In this document: one piece after another, positions 1 through 64,000 of the stretch
Numbering within the stretch: position 1 is the stretch's first letter
How the letters are laid out: each line of letters starts with the position of its first letter
From: Vicugna vicugna
Taxonomy: Eukaryota
NCBI GenBank assembly: GCA_013265495.1
Contig: MU058868.1
Coordinates: forward strand, 248,001-312,000
DNA: 64,000 nt
Direction: 5' to 3'
The notes under the pieces: generated by a model
Seen by the model: only the letters and a program-made list of their open reading frames with translations
Told to the model about the DNA's origin: nothing
Database searches by the model: none
Program-made: the position numbers and the translations under genes

Positions 1-19
1 GGCGCTACTCCTTTGTGAG

Positions 20-690
20 CCGTGCGGTTGGAACATGTTTACTCCCAACCACTGCCACATCTCCTTGCTATTTTAAAGAAATGTGTTTTCCCAAAGAACA
101 GAAAAATTTTATTTTGTGTCCGTTAAATTAATTAACCATTTCCTCCATGCCTTATACATTTTTTGTCACATTTATTAAATCTTTCTTGTTCTGGTGTTAT
201 CAAGACGTCCCTTGTATTTTATCAGGTTTTCCTAAGAAACATCAATTCACCATTAGATCCCTTCACAAGTCAGAATCACTGTATTTGGCTGTTACTTTAT
301 AAGACCCGAGTTTTTATTTTCCACAGTGTCCATGGCTGCAGCACCGTCCACTCATCAGCCTGTCACTCCTTTCAGACTTACAGGCCCTGCTCGCAGCAGC
401 CCGACCTGAGTATGCGCCACTTGTGAGTCTAACCACTGCACTTGTAACAACACAACGGATGTTTGAGAAAAACTGACAGAGAATAGGATTTGTTCCCATT
501 CTTATTTTTAAAAACATTGCTGGTAGCTTGGGGTAATTCATACATAAATTTAAGATCAGAATCTGTGGGAACAACGTCAAGACTTTAATTTTTATTGCAA
601 TGAATATAGATTAACTGAGGAGTGACACCACCTTTCTTTTTTCCATTTTTTTTAGATCCCCCCCCCCACCTTAACGGAGGCACTGGGACT
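20..690. mobile_element. Probable hAT DNA-transposon fossil (MER63/BLACKJACK-like)
   Basis: AT-rich island in GC-rich DNA ending in a TIR-like GGAGGCACTG; family assignment is a weak recollection. Confidence 0.3.
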
Positions 691-3600
691 GGACCCAGGA
701 CCTCGTGCACACCATGCAGGCCCTCTACCCCAGAGCTGTCACCCTCCCACCCGATACCACCTTCAAATGTGAACGTGGTTGCACCTCTGCACTTGGTCTA
801 CCCTCACCGTCTTCATCAGTCTGCCGGGAGGGGCAGCATGGGGCGCCCTCCTGCACGACTGGCCTGAGCAGGGGAGTCAGGCCAGGGCCAGGGCACCCAC
901 GCAGGCCGGCTGCCACACACGCTGCCCTTCCTCCATCCTCCAAGTGCGGCCGGTGGGCATCACAGAGGGCAGGAATGGAGTCAGCACCAGAGAGACCAAC
1001 TGTCCCCAAACTGACCATAAACAGACACGATGCAACACTCTCAATGGCCGCATAGGCAGCTCGAAAGCTTCGCTGCAGAGCTCGTCTGAAGACACAGAGG
1101 AGCCAGAGCACCTGGTGTGCTCAGGAAGGAAGGAGGGAAGGAGGCAGGCTAGCCTCCCAGACCAGAGCGCCATGGGGCTGAGGGGCTCACAGGACGAGGC
1201 CGGGCAGCGTCCTCTTGTCGGGGGAGAGAAAGAAAGAGGGAAGAAAAGTCCCCAAAGTGAGGTCCAGGCAGATCCAAGACCCGCACGTGCAACAGCAAAG
1301 CTACCAAAACAAATGCTTACGATGCAGTCAGACACGTGAAACAGACTTCGAATCACGACCGACACGTTCACAGCTCGGGGCACGAGAGGCCTTCCCACGC
1401 TGGAGAGCACAAGGCCAGCCTGTGCTTGACCGAAGCCCAGGACAGAACAAGCAAGCGGAAGACAAGCAGCAGGCGAGGAGCAAGCGGCTGGCACGCTCAC
1501 CCTCTGCAGAAGAGCTGGTCTGCGCAACCTAACACAGGAGCCAGCGAGGAAAAGAAAAGCCCAGCGTGGAAAGAGCGAAGGGCGAGAGCAGGCGAGAGCG
1601 GGCGGCCCGTAGGGCCTGCGAGGTGGGCTTGGTGCTGGGGGGCCAGGCGCTAGGCCCCGAGGAGGCAGCTGGAGCACCCGCACAGGTCGTGGGGGGGGCA
1701 ACACCGAGCGTTCAGACACGGGCCAAGTTGGGAACTGGAGGTGCCTGGTGGAGGAGAAATGACCAAAGACCACAGATGGGGGCTCAGGGCCAGGCCCCAA
1801 GGGAGCCACAGCCACGCAGAGGCTACACAGGCTGGGCTGTGTGTGGGGGGAGAGCCTCCTCAGGCAGACCTCAGGACCCTTGGTCCACACGTCTGCAGCC
1901 GAGGGGCTGGCATGGCCCTGGAGGGTCCCTGTGACCAGTGACGGGCCTGAAGCCGCCCTGGGACTCCACATAGAGGACACCATCGGTGGGCATGGCTGCA
2001 GGGCTCGCCTGAGCCCCGGTGGGGAGGAGAACTTCCCTGTTGTTCCTTTGCTCTTGCTTGCAGTTTGGTAAACTAAAGACCTGGAGCTGCGTCCCCATAT
2101 CCCGAGCCCGTCGGTGTCGGAATGTTTCCACCTGCCAGTATCTTCTTGAGGCCAGAGAACCCCACATCTGGTCTGGGTCCTGCCCTGTGAAGTGCTTTCA
2201 GGGAGGACCGGGTGTCCAGTCTACACCGCCCGGCCTGAGCATCGAGGGAAAGGGCAGGGACAGCCAGAGCCCAGGTGCCAGGGCTGTGGCCGGCCCCAGG
2301 CCTTCTCAGTGGAGAGAGCCAAAAAGGAGCAAACTCACACCATTATTTCTAGACCAACTTCACCAACCCAGGGGCTCACAGGACTTCTCTGATTGCTGGT
2401 ACACGTCCTGGGCAGAAGGCAGTCACACAGAGCCTGACCTCGGGCCCTCAGGCCTGTCTGCAAGGCCTGGGGAGGGCTCCCCTTGGCCCAGTCATGTGAC
2501 ACAGTGTCCAGTGTGGTCACACGTGTGGCAAGCCAGTCCTTCTGCAAGCAAGCACCAGGTGGGCACGTCCGTGGCAGCCCTGACGGGCCCTGGGGGCTGG
2601 GTCTGCAGGGGCTGCCCCGGGCCACGGTGCATCACACCTGTCATCACAGCTCAGCTGGGAATTCAGTACGTCCGTCCGTCTGTCCATGATGCCATGCCTC
2701 TTCCTGAGCTGAGCGTGCCCTCTCTCTGAAAGGACTTGTGGCCCTGAGGATGGCTGTGCGCCAGGTCGGGTGTCCCGGGCGAACTGCAGGCCCGGGGGTA
2801 GTCTGGGACACAGCCATGTCCTCTCCTCTTCTCTCAGGAACCCCGTTCCCAACAAGGACCTGCCCTTGGGTGCGCGTGGTGCCCCGTCACTGTGTGGCCT
2901 GGTCCTGCCGCAGCCCGAGGTGCAATTGGGCTCATTGAGATGCTCACGTGAGTCGCGTGGAGTGTGAAATCAGCTACAGCAGGCATGAGCGGCCACCACC
3001 CCCGCCCTCGTGAGTAGCTGTCCCAAGCAGTTACTCACCAGAACTGCTTTTCGGAACACACGGACATGCAGAACATCCGTGGACGTGCACACGGGGCGGT
3101 CACCACGGTTCTGGAACTCCAGCACCGCACAGACGCAGCCCCGGCATCCACGCTCCGCCCTGCTGGGCCCACTGCAGACACGGCGGGAAAGCACCTCGGC
3201 CTCGCGCTGACTCTCGTTTCTCTAGCCTCAGGCGGCAGACCAGACTCCCTCACAGCCCATTTGTTGTCACTGGGGGCTGCCATTCAGTCGGGTCCACCCC
3301 AAGAACCCACGGCACCCCACGCCCATCCCTGAGGGTGGGCGGCACTCACACGCCAGGCAGCCAGGCATGGAGCCGTCATGCGAGGTCACCTGCTGTGAGA
3401 AGCACTGGCAGGTGACAGATGAGGCTGAGTGGTCACCTCTGCCCGTCCACGCCCCGCCCGGGCCCTGCTGGCTTCCACCCCCAGAACTCGTGCCTCAGGC
3501 TGCACAATGGCTGCCGTCTCCGTAGCCAGCACTCCAGGGAGCCAGCCCCCACAGATGGATAAATGTTTCCTCTGCCCCTTCTGCCAGCCACGAGGCGAGG

Positions 3601-3789
3601 CCTGGGATGCCACCAAGGGCCATATGACGCAGCTGCCCTGCCCTGCTGGACACCCAGCCTGCAGCGGGAAGCAAGGTCCTTCTCGTCAGATAGACCGTGT
3701 AGGAGATAGAGCCTGTGAGAGCCACGGAGCCCACCAACTGCATGACACACACACACGCACGCATGCCCGCACACCAGCCCTCACGTACA

Positions 3790-3809
3790 ACACACACACA
3801 CACACACAC
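3790..3809 (+). repeat. (AC)10 microsatellite within a CA-rich tract (about 3745-3830)
   Basis: Counted directly. Confidence 0.85.
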
Positions 3810-4367
3810 GTACTCGCTCACGTGTGCACATCTGCCTTCGCCTGTGCTGCCAACAGCTATGGACACAAAGCAACCATGGCACAAAGGATGGACAAGGGAA
3901 ATGCAGCCAACAGGTGCCTGTGGGCACTGCAGGACCGTGGGTCTCACAAACGCAGACAAAGTGCCACCCTGGACAAGGTAGGTGGCACTCCTGAGAGCTC
4001 CCTGGTTGAAGCTCAGCAGCACGGTCAGGCAGGCTGTGTGCTGTGGCCCCGGAGGAAGGGGCAGCGCAGACGTGAGGGGTGCCGAGGCCGGGGCCTCCCT
4101 CAAGGAGAGTGACACCGCCAGCGCCTGCACACCCGCTTGCCCACCACACATCCTCCATGGCGGGGGCGGACACGGGGCCACCCCCACCAGCAGCATCAAG
4201 CCCAGCCCCAGGTCTGGGCCCGACAGCTGAGGCCACGCAGGCACTGAGCTCAGCACGCTCACCCGTGGCCGCAAGCATGGGTTCTCCCAACTTTGGAGAC
4301 AGGGCTGTGCCCGGGGCTCGGAAATCTCACTGCGCAGACACCACATGCCTGTACGCCCCTGACTCAC

Positions 4368-4491
4368 TTGGCGACCGACTGGATGACCTTGGAGGAGGTG
4401 TCCTTGATGTTGGTGAAGAGGCGCTCGGTGCCCCCCCGCAGAATGTCCAGGAGCCCGCCGTAGGGTTGGTCGTACTCTGCCACTGCCAGGC
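4368..4491 (-). CDS. GAK: GAK exon 11 (124 nt)
   Basis: LAVAEYDQPYGGLLDILRGGTERLFTNIKDTSSKVIQSVA; ttgcag acceptor, GTGAG donor. Confidence 0.95.
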
Positions 4492-7400
4492 CTGCAAGAG
4501 AGACAGGCTTTGGTGGGCGGGGCACGTCCAAAACCCATAGGCTGCACATCCTGCCACCACCGCCAGCACTCCAGGAGAACTGTCCAGCGCCCGGCACCCC
4601 AGCAAGGGAAGAAACTGGCCGCCATCAGCGGGCTGGAGCCTCTTGGCACACACAGCCCTCCGTCCCCATCTGCAGGATGTTCACTCAGCTCACTCCCAGA
4701 ATCTGCTGGACACCAGCACGGACTCCGGCACTGACAGCCGCATGCCACAGCCCAGCCAGGCAATCAGCTAGTCCCCAAGGTACGGGGACACCGGCAGACA
4801 CAGAGGCCACAGATGATCAGGGAGAGAAGGGTGTGGGAGCGGGGATATGTGGGTGGGTGGTCCCAGCCAGGCACAGAATGGCCACGTGAGCTACAGCTCA
4901 GTCTGCAGGCAGGGGCCTCCTGGCCACAGTCCAGATGTGACCAGAGTGGTGACACCCAAAGGTGGGCCCCGAAATGTCAGGGTCCCCAGGGGTGTGGTCT
5001 GCAGAGGTAGTGATGGTGCTAAAAGTCAGCGTGAAGAGAGGAGGCAGGGCTACACGCATACCCGTGCCACGCGGTCATCTGTGGCCTCTTCAGGGCCTCT
5101 ATGACCAGGCGGCAACAGTGGATGTCAGAGAACTGGGCGGAACCTGACACAAGGGGCCTTCGGGCTGTCAGTCAGCTCTGAGACATGGCTGATGAACCTT
5201 GTGTGTGTGTCCATGCTGGCCCTTCGCAAGGCAGTGACCAGTGGGCCCTGGCCGTGCTGGACCCACAACACATGAACACAGAGCCAGGATATGGGGCCAG
5301 GACTCAGGCTGGCCACCTGCCAAGATGACCCTCCCTGGAAAGGAAGAGCGGCAGGAGGACACGGGGGCTGGACTCACAGCCTGACAGCGAGGTGGCAACG
5401 GCCTGGGGGCACAGGGCAGAGAAGCGCGCCCTGGCACAGCTCTCAGAACCTCTGGGCAGGACGGCAGCACGAAGCTCCAGCCCAGGCCCTCCCAGGACGT
5501 GCTATGTTACACTGGCCCTGGGCAACCAGACCTGCCCTGGCACACGCCACACAATCAGTGCGCAAACCGCTCAGCTAAGGTGACATGCGTCATGAGGAAA
5601 GCCCACCAGCCCCACCTCCTCTCCCTGCCAGAGCCTGCACTTTCAGACCAGCAGAACTGGCCCCTTGGCCCCTGATCTGACCACACGGTTTCCTGGCACC
5701 CCTTATGAGACCCCCAGCCTCGTGCTCGCAGCTGGCCAGCCCTGGAAGGTGGATCCTCACCTGCCTGGGCAGGGGCCACACTTTCCAGTGGCTCGTGGGA
5801 GCCGTTGGCCAAATCAGCCACAGGGGTAGGTGGCAGTGCCCATGGTCACCCCAGACCTGCAAGTCAGGTACCAGGGCTCAGAGGACCAGGGCTGCCCCGA
5901 CCACATGGGGAGGGGCAGCTGGTGCTCGGGCTCTGCCCTCCTTCCCCATCCTAAACCACAGCCTGAAGTTCTGGGGTGCGCGGGAGCCATGGATGTGGGG
6001 CTGGCCCTAAGGACCCTGAAGGTGCAGCCTCGCACCATCAGGCCACAAGGCTCAAGAGCAGGACCTGGGGCCTGCCAATCGCAGGCGCGTGGGGTGCTCA
6101 CCTCCACTGTAGCTGCTGCTTGTGGGGCCCCCAGGAGGGGCCACGTTCCCATAGCCTCCACTCTGCTCCAGGAGCTGCAACGATCAAACACCAGTCAGGG
6201 CACAGTGCACACCGCTTCTCGCTGCGGAGAATCCTCAGACGCCAGCACAGGGCGCCATGCACTTCGGGCACGCGGCCCACATCAACCCTTCTCTCTCCAC
6301 CTGGTTTAAGACAAAATCATGAAGGAACCTCCCACAGGTTGGACAACAGGGCTGACACCTGGGACCAATCAGGCGCACGTTCCCGACATAGGCTGTCTCT
6401 GCTGTCAACAATGCCGCGTGGGGCCCGGTGGTCTGCACCCCAGGCCTGGCCGCAAGCAGGAACGCGGGAGACACAGCCCAAGGCAGGCGCTGGCGGCAGC
6501 CATGACATGAAAACCTTCTTTGGAGCCCCGGGTGTCAGCAGCAGTCTGGAAGCCGGGCTGTAGCCCCCACCCAGCCCACTGGAGTGTCAGCCGCAAACTC
6601 ACTCTGTCGTAAGCAGGCCACAGTTCCCGAGGCTACAATTTTTATCAGATATTCGGAAATCACTTTACGGTTTCCCGTAGGATTTTACGAAATGTTCTCA
6701 TCGGGTTTATGTTTTATCACGTTAAGCCCAAAAAGTGAGATGTATGTGTTACTGATTCTGTGGAGTATGATGAAATGCTGTCTTTCCTTGTGACCAGCAG
6801 GCAGACGTTAATGCTAACGCCCCCTGGGCTCTTAAAGAGAACAGGTTCGCCTGCGGGAGACACGTGTCTACCAGATCGACCGTCTCATTTCACACCAACT
6901 CCCACTTCCGTCTAGCTGTTTCATCAGCTCCTCAAAGGCACACACCTTCTCCCCGCACTGCGCCCCAGCCCCTCGTCCCGCCCTCTCCCTCCCACACACT
7001 CTTCATCCCCATGCCTCAGCCTTCTCCATGCTCCCACCCTTGGGCGCTGCCCACTACAGGTGCTTAATTTCTGCGCCGCAGGTCCCAGACCCTGGGGGTG
7101 CTCAGAGCAGGACACACTCAGGAGCCTGCTGACCAGCGGCCTGCATCCATCTATCGGCACCTCCGCCCGCTGCACACAGCAACCCCGAGCACATGTGCCG
7201 GCTGACCGCCCCAACTGCGCCCCCCGCACCACCACCTGACCCTCTGCTGAGCCCTGGGAGCACACACCCTCTGTAAGATGCCACGGGAGCCCCAGGCCCA
7301 CCCCCATGGTGCTCACTGCCCTCCTAGACCCGAGTCCCACCTGAGCCATGCCCACTTCGCCCCCTCTTCCTCACGTGACAGCTGCTGCCTGACGCGCCAG

Positions 7401-10400
7401 GACTGTCTCCACGTCCTGCCCTGGCCCTGCACCGGTGCCCACGGGGCGCAGAAACACCCTGCGCCCCGGGAGCCCCACCCCCGCTTTACTCCCGACTCCG
7501 GGGACCCCGTCCTCGGGGCTCCTGCCTGCCTGATGGCTGCGAGCCCCTCGAGGGCTGGGTCACCCAACGCTAGGGCAGCATGAAGACTGTGCAACCACCA
7601 GCAACACAGAGGGCCTACCTCAGTGATGGGTGCCTTGGGGTTCACGTTCCGGGCAGCCGCGATCTCCTGGAGCTGGTTCACCAGCTCGCTGATGGACAGA
7701 CGCTCCTCGGGGTTGACCTTGAGGGTGGCGCCTGTGGCAGAGACAGCGCATGCTTGTCCCCAGGCCACTGGAGCCGGGGTCCCGAGTGGGCGAGCAGCAT
7801 GGCTGGCTTTGCAGGGGCTATGGACCCCCGAGGCCCTGAGCTTTGCTTTCGTTACCGGTTTTACAAGCAAGCAGGTGTGATGGAACAAAATCACCAAAAC
7901 CAACCACTCGGGGCTGAGCAGGGCAGCTGCCTGGACCTGCCAGGAGGCATGCCCTGCAGGCCCTGCACACGACTTACGGATGAGGTCATGGAACACGGAG
8001 TAGCGTGTATCGCCGGCAGGGATGGAGTACTTCCCGTTGACTATGCGGAGCTTCGCTCCATCCTCGAAGGGGTGCTGCCGGAAGCACAGCAGGTACAGGA
8101 TGCAGCCCAGGGCCTGCAGGGAACAGGGCGAGGGGCGGTCACAGCCAGGCCCCCTGGCATGACCAAGGCTCCCCCTCGTCTGGCCGCGTCCACCCACGCC
8201 AGCCACTGCTCATCAAGGTCAGAGCAGTCAACAAACACCGAACTCTTGTTTTCTGATAAAAAAATCCTTTCGAAACGGAAAGCTCCCACGGTCATGTGTG
8301 GGGATCTGCGGGCCGGGCAACCACGAGGAGATGCCCGGCCGCGCTCCTCAGTGTTAAGAAGATGCAGGACAGGGCACACCCAGGGCAGGTTGGGGCTCCA
8401 CAGAACTGGCCCTGAACCCAGACGTGTCTTCTCCCGGCTTCTCCTATCCCAGCACCTGGCCACGGGGGATGCTGGAGGCACCGGAGCCCACCCTGCATCT
8501 CAGGCTGAGCAGCACATGCTGGGCCCAGACAGGCCAAGCCCGAAGTGCACGGTTCCAGGTCCACCTTTCACTGCCGTGTGTGCGCGTGCGCCCTCACCAG
8601 GGGCAGGCTGACGGCGTCCACTTGGAGCCAACCAGCTCACATCTTAGTCTCCATCTACTCCCAGGACGGGGACTCTCACGTTCACGGTGGGGCTGGCACT
8701 GGACATGGCCCCGTCGGGCCTAGACCATGAGCCCCGAGGTGCGGGGATTCAGGGTCACCTGTCCCTGCTCTTAGGGACACTGGGGAGGCTGCAAGACCCC
8801 CAGACGGGGAGGGGAAGCACTGTGTGCTCAGCACTGTGCTCCCCAAGCTCTGTGCTCTGACGCTGAACAGAGGCGGAGCAGACATCACCCTCACCCCACG
8901 TTGGCATTGCTGGGACATGTCCCAGGAGAGGGGCAGGGAAAGGTTGCCCCAGCGTCCGGCCCAGCCTCTCTGAGATCTCTTCCCAAGGCATTGGGCTTAG
9001 CCCTCGCTTTGGCTACGCCCAGGTCAGCTTAAGCTGCAAGGCCGCTTGGGATGTCTGGCATCTGGCCCTGTGGCCAGTGGCTTTGTGACCCTCCAGCCCC
9101 CTGAGAGGCTCCAACCAGGAGAGCAGACATTCTTGGGCCAGGACTTCTGCCCACACTGCCTCGCGCTGACCCCCAACCCAGCTCCTAGCCAGCTAGGCTC
9201 CGCCAACAGCAGTCACAAGTGCCACTAAAAAAGACTAAGGAAAAGGAGGAGGAAAAGAAAGGAGGAAGCCAAGGGGACAGCAGATGGAGGCTGCACCCCA
9301 GGGCCTCACGCCAGCCCTCCCCCGCGCAGGGCTGCCCCGGCTCCGCGGGCGAGCAGCCTCACCCAGACGTCCTGTTTCTCGCCGATCGGGAAGTTGGAGT
9401 ACAAGTCCACAATCTCCGGTGTCCGGTACATGGGGGTCGTGTTCCTGGTGATCTGAAGGGAGGACACAGACACGTCAAAGGGAAAGCCACGTGCAAGCAA
9501 CACCAGTTACGCAGCACCGCGGTCCCGCGCCAGTCCGGAGACCAGGCCCAGGGTGGCACGGTGAGCCAGGCGTGCAAGCCGGCTCGGCGCCTGTGAAGGC
9601 AGCGGTGTCCTTGAAGGAGCTTCCCAACAAGCCCCTCTCGACAGAGAAACCCCTGACGGAAACGCACGGAAGCCAAACCCGCCTGCTGCCGCAGGGCTTC
9701 CATGGAACGCCCGCCACCCACGCCTGCAGGACGCCCAGCCACGACCAAGCGCGCCTGACAGACGGCAGACACACTGGCCCAGGCAGAGGAAGGGGACAGG
9801 CCCGGGCGAGCAGGGGCCACTGCTCCCCACGGCAACATGCGCTTTGCAAGAGAAAGCACGCGGGATGCCAGCCCCTCGCCGACACGTGCCTGCATGGACA
9901 GAGGTGTACAAGAGCCCAGAGCAGCCCACCACAACCGGCCCCCGCTGGGCAGGGCAGGCTCCCGTGAGCACCAGGAGCACGCGGGCGACACACCTCCACT
10001 GAGCAGCTGTACGTATGGCCCGAACCTTTCAACCCAGCGATCACGCTTCCAGGATCGCGCCCTGAACACACGTCCTGACACGCAGGAAACTGTCCTCTGC
10101 AGCGGTGATGCTGCACACAGCCGACGTCCCAGACGGTGCCACACGGAGACGCGTGCACACGAAGGGACAAAGACGGTCCCACTCAACTCAGCACTGACTC
10201 AGAAGAGAGAAAGCAGACAGAAGGCACGAGAGCGGACACATCTGCCTGCTCCTCAGGAGAAGGAAACTCGGAAGGTGAAGCAGGACGCAGCGAGGGCGAC
10301 TGGGGGACATGGGCAGGGGATGCGGGCCAGGCTCTGCCTGCATATCAGTTCTTCGGGGAACCCGAAACCGCTCGCAAGATAGAGTCTGTTAACTTGAAAA

Positions 10401-13400
10401 TAAGATAAAAGATACAAGATAAATAAACCCAGATGTGTTTCGGTCGAGCAGCCTAACAGACCCACCCTGGGTCTGGGCCGCACACGAGGCCGTGAAAAGA
10501 ACCACAGGCAAACCCTGAGCTCTTCTGAGAGGTTTGGTTTTCCTAGCGACCCTGGAGCTCCCAGCTCCAGCACAGGCTGCAGCGGGGCCAGGCTCCCGCT
10601 GGGACGGACATGCACGCAGGGTGGGGCGGGGGGTCAGGCATGAGTGTTCCTGAGGGCAGGGGATCTCCGCGCCATTCACGCACAGGCCCTGCCCCCACAC
10701 AGAGGGCAGCGCTCCTGCAGGATCAGGGACGACGAGGTGGGCCAGGTAGGTGCATCCTGCCGCTGCAGAAAAGAGGTAAACACTCCAAAGCGACGATGTC
10801 AAGGAATACAGGAACCAGCACGAAGCACACCCACACATTTCAGCACCAAAATAACCACTGAGCCGCAGAGGCCCGAGCAACGAAGAACCATATCCACCAG
10901 GCCCCGCGAACAACAGGCAAGGCGCAGGGTTCCGGTCCCTGGGCACGGCAGGCGTGGAGCAGCCGTGGTGGTCACGCAGCCGCAGAGCAAGACACTACAC
11001 CTTGGCCTCGAGGTCAGAGTGACCAGTCCCTGATACGCGGTGCACTCGATGGTGGGGGTCTGTTCAGGGGACACGACTCAGAGCCCCGCGAGGTGATCAC
11101 AAAACCAGGTCTTCCTGGGCCCCAGCCCGGCCCCAGCATGCCCGGCCAAGGCCTCCTTTCACCCCCATCCCTGCCAGCCAACCTGAGGAGAACGCGGTTT
11201 GCAGCACTGAGACGTGGGCACTTTGCTGGGACCGACTTTCCTATAAATGCTTCCGACAGGGCAGGTCCCGAGGGACAGACAGACAGAGCAAGCACAGGCT
11301 CGCACCCCAGCCTCCGGGAACAGGGCACCGCCTATAGCAGAATCACTCGTCTCCGCACTCCTTTTCGGAACATGTCTTCCCCGGGACCCCTGCCCTCTCC
11401 GCTCATTGCTGTTTTTCTGTCTCACATGGTTTTGACTGTGCAGTTTCTGCGGCCGTTTACCGAAGTCCAAGTTAGCAGCAGGAGGGTGCAGTGGCGAGTG
11501 TGTGGACAGCGCCCACCCTCCCGGACGATCCCGACACCAGGGTGTGTCTGCTCCCACTCAGTGCTGCTTTCCACGCACACGTGCTCCGAGCACACCCTCC
11601 AAACCTCCTTTGGGGTCACCTGTGGGAGCTGCCAAATCTCCTTGAAGTTATATTTTTTAATGATTTATTTTAAACGAAAGTTCTGGAGACGGATGGTGGG
11701 ACAGTTGCACAAGGATGTGAACGTACTTAACGCCAGTGAACTGCAAGCTTAAAAATGGTTAAGACAGTAAATTTTATGTTATGTGCTTTACTACAACAAA
11801 AAAAGGTGCACAAAAAAAAAAAAAGCCATAGGACACTCAGAGGCAAGTCTGGGATGAGAACAGTGATGGAGACACAGGGTTTGGTGTCCCGGTAGCCCGC
11901 CAGCCCGGCCAGCCCAGCAACCCTGCTCACCTCCTCCTCCACGAGGGCCCGCCGCTGGGCACTCCAGCTGTAGTCGGGGTAGTGGGATATGGTCGTGGCA
12001 CTGCCAAAGTCACACAGCTTAATGGTCCCCTGGTTACTGAGTAGTAAGTTTTCAACCTGCAAAATTCCAGAAGACAGTCTTCGTGAGCTTGGGGAGCAAG
12101 CTGGACCGTGGAAAAACACCCAGGGCTCCAGCACAGGGCAGGGTGCCCCGAGGGGAGGGGCTCAGAGGGTAGAGTAGCCGGCGTTTTCCTGGGCAAACAG
12201 GAAACCTCTCTGATCAAAACTGGTATATGTACCTTTAAAATGAGGACTTCAGAAAAATAAAAGCTAAAACCAACCACAAATCAAAGAAAGATAAACTAAT
12301 AAGGTGGTATCTACAATGAAAGCCTTCATAAACCTCAGAAGGCGAAAAAAACACCACTTGAAATCATCAAGTGCACCCATAACAGGAAGGTATCCAACAA
12401 CAGACACACAGAAGACCCCCTGTTCAGAAATGAGCTGTGATGAATTTAAAAATCCACAATGAAGAGGGAGCGAGACTGTATTCCTAAGAGGAAAGACACA
12501 AGCCCGCCCCAACGCCCTGGAAGCCAGCCCAGCACTGTGGCCTCCGCAGGCCCACACTCAGAATGGCTTTTATTTTTTAAACAGAAAAAAAAAGAAGAAT
12601 CAAAAGACCAGTGTTTCAAGACACAGTGGGGGAGCAGTTCTGCTGACCCGGCCACGCCTGCTCAACCAGACAGCCTGTGGCTGCTTCTGAGCCGCTCGGT
12701 CGGGAGATTTGAGGCAACTTCAGCCAGATTCCCAAAACTTTTCTGGGTGGGAGCTGACAAACTGATCCAAAATTTACAGGCAGACCTCATGTTCCTGAGC
12801 CTTTCATATACAGAGGTCGCAGCAGCCCAGCCTCGAGAGTCTGTCGGCACCGTTTCTCCAACAGCACCACGCACTTTCTGTCTCCACGTCACGCTCTGGA
12901 AAATCTTGCAATATTTCAAACTTTGTCACCATCACTGTACTTGTTGTGTTGTCTGTGACCAGTGACCTGTGATGTCACTGCTGCGACTCACTGAAGGCGC
13001 GGACGACGGTCAGCACTTTTAGCAATACGGTATCTTCTCACTGAAGTACAGACGCTGTTCCTTAGACACAGGCCATTGCCCACTAACAAAGCACAGCACC
13101 ATGTGAACGCAACTTCCAGAGGCACCGGGAGACAGACGCCACGGGACTCACTCTGCTGCTGCATCTGCTTTACTGGTCTGGATAGAATGCGCAGCATCAC
13201 CAAGATGCCTGCGTGTGGAGACACCAAGGGCCAAAAAGAGCCACACGGTCCCAGAGAACCAGACGTAAGCCCGCCGTGAAGCCATGGTACAGAAGGCAGA
13301 GAGAGGCTGCCTAGGACCCCCAACGATGCACCCAGGAAGACCTGCCCCCCACGCGCGAAGGAACGACCGAGTGAGAATGCAGCGGGGGGAGCGAGGTCTG

Positions 13401-16400
13401 CCCTCATGCACTGAGCGGGCTGCTGCTGCCGTGAGGGGCACAGCACTGCCCGAGGGGACACCCACATGCCCACGAGCAGGACGAGACAGGACGAGCCGTG
13501 TTCTCAGAAGAAAGCCCACTGAATCCACGCATCAGCTGAGGCTGACCACCAAGGGCCAGCCAAGCACGGGCACAGGGCGACCAAGTGCTGCGGTGGGAAC
13601 ATTCCCAGCCACGCCCCACAGCATCCAGGGGCCACGCCCGGGACACGGGCGTCCTGAGGCTCAGAGCAGCGCTGCTGGCTACAGGCACAGAGTGGGGAGC
13701 CACCAGGTGCAGCGCACTGGCCCTGCCAAGCATGGACGACCCAAAGTGGATAAGCCTCAAAGTCACAACCCTGAGCAACAGCTTGACACATGAGACCCTG
13801 CACTGTGGGTCCCTCGCGTGATGACCCCAAAGAGCAAAAGGCAAAAGGGCATGAGGAAGGAGCAGGGCACACAGCAAAAAGTAAAGCAAACAGCTGTCAC
13901 TAACAGCAAGAGGGACGTGGGGCCCCAGGGCTGACACTTGTGTCTAGAACATACGGATGCCAGTCCACAGACCGCGGCATCCGGGGGAGCCAGGCACGGC
14001 TGCAGAGCACGGAGGGGGCCAGCCTGGGGGAGCCCCGGCCCCCGTGTCCTGCCTGCCCTTCCAGAGCACCACCTGGGAGGCCTGGAGGGAGTCCCAGCAC
14101 TGGGCCGCCGCACACACGCAGCACCGAGGAGAGGAGTCAAACCCAGGCCAAGCTCACAAACACCGCGTCTTCACTAACGCCATCCTTCTAGTCTTTCACT
14201 TTCCTTTAAGGAGAAAAATACACACACACGCACACACGTGCACAGCACATGAAGCACAAGAGTCTCGATGGCACGAGGAAGCCACCAGCCACACGGCCGA
14301 GGGCAGAGAAGGCCTTCTCCCTCCAAGACCACCGCCGCCCAGGTGTCCCTGACAGCCCTTCTGCAGGCCCGGGGCCTGGGAGGTGGCTCCCATCCCACAG
14401 GTTTCTGCAGCCAAGTTGACTTGTCACCTTACACCAGGCCCCTCGGGTCCAGGAACAAACAAGAAAGGCCAGATTCGTCCGAGGTTCACATCCATAGGAA
14501 GGCGCCATGCCCACGGACAGGGCTGTCAATGCCCATCTGACCCCTATTCAGCCACCAGGCCGTGGGGTGCGCTGTGCCTAAGAAGAGCCCACCACAGGGA
14601 AAACCCGGGGAGGGCAACCCGGGGAGGGCAACCCGGGGAGGGCTGGCCAGACTGCATCTGAGGTTGCACTGAGGGGTTTTAGTCCCGCTGAGGCCGCCGC
14701 GTGTTTCCGCTGCATTAGAAACATCCTTATTTGCATGAAAGCACCTGGAGAGAAACAGCATGTCTGGGGTCTGCTTTAAAATTCTTTAGCGGGGAGGACC
14801 AGGGGGCCGCGGCCACCCTGAGACGTGGTCAAAGCTGGGGCACTAGCTTCGTGGACACTGGATAATTAATAAAACGAGGCCAGAAACCGGGAGAAGATAT
14901 TTGCAACACGTGTAACTTAAAAATGACTGTTGTAAGGATGTACAAAATCAAACCAACAGACAATAAAACGGGAAAACTAGGCAGGTAAGCGAAGATCGAA
15001 GGCACCAAAGAGCATAAACAGCAGAAACGCTCGACTTCTTCATTAATCAGGAAAAGGCAAAATCACTACTCAGATGCCCCCAACCAGGCGGCAAAATGAC
15101 AAAGGGCAGCTCCCCACACGGACAAAGCCCCAGGCCTAGGACGTGTGGCATCACTGCAGGAGGCAGCGTCTGTGGTGAAACGCAGGCCCTGGCACTAGGC
15201 AGCAGGGCGGGCCAGGCTGGGCCCCAGTGGGGTGACGGAAGGGTGGTGGCCAGCGCAGCACAGAAGAGCAGTCACCTTCCTCCTGGTTCCACGCCAGGGC
15301 CCAGTCCTACCCTAGCATCAGGGCCCCCGCCCGCGCCCACACCGGCACCCGCAGGAGAGGAGCACCCCGTGGAGGCCTGCTGGGCATGGGGAGGGGGCCC
15401 TGTGTGCTCCAGCCAAGTGGGAGGACTCGGGGAGGGCTCTGCTCACGGCTAGCAGGCCCGACAGGTGCAGGGGCTGGGCGGGCATGGCGTGGAGGGAGGG
15501 CAGGGGGGCCGTACCTTGAGGTCTCTGTGGATGATGGGTGGCTTCTGCTTGTGCATGTGCTGCACCGCTCTGCATGTCTGATAAAATATCTTCAGAACAG
15601 TATCGCACGAGAGCGGACCTTTAGACTCAACTTTCTTTAAAAATTCCACCAGCTGCCCTACAAGAGACAATCACCAGGGAGCTGTGAGTGCTCCGCCCGC
15701 CTCGGGCATGCGCCCGCCAGCCGCACCCTCCTGAGCCCGCTGGGGGCTGTGCAGCCCCCACCAGGGCGCGGGCCAGCGCTGGGGCGCCCTGTGCGAACGC
15801 CTGCCTACCATCGGCACGCCCCTCCCTGCAGAGTCCACGCAACGTGGCAGCTACGTGGGAAAGGATGACAAACATGCCCAACTCTCCAAGTACCTCTAGG
15901 GAACAATCACTGCATCCTCTGCTAACTCTTAAATCAATGTAGCACCTCCGTCATCACACCCTCCACGTGCACACAGATGCGGAACGGAGCGTGCAGGGAG
16001 AGCACGACCAGACAGCGAGGCTCTGGGCACCAGGACGCTGTTCTCAGGGGCTCCCCACCTCAAGGCTGTGCCTCCCCATCTCTGTAGCCCAGGAACCCCG
16101 AGGCCTGCTGTAACCGGCCACAGCCCAGACCTTGAAGCCGGGCACCTCAGGTATAGGGTGGCCGGCCCCCTCCATGACTATGCATGGTCCCAGCCTCCAC
16201 AGGCTCCCACCACCCCCGGGCCCCGGACCCCCAACCCTGTTCTTGCCCTGGACGTCTCAAAGCATCTTCCTAGAGTCCAGCCTCTCCCCAGCCCCACGCT
16301 GCCCTCACCCTGGTCCAGGGCCCAGGCCACCTCGGCTCCCTTGCTCCCAAGGCCCACTTCACACACTAAGGGCCCGTGCCCGTCCTGCTCGATGCAGAGC

Positions 16401-19400
16401 CAGGGTCACCACACCTAAGGGCCCACGATCGGCACTCACTCGTTCTCTCCAACCTCACCTCCCATCATCCCCTGTGCTCATTCCCCTCGAGCCACAAGCC
16501 TCCTTTCTGTCCGTGCCTCAGGACCCTCACACCTGCAGCTCCTGGGCTCCCGAAGCTCCTGACCCGACCGTCGCCCTCCAGGGAGCCCTCTGCTCAGCCT
16601 GGCTGATGTGCACCCCTTTCCCCAACATGTGGAGCTGCCCGCCCTCCAACTCTGGACTTGGGTTGGGCTCTGTGCTGTGCCCTAGCCCTAATCCTCAGCG
16701 GGGCGGGGGCCCCAGGGGGACAGGGGTCCTAAGAGTAGGTGGGGCCCCCAGGATGTGGATGGAGCACAGGCCTCATGAGGTGTTGTTGAGGGTCTGGAGC
16801 AAGGGTGACAGACTAACTGCCAGGCTGGCTGGGGACGTGATGCGCTGGTGCAGGGCGGGGCACCGCAACGTCAGGGTTCACTGGCCTGACGTTCAACCAG
16901 AGTTAAGAGAGCTCTTTTTAAATTAATTCCATCAGTGGCAGAGCAGCCAGAGAGAGCACTGTGGAGGGCGAAGCCTTGGGGAATCAGGAGGGTGCAGGCT
17001 CCACGGAGCATACCCACGGTCGACTTCCAAAGACCTGCCACCTGTCAGGCACTACCACACCTGCTCTGCGAGCACCCTGAGGGTTCAGCCTGGGCCTCGC
17101 GCACCAGCCCAGGCAGGCGGTCCTGCCCACGCCACACGCAGTGGTGGGCTTCACGAGATCGCAGCATCAAGGATGCCCCTGACACACGTGGGCAACCAGG
17201 CCCCCCTCCTGGCGCCTCCTGCACCCCAGGCCCGCACGCACCTGCAGAAGGGCAGCCACAGCCTCTAAAACCGAACATCAAAGCCAAAGCATCCTGGATG
17301 GTGAACGGGGAACACAGCACACGAACCAGAGACACAAACAGCCGAAAACACAAAGACACACGTCCACTGCCAGCAGCAGAGCACAAGGCAGACGGGGACC
17401 CAGTGGGCAGGGCCTCCAAGGGGAACATGCTGCCCAACCACAGGAACGGGGGCAGCTCAGGGACCTCCCAGTGTGGGTCCTGCTGCACTGCAGACAGGGC
17501 CCAGCCCTGAGGGCCGAGGCAGCTGCCTAGCTCCCACAGGCCCAGCTCCCAGCCTTGCCTGACTATTTCCTGCTGCCCCAGAGCGCACGAGGGTGCCAGC
17601 GCTCACCCTTCCTCCCAGGGCCAGCTCTGCTCTCGCCCCCAGGGCGGGGACCCAGGGGAACTCTCCCCCCAGGGCTGGGACAGGCCATGGGCAGGGTGGG
17701 GGTGCAAGAGCTCCCGCCAGGCAGCTAGCCACGCTCTTCCACTAGGACCAGTGGGTCTCAGGAGCGAAGGTCCCGGGCGCACCCTGCTGTCGGGGCTCAG
17801 ACCTGCTGGAACCTGACCTTTGCAGAGCTCCATGAGCAGCAGGAACTCGGCCTGCCCCGTGTCCGACTCCTCTTTTCCTATTGATGCTGCAGAACAAAAC
17901 TGGACGATATTGGGGTGACCTGAAAGTTTTTTCTGTGGGGATCTTGTTAAAGGAGAAGGTATAAGCCTGCATGTTTGAGAACAAACATGTACACAATTCT
18001 ATAGTCAAAACACCGAATCCAAAGAGTGCACCATGGCAGGGTGTCAGAGCAGAAAGATGCAAGGGGGTGGGGGCAGCCAGGATGCAGGGGGTGTGAGCAG
18101 GAGAAGGACAGGCTAGGGTGAAGACCCCAGTGGGCTGGCCACACCCAGCCCCAGCCGAGCAAGGCAGCAGCACAGGGCGCGGCAGGGCTGAGGTGTGACG
18201 GTACACGCAGCCACTCAAGCCCAGCGAGGTGAGCACCCTCAGCCCAAGCGGCTGGCAGGCTCGCAGTGGACAGTGCTTCAGGACGGAAGAGAACTGATTC
18301 TGACAGCAAAGGGCAAAGCCCCAGTTTGGGGAGAACGTGTGCAGGAGTGGGGAGCAAGCAAGACGGGCCCTCTGTGCACGGACACCCAGGCCCCAAGCGC
18401 TCCAGCCAGGGTGAGACGTGAGACAGACCCCAGCCCTGAGCAGAATCAATATGGAGCCAGGCCTGGTGAGGGGCTGGGGGCACAGCCACTTGCCGGGTGC
18501 CGTGGGCCACATCAGGGAACGAGGGGCAGACATAGGGCAGAGGCACCGGTCGGCCCACCCCCAGGGCCTGTAGACCTCTTGTCAGGGACACCCACCTCCA
18601 CTCCCAAAGCTACAGACCCTCCCTGTTTATCACCCTGAGAGTGAAGAACAAGAAGAAAAGTCCCTTGTGCGAGACACGCCACAGGGAAGCCCAGTGAAAG
18701 CACATCGAGAAGGGTGCCGTCAGGAGCCGGGCGCGGGCCCCGCCACGCGACCAGGTCTGCGCTCAGTCCCCAGAAAGGATACCATGAAACAAACTTCCTG
18801 AATGATGGCTCTGTTCTTCTCCTCTTCGTCAGACAGTAATCTCTGTATCGGGAAAGAACACACGAGAGAAAATGAAAGATTTGCTCTTTCCATGCTGCAT
18901 CCAAGAGAACAAACACAACGCATCTAAGAGCTCACCCTGCCTAACTCACGTAGAAACTTGACAGAGTTTAAAGACCCTCGGAAATGGTCACGATCCAAGG
19001 ATGCAAGAAAAACTAAAAACAGGAGGGTTTTCTTCAAACAGGCTAGAGGGAAGGGAGGGGAGACGTGGGTCTGGCTCTGGACCGCACAGTCCAAGTACGC
19101 CCCCAGCTCAGCTGTGCACCAAGACCAGCCCTCGGCGAGTCTCAAGACAAACCAGCCTGTGCGCCCAGCACCCGACATGGGCCGGATGACCCCGCCGCCC
19201 ATTTACAGGTACACTGTGACACGTTGTTGCACATGAGTGGCTTTCAAACTCCTGGCATCTGTGGAGCCCTTATTTTGGCAGGATCAACACTGTGAGGTCA
19301 CCCTCCACCCTCCACTGGGTCCCCGCCCCAAAGCTGGAAGCCACAGCTTTAAAGTCCTCAGAACTGCTGGTGGCTTCACACTGAAATAACAAATAAGACA

Positions 19401-22400
19401 ACCAGACACAGACTGTAAGAAAGAAACATAAAATAAAGAAGGAACAAACCTCTGAAAATGTCACTTAGCGATTTCCTTTAAAACGAACTAAAACCACATA
19501 AAAATGCTGTCACCCTTTTTACCTTCAGTGCATACTCTCTGCCACTTCCCAGATCCTGAGCTTCATATACAAATGCAAACCCTCCTGAAAGTTAGAAAAA
19601 TACACGTGTCAGTTCAGTGCTGTGATTTTACTCAAAAATGAGCTTCAAAAATGTCTTTACTAAGTAAAATACAGGCTGGGCTTGTGGCCGCAGTTTGTTT
19701 TCTGCAACAGTAACAGCCCCAATTGGTGTAATATTGCCCTTTAAACATCTTGCTTTGAGGCAGGAAGGAAATGAACATAAGAACGAGATTAATGAGGGAA
19801 AAATCACCAAAACCAAAAGCAGTTCTCCAAAAACAAATCAATGACCAATATCACACATGCACATGGACGGAAGAATCCTTAGAGCGTTAATTCTAAATAA
19901 AATTCAGCGTTGGCAAATCAAAGCCAACAGCACACAGACACGCACAAAACATCACAACTTGGTGGAGTCAGTCTAACAGTGAAAATCAGTGTAATTCTGT
20001 TGATTCCATTTGCTTCGCTCTTCCTAGCTCCCTATAGTGGGGAATGACATCGTGAAACCCACAACTCTCAGCAAAGGCGGGAGAGAAGGTGAAGGGCAGC
20101 TCTGAGAGACGCACAGGGACCCCACGCTCCCTCTAAGATCAGGGCCAAGGCAAACGCTCAGCACCTTACTGGGAGTCCTGGCCAGGACAATCAGGCAAGA
20201 GAAGAAACAGAAGGAACCAGACTGAAAAGGAAGAAGAAAAAAGTTCTTCTTTGCAGGCAACGTGATTGCCTACGTAGACAACCTTGTACCCACCCCCCAG
20301 AAGTAGTAAATGAGTTCAGGAAGGTTGAGGGATGGCAGTCACACGTGAAAAGTCAACCCTAGGTCAGGCAAACACTTCTTAGATATGAAGACAAAAATAT
20401 GATCCATAAATGAAAAATACGATAAATGGACTTCTTCAAAGTGAAGAACTTCTGGTTTTTGAACTATACCATTGAGAGGGTGAAAAGATAAGCCCCTGGG
20501 TGTGGACTTTGCCAATCACACACCCAGTAATGGTCTTCTACCCACAAAATGTGAAGAAAGCTCAGTTCAACAACATTTTAATGGGCAAAATACATGAAAA
20601 GACACGTGGCCAAGATAAACAGCTGGCACACAGGCACGTGACAAAGCGCTCCACGTCCCTGCGCGTTGCGGGAAGGCACACTTACACCACAAGGGCCTGC
20701 TGCTCACCCCTCGTGCCGTGCACCCTGCTGACCCTGCTCGGGGGACACCGAATGGCACGATCAGTTTGGAAAACAGTCTGGCCTTCTTGACAAGTTAAGC
20801 ACACAGCCCCTCCACAGCCCAGTCATCACTGCCAGGTATTTCCCGGGGAAGAATGGAAGCACACACCCACACAAAGACCTGTACACGAGCGTTCACAGCA
20901 GCCTTGTGCGGAACTGCCCAAGCTGGAAACAACCCACCGTACGCCAGCAATGAGGCAGGAGCCAGCTGCCCCTACAGGGAGCACACTCACCCCCAGGTCA
21001 GACGGGTACCGCCAGCACATGGCACGGGACGCAAAGACAGCTGCTGGGAAGAAAGGGCCAGGAAGAAGTACACGTGCCCACACAGAAAGCCCCAGAACAC
21101 ACACACGATGTGCGGCGACAGAGGCTGGCCCGCAGCAGGCCAGGGGCCCACGGTGGGGGGGGAGGTGGGGCTGACGGCGGTGGGAGGGGGGTACTGCGCG
21201 GGCTCCAGATGGCTCCCACCCTGATCACAGCGGTGGCTCCGCTGATGCGCACTCCGCTGCACATGTTCAAAGTGTTCTGACACGTATGTGCCAAGTTCCT
21301 GTATGTCATTTTTATCTCAAGACAGACATGAGAAAATTTAAGTAATAAAAAAATCCACATGAAAAACAGATGAAAATCCATAAAATAGATAGTAGAAATA
21401 GGAAACAGATGGCTTCGCTGGTGAGTTCTATCAAGCACTGAAGCGAAGAAAGCACAACAATCTTTGCACAAAGTCTTTGCCAAGATAAGAGGAGAAAACA
21501 GTTCCCTGCCTATTTTCTGGGGCAGAGAAGACAATAAAGATACAATTACAGACCAAAATCACTCATCAGTGTGGAAATAAACGATCCTTGGAGAAGACCA
21601 GCAAAGTGATTCTGGTGACATGCAGTGAGGACAGAACGCTGTGACCACGTGGGCTCCACCCCAGGAGTGTTGGCAACACTGGCTCAACACTGAACAGCAA
21701 TCAGTGTGCACACACCATTAACCACCAGGGACGGAGGAGCCCGAGCAGACACAGAGGAACATCTGTCCGCGTGTAAAATCCACTCGCGATTTTTAAGTAG
21801 TGAAGTAAAAGCAAACGTTCGACAAACTCGGAATCAGAGGAAACTTCTTCAATCTGAGAAACAGCAACCACGGAAAGCCCACAGCTAACAGAAGACTTCC
21901 CGGTGTTTTCTCTCTAGGACCAAGAACCACACAGGGATGCCTGCTCTCAGCTCTAGTACGCTCGACTGGAGCCCCGTCAGCGCAAGGAGGCTAGAAAATC
22001 CAACAAGGAGCAGGAAGATCAGAAAGGAAGGACTAAAACAGTGCTTACTTACAGGCGATAGGCTGTAAAGCACACAACCTCCAGGACTCTACCGAAAGGC
22101 TCCAGGACTGAAAAGGGACCTTAGCAAGGTGACACAGTCCTGGGGACCCTTCTCTGGCCTCTCTCCCAGCTGCAGCCACACGGACACGGCTGCACTTCCT
22201 CAGACTCACCAAGCCCACGACCACCCCCACAGCCCCGCGGGGGCACCCCAGCCTGACTCACCCCTCCCCAGCGCGCCCCAGCACCTCCTGATACCTGGTG
22301 CTGCACTACACTCACTGGGATACCTGTCTGCCGTCTCTCCCACCAGGCTGTAGACACAGAAGGCAGAAACGCCACCCAGGTCGTTCACATTTGTGTTGCC

Positions 22401-22637
22401 AGCAGCTAGAACAGTGCCTGACACACAGCGGGCGGGCGATCAGAAATGTGTACTGAGCAAAGGTCCCAAGTGAAAGCACTTTTAAGATATTAAAACACAG
22501 CATCATTTAGATTACATTTAACGCCCCAAAAGCATATCAGGCGCTGTCTGTGTGTACAAGAACACGCAGACGAGGTATAAAACACCAACAGGAAGCATGT
22601 GCACTAACTCACGGTGTGGCTGCCTCTGGAGAGAGGG

Positions 22638-22700
<63 letters not shown>

Positions 22701-25700
22701 CAACCAGGAGGCAGAGGGACCTGCAACAGCACCTGTGACGCCTGAGTTTTTACAAAGGTTCCGGAGCCAAACGTGACTTTTCTTTCTGAAAAAGCTAACA
22801 TTTATTAACTCTAGATAGCAGAGACAAAACTGTGTGTTCTGTTACTCTTTATACTTTTCAGCATTTCTGAAATTTTTCCTAACTTAAAAAAAGTGCCCCA
22901 TTTCAAATTCTGTTACACAGCTACAGCAATTAAGCCCATGTGGCACTGGGGGAGGGACAGAGTCATAGATCAATGGAACAACGGAGAAAAATCCAGAAAA
23001 AGAGCCAGACAAATATGCCCAAGTGATTTCCGACAGAGGCTCCAAAGCAACTCCGTGGAGGAAGGACTATGTTTCCACCAACGGTGCTGGAGCAACCGGA
23101 CATCCACAGGCCAAACAAAAAGAGCTTCCATCTAAACTTGACACCTTGCACAGTAACTAACACAGAGTACGCAAATGGGAGGCTATGAGCCTTTTAGAGA
23201 AAACCAGGAGGGAAGCCCTGGAGACCCAGATCCCTGCAGAGGCCTCAGACCCAAAAGCAAGAGCAGGGCTCACACAGGAGACACTGGCAGACCCTGTTCA
23301 GAGGACAGAGCGCCCAGCTGCAGCTGCCAGAGAAGCCTGCAAGCGCTTCTGATGGAGGACTCGCATCACAACACATGACAAGCTCTCAAACTCAGAACAA
23401 AAACACAATTCGAAAACAGGCAAAAGACACAGAGACACTTCCCCTGCAAGGATGGCGGGTGGAAGCAAGCACATCGCCATCCTGAAGGCAGACGCCCCGA
23501 CAGCCTCCGTGAGCGCTCACTGCACAGCTGTCAGGGCGAAGGCAACATGCAACAGAGCGCCGGTCAGGACGCAGACAGACCGGATCACCCCGTGTCGACA
23601 CAGATGTGCCCCCTGCACATCACATGTTGAAGCCCCAGCCCCCAGTGTGCCGCATCTGGAGGCAGGGCATTCAGGGAGGTGATTAAGTTAACTGAGATCC
23701 TAGGACGGGGACCTGATCCAACAGGCCTGGAGGAAGAGGGGAGACCCCAGGACAGCCCCTCCACTGGTCTACAAAGAAGGTGCCGAGCGCCCACTGAGGG
23801 GAGGGGCCTCACCAGAGACCACCCTGCCGTCACCTGACCTCAGACTCCAAGCCTCCAGGACCGGAAAATCCACCTGCTGTTTACACTACAGAGTCTGTGG
23901 CCCATTCAGCAGCCTGAGCAGATGAAGAGCCCCACCCGCTGCCAGTGGGAAACGGGAAACAGGGTGGCTCCTCCAGAAACAAAACAGGCTGGCCACTTTC
24001 TCCACAACCAAACGTGCAGCCGCCACATGGCACCGCGCCTGTGCTCCTGGGCATTTGCTCCAGAGAAACGGAGACATGGGTCCACACGGAAACCCACACG
24101 CCAACGTTTAGAGCAGCTTTATTTCTATTGCCCCAAAAAATCAGGAAACAGCCCAGATGTCCTCCAGGGAGCGAACAGTTGAGTAAAATACTGTACATCT
24201 ACACCCTGCATGCTCTGCAGCAACAGAAGGGGACAAACGATGCCACACAACCTGACAGGTCCCCAGGGAGTCATGCTAGGCAAAAAAGCCAATTCCGAAA
24301 GCCCACACGACATGATTCCATTTCCACAGCATTCTTCAATGACAAAGTTTCAGAGAAGGGGAACAGAGAGGTGCTTCCCAGGGGTCCAGGAGGTGGGTGT
24401 GGCCACGAAAGGCACGAGGGGCCCTCATGGGGATGCGAACACCTGCTCCCAGCTGTGACAGCAATGCCAGCTTCTCAGGACGCTGCCATAGGGAAGCAGG
24501 TGGTGCGCCTGGACCTCTCTGCATCACTGCTTATAACTGCACGTCAATCTACAACTACCTCAAAACGAAGAGCTCAAATGAAAACAGTAATACCAGCACG
24601 TAACACCCAGGAAGGAAGGCCACGCCGGGCACTGCCGAGACCCTGTCCTAGGCAGCCGTTCCCGCGCGCCTTGCGGAATCGGGGCAGTCTCATCTCCGCC
24701 TCCTCACACACGTGTCACATGTTATATGAGGACAGGACTCAACGTCTGGAGTAACAGAGAACTCCCACAGCTGCTGCCCAATAAAAAGTGGAGAAACGAC
24801 CTGGACAAACATTTCACACACACAAAAGACACACGACTGGAGAGTCAGCAGGTGAAAACGTGTTCGTGTTCCATGCTGTACCACCAAGGAGGCACAAATT
24901 CAGCCACTGTGCATGCTCAAGAACACACCCAGCCGCTGTCACAAGGACAGTGGGCGACCGAGGCGCCGCGCTGGGGCGGAGGTACCTGGCGCGGCCCAAA
25001 TCCGAGGGGTTTGGCTGTTTCATGTAAAGTGAAACCTACACCTGGCCTAAAGGCCAGCGGTCCACTCCTGGGTATTTCACCTAAGAGTGAAACACACACA
25101 TGTCCACACACACAAGAAACCCTGTGAAAACGTCCTTGGCAGCTTCACTGCTGACAGTCCAAAACAGAAACACGCAGGCCCACGGCCGGGGTGCACACGC
25201 AGGCCGCAGGCATCAGGGCAGCGAGCCCGGAACCCCTAAGGCCGGTGGTGAACACGCAGGGCTCCGTGCGCCACACTCGTGACCTTCTAAAAGAGGAAAC
25301 CAGGCAGGCGGCAGGGCGGGGCGTCTGGGGCACAAGTTTCCCTGGGGCGCCTCGTCTGTCCTTTCTGCACGGTGTTTGCGTCACCACGCTTGCCTCTGTC
25401 AAAGCACTTAAACTCCACACCGCCCCATGTAAATGACTCAATTTAAATCACTTTTAATTAAAAGACAGAGGCACAGCATGTGAACATGCAACTACAGAGC
25501 GGGCCTGAATGACCAACAGGCACTGAAATACTCTCCAACTCATGAACCAAAGAAGCACCGATCAACAGAACCAGACACCACTCGTGCGCGCCAAAGTGAG
25601 GCGGATGCGGGGAGACTGGCTGCGGCCTGTCCTCCCATGGCACAGGGTCACGGACCATAGGGTGAGGGGCACCGCTGGCTGGGACAGCAAGCACCCAGGA

Positions 25701-28700
25701 AGCTGGGGCAGCAGCACGGGAGGCAGTTGGGGGATCTCCACGAGCTTTCTCCATCAGCGCTGTTTCTAAGAACCGGACTCTCCCGGGAGCAGAGTTGCGT
25801 TATCTCCCCTGTGCGCCCAAGATCACAGCCTGCTACCTACCTGACAGGGAGACACGGCCCCACGCAGACGGCAGGGCCATGAGAGGAGGAAGGAGAGCCC
25901 CCTCCCCAGGGTGGCCACCTGCCATGGAGATCTCCCCCTACTGTGTCCCGCTCCGGGCACTTACACGCCCATGGACGCCCCACTCTGGCCCCCCAACCAT
26001 GCCCACTGGGAGCCGCTCCAGCAGCTTCTTTTACCTTCATGTCCTCTGGACACATCTTTCTCCAGGACACACCTAAGATGGACCCAGCCGTTCCCCCAGG
26101 CCAGAGTATCCCCTGGGCTCCCACCCCAACTCCACCATCACCCCCCAATCCCCTGCAACTCTGGGAAGCTACAGACACCCAGACCTCAGCACTGTCAGGA
26201 TCATCATGGCCCTGACACCAGGGACTGCGCTCTGCGAGTAGTCAGGACCCCACAAGTGCTGCTGTGGTGAACGTTTCTATCCCGGGCTGGGCGCTGTCAC
26301 CGTAGTTAATGGCTGACCTCAAAGCTGCCCATTTGCCGGGGCGGGGAGGGGCACAGCGAGCATTCGGGACCAGATGGGGGCTGTCGCATCCCGATGGTAT
26401 CAACCAGCTGCCCAAGCCCCATGCCCCTGCTGCAAAGACCCTGCCTATCTGTGCTCTGTGGTATCCGAAGAAGAAACGTCCACTCAGAGCCCTCCCTGGG
26501 AGAGAGGGCCCAGCTGCACTTCCTCAGTGGGAGATGTGCCACGGCAGCCCAGCCATCTTCAAAACCCACCCGAGCAAGCGCTGAGCACCCCTACAGGAGG
26601 GTCTGGGTCCTCTGCCTCCACGACACCAACCTCAGTGGTTTCTGAAACCTGCGGCCAAGAGTCCTGACTACCACAGGGTCCCGCGACTGCCGCTCCAGCC
26701 ACACCGTGCACTCCCTGCGCCCTCACCCGATCACAACGGAGGAGCCCGCTGAGAGCTGTGGCCAGAAGGCAGCAGGCGGACGTCCAGGGCTTGGGAGGTG
26801 ACATGGGGGTGTCCTCATGGCTTCTCAGGTGAGCCCTGACCCCAGAGAGAACACACACCCTTGAACAGGAACCACACCACGCGTGGCACACAAGCATTCC
26901 AGTAAACGGGTGCTGATGCCTCAGGTTCACATACCACCTGCCACACAGACTACACAACGGCTGCAGGCCTTGCTCTAGCTACACCGCAGTGGCCACACAC
27001 CACGTCGTCCGCCTCACCCGCCGCGAGTCCAGAGGACAAAGCAGCCGCACAGAGGTGGCGGCCTGAGTGGCGAGACCCTAGCCTGGGCACAGCGACCCAC
27101 CCCTGTTATCCTTTCTAGCAGAGGAAGCAGGAGCACAGCTTCCAAGACAAGAGGACACAGAATGTACTTGAAGTCCACCAGGACTGGGCATCTCAGAGCT
27201 GTGGGTACTCCCGATAACCTGCTTTAAAAAAGTGAAAATTTTGAACAAATTCTGGAAAGATTAGAAACCTATCTGGCTCCACAGTTCTGCCCTACAACTC
27301 ACTTCAGGTGACAAGTGCAAATTCCAAAAAGCTACAAAGACCAATGTTTTTTCCCTAAGACATGTGATAGCGAAACCTGATCTATTACAAACTCACGTGG
27401 GGCAACACCTGACATGAAGTGCGGTGAAGCTGTCAGAAGACTTAACTATCCCACAGAGAGGATACTCACTCATTCAGTGACAAACACATTCATGCATTTG
27501 ACCGTACAACACTTCCTCAAGTCCCGGGGCAGTATCCCAGGACACACAGGAACGCACTGTTTTTCTAAGTTCTGAAGAACTCTGACACACAGGTAGGTAC
27601 CCAAGGGTTTTGGGTTTGGGCCCTTGCTCATGCTTATACAAGCACCTTGAATTCCCAGTCTACGAGCTTTGGAGGCTGTGAACCACCGGTGAAGTTTAAG
27701 AGGAGGAAGTCCACAGCTCACAGCCGCACTGTGACTGTGGCTCCTGACCTGCCTAGACAGCCAGGGGAGCGCACTCTGTGGCACAACCACAGCAGCTGCC
27801 CCGTTTCCTTGTTCTTCATTCTAGGTGTTAAGCCACGGGCATGAGCTTCCTTCTTTCCATGACCCGCTTCCCCTCCCACTCTCCTACCCCTGGCCTGCCC
27901 CTGCACCTGGCAGGGGTTCATTCTCACCCCTTGCACCTCAGCTGGGCCCCTGCAGTGAGCTGTCTTTTTAGAGCATGTGTCTTACTTTAGGTTCCACAAG
28001 GCAGAAACCATGTACTCTCCACTATAAACTTTCGGAAGAAACAAAATACTTGCCTGCTGTCTTCAGAATAAATGGACTGATCTGGGGAAACTCTCGCTCT
28101 AGCAGATATGCCAAAATATCACACTTCATAATGTTACTAGAGATACGGCCCCACCACACCCCCATTCCCAAAAGAGCCTAAAATTTCTTCACCAAATCAA
28201 CCCAAATCTCTTTGCTTCTGACCCTGGAGAAAAAGTGTGTGATGATGCTAAGGCCAGAGTAGTGCCTCAGGCCTTCAGGAGACGGGCATCAAAATGGTCA
28301 GCTGGTTGAGCTCAAATGGCAGCAGGGGTGCCCGCCGTTGACAGGGTGAGCCTACAGGTCTGAGAGCCACCAGAGACAGGCTTGGTCGTTCACTCTAGCG
28401 CTCCCCCGCCCCATCCTAACACAGGGGATATAGTTCTGTTTCAGCACCAGCCCCAAAGCCGTCTGTATTTAGCTGGCGAGCGCTACAGCTAGCGGAATCC
28501 AACATACCCTTGTACGCGCCACTGGACAACAAAGAAAAACCCAGAGGAGAAAACAGGACCGCGGCAACACTGGTGATAAATTCTAGTGCGAGGAAGGGAA
28601 GGGAGAGGGCGTTCAGGAAGCTAGAAACAGCAGCAGAAACACAGCCGACTAAAGCTCTACCCGGAAATTCCTCCCCGACGGACCAGCCCAACCTGCAATG

Positions 28701-29451
28701 TTCGGTACAGATAACAGCTGTTAGCTCAGCTCTCCGTAAGTTCCATGGACTCACAGACAGACGTTCGAGGCAAGGGGAACGCTCGGATGGTAAGACGGGA
28801 AAGCCTGGTTAAAGGACACTGCGCCGGCTGTCCAACGCTCCAGGAGAGCGGAACTGCAATCACCCACGCCCAAGTTCCCGGCACCTGAGGAGAGCCAGCC
28901 CTACCTCTGTCCAGAGGTCCAGTCGCGTCCCACTCCCCTACTACTGCCCTAGATGCGAGGGAAGGGCCGTGGCTTATACCCACCCAGCCCCACTGCCCGC
29001 CCCCAGACTCCAGCCTGCAGCCCTGCAGCACCCTTCCGCCCCGCCACCGCCTGCACTGTGGCCCCGCACTCACGCTCCCCGCCTGCCCAACGTCCTTCCC
29101 ACCGCCACAGCCCCTCCCCCAGGCGCGGTCGGCCCCACGCCTGCTGCTTCCACTCCCCTGCCCCAGCCTGACCCCAGGCCTCCGACAAGGAAGTGCCCAG
29201 CCCGACACCGGCCTCACCCTCAGCAGCCACCTCCCGGCCGGCCGTGACCCTCGGCCCCGCGGCGACCCTCCCCGCGACCGGCTCGCGCCCCCGGCCCCGG
29301 CCTCACCCTCGGCCAGGACGCGCCGCACCCGCAGCCGCAGCTCGCCCATCTCCACCGTCTGCCCCACGAAGTCAGTCTGGTCGCGGCCGGCAGCGCCACC
29401 CAGGGAGCCCGGGCCCGCCAGGAAGTCGAGCGCAGACTGCAGCAGCGACAT
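4368..29451 (-). CDS. GAK: Cyclin G-associated kinase (auxilin-2), 5' part: exons 1-11 (kinase domain and start of PTEN-like region); gene continues beyond window start
   Basis: join complement(29307-29451,19523-19584,18783-18842,17818-17932,15515-15657,11931-12056,9363-9452,7978-8113,7619-7731,6102-6174,4368-4491) = 1187 nt, open frame, all GT-AG. Starts MSLLQSALDFLAG. Kinase motifs AEGGFAFV, YALK, HRDLKVEN, DFG and TTPMYRTPE are present. Exon 12 was not found in 1-4367. Confidence 0.98.
6102..6174 (-). CDS. GAK: GAK exon 10 (73 nt)
   Basis: LLEQSGGYGNVAPPGGPTSSSYSG; ttgcag / GTGAG; phase 0 to 1 fits neighbouring exons. Confidence 0.9.
7619..7731 (-). CDS. GAK: GAK exon 9 (113 nt)
   Basis: ATLKVNPEERLSISELVNQLQEIAAARNVNPKAPITE; ccacag / GTAGG. 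Confidence 0.96.
7978..8113 (-). CDS. GAK: GAK exon 8 (136 nt)
   Basis: ALGCILYLLCFRQHPFEDGAKLRIVNGKYSIPAGDTRYSVFHDLI; ctgcag / GTAAG. Confidence 0.97.
9363..9452 (-). CDS. GAK: GAK exon 7 (90 nt)
   Basis: ITRNTTPMYRTPEIVDLYSNFPIGEKQDVW; ttcag / GTGAG. Confidence 0.97.
11680..11824 (+). mobile_element. L1 3' terminus with A-tail
   Basis: GATGGTGGGACAGTTGCACAAGGATGTGAACGTACTTAA...AAATGGTTAAGACAGTAAATTTTATGTTATGTG followed by A-runs. Confidence 0.7.
11931..12056 (-). CDS. GAK: GAK exon 6 (126 nt)
   Basis: VENLLLSNQGTIKLCDFGSATTISHYPDYSWSAQRRALVEEE; gcag / GTGAG. Confidence 0.97.
12230..12850 (+). mobile_element. Degenerate L1 ORF2 fragments
   Basis: GCTGACAAACTGATCCAAAATTTAC and similar segments. 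Confidence 0.5.
14597..14643 (+). repeat. 14-bp minisatellite AGGGCAACCCGGGG, about 3.3 units
   Basis: agggaaaacccgggg agggcaacccgggg agggcaacccgggg agggc. Confidence 0.85.
14850..15200 (+). mobile_element. Degenerate L1 (L1ME-like) fragment
   Basis: GGGAGAAGATATTTGCAACAC, CATTAATCAGGAAAAGGCAAATC. Confidence 0.55.
15515..15657 (-). CDS. GAK: GAK exon 5 (143 nt)
   Basis: QLVEFLKKVESKGPLSCDTVLKIFYQTCRAVQHMHKQKPPIIHRDLK; ttgtag / GTAC. Confidence 0.97.
17818..17932 (-). CDS. GAK: GAK exon 4 (115 nt), contains gatekeeper and hinge
   Basis: KKLSGHPNIVQFCSAASIGKEESDTGQAEFLLLMELCK; ccacag / GTCAG. Confidence 0.97.
18783..18842 (-). CDS. GAK: GAK exon 3 (60 nt)
   Basis: RLLSDEEEKNRAIIQEVCFM; atacag / GTATC. 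Confidence 0.96.
19523..19584 (-). CDS. GAK: GAK exon 2 (62 nt)
   Basis: GFAFVYEAQDLGSGREYALK; tttcag / GTAAA. Confidence 0.96.
22641..22698 (+). repeat. (GA)29 perfect microsatellite
   Basis: Counted directly. Confidence 0.95.
23590..23930 (+). mobile_element. MLT1-type MaLR solo LTR
   Basis: CATGTTGAAGCCCCAGCCCCCAGTGTG...GGGAGGTGATTAAGTT...GACTCCAAGCCTCCAGGAC...GCAGCCTGAGCAGATGAAGA. Confidence 0.7.
29307..29451 (-). CDS. GAK: GAK exon 1 coding part (145 nt)
   Basis: GCCGCC-ATG at 29451; MSLLQSALDFLAGPGSLGGAAGRDQTDFVGQTVEMGELRLRVRRVLAE; GTGAG donor at 29306. Confidence 0.97.
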
Positions 29452-29686
29452 GGCGGCGGCCGGCAGCGGGCGCCGGGCGGAGGGCTCGGGGTCCAGCGGC
29501 GTCCGGGTCCGCTGGGCAACCGCCGGCCGCGAGCCGCCCCAGCTTCCGCCCGACGGCGCGACGCAGGCGCGGGGCCGCGGCGCCGCCCGGAAGAGCGTAG
29601 CGCCTCACTTCCGCCTCGCGGCGGCTGCGCGTGCGCAGAGCGCTGCTCGCGGTTCGCGCGTGCGCGGCGCGCCGGCCTCGAGACGG

Positions 29687-29735
29687 ACTTCCGCCGTCGA
29701 GCTCGCGGGAGGTGTTTGCGGCGGCTCCCGCCCAG
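29687..29735 (+). other. TMEM175: Putative non-coding exon 1 of TMEM175 (TSS approximate)
   Basis: Donor CAG|GTAGCC at 29735/29736 just downstream of the promoter motifs. The human gene has a non-coding first exon head-to-head with GAK (recalled). Confidence 0.6.
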
Positions 29736-30599
29736 GTAGCCCGGCTCCCAACCGTCCCCACGTGGCTGTTTCTGCGGAGACTGCTGCTCAGGGGCTCGCC
29801 GTACGGAGGGCGGCGTGTGCCGGGCCGCGCGGCGGAGGAGCGGGTCGGGGGACGTCCCCGAGCGATCGAACTCCCGCGACGCCGGGCAGCGGGGAGCTCC
29901 TCGCCCGTCGGTTTGGTGGGGTCCGCGGTGTCTGTTGTTTTTTTTTTTTAATGAGTTGGTTGTTAATAAAAGACTTACGCTTTAAATACCCAGTCCTGCA
30001 GCTTCCGTAGGAAAATCAGATCTGGCAACATTGGATCCAGAATCCCGAGTGTCACCAATCACCTAGAGCTGCCCCTCAGGTAAGACACGACCACTCGCCT
30101 GACCCACTTGGCTCACTTAAGTTACCTGGCTGCTTCCTGCAGGTACCTGTATGGAGTGTTCGTTCCCAAACTGGAAGAGGCAGCCGAAAGCCCCAGTCGG
30201 CGGCCTAACCCTCCTAGAATTTCAAGCTATTAAAAATCTCTTTCCAGACAGGTTAACACGTGTTATTCTTATAATTATAATAAAGTAGCTTAGTCCATAC
30301 AGTGCTTTCTAAGTGTCCAGTTTAGTGAGCCTAGCATACCTTGGAGAAGAAGTCACAGTACAGTTAATTCCCGCCCACCCTCCGCTTTGGGCGTGACACA
30401 TGCTCAGCAGTGTCATTCCTCAGCCACGTGGCCAGGGTCCACCCAAGTCAGGCGGCCTTTCCACCAGCTTGCCTGTCTGGGCAATGGAATACAGAGACTG
30501 GGGCTCGGGAAGGAGAGAGACAGATGTTTGTTGGTCCCTAGCATATGGGTGGCAGTTGACTTGAAGGGAGCACCAGTGGCGACAACGAGGTTGGACTAA

Positions 30600-31340
30600 A
30601 AGAGGTTACAGTCTTCAGAGCGAAGAGTGGCCAGGGAAGCAGGAATAAGACCAAGGGAACGTTATGTCATGGGGCCAAAGAGAGAAGATGTTTCTAGGAG
30701 AGAAAAGATACTTAAGCGTGTCAAATGCCATTTGAAAGTCAAATAGGAAAAGGAGTAAAAGGTGTATGTTGGATTTAGCAACAGTGAGACTTTTGATGAT
30801 CTTGCTAAGAGTAATACTGTTTCATTGGCATGGTGGGCTGACCAGAAGTCGAAGGATACAGAAATGGAGATGTAGGTAACTGGGTGTTTGGCTGTGGAGG
30901 AGGAAGTGTGGGAGCTTGAGTGATGATGGTGCAGAGATGATTTAAGATGGGAGGTTCTGGAGCAGCCTAAAGCTGGTGGAAGGGAGCCAGTGAGAGAGGT
31001 TTGCTAGGGCAGAAGAGGCAGGTGTGAAGCGAGGTCCTCTGCAAGGTAGGAGGGAGTGACATGCAGCGAAGTTCTCTTTGAACACAGGAAAACCACTTTT
31101 AAGTGTCACAGAAAGGAAGATGGGTTGCCGTTGCAAGTAACTTGTGTTTACTGGGATGAAAGCAAAGGGATTCTCTGATAACTTCTATTTTCACTGTGAA
31201 TAAGGAAAAGAAAACATCTACTGAGAATTAGAAGGAAAGTAGGAGCTGAGAGTTGAGCAGTGTGGAAAGAAATCCAAAATAGCTGTTGCAGAAAACCTAG
31301 TGAATAACTCAGTGGAAAGTGTGATACAGTCTGAGGGTTC
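30600..31340 (-). mobile_element. L2 fragments
   Basis: GTGTCAAATGCC...TTGGATTTAGCAACAGTGAGAC are typical antisense L2 segments. Confidence 0.55.
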
Positions 31341-31525
31341 ATTTGAGTTTGAGGCTGTGAATTCATTCTGGCAGGACCTAGGGTCAGGTGGAGATTTCTA
31401 AACAGTGCGATGACTTTGAAGTGAGAGTCTGTTCAGACTTGGTGTTTCATGCCTGTGGAGCACCTGTCTATACTGGCCCTGTCCTAGGTGCTCTGGTAAC
31501 ACTGTCCTAAGCCAGATCTTTTTCT

Positions 31526-31603
31526 GGGGTGGGTAGAGTGCGTGCTTAGCATGCATGAGGACATGGATTCAATCCCCACTACCTCCATAAAAAAATCAAA
31601 AAC
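31526..31603 (+). mobile_element. 5'-degraded copy of the same camelid-type SINE
   Basis: GGTAGAGTGCGTGCTTAGCATGCATGAGGACATGGATTCAATCCCCACTACCTCCATAAAAAAA. Confidence 0.7.
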
Positions 31604-32187
31604 ATATCTGTCTCCAGACCACACTTCCCTCCTGAGCTCTTAGACATTTAGTCTTAGACAGCACACCTCATATATATGTGTCTGAAACTGAATTTATAGT
31701 CTTCACCCCCAAACTTGTTCCCTCTGTAGTAGATTTCATAACAAAGACTATTACCAAAAATTAAGATCATTATATAATGTTGAAGGGGTAAATTCATAAA
31801 AGACATGACAATACTAAACAGCTTTGCACCTAATAATAAAGCTTTGAAATACATGAAGCAAAACTAATAAACTAAAATAAAACTAAGCAAGGAGAGATAG
31901 ACATACCCACTGTTGAGGTGGACACTTCAATACGTCTTTCTCAACAAAAGATGAGCAAGTACCCCGAATCACCAGGGACGTGGTAGAGGTGAGTGACACC
32001 ACTGACCAGCCTGACTGGACATGTGTGGAATGCTCTACATGGTGACAGTGGCACACACAGAGTCGAACACGTAAACAACACGGACCAAGATGGGGCACGC
32101 TCTGGGCACATGCGCTCTGACCACAGTGGAGTTAAGGTAGAAATCAACCGCAGATATATGGAAAATCACCCACGTGATCATCCATGT

Positions 32188-32389
32188 CAGTGTTTCCCAG
32201 CCTTGGCACCACTGACATTGTGGACCAGGTAATTCCTTGCCAGGGTGGAGAGGTGTCCAGTGCACTGTAGGATGTTTGGCAGCTCCAAGGTACCAGGAAC
32301 ACACACCACTTGTCATAACCAGAGGGTCTCCAGGCATTGCACATGTCCCTTGAGGGGCAAAATTCTCGGTTCTCAGTTAAGAATCACTG
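32188..32389 (-). mobile_element. MER20-like hAT-Charlie DNA transposon fossil
   Basis: CAGTGTTTCCCAGCCTTGGCAC...GGGGCAAAATT...AAGAATCACTG resembles the reverse complement of the recalled MER20 consensus; it interrupts an L1 fragment. Confidence 0.7.
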
Positions 32390-32781
32390 CTCTAGATTTA
32401 AAAACAAAGAAGAAAGAAAAGTTCCTAGAACTGGCAGGTGAGCTTAGTCAGGCTGCAGGGTACATGGTTAATACGTAAAAAATACATGTTAATTTTAAAT
32501 AACTGGCAACAAATACTGGAAGTGGAAATTAAGAAAAAGACACCACTTAAAACAGCATCAAAAATAATAAATACTTGGGATAAATCTGAAAAAAAAAGAT
32601 GTGCAAGACTTATAAACTGAAAAATGAAAAACTTTTAGAGAAACTAAAGACCTTAATAAGTGGAAAGATACACAGTATTCGTTAACTTAGAAGATTCAGT
32701 GTTGGAAATCAAATTAATCAGTCAATGCCATTCCAGTTAAAATCCCAGCAGACTTTTTTTTGTAAAAATTGACACACTGTC

Positions 32782-32922
32782 GGGGGGAAGGCATATAGCT
32801 CAGTGGTAGAGCGTGTGCTTAGCATGGTCCTGGGCTCAATCCCCAGGACCTCAGTTAAAAAATAATAATAAACCTAATTACACCCCCCCAAAAAAACAAT
32901 AAATTTTAAAATAAAAATAAAA
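32782..32922 (+). mobile_element. tRNA-derived SINE, camelid Vic-1-like, near full length
   Basis: GGGGGGAAGGCATATAGCTCAGTGGTAGAGCGTGTGCTTAGCATG...GGCTCAATCCCCAG...AAACCTAATTACACCCCCCCAAAA. A box and degenerate B box, A-rich tail. Inserted into an L1 fragment. Family name from recalled consensus. Confidence 0.8.
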
Positions 32923-34169
32923 ATCAACACTGGTTTTAAAATTCACTTGGAACTGCAAAGAAACTAGAATAAGTCTGAACAAGAACAAATTTGTGTGCCT
33001 TTATTTTCTGACTTCTGTACTTACAAAGCCGCAGTAATCCAGGTGGTGTGACACTGGTATGAAGATGACAGAAGTAGATCAATGGAACAGGATACCAAGC
33101 CCAGAAACTGGCCCCCAAGTAAACGTATGGTCAGTTGACTTTGGATAAGGAGTAAAGGTAATTGGAGAAAGGGTAGTCTTTTTAACAAATGATGTTTGAA
33201 ACATTGGATATCCATGCGTTTAAAAAATGCTCATCCGTACTTTGCATCAAAATAGATCATAAATCTAAACGTGAAACCTAAAGCTTCTAGAAAACAGTCT
33301 GTGAGGGTTTTCACTGTAGCAGCAGAGAGCAACCCACAAAAGAACAGAGAGCCAGGACTCGTCAGCGTTGAGAGCTTCAAAGTGCATTGTGATGATGCGC
33401 TTCCTAGGTTGGTGGACACACTGTGGTGCTCTGTGACGTGGGATCTTACTCAGTGATGAGAAGAGACGAGCTGCCAAGCCCCCAAAAGACGGGGGCCTTA
33501 AAGTCACTTACTGAGCAAGAGAAGCCAGTCCGAAAACACTACCTACTGTTTGATTCCGGCTGCGTGACACCTTGGAAAAGGGAAGATGTGACAGGTGCCA
33601 GGGGCTTCAGGGGAGGCAGAGGCAGCTGGGGGCACGGGATCTTAGGGCTGTGGAAGTGTCCCGTGTGCCTCTAATGGCGAGGGCAAGTCGCCCACTTGTC
33701 AGAACCACCCATGGGACCAGAGCACGCAGTGTGGCCTGGCCGTCCGGTGTCCAGCTGTGCCACACCGTGGCAGGGAGCTGACGGTATGGGAACTAACTCT
33801 ACTTTCCCTCAGGTTTCCTGCAGACCTGAAACTGCTCAAAAAGTAGTTACCGATTTAAAAAATCTATACGTGTGTATTGTTGAGGAAATGAAAACACAGC
33901 CCAGAATGGGAGAAGACAGCTGATAGTGGAATGTACGGAATGTATAAACCACACACACGTGAACAAGCTTGCACGGACACAGCAAGGGAAGCCCGCAGTC
34001 CCTGCGCCGTCCCTGCAGTGAGGTCCAGGCCCCTGAGTGAGCACACGAGGCTCTACGAGTGAGCCCCAGCCCACCTCAGGTGCCCCTCGCAGGCTGTGCC
34101 CGGGCTCCAGCCCTCGTGCTGTGGTCACACCACGCTCTCTGTCACACACACGCACAGCCAGTTCCTCTT

Positions 34170-34270
34170 TGTCTTCAGTAACCCTCACAGCATTGAAAAT
34201 GAGAAGAGGCAGTTTGCATGAAGTACTCGGAACAGTGCTTGGCACTCAGTGAATACTTGATAAATGTCTC
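34170..34270 (+). mobile_element. MIR/L2-tail fragment
   Basis: GAACAGTGCTTGGCACTCAGTGAATACTTGATAAATG resembles the MIR/L2 3' end. Confidence 0.5.
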
Positions 34271-34501
34271 TCATGTTCTCGTCACTTTGTCATAAATATT
34301 TGCAGACGCCCCTTGTTCTGAGGGCTTCGCCAGACTCAGTCCACCCAGGGAAGCTCCGTGCTCCACGGTGCCCTGAGGCGTCTCTGGGACAGCGCTGACT
34401 TGCTGTGGGGGGCTGTCCAGCCCCAGTCTGCCGCTGACGCCCGGCGCAGGGCGTGGTGCTCTCCAGGGTCACAAGCCTTCGTTACTGCCGAAGTACGTTA
34501 C

Positions 34502-34519
34502 TAACGAAGTACTTCGTTA
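34502..34519. repeat. Perfect 18-bp palindrome TAACGAAGTACTTCGTTA
   Basis: Checked base by base; embedded in a mosaic of short duplications at 34478-34525. Confidence 0.9.
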
Positions 34520-34639
34520 CTTCGTGTTGTACAAGTTTTCAGCTTTTCCTCCTATTGTCATTGGAACTTTAAAAGTCTCCTGTCTCTTCTCTCATTAAAG
34601 AAAAATCATTTCTCAACTCCGCCCTCCTCTACTGTCAGT

Positions 34640-35851
34640 CCTGTTTTCTTCCTTCGTCACCACGAGTCTTAGGACTTGTGTGTGACGCAGGTTACGTGCA
34701 GCTGACATGTTTTTGAACATGTATTGTGCCAGGCCCTGGGATGTATTTGCCCATAGTAAAGTACACATAACAAAATCTGCCATCTTAACCCTCTAAGCGC
34801 ACAGCTCAGGGGCATGAGTACTTTCACACCGCTGTGCGGCCGTCGCCACCACCCGTCCCCAGAACTCTTCATCCTACAAAACTGAAACTCTGTTCCTGCT
34901 GAGCAGTAACTCCCTCCTCCCCACCAGCCCCGCCAGCCGCCATTCTACTTTCTGTCTGCAAGGCTGACTCCTCTAGGGACCTCGTGTAAGTGGACTCACA
35001 CAGTATTTGTCCTTCTGTGGCTGGCTTATTCCACTCTGCATAGTGTCCTCGGGTTCATCCATCTTGTAACAGGATAATTTCTTTCCTTTTTAAGGGAGTT
35101 CAATTAACATTCTGTTGTAGATGTATTTGCCACATTTTGTTTAGATGTTCACCCATAGATGGACACTTGGGTCATCCACCTTTTGGCTACTGAGACCCGG
35201 GCCACATTTTTAGTTAATTTTTGGATGTGGTGTAAGATACTCTCCAAATTCAGTCTTTGGTATGTTGATATCCAGTTGTCCCAGCAACATTTGTTGAAAA
35301 GAATTCTTTCTCCACCGAATGGTCTTGACACCCTTAACGCAAATCAGTTGACCACAAACGTAGAGGTTTACTTCCGGACTCTGATTTCTCCACTGGCCTG
35401 TCCGTCTGTCTTTATGCTGGTACCACACTGACTTGACTAGCATGGCTTTGCACTAAGTTCTGAAATTGGGAAGTGCAAGTCCTCACCTTTGTTTTCCGTT
35501 TTCAAGATTGTTTTGGCTACTCTTTAAATAGCCAAGGGTTCCTTAAATTTCCATATGAGTTTTAAGGTCAGCTTGTAAACTCCTACAGGGAAGGCAGTTG
35601 GAAGTTTGATAGGGACTGAGCTGAGCCTGTAGCTCATTCGTGACAATGCTAAGTTTCTTAATCCACGAGCAAGGGCTGTCTTTCCCCTTATTGGGGTCTT
35701 TAATCTCTTTAGTAACTTTTTGTACTTCTTTGTTAAACTGTGTTCCTAAGTATTTTGATGCTATTGTAAATGTAATTGTCATCTTAAGCTTATTGTCAGA
35801 TTTGTTATTGCTAGTTCAGAGATGTGTTGTTGAGTTTTGTATATTGCTCTT
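34640..35851 (-). mobile_element. L1 (L1MB-like) 3' end and ORF2 fragment, antisense to TMEM175
   Basis: CACATAACAAAATCTGCCATCTTAACC, CAGCAACATTTGTTGAAAAGAA and TTTTGATGCTATTGTAAATG are typical antisense L1 segments. Confidence 0.75.
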
Positions 35852-35883
35852 GCTCAGACCTGTGCTTCCTCCCAGGCCCCACC

Positions 35884-36036
35884 ATGTCCAGGCCCCAGAG
35901 CCCAGAGCCGGCCCTGAATGTGCAGGGAGCCTCCTCCATAGGCCCAGGGGATGAGGACGCTGCCGACGGGACCCAGCACTCACACCGCATGCTCAGCTTC
36001 AGTGACGCACTGTTGTCCATCATTGCCACTGTGATG
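35884..36036 (+). CDS. TMEM175: TMEM175 exon 2 coding part (153 nt)
   Basis: CCACC-ATG; MSRPQSPEPALNVQGASSIGPGDEDAADGTQHSHRMLSFSDALLSIIATVM; donor GTCCGT. Confidence 0.96.
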
Positions 36037-39000
36037 GTCCGTGTGGGCCCCGCCCAGACCCCAGCCTGGGTCCCCACCGCCTCCTGAGCTCCCCAGGCCC
36101 CAGGCAGCCAAGGGGGTGGGAGGAGCAGCCCAGGGCTGGCTCAGGTCCCCAACACCATGGCATCCAAAAAGCAGTCAGTGCCCAGCCTGAGAGCTGTCCC
36201 TCGCATCATTTTGTGTCTTGTTCCCGTAGATCCTGCCTGTGACCCACACGAACATCTCCCCGGAACAGGTACTTGGGGGCAGTCTGCAGCACCTGGCATG
36301 TGGGTGAGGGTCCAGAGGGCTCACAGTCCATGAGCTGGAGGTGGGGCTCTGTGCGGGCGCTCCTGGCTGGGACCAGGGGCCAGGCCGACTGACACTTCCC
36401 CCAGCGATGCTGGTCAGCCTGACCCTAGCCTGCAGACAAAGGTGTGCCCTCGGCTGAACCCTGAGGAAGCTTGAGGAGGGAAGGGGTGCTGATGGCTGGT
36501 GTGGGACCTGTGCCACCTGGAGTCTCTGCCAGTCACTCCTGGAGTGTCACTCAGAGTGGGTGCTCGGGGAGCAGAGGGCGGCCTGCCTGCCTGACCAGCG
36601 GGCCCAGTGGCCGGCAGCCTCAGGAGATGCTCCCACCTGGGCCTGCGTGATAAACGGACACTTGTGGTTTTGCCATGGAGGCAAGTGGCAAACCAGGTTT
36701 TTTAAAGCAGAGTTTCTATTTATAGCCAACTTGGAGTATTTCCGTTTTATAAGTAAGATGGTGATTAAGGTAGCACCTTAGAAGCCTGACATGGTTATGG
36801 AAGTCCTCCAGAAGCCCCTGGGCATGCGTGTGCAGGTGTGGCTCCCTGGGCCTCCTCTCCTGAGTGAGTGTCACCTCAAGGCACCTGGGTGCACAGCGCT
36901 GGGTCCCGTATGCATGGCCCCGGTCTGGCTCTGGTCCGACCAGCACATTCAGCCTGGAGGCCACTGGGGTTCATGGGAGTGTGGGGTTTGGCCTTTACAC
37001 CTGTGGGAAGGTGACGACGCTGCTTCTCATGTGCTTGGGATGCGAACTGAATGGAAATGCAGGTCGAGCCAGATGTTGGCAGCCGGCCCCCGGCATAATA
37101 AGTAAAGGGCCCTGTGCAGCTCCCTCTGCTCCAGGGCCCCTCGAAGGGGCCTGGTGCTGAGTGCTGGCCGAGCTCAGGAAAGCCGTGTCCCCCCAAGGGG
37201 CCATGGTACTCACCTGGCTGCGCTGGAACCTTCTGGGGACCTTGGTGCCACCAGTTTCAGAATGGGGTTGTGGGTGTGTGCACGTGAGATGCCAGGAGGT
37301 GACACGGGGACATACATGAGGCTAGATCTCCTCACCTCTCTACGGTCAGGGTCATGTTCTTGGAGGTCATGAGTTCTGCTGAGAAGTCATCCCTCTCTCT
37401 GCTGACTAGTTCTCGAGAGCTCTGAACAGAAGGGCCCGCACAGCGGTTGGGTGCCTCCTTCAGAGAAGGTGTTGCCAGGACATGACAGGAGAGTCCTGAA
37501 GGCCACAGGACCCACCGGTGAGGCAAGGAGTGGCTGCTCATGTGGGTGCAGAGAACCAGCAAGAATGGGAAAGGCACCAGCGCCACACTTGGAGGTCTCA
37601 CTGAGGAAGCCCAGCCTACCGCCCCACCCAGCACCCTGCGCCAGGCGACACTTCTCCTGGAGGACTGTTACCTGGCAATGCTGTAGCTCCCGTGGCAGCA
37701 CGGGCCTTGCTGCCACAGGACCCTGCCATGGTCCTGGAGTGGCTCGAAGGAACCTCTCTGCCCGGGAGCTGGCATTCTGGGGGATCCGCCCAGGACCCTG
37801 GAATGTGCATCTGTGACCAGGGCCTGGACAGAGGCCGAGCCTCTCAGCGCTTCTCCCGCCCTGGGGTCTCAGTGCCCTGTGGCGGGGCTGCTGGGTGCAT
37901 GCAGTGAAGCTGTCTCTGACGTGATGCTCTTCTGTTCCAGGAGTTTGACAAGAGCATACAGAAGCTTCTAGCAACCAGAATTGCCGTCTACCTGATGACA
38001 TTCCTCATTGTGACCGTGGCCTGGGCAGCACACACGCGGTATGGGGCCGGGCCAGGGCCTCTCCCCAGGCTGACGCCCACATTTTTGGCGGCTCGGCGTG
38101 TGTGCCCAGTATGGCCTGGGCCTGCTGAGGGCCGGGGGCAGCACGTGTGCCCTGGGCCCTGAGCCACCCACTCTCGGGGTGGGCCGCGGCTGAGCACCCA
38201 GGAGGGGGTGTTAGTGGGCCCCTCCCCCTCACCGCAGGTTCGTGCTCAGGCCTCTGTGTTCCCATCTGCTCACAACCATGACGGGGCTTCCCACCCCAGG
38301 CCCAGGACGTGAAGGGCGGTGGCGTGTGAACACAGGCCCACGCTGCCCGTGTCGTCTGGGCCGGGCACGGCGCTGCCGCCTGCCTGAGCCACTGTGCAAC
38401 CTCGCGTTTGCAGGCCCCTCCATCCTGGTCCAGACTCTGGGGAGGAGAGTGGAGGCCTCAGGACACAGGAGTCGGGCCTGAGCTTCCTCTTTGGGGGGAA
38501 GAGGTTCCTTAGGACCCAGGGGACGTCTGAGCCCCAGGCCAGGGCAGGGAGAACCCCAGGGATGGGCTCTGGGTGGGAGGGGAGGTGCTGACATCTGGGT
38601 TACATATGTTCTCTGACTGGGGGTGCTGAGGGTGCCGGAAGCCCAGGAGCCCGTGAGGCACTGGCGTGTCCCTTAAAAGTGTCTCTTAACATTTTATGTC
38701 ATGTACTTGCTTTCAGCAAAGTGATTTTCTGGTGGGGACAAGTGATCCTCTAAAGGCTTTGAGGGGCCTTTTCTCTTCTGCCTCCCTTGTTCACGGAAAG
38801 CAAGGAGGCCCAAGGGCTGGCGAAAGCCAGGTGGGCCACAGCTGCCCTGTCTAGTCCTGCTGGTAGCTGTACAGGCTGCTGGCACAGTAGCGTGGACAGG
38901 GCCACAGGTGCCTCGCGTGGGGGCGCGCTCAGCAGAGGCCACACCCGAGAGCTTGAGGCCTAGCTTCCAGAAGTGGCACAGGTCCACCCTGGGGCCTTGT

Positions 39001-42000
39001 CACCCAGGGCTCAGTGGGTCGCCAGTGGGGACAGGGCCCCTTCCTCTGACTTAGAGAAGCGCCCAGCCCCAGAGCCAGCCCTGAGTACCAGCCCCGAGAG
39101 GCCCTGGAGGCCCCTGGCTGGGTGCAGACCTCCTAGGTCGCGGACCGAGGCCGCTGAGCGCAGCCCAGGAGAAGGCCACATGCTCAGGGGGACACGGACG
39201 GCTTTCAGAAGGGATGCTAGTTTCCAGCCCTGAGTTGACCCTTGGTGACTCTGCCTGTCCCCGGCCCCTTTCCGGTCTCTGGTCACGTCTTCCCGCCTCC
39301 GTGGACCACCATTTCATCTCAGGAGCATGTTTGGTGCTGGTAGGACCACGTTTATTGATGGTGTGACTTTCCCCGTCTCCCTCCCATTGTTCAGATTGTT
39401 CCAGGTTGTTGGGAAAATCGACGACACGCTTGCCCTCCTCAACCTGGTGAGCTTCTCCCTTCACTGTGGGGGTGGGGGTGCTGCCTGCTCAGCCCCCTGA
39501 TGCCTCTGGGTGGCAGGGCCTGGGACCCATCTGCTGGCCGGCCACCTGGAGTGGCCTGCCCTCCCTGACCCCTCCCCTCCTCTTCCCCAGGCCTGCATGA
39601 TGACCATCACCTTCCTGCCATTCACAGTGAGTCACAGGGATCACCCCTGGTGTCCCTGGTGCCCTGCAGAGCACCACCCTGGGTCCAGCCTGTCCTCCAC
39701 TGGGCGAGAGGCCCCAGACCTAAGAGGCTTCCTCCTCAGAAGCTCTCAGACCACTGGGTGGTCCAGGGTGTGGACCACAGAGTTGCAGGGAAGGGTCTGG
39801 GGGAAGAGGTGTAACTGGGGTGTCCAGGCTCGATGGAGAGGGGAGGCCTCCAGGGCCCAAGGAGGGGTGTTCCCTCTGTGCTCCCCGGCCCTCCCAGCTC
39901 CCACCAGCCCCCCGAAGCCCATGGCCTCCCAGCCAACCTTGGCTCGTCCCCGGAGTGTGACCCCCACCGCCTCCTCAGCCAGCAGCTCCCTCTGAATTCT
40001 GAAGGAGGACGTGCTCTGAGTTCAGTGCCTCACAGAACTGAGGTTGGGGATTGTCCGCGAGTCTGATGACATTTCGGCTCTAAGTGCTTAAAGCCCTCGG
40101 ACTCGCTCTTGGGGAAGGCACACCTCCAGGGCTCTTGCTGCCTTAACTCGAGGCAGCTTTGCCGCTGCCCAGGCACAGCCCAGCTGACGCACAGAAGGCT
40201 CCGGGGCCTGGGCCTGAGACCCTGACCCAAGGCCTTTGTCGCTGCAGTTCTCCCTGATGGTGACCTTCCCCGACGTGCCGCTGGGCATCTTCCTGTTCTG
40301 CATGTGTGTGATCGCCATCGGGGCTGTGCAGGTGGGACATGTCCTTGTCTGCTCAGGGCCTGGGCCCCTGCGCTGATGAGCACAGTGAGATGGGGCCGCC
40401 GGCACTTTCGGGTGCTCTGGAGGGGAGCAGGGCTCTCTGAGACCCCCACACGGTCTCGGGAGCAGAGCAAGGGCTCCTGTCCCCCCTGCACCCCCAGGAT
40501 ATCCTGCAGAGCCTCACAGCAGAACCCTGCGTCCCTGAGGGTCCCCACTTGTATGTGTGGGAGGAAGGTGGGCACTGGCCAGAGGCCTCTGCTCCAGCCC
40601 TGCTGCCCATCTCTCCTGCAGGCACTGATCGTGGGGTATGCGTTCCACTTCCCCCACCTCCTGAACCCCCAGATCCAGCGCTCCGCCCACCGGGCGCTCT
40701 ACAAGCAGCACATCCTGCGCATCATCCTCCGAGGCCCCGCGCTGTGCTTCGCAGCGGCCGGCTTCTCCCTGTTTTTCTACCCTGCGGTGAGTAGGGGCAG
40801 CAGAGTGGGTGAGGAGGCCACCCCAGGATGGGGAGGGAGGCTGCGCAGAGGAGGGAGGCACTGAGCTGCGCCAGGGCCCCTGGTGCCCTGGAAGCTGGGG
40901 CGGGGGGGAGACTCACACCCACTCCCCACAAGGGGGACAATGGGGGGACAAGGGGGATGGGACGCAGGGGGCTGTGCCTGCCTCCTCTGTTGAGGGGGCA
41001 GGGTTAGAGAGAAATTCCAGAGCCGGAAAGATGGAGGGAGTGGAGAAGAGGGAGGTGAGTGGTGAGTGGAGCCCAGCCCGGGCACAACTTGCCCGAGTGC
41101 GGGAAGAGATGGCCGTGCAGATGTGTCTGGCTCTGTCCCCAGCTCCCCTGAGTGTGCACAGTTCTGCGTAAGGGAACGAGATGCCTTAGCAACATCCTAG
41201 CCAAGCCGCAGGGGTCAAGGCTGGCTGAGACCCCCCTCTTGGCCAGCAGCTAATTTAAGAGGAACATTGTTCTAGTGACGCTTCCATCATCCAGGAGCCA
41301 AGGTGAGTTCTGACAAGCCGCTGTCTCAGAGCTGCCTAGAAGCTTTAGGCACGGCTCCTGGCTCTACTTGAGCACCAGAGAAGTAAAGTGAACGTTTAAA
41401 CCTAAAGCGTCCAAAGAATTGTGGAAAAAATGAATGGTTCACGTTATTTTAAATCTCTAGTGTTTCAAGAGAATTCCAAGTTTAACACAAATAGGCTGGC
41501 AAGGGCTGCAGGGTTGTTCCCTGAAGGATGGGGCTGGGCGCTGGGGTCCACGGCACACCCAGGTCAGGCCAGGGGCAGGCAGAGGGGAAGGTGGACACCC
41601 CAGGTTGGAGCAGACCTAGGGCCTCTGCCTGCTTTCCTCAGACTTGAACGTGATTGCTGTGCGAGAGGAGGGCCCAGCTCCCGCTGGTGGGAGGCGTGCT
41701 GCAGGGGCCCTCAGGGTCAGGCAGGGTGCCCTTGGCTGTGGCTTCAGCAGAGCCGCTCCCTGTGGACAGAGCAGGGCCAGCCAGGGCCAGCAGGGAGGGA
41801 TGGAAGGATGGGGTTATGGGGCAGCAGGTCTGAGGCCGCATCTGCATCCTGGTTTCAGTGGGACACCCCTCCTGTCTGTGGATAGGGTCAGGGTTAGGGT
41901 GAGGAGGACGGAGGGACAGCTGGGGTGTGGCACATGGGGCCTGGCAAGGAGAGGCGAGCAGAGTGGAGGACACGGGGGTCTGTGCGCAGTAACAGGACCC

Positions 42001-45000
42001 AGACGCTGGGCAGGGAAGGAAGGGATGGGTGGGCCACAGGGGCCAGGCTGGCAGTGCACAGCGTGCTATGGGGGATGGTGACCAGGCCCTGGCGGGATGG
42101 TGGCAGCCGGGGAGGGACACCTGGGCCGACACACTGGGAAAGGGGAGGGTCCTCGGTGGGGCTAGGGAGCCTGGGTGGTCAGCGCATGCGGCAGCCTCAG
42201 AGAGAGCAGTCATCTCTCTGTGCGGCATTCTTCCCACTTTCCTCTTTGTCCCCCTTCCCTGGCCTCCTTGCCTGGGCCCCTACCCGTCATCACCTGTGAC
42301 ATAGCTTGTCACAGCCTCCCCACCCCCAGGCCCACCTACCGCAGCCTCCCTGCCAAGCCATGGCCATCCTCCCAGGCGTCCTCGCCACCCTTCCCCATCC
42401 GGGACACTGCTGGACCCACCCTCCAGGTCCAGCCACTGCTCACTGCCCTGACTCAGGTCGTTCTGACCTCCCTCTGGACCACCTTCCTCTGCTGGTGACA
42501 CTCAGGTCCCAGGGCCTCTGCCCTGAGCCCCTCATGCCGGTACTGGCGCCTGCTCCCCCTGGACTCACATCCCTCCAGACCGGGGCAGGGTCCCCCGACC
42601 TCCACTGTACTCGTGTTCCCTGTTGTGTGTTGTTTCCTCCTGTCCCGCAGCACCTCCCACCCCATCCCCTCCTGCCTTCTCCCAGAGCCCCTGCTCTTAC
42701 CTGCCTCACACCTGGGATCCGCCCCCCACCCCGTGTGTGTCTGCCGAGTGACATGTGTGACTTGTCACGTGGAAACTGGGTAATAAGCAGGCCTGTGAGG
42801 CCAGCCTGCCCTGTCTGTTTACAAAGTGCCCCTTGTTTCCCTGAGTCCTCTGGCCACGCCAGGTGACGTGGACACACAGCCAGGAAGGACGGGCGGGAGC
42901 CCTTCCGTGAGGGTGGGGCACAGGGTGGGGCGGTGGGACCACCTCGGATTAGAAACACTCCTGGCCTGCCATGCTCCCCTGTTCAAATAATTGGGTTTAT
43001 GCATCACATGGAATTGACCGCTGTGGCTGTTTTAAAGTGCACAGCTCAGCAGCATTAATTTCAATCACATCGCTGTGCACCCATCACCCCTGTCTGATCT
43101 TAGAACTTTCATCACCCCAAACTGAAAGCCTATACCCATTAGCGGTCACTCCTGACTCCTCCTCCCCTCAGTCCCAGGAAACCACGAATCTACTTTCTGT
43201 CTATACAGACTTGCCTGTTCTGGGTATTTCACATAAACAATCACAAAATATGAGGCTTGTGTGTGTGGCTTCTTTCACGCAGCGTGTGTTCAAGGATCAC
43301 CCCTGCTGTCACAGTGTCAGGACTCCCTCCCTCCATCAGCCACTGGTGGACGGGCCACATCCTGCGTCCACGATACTTGCATCTCAGCTGCTGTGAATAG
43401 TGACGCATGAACGTGGGTGTGCGAATGTCTTTTCGAGACCCTGCTTTCAGTTCTTTGGGGTTTATACCCAGAAGTGGAATTGCTGGATCCTATGGTAATT
43501 ATCTGTTTTAATTTCTTGAGGACATTCTGTTCTGTTTTCCACAGCAGCAGCGCCATCTTACGTCCCACCAACAGTGTGCGAGGGCTCCAGCCTCCCTGTC
43601 CTCGCTGCCGCCTGTCCCCAGGCGTGCGGTGCTCTCTCGTGGTTTGGATTCGCGTCTCCCCGAGGACTGGTGGTGCTGAGCACCTGTCCCCGTGTGTGGG
43701 GGCCACGTCTCTCTTCGGAGAAATGTCAGTTCAAGTCCTCTGCCCATTTTCCAGTTGGTTACTTGTCTTTCTGATGTGGAGCTGGAGGAGCTCCCACACG
43801 TGCTGGACACGAGGTTCTTCTCTGACAGGAGGTTTGCGCATGCTCCCAGCCTCCTGGTAACACTCCCTGACGCACAGCAGGTTTGCATCTTGATGGGGAA
43901 CGAGCCGCCGGTCTTGCTTCTGTTGCTTGTGCTGCCCTCCCTCTGGAGCAGATGGCTCCAGGGTGGGATTCCTGAGTCCGGCCCTCGGTGGAGGTGCCAA
44001 GCCCCACTGACACACCCGTGTCTCCTGCAGTCGTACCTGCTGATGGTGACAGTCATCTTCCTCCCCTACGTCAGCAAGGCCGCCAGCTGGTGCCGAGGCA
44101 GTCTTGTGGGTAGGTGCCTGGGCGGGCTAGAGTGGGGGCCTCGGAGCACCCTTGCCAGCCGGGCGTCCCTGCAGGGTCCTCTCCCCTGGCCTGCATGCTC
44201 CGGCCCCTCAGGCAAGAGGGCAGTGACCCCCAACTGGCCCCGAGGCCCTGAGGGCTTGGCCGCTCTTCCCCCTGCACTCCCGCAGGCCCCAGGGAGCCCC
44301 CAGCTCACAGCCTGGAGTTCTTCACCTTCGACCTGCATGGGCCTCTCAGCAAGGAGCGGGTGGACGCCTTCAGCGACGGGGTCTACGCCATCGTGGCCAC
44401 GCTGCTCATCCTGGACATTTGGTGAGGACCCGCCCAGGCTCCAACCCCAGAGGCCCTGAGATCTCCCTGCCCCCCTCCCCAGAGGGAGCCCCACCCTGAG
44501 GACCCACCTGACTGTGTGGGTGGCTTCTCATCTCCCTATGTCGGTCCCCAAGTTCCACTGAGTTCCTGCCCCCACCCTTCACTGCAGCTCTTCTGCTCCG
44601 CCTGGCCTGCCCTCCAGTCAGTCTGAGTTCCAGCCTGAGTTACTGGCCTTTTATTTCTAACTGTCCTACCTGCTGCTTTTCCAGCCTTCCGTCCTTTTTT
44701 GTAGTGTTTTATTCCTCGGTCACGTTCCGGTTTGTTCTTACTTTGTCAATGTTAAAACACCCTGATTTTCTGTTCTGTTTCTGACAGTCTGCAGTCACGA
44801 CGCTCCCAGTTTTCTCTTGGCAGTGTTTTCTTACTGTCATTTGTGAATTTTTAAGAAGTCGGGAGCAAATGCCCATTGGTACCAGTCTCTGAGGCCTAGA
44901 CCTGTGGTTCTGGAATGAGCTGGCTTTGCCTCTGCCCTGCAGCCAGAGCTATTCTGCAGGTCCCCCCAGCGGGGGCAGCACGGAGTGGCTGTGGGGCCCA

Positions 45001-46262
45001 GGGCCCAGGGGCCCAGGTGCAGACCCCCAGGAAACCCCCCATCTCTGTCCCCTGCTGTTGTGAGGACAGAGGTGGCCCAGGCTGCTTCAGCCCCTCCACA
45101 GCACCCACCACCTCCATGAGGGGAGAAGCCTGGGCCCAGCGTGCCTTCACATTGGTCCTTACAGTGAAGTTCGGCCCAGGAATCAGAACCTCAGAGGCAA
45201 ACCCCCTCAGATCTGCAGGACCACTGTGGACTGCAGGAAGCTGCAGGAGGGTGGACAGACCTCACAAGCCCCCACCCACGTGGGCCAGAGGGGCTGACGG
45301 CTCAGGGCCCAGGCTGCTCACCAGCCCTGGGGGCCAGCAGGCAGGGCTGCCAGTCAGCAGAGAAACCCAAGATGCAGTTAAATTTGAGCTTGTGAGCACT
45401 GAATTGTTTAGTATCCTGCCTGCAGTGAGCACAGATCAAGGAAAACTCAGTGCACGTCATTCATCTGAAGTTGGGGGGGGAGGGCGGGATGCAGCCCCTC
45501 AGGCCTGGGACAGGGTGGGCCAGCAGCCCTGAGCCGAAGCCCTCAGTACGGCTGCTGCAAATGCCACGTGTCTCACTCCTCAGCGAAGACAACGTCCCGG
45601 ACCCGAAGGACGTGCGGGAGAAGTTCAGCGGCAGCCTGGTGGCAGCACTGAGCGAGTCGGGGCCGCGCTTCCTGGCCTACTTCGGCTCCTTCGCCACAGT
45701 CGGCCTGCTCTGGTTCGCTCACCACTCGCTCTTCCTGCACGTCCGCAAGGCCACGCAGCCCATGGGGCTGCTCAACACACTCTCGCTGGCCTTCGTGGGC
45801 GGCCTGCCCCTGGCCTACCAGCAGACCTCGGCCTTCGCACGGCAGCCCCACGACGAGCTGGAGAGGGTGCGCGTGAGCTGCGCCATCATCTTCTTTGCCA
45901 GCATCTTCCAGTTTGCCATCTGGACCACGGCGCTGCTGCAGGAGGGGGAGACGCTGCAGCCCTCCGTACGCTTTGGCGGCCAGGAGCACGCCTTCATGTT
46001 TGCCAAGCTCGCGCTGTACCCCTGTGCCAGCCTGCTGGCCTTTGCCTCCACCTGCATCCTGACCAGGTTCAGCACGGCCATCTTCCACCTCATGCAGATC
46101 GCTGTGCCCTTCGCCTTTCTGCTGCTGCGGCTCCTCGTGCGCCTGGCGCTGGCCATCCTGCGGGCCCTGCCGCGCCTCGCCCTGCGGCCGGCACCCACCC
46201 CGCCAGCGCCTGGGGACCCCAGGGACGACACGCGCTCCCTGCTCCACCCTGCCCCCTGCTAG
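35884..46262 (+). CDS. TMEM175: Endosomal/lysosomal proton-activated H+/K+ channel TMEM175, complete CDS, 506 aa
   Basis: join(35884-36036,36230-36268,37941-38038,39395-39446,39591-39626,40248-40331,40622-40786,44031-44109,44286-44421,45584-46262) = 1521 nt, all GT-AG. Two RxxxFSD motifs (RMLSFSD, RVDAFSD). C-terminus PAPC*. Confidence 0.98.
36230..36268 (+). CDS. TMEM175: TMEM175 exon 3 (39 nt)
   Basis: ILPVTHTNISPEQ; ccgtag / GTACTT. Confidence 0.95.
37941..38038 (+). CDS. TMEM175: TMEM175 exon 4 (98 nt)
   Basis: EFDKSIQKLLATRIAVYLMTFLIVTVAWAAHT(R); ttccag / GTATGG. Confidence 0.96.
39395..39446 (+). CDS. TMEM175: TMEM175 exon 5 (52 nt)
   Basis: LFQVVGKIDDTLALLNL; gttcag / GTGAG. Confidence 0.95.
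39591..39626 (+). CDS. TMEM175: TMEM175 exon 6 (36 nt)
   Basis: ACMMTITFLPFT; ccccag / GTGAG. Confidence 0.95.
40248..40331 (+). CDS. TMEM175: TMEM175 exon 7 (84 nt)
   Basis: FSLMVTFPDVPLGIFLFCMCVIAIGAVQ; ctgcag / GTGGG. Confidence 0.96.
40622..40786 (+). CDS. TMEM175: TMEM175 exon 8 (165 nt)
   Basis: ALIVGYAFHFPHLLNPQIQRSAHRALYKQHILRIILRGPALCFAAAGFSLFFYPA; ctgcag / GTGAG. Confidence 0.96.
42975..43930 (-). mobile_element. L1MB-like 3' end in TMEM175 intron 8
   Basis: TTTAAAGTGCACAGCTCAG, GAATCTACTTTCTGTCTATA, GAAGTGGAATTGCTGGATCCTATGGTAATT. Confidence 0.75.
44031..44109 (+). CDS. TMEM175: TMEM175 exon 9 (79 nt)
   Basis: SYLLMVTVIFLPYVSKAASWCRGSLV; ctgcag / GTAGG. Confidence 0.95.
44286..44421 (+). 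CDS. TMEM175: TMEM175 exon 10 (136 nt)
   Basis: PREPPAHSLEFFTFDLHGPLSKERVDAFSDGVYAIVATLLILDI(C); ccgcag / GTGAG. Confidence 0.96.
45584..46262 (+). CDS. TMEM175: TMEM175 exon 11 coding part (679 nt, stop TAG)
   Basis: EDNVPDPKDVREKFSGSLVAALSESGPRFLAYFGSFATVGLLWFAHHSLF...LLHPAPC*; ctccctcag-type acceptor (ctcctcag). Confidence 0.97.
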
Positions 46263-47935
46263 TGCCACCGGCACCCCCAACCCCAGCCTGAGGTCGGTGC
46301 GTGCGCGGGGCCAGCTTGAGTCTTTTCCTTGTGAGACGCCTGCGTGGCATGAGTCCGCAGGTTGTCATCTGCTTGCGCAGTCAAGAGTCTCATGGGAGCT
46401 TCACTTGTGTTGCCACATCCTTCTGTGCGCCCAGGTCTACTTTTCTGTCTCTGCCTCCGTCAAGCAAAGATGGGCTGCGGGCAGGGGGCAGCTGGGGACC
46501 AGCGGGGAGACCACAGCCTCAGCCCGAGGCGACCGTGGGTGTATGACATGGCCCGCATCCTGGACAGGTAGCAGCCCCTCCCCAGGCCCACTGTCCCCGC
46601 CCACGGAATGCCCCAGTGGTGCTGGGCTGCCTGCCAGCCCTCCCCACGCCACAGACTGGTCTCAGGCGCAGAGAAGCAGGAGACCATGCAGGACTGGATT
46701 CCCGGACTGTATTTGTCCCAGATATAAGTTATGGTCACCTTCAGGTAGTGGTAAGTTACACGTGAGGGAGGGCATCAGTGCGGAGCCCCCTCTGGGGACA
46801 CAGACTCACTTAAATTCGGAGGACCTGACCACCCACAGGGCCTGCAAAGCAAAAGCCAAGTCCACCCCCAGGGACACAGACGTGAGAGTCTCACACATCA
46901 CACGTGTTCCAGAGGAACCCAAGAAGGCTGCTCGTCACTTGCAGCCCTTACGATGCATGTCTGGGTGGTTTCAGCACAAGCTTGGGGGGCTGGGTGGGGC
47001 CACATCTGAGGTTGAGGCCAAACGTCCTGGTGATGCTGCCGCCTGAGGTGTGAAGGCTAGGAGGCCCGACTGCCAAGGGCGAGGGTACCAGACAGTCAGG
47101 AGAGGCGGGCCTTCTGGGGCGCGGGGCGCGCTAGGCAGCTTGTTACATTTTGATCAGGTTCCCCTGTGGGCTGAGCCAGCTGGACCTGGGTTCAGCAGCA
47201 GGGCTGTGGTGAGCGGCCCACCCAGCAGCCACAGCCATGTCCCATGGCACTGAGCCCCCCCCCATGGAGAAGCAATGAGCAGACATGGAACTGGCTTGGC
47301 GACTGGACAGATGGAAGGAAAGGCCCCACACTGAGCTCAGTGATTAAAGCCACTGCTCCCCACTTCACACACTCCTGACTCCCTCTGGGCTCCCGGCCAG
47401 GCCTGCTGCTCCCTGCTGGGCAGCACACCAGGTCTCCAGGGAGTAGCCAAGCACCTGCCTCCCCAGGTGCATCCCTGTCACTCCAGGGCCACCAACCCAG
47501 CTCAAGGCCAGGCCCAGCCAGGCCCTACCCAGGCCAGGAGAGGACACACCTCCCCCAAGACAGACAGCAGGCACCCTGCCCAGGTCCAGTGGTGAAGTGA
47601 GGCCAGGGGAAATAGTGCCTGAGGGGTCCTGGGTCCGTCCTGGGCACATCCAGGGCCCGTGAGCGTAGCCAGAGGGGTGGGAGGTGCAGTCCAGCACTGC
47701 CCCTCTCAAGGGGTTCAATGGAGGCACAGGAACACAAAGGGAGGAGTGCTTGCCCCCCAAGGACAGTGGCCCGGGCCCCAGGGGGTGAGAGGGGTGGCCA
47801 GTGGGAGCCCCATGCCCAACACCCACCCTGCAGCTTCCATGTGGCACAGGGATGGGGACAAGGAGACACCTGTGGTCAGAGCTGTGTTTGAGTCCCTCTA
47901 CCGCAGGCACTTCTGCAGGACTCCAGGGCCCGCCT

Positions 47936-48037
47936 CTACTTGGAGTCTCCCTCGGGGGCAGGCTCCCCATCCATTCGTGCATCCCTGGGGGGCCCAGCCT
48001 TCCTGGGCTTCTGCTTGGCCTTCCTGAGCATGTGGAC
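47936..48037 (-). CDS. DGKQ: DGKQ exon 23 coding part (102 nt)
   Basis: [33 protein letters not shown]. Confidence 0.94.
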   Translation of the reverse strand, partial: VHMLRKAKQKPRKAGPPRDARMDGEPAPEGDSK

Positions 48038-51000
48038 CTGTCCCAGGACAGACAGGGTCAGACGGCTGCCCAACACTGCAGGCGCCTGGCCTGGGGCTCC
48101 TGTAACAGCTGGTGCCACCTCAGCCCACTTCACGGGATGGGAAGGAGCAGGAGGCTGAAGCCTGCTGCCCTAGAGATGCCCTCCCCTCTGAGGCACCAGG
48201 GGGCTCATTTCCATGAGAAACAGGTGCCCCTTAGGGGCTGGCCAGCCTCTTCCGGGCCCTGTGACCTCCCTGGGCACCTGGCCAGGCCAGCCAGTACCAA
48301 GCCCACCCGACTGCTGGCTCTCCGGCCGCACCCAGCTCAACCCACACTTAACACACCTTGGGGCCTGCAGCTGCGATGATCATGTGCCCGGGAGCCTGGA
48401 CCCAGGGCTCGCCGTCCACCTGCACAGGTGTGGCCTTGAGGAGGGTGACACGGAAGTAGGACCCCTGGGCGATGCGGATACCAGAGCGCAGCCCACCCTG
48501 GACCTGACCCTGGGGGCCAAGAGGGCGAGCCTCACTCAGCGGGCCCTGACGGACACCTCGGCCCTGGTCCCCACGCCCCGGCCCCCACACTTACCATGTG
48601 CACAACGCCCGTCACCCCCACCACCTCCAGCAGCCCGTCATCCATGCGTGGCTTCTCGAACTTGGAGTCATTGTCAGAGCCCCACAGGTCGGCCCCCGAG
48701 CCCCAGCTGCACCAGGAGGGAGGGGCATACAGGTAAGAATGCCCGCTGGACAGAAGGCCGGAGGAGGACAGAGCCCAGGAGCACCCCCCCCGCCTCCCTG
48801 GCACCTGGGGATATTGATGAAGATGAGGCCCTCGATGTTGGGCAGCTCCACCTCCTGCTGCTCCACCTGCAGCCGGATCTCCCGGTGCAGCCCGCGGGCC
48901 TGGCTGAGCTTCTGCAGCCCCACCCGCACGTACACGCCCTTGTTGTGGAGCCTGTGGGGCAGGGCAGCCTGCATCACAAGGTGGGGTGCGACCCCCGCGG
49001 CAGCCCCCGGGTCCTAGCCCCTGTCCCTCTGTCACTGCCGGGGGCCCCAGGAAGTAACCGCTCCTGCCCCCGCGCCTCTAGCACCTGCTCGTGAACTTGC
49101 CAGGCTCTTCCTCCCGAGCCTGGTGGAAGTCCAAGCTCAGCTCTGCATCGATGCCAATCCCACAGTAGTTACTCATGTGTACGATCTGAGAACAGGAAAT
49201 CCTCCCGTGGCCCAGTCCACCCCCACCAGGTGCTCCCCACCCCCCCCAGGTGGGTCCTGCCTCCTCGTCTCAGAGCAAGTGCTTCTGCACCCAAGAGGGG
49301 GCAGTGTGGCACATGACCCAGCACGGCCAGTCCCCACCCTGTGCCTCAGCTTCAGGGGACAGCACTGGCACCGACACCAAGGTGTGGCTGGGACGAGGAC
49401 AAGGGCCTGGACAGATGTGGTAGTCGCCCACAGGGGCCCAACGGTGCCACACCCTGACCTGGGCACAGCAGTACCTTGGGCGGCTCTGCGTCCACCACAC
49501 TGCCCTCCCCTCCACCAGCCTCCTGAGCGTCCAGCAGGATGGTCCAGCGGTCCATGAGCACAGCGTCAGCCTCGTCCACCGACAGCAGCACAGAGAATGG
49601 ATCCTCTCCACTGTAGCCCGCCCCCCAGCGGAGGACCCGGCCCAGGTCATTCCCTGGGACACCGGCAAGAACCACACTGATTCTCCACAACCACCTGCCC
49701 ACCACCCCAGGCCCCGACTGAAACGGGGCAGAAGGGACAGGCCCCCGAGCCCCCCTCAACCCCCTGGGTGACCTCACCTGTGCCCAGGGGCAGGATGGCC
49801 ACGGCAGGCTCTGGGCAGGCCAGACGGTGCCGCACCTCCTCCAGGGTGGCGAGCACCCAGCCCACAGTGCCGTCCCCTCCACACACCAGCACCCGGAAGC
49901 AGGGTACCTGGGAGAACATGTGGAACCTGGCAGCAGGGAGACACGGTGTATCCTACCACCAGCCACATTCACAGCCACGCAACAGGAGGGCACAGGCAAT
50001 CACCCCTGGGGCAGAAGCGGGTCGCAGCTCCTCCCACGTCCACGACGGCCCTTGAGGATTCTGCCCGTGAGCCATGCGAGCACTCTTGCTCCTGCAGCAG
50101 TGGGGCCCCACAGGACTCACCCAGGCAGAGGCCCCCCGTTGGTCAGCTCGAAGACCTGGTGCGGGTTCAGCAGCTTCCGGAAACTGCAGAGCAGATCGCG
50201 GCCCTTGAGGCCTCCGCTTTTGGGGTTCACAAACACAAGGAGGGGGCAGCAGTCTGGGGGCAGCTTCGTGTGCTGATAGACAGGAGCTGCGTTAGGGCGG
50301 GCTCCCATGGCTGCCACCCAGAGGCAGAGCTGCCTGGGCAGCGGCGGCCCTGGCCCTGAGCCCACCTGGCCAGAGCCCCCTCCTGACAGAGGCACACACA
50401 AGCCCCACCTAGCCAGTGGCCACTCGGGTCGCCTCCCACAGCAGAGGGGGCACGCACAGTCCACTGGCTGATGGGGCAGGGTGGTGCTGGCCAGCCGGGA
50501 GCTCCAAGCACACAGGCCATGCCGCACCCGCCACGAGGTGAGTCGTCAGACCACACTTGCTGCCTGATGCTTGCGGCCTGCAAGCCCAGGCTGGAAGCCT
50601 ACGCAGGACGCCACCTGCCCCCTCGGAGCCACCTGGCTCCCAGGGCCCCGAGCCACTCACACCGCAGTCAGGAGGGGGCCTCTCGGCCTTGGGACAAAGC
50701 TCATCCCCCACACACAGCCACAGAAACAGTGTCCAAGAGAGGTGGCAAGGGAGCTGGGGACCCTACGACAAGGGATGCTGGGTGACAGGAGACAGACAGG
50801 CGCAGACATGGTGGGCAGTGGCGGCTCACGGGCTCAGCCGTGGCTCAAGGCCTAGGTAGGACACACTTGGGGTGACGTGTGACCTACTGGGCAGAGCTGC
50901 CTACAGTCACCACTTACCCGCTCACCCCAGGGCAGGCAGCTGCCAGGAGAGAGAAAGCACATGTTGGCATCACCCGCCCGGGTCTGCCCACAGGGGCCCT

Positions 51001-54000
51001 GATCTGCAGTGCCTGCATCCTTGTCTGGACAGTGGGAGAGCCACTGGTCCTGACCCTGCTCGGGGTGGGGCAGGGCAACTGAGACCTGAGGATGTTGCCC
51101 ACTCAGCCACAGACCCTAAACTCAGCCCGCTCTAATTCTGCTCAGCCTGAACTAGGGTCACGGGTCATGGACACCTGGGTGGGGGTTCCTCGGGGGCCAG
51201 CAAGGCTGAGGGCCAAGGCACATACCCAGCACAGGGCGGGGTCCAGGGCACTGCTGGGTCTTTAGGACAGCCTCCAAAGTCTGGCCAGAGGAGGCCCAGG
51301 GTGTGAGCAGGGGTCCAGAGGCCTCCTGGGCAGGGAGGGTGGGGCCAGGGCCAGTGACTCAAGCGAGACCAAGGGCCATGCACAGTCACAAATACAGGCC
51401 AGCCCTCAGGAGGCAACCACTGCAGGGCCACTCAACGGGTGTGCACGCCTCACCACTGGGCCTTGGGCCCTCCCTTGGTGTGGATCAGCCAGGCATAGCC
51501 AACTCGGACTTTGCTCCAACTGCTCCAAGTATTAGACAAATCAGCCATAGAGGCCACGCCCCCCAGGCCCCTACCCGGTGCTACTCACCAGCACATCCGG
51601 GAGCACCAGGGCAGTCAGCGGCCGGCTGTGAACAGCCGTGTCCCTGACCAGCATATACAGCCGCTCGGCCTCGGCGAAGCAGGCCACGTCCAGCACCACG
51701 GCACCTGTGGCAGGTCAGCCATGAGCTCAGGTGTCTGTCCTGGAGCTCCAGCCCCTGTGGTACCTGGGCCAGGGGCCTTGCCTCGCCTCCTCCAGCGGGC
51801 CAATGGCCTCATCTCTGGCCACGGCCTGCTTCCAGCCAGCCCATCACAAGATGCCCCATGGTGCGTGACTCTCTCCCCTGGGGGGAGGCTTCAAGGACAG
51901 CTGGGCTCAGAGACAGGGCGTGCTGAGGGGTACAAGCAAGGCTCCCAGGAGGCAAGGGGAGCAGACATGCACCTGAGTCTCCCGGCCGCGCCGAGCCTCC
52001 CAGGACCCAAGAGAGGCACGGAGGGCATGGGTCACTGCTATGGACCCACAGAGGGGACGCAAGGCTCATGGTACTTCTCTGCCACTTCTCGGGTGATGTG
52101 ACGTTTTCCGTGGTAAAAGGTGTGCACCCACAGACGGGTCACGGGGGACACGTCCTCTGCACCTCAGTCACGCTTTTAGGCAAGAGCGTTACAGCCACGA
52201 GCCAGGAAATTAAACACAAACGTTTCCTGGGCCCACGGGTCACCAGCGGGACAAAGCAAGAGAGCAGGGCTCACATCTAGCCCATGAATACCCTCTGAGC
52301 AAACCTGATCTCAGCCTGTGGGGCATCTCACCTTGAGAGGAGTAGATGTGGCTCATGGACACCAGGCCAGCTGCAAAGATGGATTGTGGTCAGGAAGTGC
52401 AGCACCTGCCCCAGGCCCTGCCTCCCAGGGCTGCCCATCCCAGACAGCACCCCCCACTCCAGGCCCAGGGCCCCCCCCCAGGGCCCAGGGCAGGCATCTC
52501 AGAAACCCCTCAGAGGAGGTGACGGGGTCTGGGCCCCAGAGGTGAGGACAGAGACCCTCTCGGCCAGAAACCAGCTCAGCAAAGGCTCCAACAGTGACTG
52601 GGAGTAGCAGGGGAGCAGGAGGACCCAGCCTTGCACAGCAGCCCACAGGCCTGCTCTCAGGACACCCGCCCTGACCCACTGTGACCAAGAGCCTCAGACC
52701 AGCCCAGGCAGCCACACCTTTCAGGGACATAGCCTCGTCCAGAAGACTGCTGTACTCCTGGGGAGACAGGCCAGGAGGCAGACCTCCCACGAACAGAGAG
52801 ACACGTGGGGCCACTGCTCTTCTCTCAGCCACATAGAACCGCGTCTGGCTCATCTGCCGTAGGGACGTCTGTGGGCAGGGGAGGGACACTGAGCAGAGCA
52901 CAGGGGACGAGCCCCACCACCCTCCCTGTCCACAAAGGGGGCCGAAGGGAAGATTCCCCAGGCTAAGCTCCCCTTGAATGGAAGAAGCAGGACACACAGG
53001 CTTCCTCCCTTGGGGAACTCAGGGGGAGGGGAAGCACTGCTGGCCAAGGTTAGCTGCAGGCCAGGGTGGATATGGCATCCTAAGGGCAGACTCCCTCTCT
53101 GTGAGGCAGAGGCCCTGGCCTGGGGCCAGTGTCCACACCCACTGACCTGCCGGATAGCTTGAAGCCGGCCAAGCAAGAGCTCCTCGTCCGCCAGCACCAT
53201 CCGCTGGACTGCAGGGTTGAGAGACGCCGCCCATCAGCACCTAAACCCCAGCCACCTCTGCAAACAGCTGCCCGGCGACCCCAGGGCACTGGGGCAGAAC
53301 TGGCCTGGGCATCAGCTGCAGGCTGCCTACTCACCTTGCCTGCTGCCCATGAGCACCTCCAGCAGCTGGAAGCCCTCCGGACCCTCGTCCTGTAGGGATG
53401 GACTTTGGAGTATCAGACCTGGATCCCCCCCACCCCACCAGGACCCACACGGGGCAACCACCCTGGGGTGTCTGGGACCAGGGCAGCCCGAGTACACACC
53501 TGGCGTCCAAGTAGTGGGAGGACCTCCAGCACCACAGTCTGGGCCGTGCTCTGCGGGGTCACACGAAGGGACACGTAGGCCACACCGACCCTGCAGGGGA
53601 CGAGTTCAGGAGCTCTGGTGGCATGGCCCCCACCCTCTCCTGCCAGCACCACTGCCCCAGGCCTGGGCCTCACTTGAGCCAGGCAGGGTAGATCTTCAGG
53701 ACCTCCTGGGTGCGGGGTAGAGCACGAATGACCCAGGCCTCGGGAACGTCTCGGGACCCTGGGCCTCTACTGCCCTCGTCCTCGGCAGTCCCACCGCTCC
53801 AGACCTTCCCCAGGGCCTCGGTGTCAGCGTCACCAGCCTGTGTGGGTGGGGGGAGCGCCTGCAGCTGGAAGGCCTGGGGGTCCTCCATGATGTAGTAGGC
53901 CCGCAGCGCCGCCTCCTGCAGTGGGGGCCGGTGTGACAGGAGCCAGGCCGTGCCGGGCGCCCTGCAGCTCCCCCCAGGAGTGGGCCTGCAAGGCAGCTCC

Positions 54001-57000
54001 TTCTCACCAGCACCTCCTGGCTCCTGGCCAGGCGGGGGACGCTGATGACACGGAAGTGGTTTCTCTGCACTGTGTCGTTGCCATCGAAGATCTTCAGAGT
54101 TTGCTTGCCTGGGCCACAGGGAAGTGGGTGCAAGTACATGGGGTCGGGGATGGAAGAGGAAATGGGGGACAATATGGGGGCAGAATAAGGGATGAGCGAA
54201 CAGGAGATGGGATGGGGGACTGGGCAGCAGCTAAAAAGGCCACTTACTGGACTCAGGCGCCGCCACCTCTTTACCAGGGCCAGCAGGGGCGCTTCCGTCC
54301 ACACCATCGTCCCCATCACCTGTGGGAGGTCTCAGCTGGCCTCAATCAAGGCCTGCCCCCCCAGCCCAGTGCCAGTCCTTGCCGCCCGTCGCTCACCTGG
54401 CTCCGGGGCCGCGCTCTCGGAGATACGAAAGCAGTGCATCTTGCTGAAGTTGCGGGACAGCAAGCGCACGCACGCTGGGGGCAGGACCATGGTGCGCAGG
54501 CGCCCGAAAGTGCACTCGGGGGTGAGCGCCGCGGAGCAGACCGAATGGGCCTGGGTGGGGGTTGGGGTCAAACTTGAGCTGGGGCCCTCAGTGACTCCCC
54601 AGAGGTCCACACTGAGTGCCCCTGGTGGGGGGTTGGGCGCCACCCGCCAACCAGAAGAAGCCCTGATTCTCCCCTGTACATCCGAACCCCTATTCCCCAA
54701 AGTCAGAAAAGAGCGCGATGCAAACAAGCTCGGCGAGAAGGGGCGCCCCCACAACCCCTACCCTGCTTTGCCACTGGGCGGTGCAGCCCGCCCTCACAGG
54801 CCCCGCCCCGGCCCCGCCCACCTGGACACCGCACCACTCGCAGCGTACACCGGCCAGCACGTCGGAAGAGCTGCACGTCTTCCGGCAGACCTCGCAGCGC
54901 GCGCCCGAGGACAGGTTCCCCTCCCGCCAGTGGTGGTGGTGTGTGTCCTGCGGAGAGGGCTGTCAGCGGGCTTGGCAGGGCCCCGGTCCCCCAGTGGCCC
55001 TCCGACCAGGCTCAGGCGTCCCTGGCCCTGCGCACTCACGTGGTCCCGGTGCCCGTCCAGGTGGCACTGGCGGCAGTCGCTGCAGGCGAAGGGCACACAG
55101 TCGGGGTGAACGTGCAGCTCACACACTGGGGGGCGGGCAGGGTTAGGGGCCTCTCACCGCTCCCCAACGACCCTGCCTGCCTGCTTCCCGCCAGCCTCTC
55201 AGCTCTGGCCGGGTCCGCCCCTGGCCCTGGCCGCACTTCCTTTAACCTTCCTGGGCCCAACGTGTGCAGCAGGAGCAGTCCCCCATCCCTCAGCGGGATG
55301 GAAGCCAGCTTCTCCCCATCCAGCCCACCTCAGCAAGTAGCCGGCGCCCGTGCGCCCCCTGTGCCTCTGTGCCCCCTGCGGCCCCGGCACCTGCCTCCGT
55401 GCACTGGCAAGTCTAGAATCAGCAAACACTGCCGCCCCGCCCCTCCCCAAACCAGAGCAGCTGCCTGATCGCAGGGAGGGCTGGGCCACCCTGGGCAGGT
55501 CCCTGTGAGGGCGTGGGGCTCAGACCCCAAGGATGCGAAGCAGGCTCGAGGCAGATACCTTCGCAGCGAAGCGCGGGCGCCTCCAGGCCCTTTCGGCAGA
55601 CGGCACAGAACTTGCGCTTGTAGTGACCCCGGGGGCCAAAGCAGTGGGCCACAGGGACCTGGAAGGGGCAGAGCTCTGCCTTAGCCTGGGGCCTACAGCC
55701 GGGCGCCACACCCCCGATCCTGTCCCCCAAGCCCCGCTTCTTCTCTGTCCCAGGGAGCTCCCATCACCATCTGCCTGACCACTATATGCCCCTGAATCTT
55801 CCTGAGCACTATTAACACGGTGCTGTGTGTGCCTCTCGCCTCTGCAGGCTCCCAAGGAGTCCTGCTGGGGACTGCCCAGCATGCCCATGCCCCATTCTGT
55901 GCAGGACGAATTCAGGGTGGCCCCAGGCTGTGATCTCTGACAGCCCCCTCTGCAGCTCAGACCCCAGCTGGTCCTGCCCAGGCCTGATCCAGCTGTGCGG
56001 GCCCTGACCACTCCCCCAAGCCTGTTGCCTTCCATGATGCATTTTGGCCCCCTGGATTAAAACACAGGTGAAGGGAGGCCCAATGACAGGCAGGAGAGGC
56101 AGTACTGGGTACCTGGGACCCCGGAGAACCACAGGGCCAGGGTCAGAACCACCAGGAAGTGAGGCCCAGCCTCTGCCCAGGGAGGGGCCCACGTGCAGGG
56201 ATGCAGTCTGTGGCTCAGAAGCCCAGACCAGCACAAGGGGACACTCCCACCCCAGCCCCTCAGGGCTTGTGCCACTGCCCACCCCATCCAACCCACCAGC
56301 CTGACTCCCAGCCCAGCCTCTGCCACAAAAGCTGGCCTCCCCAGACCCTCCACATCCTCCCCTGGCAAGTGCAGTAGCCCATGCTCCATACGCACGTGGA
56401 CCAGGCTCGGGGCCACGCTCGTGCAGGGGGTCTTCACGTGCTTCACGCACTTCTCATGGGACATGAAGTTGCAGACTGTAGGAAAGAGAGCCTGTGAGTT
56501 GGCCCCCATCCTGCACAGGAATCAAGAGACCCCAGGGCATCTTGGGAGGGAGGCCGCAGCCAGTGGCACTGATGGGCTGCAGCCTTCTGTGAGGGGCAGA
56601 GAGCCCATTGCAGTAGGCTTGCTCTCCCAGACCTGACGGGGGCAGTTTCGCAGTGGTGAGCCACCGCCGTGCCCCAGCCCCGTCCCACTGCAGGAATAAT
56701 GGGCAGAGTGATTCCCACCCTCCTAACCCTCACCCTGGTCCTAGGAGCAGAGGGAGGGCCCAGCGACAGCCTGATTCCCTGCCCCACCTCTGAGAGCCCA
56801 GAGCAGAAGCACGGCCCTGGGTGCCTCAGACTATCCTGGATGATGGCGTATTCTGGTGTCCTGGGAGCGGCCCCTGCCCACCCCCACCCCCACATGCAGT
56901 CTTTGCTGAGGGTGGGCGGGCAGGTGGGCACCTGGCCAGCTCCTGCATCTCCACCTACCCCCCCAGACCGGCTTCGCCAGGGCCAGGGACACTCTTCCCT

Positions 57001-58587
57001 GACTCTATACGTCTTCATACACCCCTAATTACCCCTCCCATGCATAACGCGCCTGCTCGGACTAGAGCCAGCCTGTGATAGACCAGGACCACCCCTCACC
57101 ACCTGAGGCAGGCAAGGTGGCTGGCCCAGTGAGGGTCGCACCTGCCCTGCCCAGAGGGGTGGAGGCCCGGAAGCTCCAAAGGCAGAGAGCTATGCTCACA
57201 AGGCCTGCGGGGCAGCGAGGGGGCACCGTACCCATCCTGGGGAGGCACAGAGCAGGTCAGCTCCCTTCCAGGCACCAGACTGGCTCTGCATGGAAGGCAG
57301 CAGCTGCAGGCGGCGCCCAGCCCCCCCTCTGGCCCACAGAGATAGCCCCTGCTCCCTCCTCCACATCCTGGGTGCTCCCCGACGGGAAGGGACTCTTCCT
57401 CCCACACCCTTGTCAGGCCCCTTTGCTCCCCAAGGTCACCAGCTGCCACATCACCCCCACTTCCCTTCCATGAACTTCTTCCCCCCTCTGCCCTTGAAGC
57501 CCACCTTCAGGAAGTCATACCCCTGAGGGGACCCTGCCTTCTCCTGCCACTTCCCCTGGGGGAGGACATCATGCGTGAGGGGCACAGCCTCCTGTACCCA
57601 GATCCAGCCAAGCATCCTCTGCAGACCCTGGCCTGAGTGGCCCCTAGCCCCCAGAGCCAAAGGCCTGTCTCCCTGAGCAGGGCAGGCACAAGCCCGGTCC
57701 CCTGTGGAGGGGAGCAGGACTGGAAGCATGTGCGTCAGCTGCCTGGGAGCCAGAGGAGGGAGGGCCTCCTCGCCCAGCCAGGCTGGCTTGGTGGCTGGGT
57801 GGAAGCCCTGTCGGGACATGTCACACTCACGGCGGCAGGCCCCGGCCCAGCTCTCTGGGAGTCTGAGCCTGGGCAGCACCAGCACTCGGCCACTATGGGC
57901 AGCAGCAGGCACCCAGGGGAGACTGACCAGCACCAGGCCCCAGGAGTCAGTGGTCCAGGCCAACTCTACCTGGCCTGCTCAGGGCTGGCTGGCTTCACCC
58001 CTCTCCAGTCACTGCACCTGCACGGTGCAGCTGCGATGTCCTTCCCCCATCGGATCCCAACCCAGGTGAGGAAGCCCAGGGAACCGTTCTTTCCACCTTC
58101 CTCGGGGAGGAGCCAAGGCCACTTGACGCCTTCAGACCCCAGAGGAGCGGGTCCTCATCACTCCCCCGGGAAGGTCTGGGCCTGGCACACTCCCGCCCAG
58201 AGGGGCAAGGAGCTCTGTCCTGGGGAGGCCATTGCTGGCAGTGCAGAGGTCAGAGGTGAGATGCCCGTTCTGGGCCAGGGGCTGGGGTCTACAATGGGGT
58301 CGCGGGCGCTCACCATCACACAGGATGCCGGCCAGCCCCCAGATGAAGTCGGAGCAGAGGTGGCAGAAGGTGGGCTTGGTGAGCGTCACTTTCCTGAAGC
58401 TGTGGCCGGGCGCGGAGGGGCCGGGTGGCCTGGCGCCTGGCCTCTCTATCCCTGACCCTGGCCCGGACCCCGGCCCCAGTCGCGAGCGGCTTCCGGCGCC
58501 CAGCTCCGGGCTGGAGGTTGGGCTGCCCGGGCGCGGGGAGCCACCGCTAAGCCAGGCGCGGGCCCCGGACTCAGCTGCCGCCGCCAT
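47936..58587 (-). CDS. DGKQ: Diacylglycerol kinase theta, complete CDS, 23 exons, 947 aa
   Basis: 2844 nt open frame across 23 GT-AG exons. Starts [13 protein letters not shown]. Three C1 domains, RA domain, catalytic GGDGT and LPLGTGNDL motifs, accessory-domain VDGEPW. Stop TAG at 47936-47938. Confidence 0.98.
48357..48509 (-). CDS. DGKQ: DGKQ exon 22 (153 nt)
   Basis: [51 protein letters not shown]. Confidence 0.96.
48595..48706 (-). CDS. DGKQ: DGKQ exon 21 (112 nt)
   Basis: [37 protein letters not shown]. Confidence 0.96.
48805..48951 (-). CDS. DGKQ: DGKQ exon 20 (147 nt)
   Basis: [48 protein letters not shown]. Confidence 0.96.
49085..49185 (-). CDS. DGKQ: DGKQ exon 19 (101 nt)
   Basis: [33 protein letters not shown]. 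Confidence 0.96.
49475..49653 (-). CDS. DGKQ: DGKQ exon 18 (179 nt)
   Basis: [59 protein letters not shown]. Confidence 0.96.
49778..49926 (-). CDS. DGKQ: DGKQ exon 17 (149 nt)
   Basis: [49 protein letters not shown]. Confidence 0.96.
50121..50272 (-). CDS. DGKQ: DGKQ exon 16 (152 nt)
   Basis: [50 protein letters not shown]. Confidence 0.96.
51589..51704 (-). CDS. DGKQ: DGKQ exon 15 (116 nt)
   Basis: [38 protein letters not shown]. Confidence 0.95.
52332..52370 (-). CDS. DGKQ: DGKQ exon 14 (39 nt)
   Basis: [12 protein letters not shown]; ttgcag / GTGAG. Confidence 0.92.
52718..52868 (-). CDS. DGKQ: DGKQ exon 13 (151 nt)
   Basis: [50 protein letters not shown]. Confidence 0.95.
53147..53208 (-). 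CDS. DGKQ: DGKQ exon 12 (62 nt)
   Basis: [20 protein letters not shown]. Confidence 0.93.
53335..53389 (-). CDS. DGKQ: DGKQ exon 11 (55 nt)
   Basis: [18 protein letters not shown]. Confidence 0.93.
53500..53590 (-). CDS. DGKQ: DGKQ exon 10 (91 nt)
   Basis: [30 protein letters not shown]. Confidence 0.95.
53674..53915 (-). CDS. DGKQ: DGKQ exon 9 (242 nt)
   Basis: [24 protein letters not shown]...[23 protein letters not shown]. Confidence 0.93.
54008..54108 (-). CDS. DGKQ: DGKQ exon 8 (101 nt)
   Basis: [33 protein letters not shown]. Confidence 0.94.
54248..54319 (-). CDS. DGKQ: DGKQ exon 7 (72 nt)
   Basis: [23 protein letters not shown]; ccacag / GTAAG; phase 1-1. Confidence 0.9.
54397..54550 (-). 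CDS. DGKQ: DGKQ exon 6 (154 nt)
   Basis: [51 protein letters not shown]. Confidence 0.94.
54822..54947 (-). CDS. DGKQ: DGKQ exon 5 (126 nt)
   Basis: [42 protein letters not shown]. Confidence 0.96.
55040..55125 (-). CDS. DGKQ: DGKQ exon 4 (86 nt)
   Basis: [28 protein letters not shown]. Confidence 0.96.
55559..55658 (-). CDS. DGKQ: DGKQ exon 3 (100 nt)
   Basis: [33 protein letters not shown]. Confidence 0.96.
56396..56475 (-). CDS. DGKQ: DGKQ exon 2 (80 nt)
   Basis: [26 protein letters not shown]. Confidence 0.96.
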
Positions 58588-59120
58588 CCCCGGCCAGGGC
58601 GGCCCAAGCCCCAGTGGCGGACGAGTGCCGGGTCCGCGCTGAGGGCGAGAGGAACCGCGCTCCCCTGCGATACCCCCTCGGTCCGCCGTGGTCGGCACGG
58701 GGCTTCCGACTGCGCCCACCGCCACTGCGCAGGCGCGGCCCAGCAGGGCGGGGCGAGGGGCGGGGCGATGGCAGGGCGGGGCCTGTTGTTGGGGACGGGG
58801 CGTTGGCGGGGCACTGCCGGGCTGGCCCGCGGATCCCGGAGTAGGCTGGGGTCTGAGCCGTGCGGCCTGGCGGACAGGTTATGTTTTTGGTGGCCCGACG
58901 ACTCAAGCCAGTAGCCGGAATCCGGTTCCTGGCACACGGCCTTCAAACCCCGAAGCGAAGGGTTTGCACCTCGGGGCCCAGGCCTGCGCCTGCGCAGACG
59001 GACACCTCCCACGCGGCCCCTGGATCCCGCGAGTAGCTCGCGGTTGCGCAGGGCGACGCGGAGAGCGCTCCGCCCTGCTCCGGGTCCCCAGAGTGGGGCT
59101 CGGCCCTCGGGGTCCCCCTG
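58290..59120. promoter_or_regulatory. DGKQ CpG island and GC-box promoter
   Basis: CpG-dense. Clustered GGGCGGGG (Sp1/KLF) boxes at about 58747-58782, roughly 160-195 nt upstream of the ATG. Boundaries approximate. Confidence 0.75.
58314..58587 (-). CDS. DGKQ: DGKQ exon 1 coding part (274 nt)
   Basis: [23 protein letters not shown]...[31 protein letters not shown]; GTGAG donor. Confidence 0.96.
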
Positions 59121-60834
59121 GAGTCAGTGGGGCGGGAAAGGGGCTGAGATCCCAGGGTAGGGGTCCCAGATTGAGGTCTGGAGAGGACCCAGAACCTCTG
59201 GGTCCACGTCTAGGCGTCCATGGTGGAGGAGGCGGGCGATGGAGATGGCTCTGGGGCTGAGATGGCCTGCCTCCCCTGCATGCTCCAACCAGCCTTGCAT
59301 GGGCGGCTCTTGTCTGCAGGGTCTTGGGAGGCGTGGACCTTGCCCAGCCGCGAGCAACCCCAGGCGCTAGGCCCCTGTCCTCACCACAGACCGGACTCCT
59401 GGCCAGCGATGGCCAGGGCCTGCAGCCCGCCGGGACGCTGTTGTCCCGCCTGCTTGCGGATGGTTTCTTGCAAGAGGATTCTCCTCCCATCAGCTCTGCC
59501 TTGGGAGCCGGAGGGTCTGGCACCCTCCTGCATGGCCTGGCAGCTGACTTGTCTGTGCTCTGTCTCAGGCCTCCTGGACCCTTCCCCGTTGTGGAAGAAC
59601 CTCCTCCACCGCACTCCCAGGGGATGCAGTGAATCCCAGCCCCCAAACTGCCCCCCACCCAGAGTTGTCTTTTCCAGTAGGTGCTGGAGAGGTGTCCAGG
59701 CGGGTCACCCTGCCCCACTCCGGGGTCCCTGCCCCTGTGGCCCTGACTGCAAATTGCAGTGGGAGTGACCAATCTGGGCATCATGGGCCAAGGGGCCTCC
59801 CTGGGACCTGGCTGGTCCCTGCCTTGTTTTTGTGAGCTACCCTGGAGCCAGGCCCCCACCACAGCAGGGCGAGCAGGGGCAGCAGGGCCCCAGAGGAAGA
59901 GAAAACTAGGGCAGGGGAGGAAGCCAGGGGAGGATAATATAGAGGAAAATGCCTGGAGGCTGAACTTGCTGTGAGGGGCTGCATAGAGGGGACAGAGAGA
60001 AGAGATGAGATGGGTGGCTGAGAGAGGGAGGGTGGTGCCAGGGGCTGGCCTGAAGAGCAGAATGGCAGACCCCTGAGAAGGTGGGTGGGAGCTTGGCCTG
60101 GTTGTGCACCTGGAGTCCTGGGCTGGCTTCCCTGCTCCCCTGGGGCTGAGTTCTAGGGCAGATAGACAACACCACACTGAAAAACCAGCCCAAAACACCA
60201 CTTAGTGTCTTGGTGCCAGCCATGGATGGGAGGAGCCAGGACTGAGTGACCATGAGGACAGACATCCAGGGAGGGGAAAAAGAGCCCTGGGGCAGAGTGA
60301 TGTTGGAAAGGCAAGGACACCCCTTCCTGTGGGGCTCCTCAGCTGGCCCCTGGGCACTGGGGCATCGGAGCATCAGGCTCACTGCCCACCTCCCCCTCCC
60401 AGCCTCAATCCATGTGGCCTGAGGGCCCACTCCTCCCTGTCTCCTCAGCACATCCCCCAACCTGTCTCAGGCCAACCTGCCTCCCCCGTGGCCCAGCCAC
60501 GCGCCTGCGAGATGCGGAGGTTTCTACTGAAGCCCAGTCCCCATAATCCAAAGCACAGCTGGCTTCTAAGGAAACAGGCTTTCAGTACACACCTTTCTCC
60601 CTCTGTGAGAAAGTGGAGAGCAGGGAAAACATCTTGAAAAGGAAAACCCACATCTGACAATTTCTGCAGAACTCAAACTGTTTTCTGATCCAGTATAGTA
60701 ACTAAAATGGCAAACCTACTTCCATCAAACTGTCCCATGAATTTCTTAGAAACCTTCCAAAATAATTAACAGCTTCTAGGTGAAGCTTAAACTTAAACCT
60801 TTGCTTGGGACATTTTACAAAATTCCAGACAGTC

Positions 60835-61130
60835 AACTTAAACAACAGACATTTACTTCTGTCGGTTCTAGACACTGGAAGTCTGAGATCAGGGTGCCAG
60901 CATGGTTGTTTCTGGTGAGGGCCCACTTCCTGGCCTGCAGACAGAGAGAGAGGGAACTGACCCCCCCCACCTTATGATCTCATCTGACCCTAATTACCCC
61001 CAAAGGCCTACCTGCAAATACCATCACACGGGGTTAGAGTTTCAATTTACTAATCAGCGAGAGAATCTACTGTTGTTTAAGCCACCCAGTTTGTGGTGCT
61101 TTGTTCTGGGAACCCAGGAAAACTGACGTT
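60835..61130. mobile_element. MLT1-type MaLR LTR fragments (minus-strand piece about 60835-61050, plus-strand 3' end about 61060-61130)
   Basis: AAACAACAGACATTTAC...GGAAGTCTGAGATCAGGGTGCCAGCATGG; TGTTTAAGCCACCCAGTTTGTGGTGCTTTGTT. Confidence 0.7.
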
Positions 61131-61179
61131 CACACAGACTCTGCCAGCCTGACCAGAAGGCCCAGAAATGGCCAGTCCT

Positions 61180-61740
61180 GCATTATTTGGTGACTGGCTT
61201 CTCACCCCACATTTCGTCTTGGGCTCCACTGGTGGGTCTGTGTCCTGCTGCAGTAGGTGCTGCCTCTCAGTCCTACATCAGCAGGCTTGGATGTTGGTGC
61301 CAGACCTTGCCTGTTACAAAAAGCACTTCTGGAAACATTCTTGTCCATGTGTTTGGATACCTTGTGCACACATGTCTACATGTGCACCTTTACTTCTTAG
61401 AAAACAATCCCAAACAGCTCTCCAAAAGTAAAAGTTCACACTTCTACCAGCAGGAGACTTCCCTCTCTTCTGCTGCCCACTTTTGCCAGCCCTGGACACC
61501 AGCAGTCTCACATCCCAGCCTCTCTGGTAACGGTGCAGAGGTATCTACGTTGCTGTGGCTTTTGCCACCCAGTGGCGAGGGAGGCCAGCACCTGGTCCCA
61601 GATCGGTCTGCATCTGCAGCTGTTCTGATGAGACACTGCTAGGTGTCTTTGTCACTTTTTTATTGAGTTCTTTTCTTATTGATTTATAGGAATTCTTTAT
61701 GCATTCTGGAAGTGACTCCTTTGTCAATTACAGCCCATTC
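61180..61740 (-). mobile_element. Degenerate antisense L1 fragment
   Basis: TTTTTTATTGAGTTC...GGAATTCTTTATGCATTCTGGA. Confidence 0.5.
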
Positions 61741-61749
61741 TGTCTTCTT

Positions 61750-62301
61750 AAACTTACTCTCTATAAAGTCGCCACGAACTTAGAATCCCTGAGTCCTCGA
61801 ATGCTGATCAGCCACTCTGGGGAAACTCGGAGTTGCTTCCTGCCAGCCTCTGGTCACAACATGTTCACCAATGGGTCAACACGGAACCCCGTTGCATGTG
61901 TTTTCCGTTCAGGGCCGCCTATTGGAGGCACACTGTTGACTCACCAGCACTGACCCCCGGCCAGCGGTGCTGTCCCTTGTCCTGAACGGAGCTCACCCGA
62001 TGCCAGAGCTCCTCTGCCGGGCACGGCCCAGTTTCTTGCACAGAACGCTGGGTGGAACGAGTACGTGGCTGGGGCCTGTGTAAGCAGCAAAATCACCAGC
62101 CGAGAGCACAAGAGTGGAAATGCAGCACCGAACCAGCAGGAGGAGGACACGCTCACAGGTGAGTGGACACAGGAAGGCCAGGTCTTGGTTTCCAATGCTC
62201 GGCACACGGCCACAGGCGACCTCAAAGGTGCCGTGAGGGTAGATGGTGGGGACAATGGGTCTTCGCAAAGACAGGACCCAGAAATATTGGGATGGACTGC
62301 A
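61750..62301 (-). mobile_element. MER6-like TcMar-Tigger DNA transposon fossil
   Basis: CTCTATAAAGTCGCCACGAAC, CCTGCCAGCCTCTGGTCACAACA and CAAAATCACCAGC, ending GGATGGACTGCA, resemble the recalled MER6A consensus. Confidence 0.6.
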
Positions 62302-62612
62302 TCCACACCCTCCTGCACATCACCTTCTCAGTGGTGGTTCTGGGTCAAAGGCATTCTTTATTTCCCTCTGTGCCAGCTGGTCAGCCTTTCCCTTCTGGGA
62401 AGGGCCTTTGAGTCCTGTTCAAGCACCTGCCTGCCCTGAGGCTATGAAGATGCTCCTGTCTGAGGAAGAGAGCTGTCTGTCTCCAAGTGTACACCTGCCA
62501 GCCCCCAGGCAGTGTGGTGTGAAGTGGGTCTCATGTCCACTCAGCCGACACATGGCCAGTCAGCGTGATGCGGGCCAGTCCAGGTTTGGGGCAGCCTGAG
62601 GTTGATGGGCTG

Positions 62613-63120
62613 TCTTTAAGAAAAATGCAAAATTATTATGATAAAATTAGATACACATTTTTTCAGAATGAGAGAAAATCACAACAAAGTGAACATTAAA
62701 AACACTGACAAATGGCACAAACATCACAAAATCCAGGAAAAAAACCCTACAACTTTCATTCATAACTGCTTCCTACTCCACGATTGATTCTGTTTTCATC
62801 TACATTTTTATTGTCTGTTTTTATAACAATTTTGTAATATCATTGTCCAGGGAGAGAAGAGAGAGAAAAACTCTTTCCTGGTTGTGTCATGCACATTGTC
62901 AAGGCTGCTGTCAAGCCTGGAGACAACTTTGTTGAGTCTGTTTCATCTGGAAGCTGGGACGGCTCGGGGTAGTGCACTTTTCTTGTGTCATGACTCATCC
63001 AAAACGCCCTGTGCTCTGACGGGCCTTCTTACATGGTGCCCTTGTCACACTGACTATGGGGTCCGCTCTGTCTTGTCGGTGTCAGCGTCTCCTGTGAAGT
63101 CAGCAGGATGTCCGATCCTT
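62613..63120. mobile_element. Zaphod/MER115-like hAT-Tip100 fossil
   Basis: TTTAAGAAAAA...GAAAATCACAACAAA...CACAAACATCACAAAATCCAG...TTTTGTAATATCATT resembles the recalled consensus. Confidence 0.55.
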
Positions 63121-63659
63121 TCCCCAAAGTGCACATGACTTGCTCCTTCCCCTGGCTAACTGCCAGGGGTGTTCCTGGAAGCTGTTTTCTGCACCTGTTG
63201 ACTTCGCTAAGCAAGGAAGTGACAGTGAGGGACAGACATGTCCACGACCCACAGACATTCCCACCACTCAGCTTCCCCTTGGCCAGACCCCGAAAGTGCC
63301 ACCCCAGCCCCACCCCAGCAAGAGGGGAAGTGTGATGGGGACCCAAGATAGTGTGGGAACCGCTGTGGTCATGCTGTCCTAGTTTAGCAAATGTCACAAA
63401 ACCACGTGAGTATATGACCCAGGCCCTCATGAACCCAGGCCACTGTGTGGACCCACGTGTCCCTGCTGTGCCACGCCGTCCACGTGGTTCTGGCGGACAG
63501 TCCCAGTATAGGCTGGCAGAAGCCCTCTGCATGTGTTCCAGGCATGGGCAGGGCCATGTCCCCTCCAGAGGCTGCTCCTGGAGCCCTGTTCTGGGCCCTC
63601 CCCAACTCGTGGCCCCTCCTCCATCATCAAAGCCAGCAGGACTGAACCTTCGTTCTAAA

Positions 63660-64000
63660 ATGTGTACCCAGGTTTGTTTTCATCAGACAGGGTGAGGTGA
63701 CAGTCACGGAGACACCTGCCTTTGAAGAAAGAATTTATGACATTTCTCAAGAGGAGGGACCCCACGACATGCAGGGACACTGGGAGCACAGCTTTGGGTC
63801 AGGAAACAGAAGCAGGAATGGAGACAATGTGGCCCAGAGCCTTTATTGGGGTTTTCGCAGGAAGGGATGGGTGAGGCAGTCCAGGTACAGACAGTCAATT
63901 GAGGACTGGACGTTTTGAATAATTTTGGCAGTCTGAGCTCTGGGGACAGTCTCTGGCTGTTGGGTACATGGCCCTGGGGTGAGCTGGTGCAGATGGGACA
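63660..64000. mobile_element. ERVL-class LTR fragment (MER54/MER74-like), runs to window end
   Basis: CAGAGCCTTTATTGGGGTTTT...GGAAGGGATGGGTGAGGCAG...TTTGAATAATTTT...TGGCCCTGGGGTG. Confidence 0.4.

Follow-up and report, generated by a model that had tools for sequence, protein, structure and literature searches.

The GAK kinase gene carried by the 64,000-nucleotide stretch of DNA analysed here (the window) encodes methionine at residue 123, the gatekeeper position, where the human protein has threonine. The same methionine is present in every artiodactyl retrieved by name. We consider it highly probable that it is an ancient change of the artiodactyl stem, one expected to bring a pocket like that of the related kinases AAK1 and BIKE and probably a lower affinity for inhibitors.

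The GAK gene of the window

GAK occupies the minus strand of the window as a genuine, intron-containing gene (Table 1). The model was built from stop-free segments with GAK motifs, after which each exon boundary was read directly. Once spliced, exons 1 to 9 give an open kinase region of 330 codons with canonical AG/GT splice sites and an intact catalytic core (Lys69 in ALK, the HRDLK catalytic loop and DFG). The window ends inside the gene and holds residues 1 to about 404 only; the exon for approximately residues 331-360 was not located within it. Full-length artiodactyl GAK orthologues also include the PF10409 and PF00226 domains. Two neighbours were assigned by motif only: TMEM175-like exons with the FSD motif on the plus strand (35.8-44.4 kb of the window) and, at 49.7 kb on the minus strand, a DGKQ-like exon. 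In the human gene order, GAK has the same two genes in its neighbourhood. Judged by these motifs, the window GAK adjoins TMEM175 and DGKQ and lies in a conserved neighbourhood.

Table 1. GAK features in the window, in order of the transcript (positions are those of the whole window)
Feature	Position	Strand	Remarks
GAK exon 1, coding part	29307..29451	-	145 nt; start codon 29451-29449
GAK codon 35	29347..29349	-	ATG = Met
GAK exon 2	19523..19584	-	62 nt; carries Gly-rich loop and Lys69
GAK exon 3	18783..18842	-	60 nt
GAK exon 4	17818..17932	-	115 nt; Lys90 to first base of Gly128; AG acceptor, GT donor
GAK codon 123	17831..17833	-	ATG = Met, gatekeeper; human = Thr
GAK exon 5	15515..15657	-	143 nt; HRDLK at its end
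GAK exon 6	11931..12056	-	126 nt; carries DFG motif
GAK exon 7	9363..9452	-	90 nt
GAK exon 8	7978..8113	-	136 nt
GAK exon 9	7619..7731	-	113 nt
Later GAK exon	4368..4495	-	approximately residues 361-404, panda numbering

Exon 4 of the window translates as KKLSGHPNIVQFCSAASIGKEESDTGQAEFLLLMELCK. Its minus strand reads CTG CTG CTC ATG GAG CTC TGC AAA G around codon 123 and continues into the intron with gtcagg. Exons 1 to 3 together measure 145+62+60 = 267 nt, or 89 codons, which makes Lys90 the first residue of exon 4 and places the ATG at codon 123. An earlier note on this DNA had read codon 123 as ATG and had derived the numbering from these same exon lengths; both points hold, the codon lying at 17833-17831 and the lengths following from boundaries read directly. 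Compared with human GAK (PDB 4o38, 5y7z, 4c57), 37 of the 38 residues of exon 4 are identical and the sole difference is the replacement of Thr123 by Met. Human GAK chains are also the only solved structures that exon 4 matches (E 3.5e-19), and AAK1, BIKE and STK16 are not among them.

The gene has an exon structure like that of human and mouse GAK and shares their synteny with TMEM175 and DGKQ. Over the kinase region, 306 of 330 residues are identical to orang-utan GAK. At the catalytic, spine and inhibitor-contact positions checked, the window agrees with the human and mouse proteins, the gatekeeper apart; besides Met in place of the gatekeeper Thr, the window carries 23 other substitutions, including L35M, all outside the pocket. 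The paralogues of the NAK family, AAK1 (Met126) and BMP2K/BIKE (Met130), likewise carry Met at the position that aligns with the gatekeeper of the window (LMELC in the window, against LMDFC). However, they are separate genes with Phe or Tyr in the hinge where GAK has Leu125, and the kinase N-lobe of artiodactyl GAK scores 343 bits against GAK and only about 111 bits against AAK1. By these sequence comparisons the window gene is GAK and not AAK1.

The gatekeeper pocket and its expected effect on inhibitors

Residue 123 of the window stands at the end of strand β5, just before the hinge Glu-x-Cys, and aligns with Thr123 of human GAK, which is described as the gatekeeper (PMC6312924). Replacing this threonine by smaller residues (T123A, T123G) causes the loss of much GAK activity (PMC6312924). 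The contrast between polar Thr123 in GAK and Met126 in AAK1 or Met130 in BIKE shapes the back pocket, and the distinctive back pocket of GAK with its high-energy water site, used by SGC-GAK-1, has been ascribed to Thr123 (bioRxiv 10.1101/2020.03.06.976563). The same work reports Phe or Tyr in AAK1/BIKE at the position of the GAK hinge residue Leu125. In the gefitinib co-crystal, Thr123 belongs to a water-mediated hydrogen-bond network around the drug (PMC6129943). A further report gives 4-anilinoquinolines as more than 50,000-fold selective for GAK over other NAK kinases (10.1101/117630). Three statements of the earlier note are thus borne out: that Thr123 is the gatekeeper of human GAK (PMC6312924 and the PDB alignment), that AAK1 and BMP2K have Met instead (10.1101/2020.03.06.976563 and the AAK1 alignment), and that Thr123 is tied to the binding of gefitinib and 4-anilinoquinolines (10.1101/2020.03.06.976563, PMC6129943). 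Our literature search found no paper naming both T123M and GAK.

Across 21 pocket, catalytic and spine positions (46, 54, 67, 69, 85, 89, 101, 121, 123-129, 171, 173, 180 and 190-192) the window differs from human GAK at 123 only. The gefitinib-contact residues compared (all but Leu180, from the list in PMC6129943) are, besides 123, unchanged. No co-varying pocket change accompanying Met123 was found in the site table of mammalian GAKs. In an alignment of Bos GAK with AAK1, Met123 falls on the gatekeeper Met of the latter.

The long, non-polar side chain of Met would fill the small back pocket, or furrow, beside residue 123, and the hydroxyl of Thr123 would be lost from the water network. The artiodactyl GAK pocket would in this way become similar to that of AAK1 and BIKE. 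Catalysis is expected to be retained, since the NAK fold and the regulatory spine can accommodate a hydrophobic gatekeeper, and since Met123 has been kept for more than 50 million years and Met gatekeepers occur in the paralogues. Inhibitors that engage the Thr123 pocket, among them gefitinib, erlotinib, SGC-GAK-1 and further 4-anilinoquin(az)olines, would probably bind with lower affinity. A narrowed, AAK1-like back pocket with reduced anilinoquinazoline sensitivity is thus plausible for Met123 GAK. The altered ATP affinity that the earlier note put forward together with inhibitor resistance may likewise accompany Met123.

The size of such an effect is less easily predicted. AAK1 and BIKE differ from GAK at further pocket residues, so that their insensitivity is not attributable to Met alone. 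Drug-resistance mutations that replace a gatekeeper Thr by Met or Ile include EGFR T790M and ABL T315I. EGFR T790M works chiefly through a raised affinity for ATP and less through steric exclusion, which makes the size of any Met123 effect uncertain. For the stronger proposal, that artiodactyl GAK is naturally at least 10-fold less sensitive to Thr123 back-pocket inhibitors (gefitinib, erlotinib, SGC-GAK-1), we see the chances as evenly balanced.

It may instead be that Met123 is real and ancient but nearly neutral, with catalysis like that of Thr123 GAK and inhibitor affinities only slightly shifted. The change from Thr to Met recurs in unrelated lineages without pocket changes, suggesting that the site tolerates both residues. 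However, tetrapods otherwise retain Thr (118 of the 119 clusters listed and scored in the first survey below), and published structures and modelling assign Thr123 a direct part in the water network and the back pocket on which gefitinib and SGC-GAK-1 rely. We regard this near-neutral outcome as rather unlikely.

Distribution and history of Met123

A search of the whole sequence library with exon 4 retrieved GAK orthologues across animals, with Thr in 46 and Met in 4; the query has 38 residues and the results are mostly short open-reading-frame fragments. Met is found in sea stars (Asterias), in a freshwater mussel (Potamilus) and in one mammal-like reading frame of a Logan contig. Three homologue searches with whole proteins extend this sampling. 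The only full-length tetrapod representative was a toad protein, and for this reason the first search returned amphibians, birds and reptiles. Its 120 listed clusters (mostly from these groups, plus the Tasmanian devil) include 118 with Thr and one with Ser, the latter from the frog Gastrophryne and the sole exception to Thr among the 119 listed clusters that were scored. The second search used the Tasmanian devil protein and still ranked birds above most placentals; it shows Thr123 in marsupials, the platypus, five afrotherians, two primates and a Myotis bat. In the third, queried with the orang-utan protein, artiodactyls appear at the bottom of the 120 listed clusters. The placental clusters among the matches listed comprise 89 with Thr, 8 with Met and 16 isoforms without exon 4. 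Those with Thr span primates, rodents, rabbit, colugo, carnivores, pangolin, horse, rhinoceroses, eight bats and afrotherians. Those with Met comprise two isoforms from gray whale, two entries from blue whale, one cluster each from right whale, minke whale and yak, and one bat transcript.

All members of the yak cluster in which exon 4 is present have Met (banteng, water buffalo, fallow deer, wapiti, white-tailed deer and muntjac). Met123 is therefore found in 12 of the 12 named artiodactyls retrieved. They are eight ruminants (Bos mutus with B. m. grunniens, B. javanicus, Bubalus, Dama, Cervus, Odocoileus and Muntiacus) and four baleen whales (Eschrichtius, Eubalaena and two Balaenoptera). 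The artiodactyl sample consists of ruminants, mysticetes and the window; pigs, named camelids, hippos and toothed whales lie outside it, so that statements about artiodactyls as a whole extrapolate from these groups. At GAK residue 123, Thr is ancestral and Met derived, as Thr occurs in the monotreme, marsupials, afrotherians, euarchontoglires, carnivores, perissodactyls, pangolin, bats, birds, reptiles and amphibians.

The position of the window relative to these species was examined with the GAK genomic loci of banteng, giant panda, gray whale, plains zebra, Molossus and Hipposideros. The 30.5 kb GAK of the window aligns over 20 kb with the whale, 10 kb with the zebra and about 7 kb each with banteng and panda. 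The kinase-domain protein varies too little to fix its position: whether or not column 123 is included, neither a grouping of the window with artiodactyls (p-AU 0.22) nor one with carnivores (p-AU 0.40) is rejected. An intron-only alignment was therefore used, anchored on the window and comprising 5,087 columns; missing data were allowed as long as four or more of the six other species filled a column. Alignments restricted to columns present in all species (383-994 columns) are too short for rooting. With the two bats as outgroup, the window is sister to banteng plus whale (support 100/99), and its grouping with panda and zebra is rejected (p-AU 3e-5). The branch leading to the window is short, which fits a camelid. 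By raw tblastn identity the panda had seemed closer than Bos, an artefact of one spurious alignment piece.

Residue 35 provides a second marker. The window and the eight artiodactyls compared all have Met there, while 33 of 33 other mammals have Leu; at the DNA level the change is CTG to ATG. L35M is a second unique change common to the window and the artiodactyls and supports the placement independently, as far as the sampled sequences go. Cattle, buffalo, deer and baleen-whale GAKs share Met123, its ATG codon and L35M with the window. However, ruminants and whales have Arg127 where the window has Lys127, and the lineage-specific changes Gly259, Gly290 and Met295 seen in the cattle, buffalo, deer and baleen-whale proteins are lacking in the window. 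On the evidence of the introns and of residue 35, the genome of the window is that of an artiodactyl outside ruminants and whales, i.e. a camelid or a suid.

At the genomic loci, codon 123 is ATG in the window, in banteng (Bos javanicus), in the gray whale and in a further ruminant contig (L001). Elsewhere it is ACC in panda and plains zebra, ACG in Molossus and ACA in Hipposideros. The ruminant contig (P0002/L001), whose introns are about 66% identical to those of the window, was considered as a distant second mammalian origin and rejected: it matches Bos with 85% identity along its full 4.5 kb. The simplest history is a single change from Thr to Met on the stem of Artiodactyla, retained since then in a near-invariant exon. 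The earlier note had proposed a one-step CpG transition from ACG to ATG. The third codon position drifts freely, so that an ACG intermediate followed by such a transition is possible on the artiodactyl stem; with outgroup codons of ACC, ACC, ACG and ACA, this route is not demonstrable there. It does fit a separate event in bats. A spliced, molossid-like bat transcript (run SRR18679138, one contig), whose protein is 94.9% identical to GAK of Molossus nigricans across 1,299 residues, has ATG at codon 123 where Molossus has ACG, and the CpG route is consistent with this difference between close relatives. Judged from the codons and residues compared, the change from Thr to Met at this site has happened in mammals at least twice, and in invertebrates at least another two times.

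This recurrence bears on whether Met123 could have been gained separately in the lineage of the window and in the clade of ruminants and whales. The molossid-like bat (ATG against ACG in Molossus), the sea stars and the mussel all show that the site can make this change repeatedly, and the kinase-domain protein tree leaves the window unjoined to the artiodactyls. However, the codon is identical throughout the group, L35M (CTG to ATG) marks the same group as a second unique change, the intron tree unites the window with Bos and whale with the support given above, and one change is more parsimonious than two. Two separate gains are thus improbable, and a single change on the artiodactyl stem is preferred.

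Much less probable still is a Met123 confined to the lineage of the window (that is, to camelids), which would then be the only one with an unusual, naturally drug-resistant GAK. The earlier note had suggested that Met123 may be special to this lineage, and the Thr of human, mouse and most other mammals seems at first to agree. This is contradicted by the twelve named ruminant and baleen-whale species that carry the same Met, with ATG at the genomic loci checked, and by the position of the window as their sister lineage. Nor would mis-annotated proteins rescue it, since the genomic loci (L002, L004) argue against such errors. As to the possibility, also foreseen in that note, that Met123 might be widespread in mammals, it is so across the sampled artiodactyls, a whole order, but not in mammals generally, where 89 placental clusters have Thr.

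The Met123 base itself is well supported by independent samples. Eighteen public runs under four organism labels contain 99-100% of the sampled words of positions 17000-19000. Contigs from four of them, chosen to represent the four organism labels and four studies (word depth 6.5-29), span this interval, each with all 2,001 bases in one piece, and show 0 differing letters and 0 gaps. Assembled contigs drop rare variants, and their agreement indicates presence in four samples rather than strict fixation. Identical contigs in four independent runs imply that the Met123 base is neither an assembly slip nor a private variant, and the concern that codon 123 might be an assembly error, raised with the original observation, is answered by these contigs. 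We give practically no credence to an error of assembly or sequencing, or to a rare allele carried by the individual sequenced, given the contigs identical across 2 kb in four runs from four studies, the near-complete word content of the 18 runs and the occurrence of Met in far more distant related species.

Met123 as a natural gatekeeper variant

Met123 shares its structural position and residue change with EGFR T790M and ABL T315I, and GAK binds the same drugs (gefitinib, erlotinib). However, variants of the T790M type arise somatically under drug, whereas Met123 is germline, being common to four organism labels and 12 other artiodactyl species, has persisted for tens of millions of years and was not selected by drugs. 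From the sequences compared, Met123 is like EGFR T790M in position and chemistry and is not a resistance mutation by origin.

EGFR drugs frequently hit GAK as an off-target, and the kinase is a candidate host target of broad-spectrum antivirals; the selectivity of inhibitors for it depends largely on the small polar pocket at Thr123. Met123 is already present, unremarked, in public protein predictions from cattle, deer and whales (RefSeq/UniProt). As it is not special to the genome scanned here and these sequences are public, the observation is a useful comparative note rather than a discovery. It is predicted to be of use to those who apply GAK inhibitors in livestock or camelid systems, or who seek a tolerated inhibitor-resistant allele, for which T123M is a natural candidate as a drug-resistant control. 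If the sensitivity of artiodactyl GAK is indeed at least 10-fold lower, T123M would be an inhibitor-resistant allele validated by evolution for use in target validation, and results obtained with host-targeted antivirals directed at GAK would not be transferable between human cells and those of livestock or camels. Met123 has been compatible with a working GAK across tens of millions of years, and pharmacology established on human or mouse GAK may not carry over to artiodactyl cells or animals.

Gatekeeper residues beyond the artiodactyls

Codon 123 of GAK is ATG (Met) in a molossid-like bat transcript (L008:483-485, spliced, from a Logan contig of run SRR18679138; protein P0349). The protein shares 94.9% identity with GAK of Molossus nigricans. 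The Molossus codon is ACG. With a single contig so far, Met123 of the bat transcript would represent an independent, CpG-type Thr-to-Met change. A Met gatekeeper also occurs in GAK-like proteins of the sea stars Asterias rubens and A. amurensis (P0020/P0197) and of the freshwater mussel Potamilus streckersoni (P0027), and the frog Gastrophryne carolinensis carries Ser (P0107). Artiodactyl and bat Met cases aside, the remaining GAK orthologues among the matches listed have Thr.

Other substitutions and surroundings of GAK

In the comparison of 42 mammals, Met35 is restricted to the window, ruminants and whales. The residue lies immediately ahead of the first kinase strand, and L35M is a second change marking artiodactyls. 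Of these 42 mammals, Val246, Gly281 and Ser307 were seen in the window's lineage alone and Asp74 in just two further species; these residues (74, 246, 281 and 307, encoded by exons 3, 7, 8 and 9 respectively) are all away from the inhibitor pocket. Further contigs match the 32-base stretch of intron 3 with 2 differences in three of the four independent public runs; it is either a short repeat of the dispersed kind or a low-complexity element. Judging from short motifs, the neighbours look like TMEM175 (two exons) and DGKQ (one exon), in the gene order of human 4p16.3.

Features in and beside GAK in the window
Feature	Position	Strand	Remark
GAK codon 35, Leu to Met	29347-29349	-	CTG to ATG
32-base stretch, then poly-C run	18463-18494		GAK intron 3
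TMEM175-like exon	35815-36084	+	FSD motif
TMEM175-like exon	44252-44422	+	FSD motif
DGKQ-like exon	49650-49952	-	GGDGT...PLGTG

Predicted isoforms joining exon 1 to exon 5

Many predicted primate GAK isoforms have exon 1 spliced straight onto exon 5 (...VLAEG|QLVEFL...). Predicted proteins of this type come from primates and tarsier (P0283, P0299, P0301, P0305, P0306, P0315, P0328, P0329, P0341, P0344, P0363, P0373 and P0378) and from Tupaia (P0316). Isoforms with this junction lack the Gly-rich loop as well as Lys69 and the gatekeeper and, if real, would be kinase-dead.
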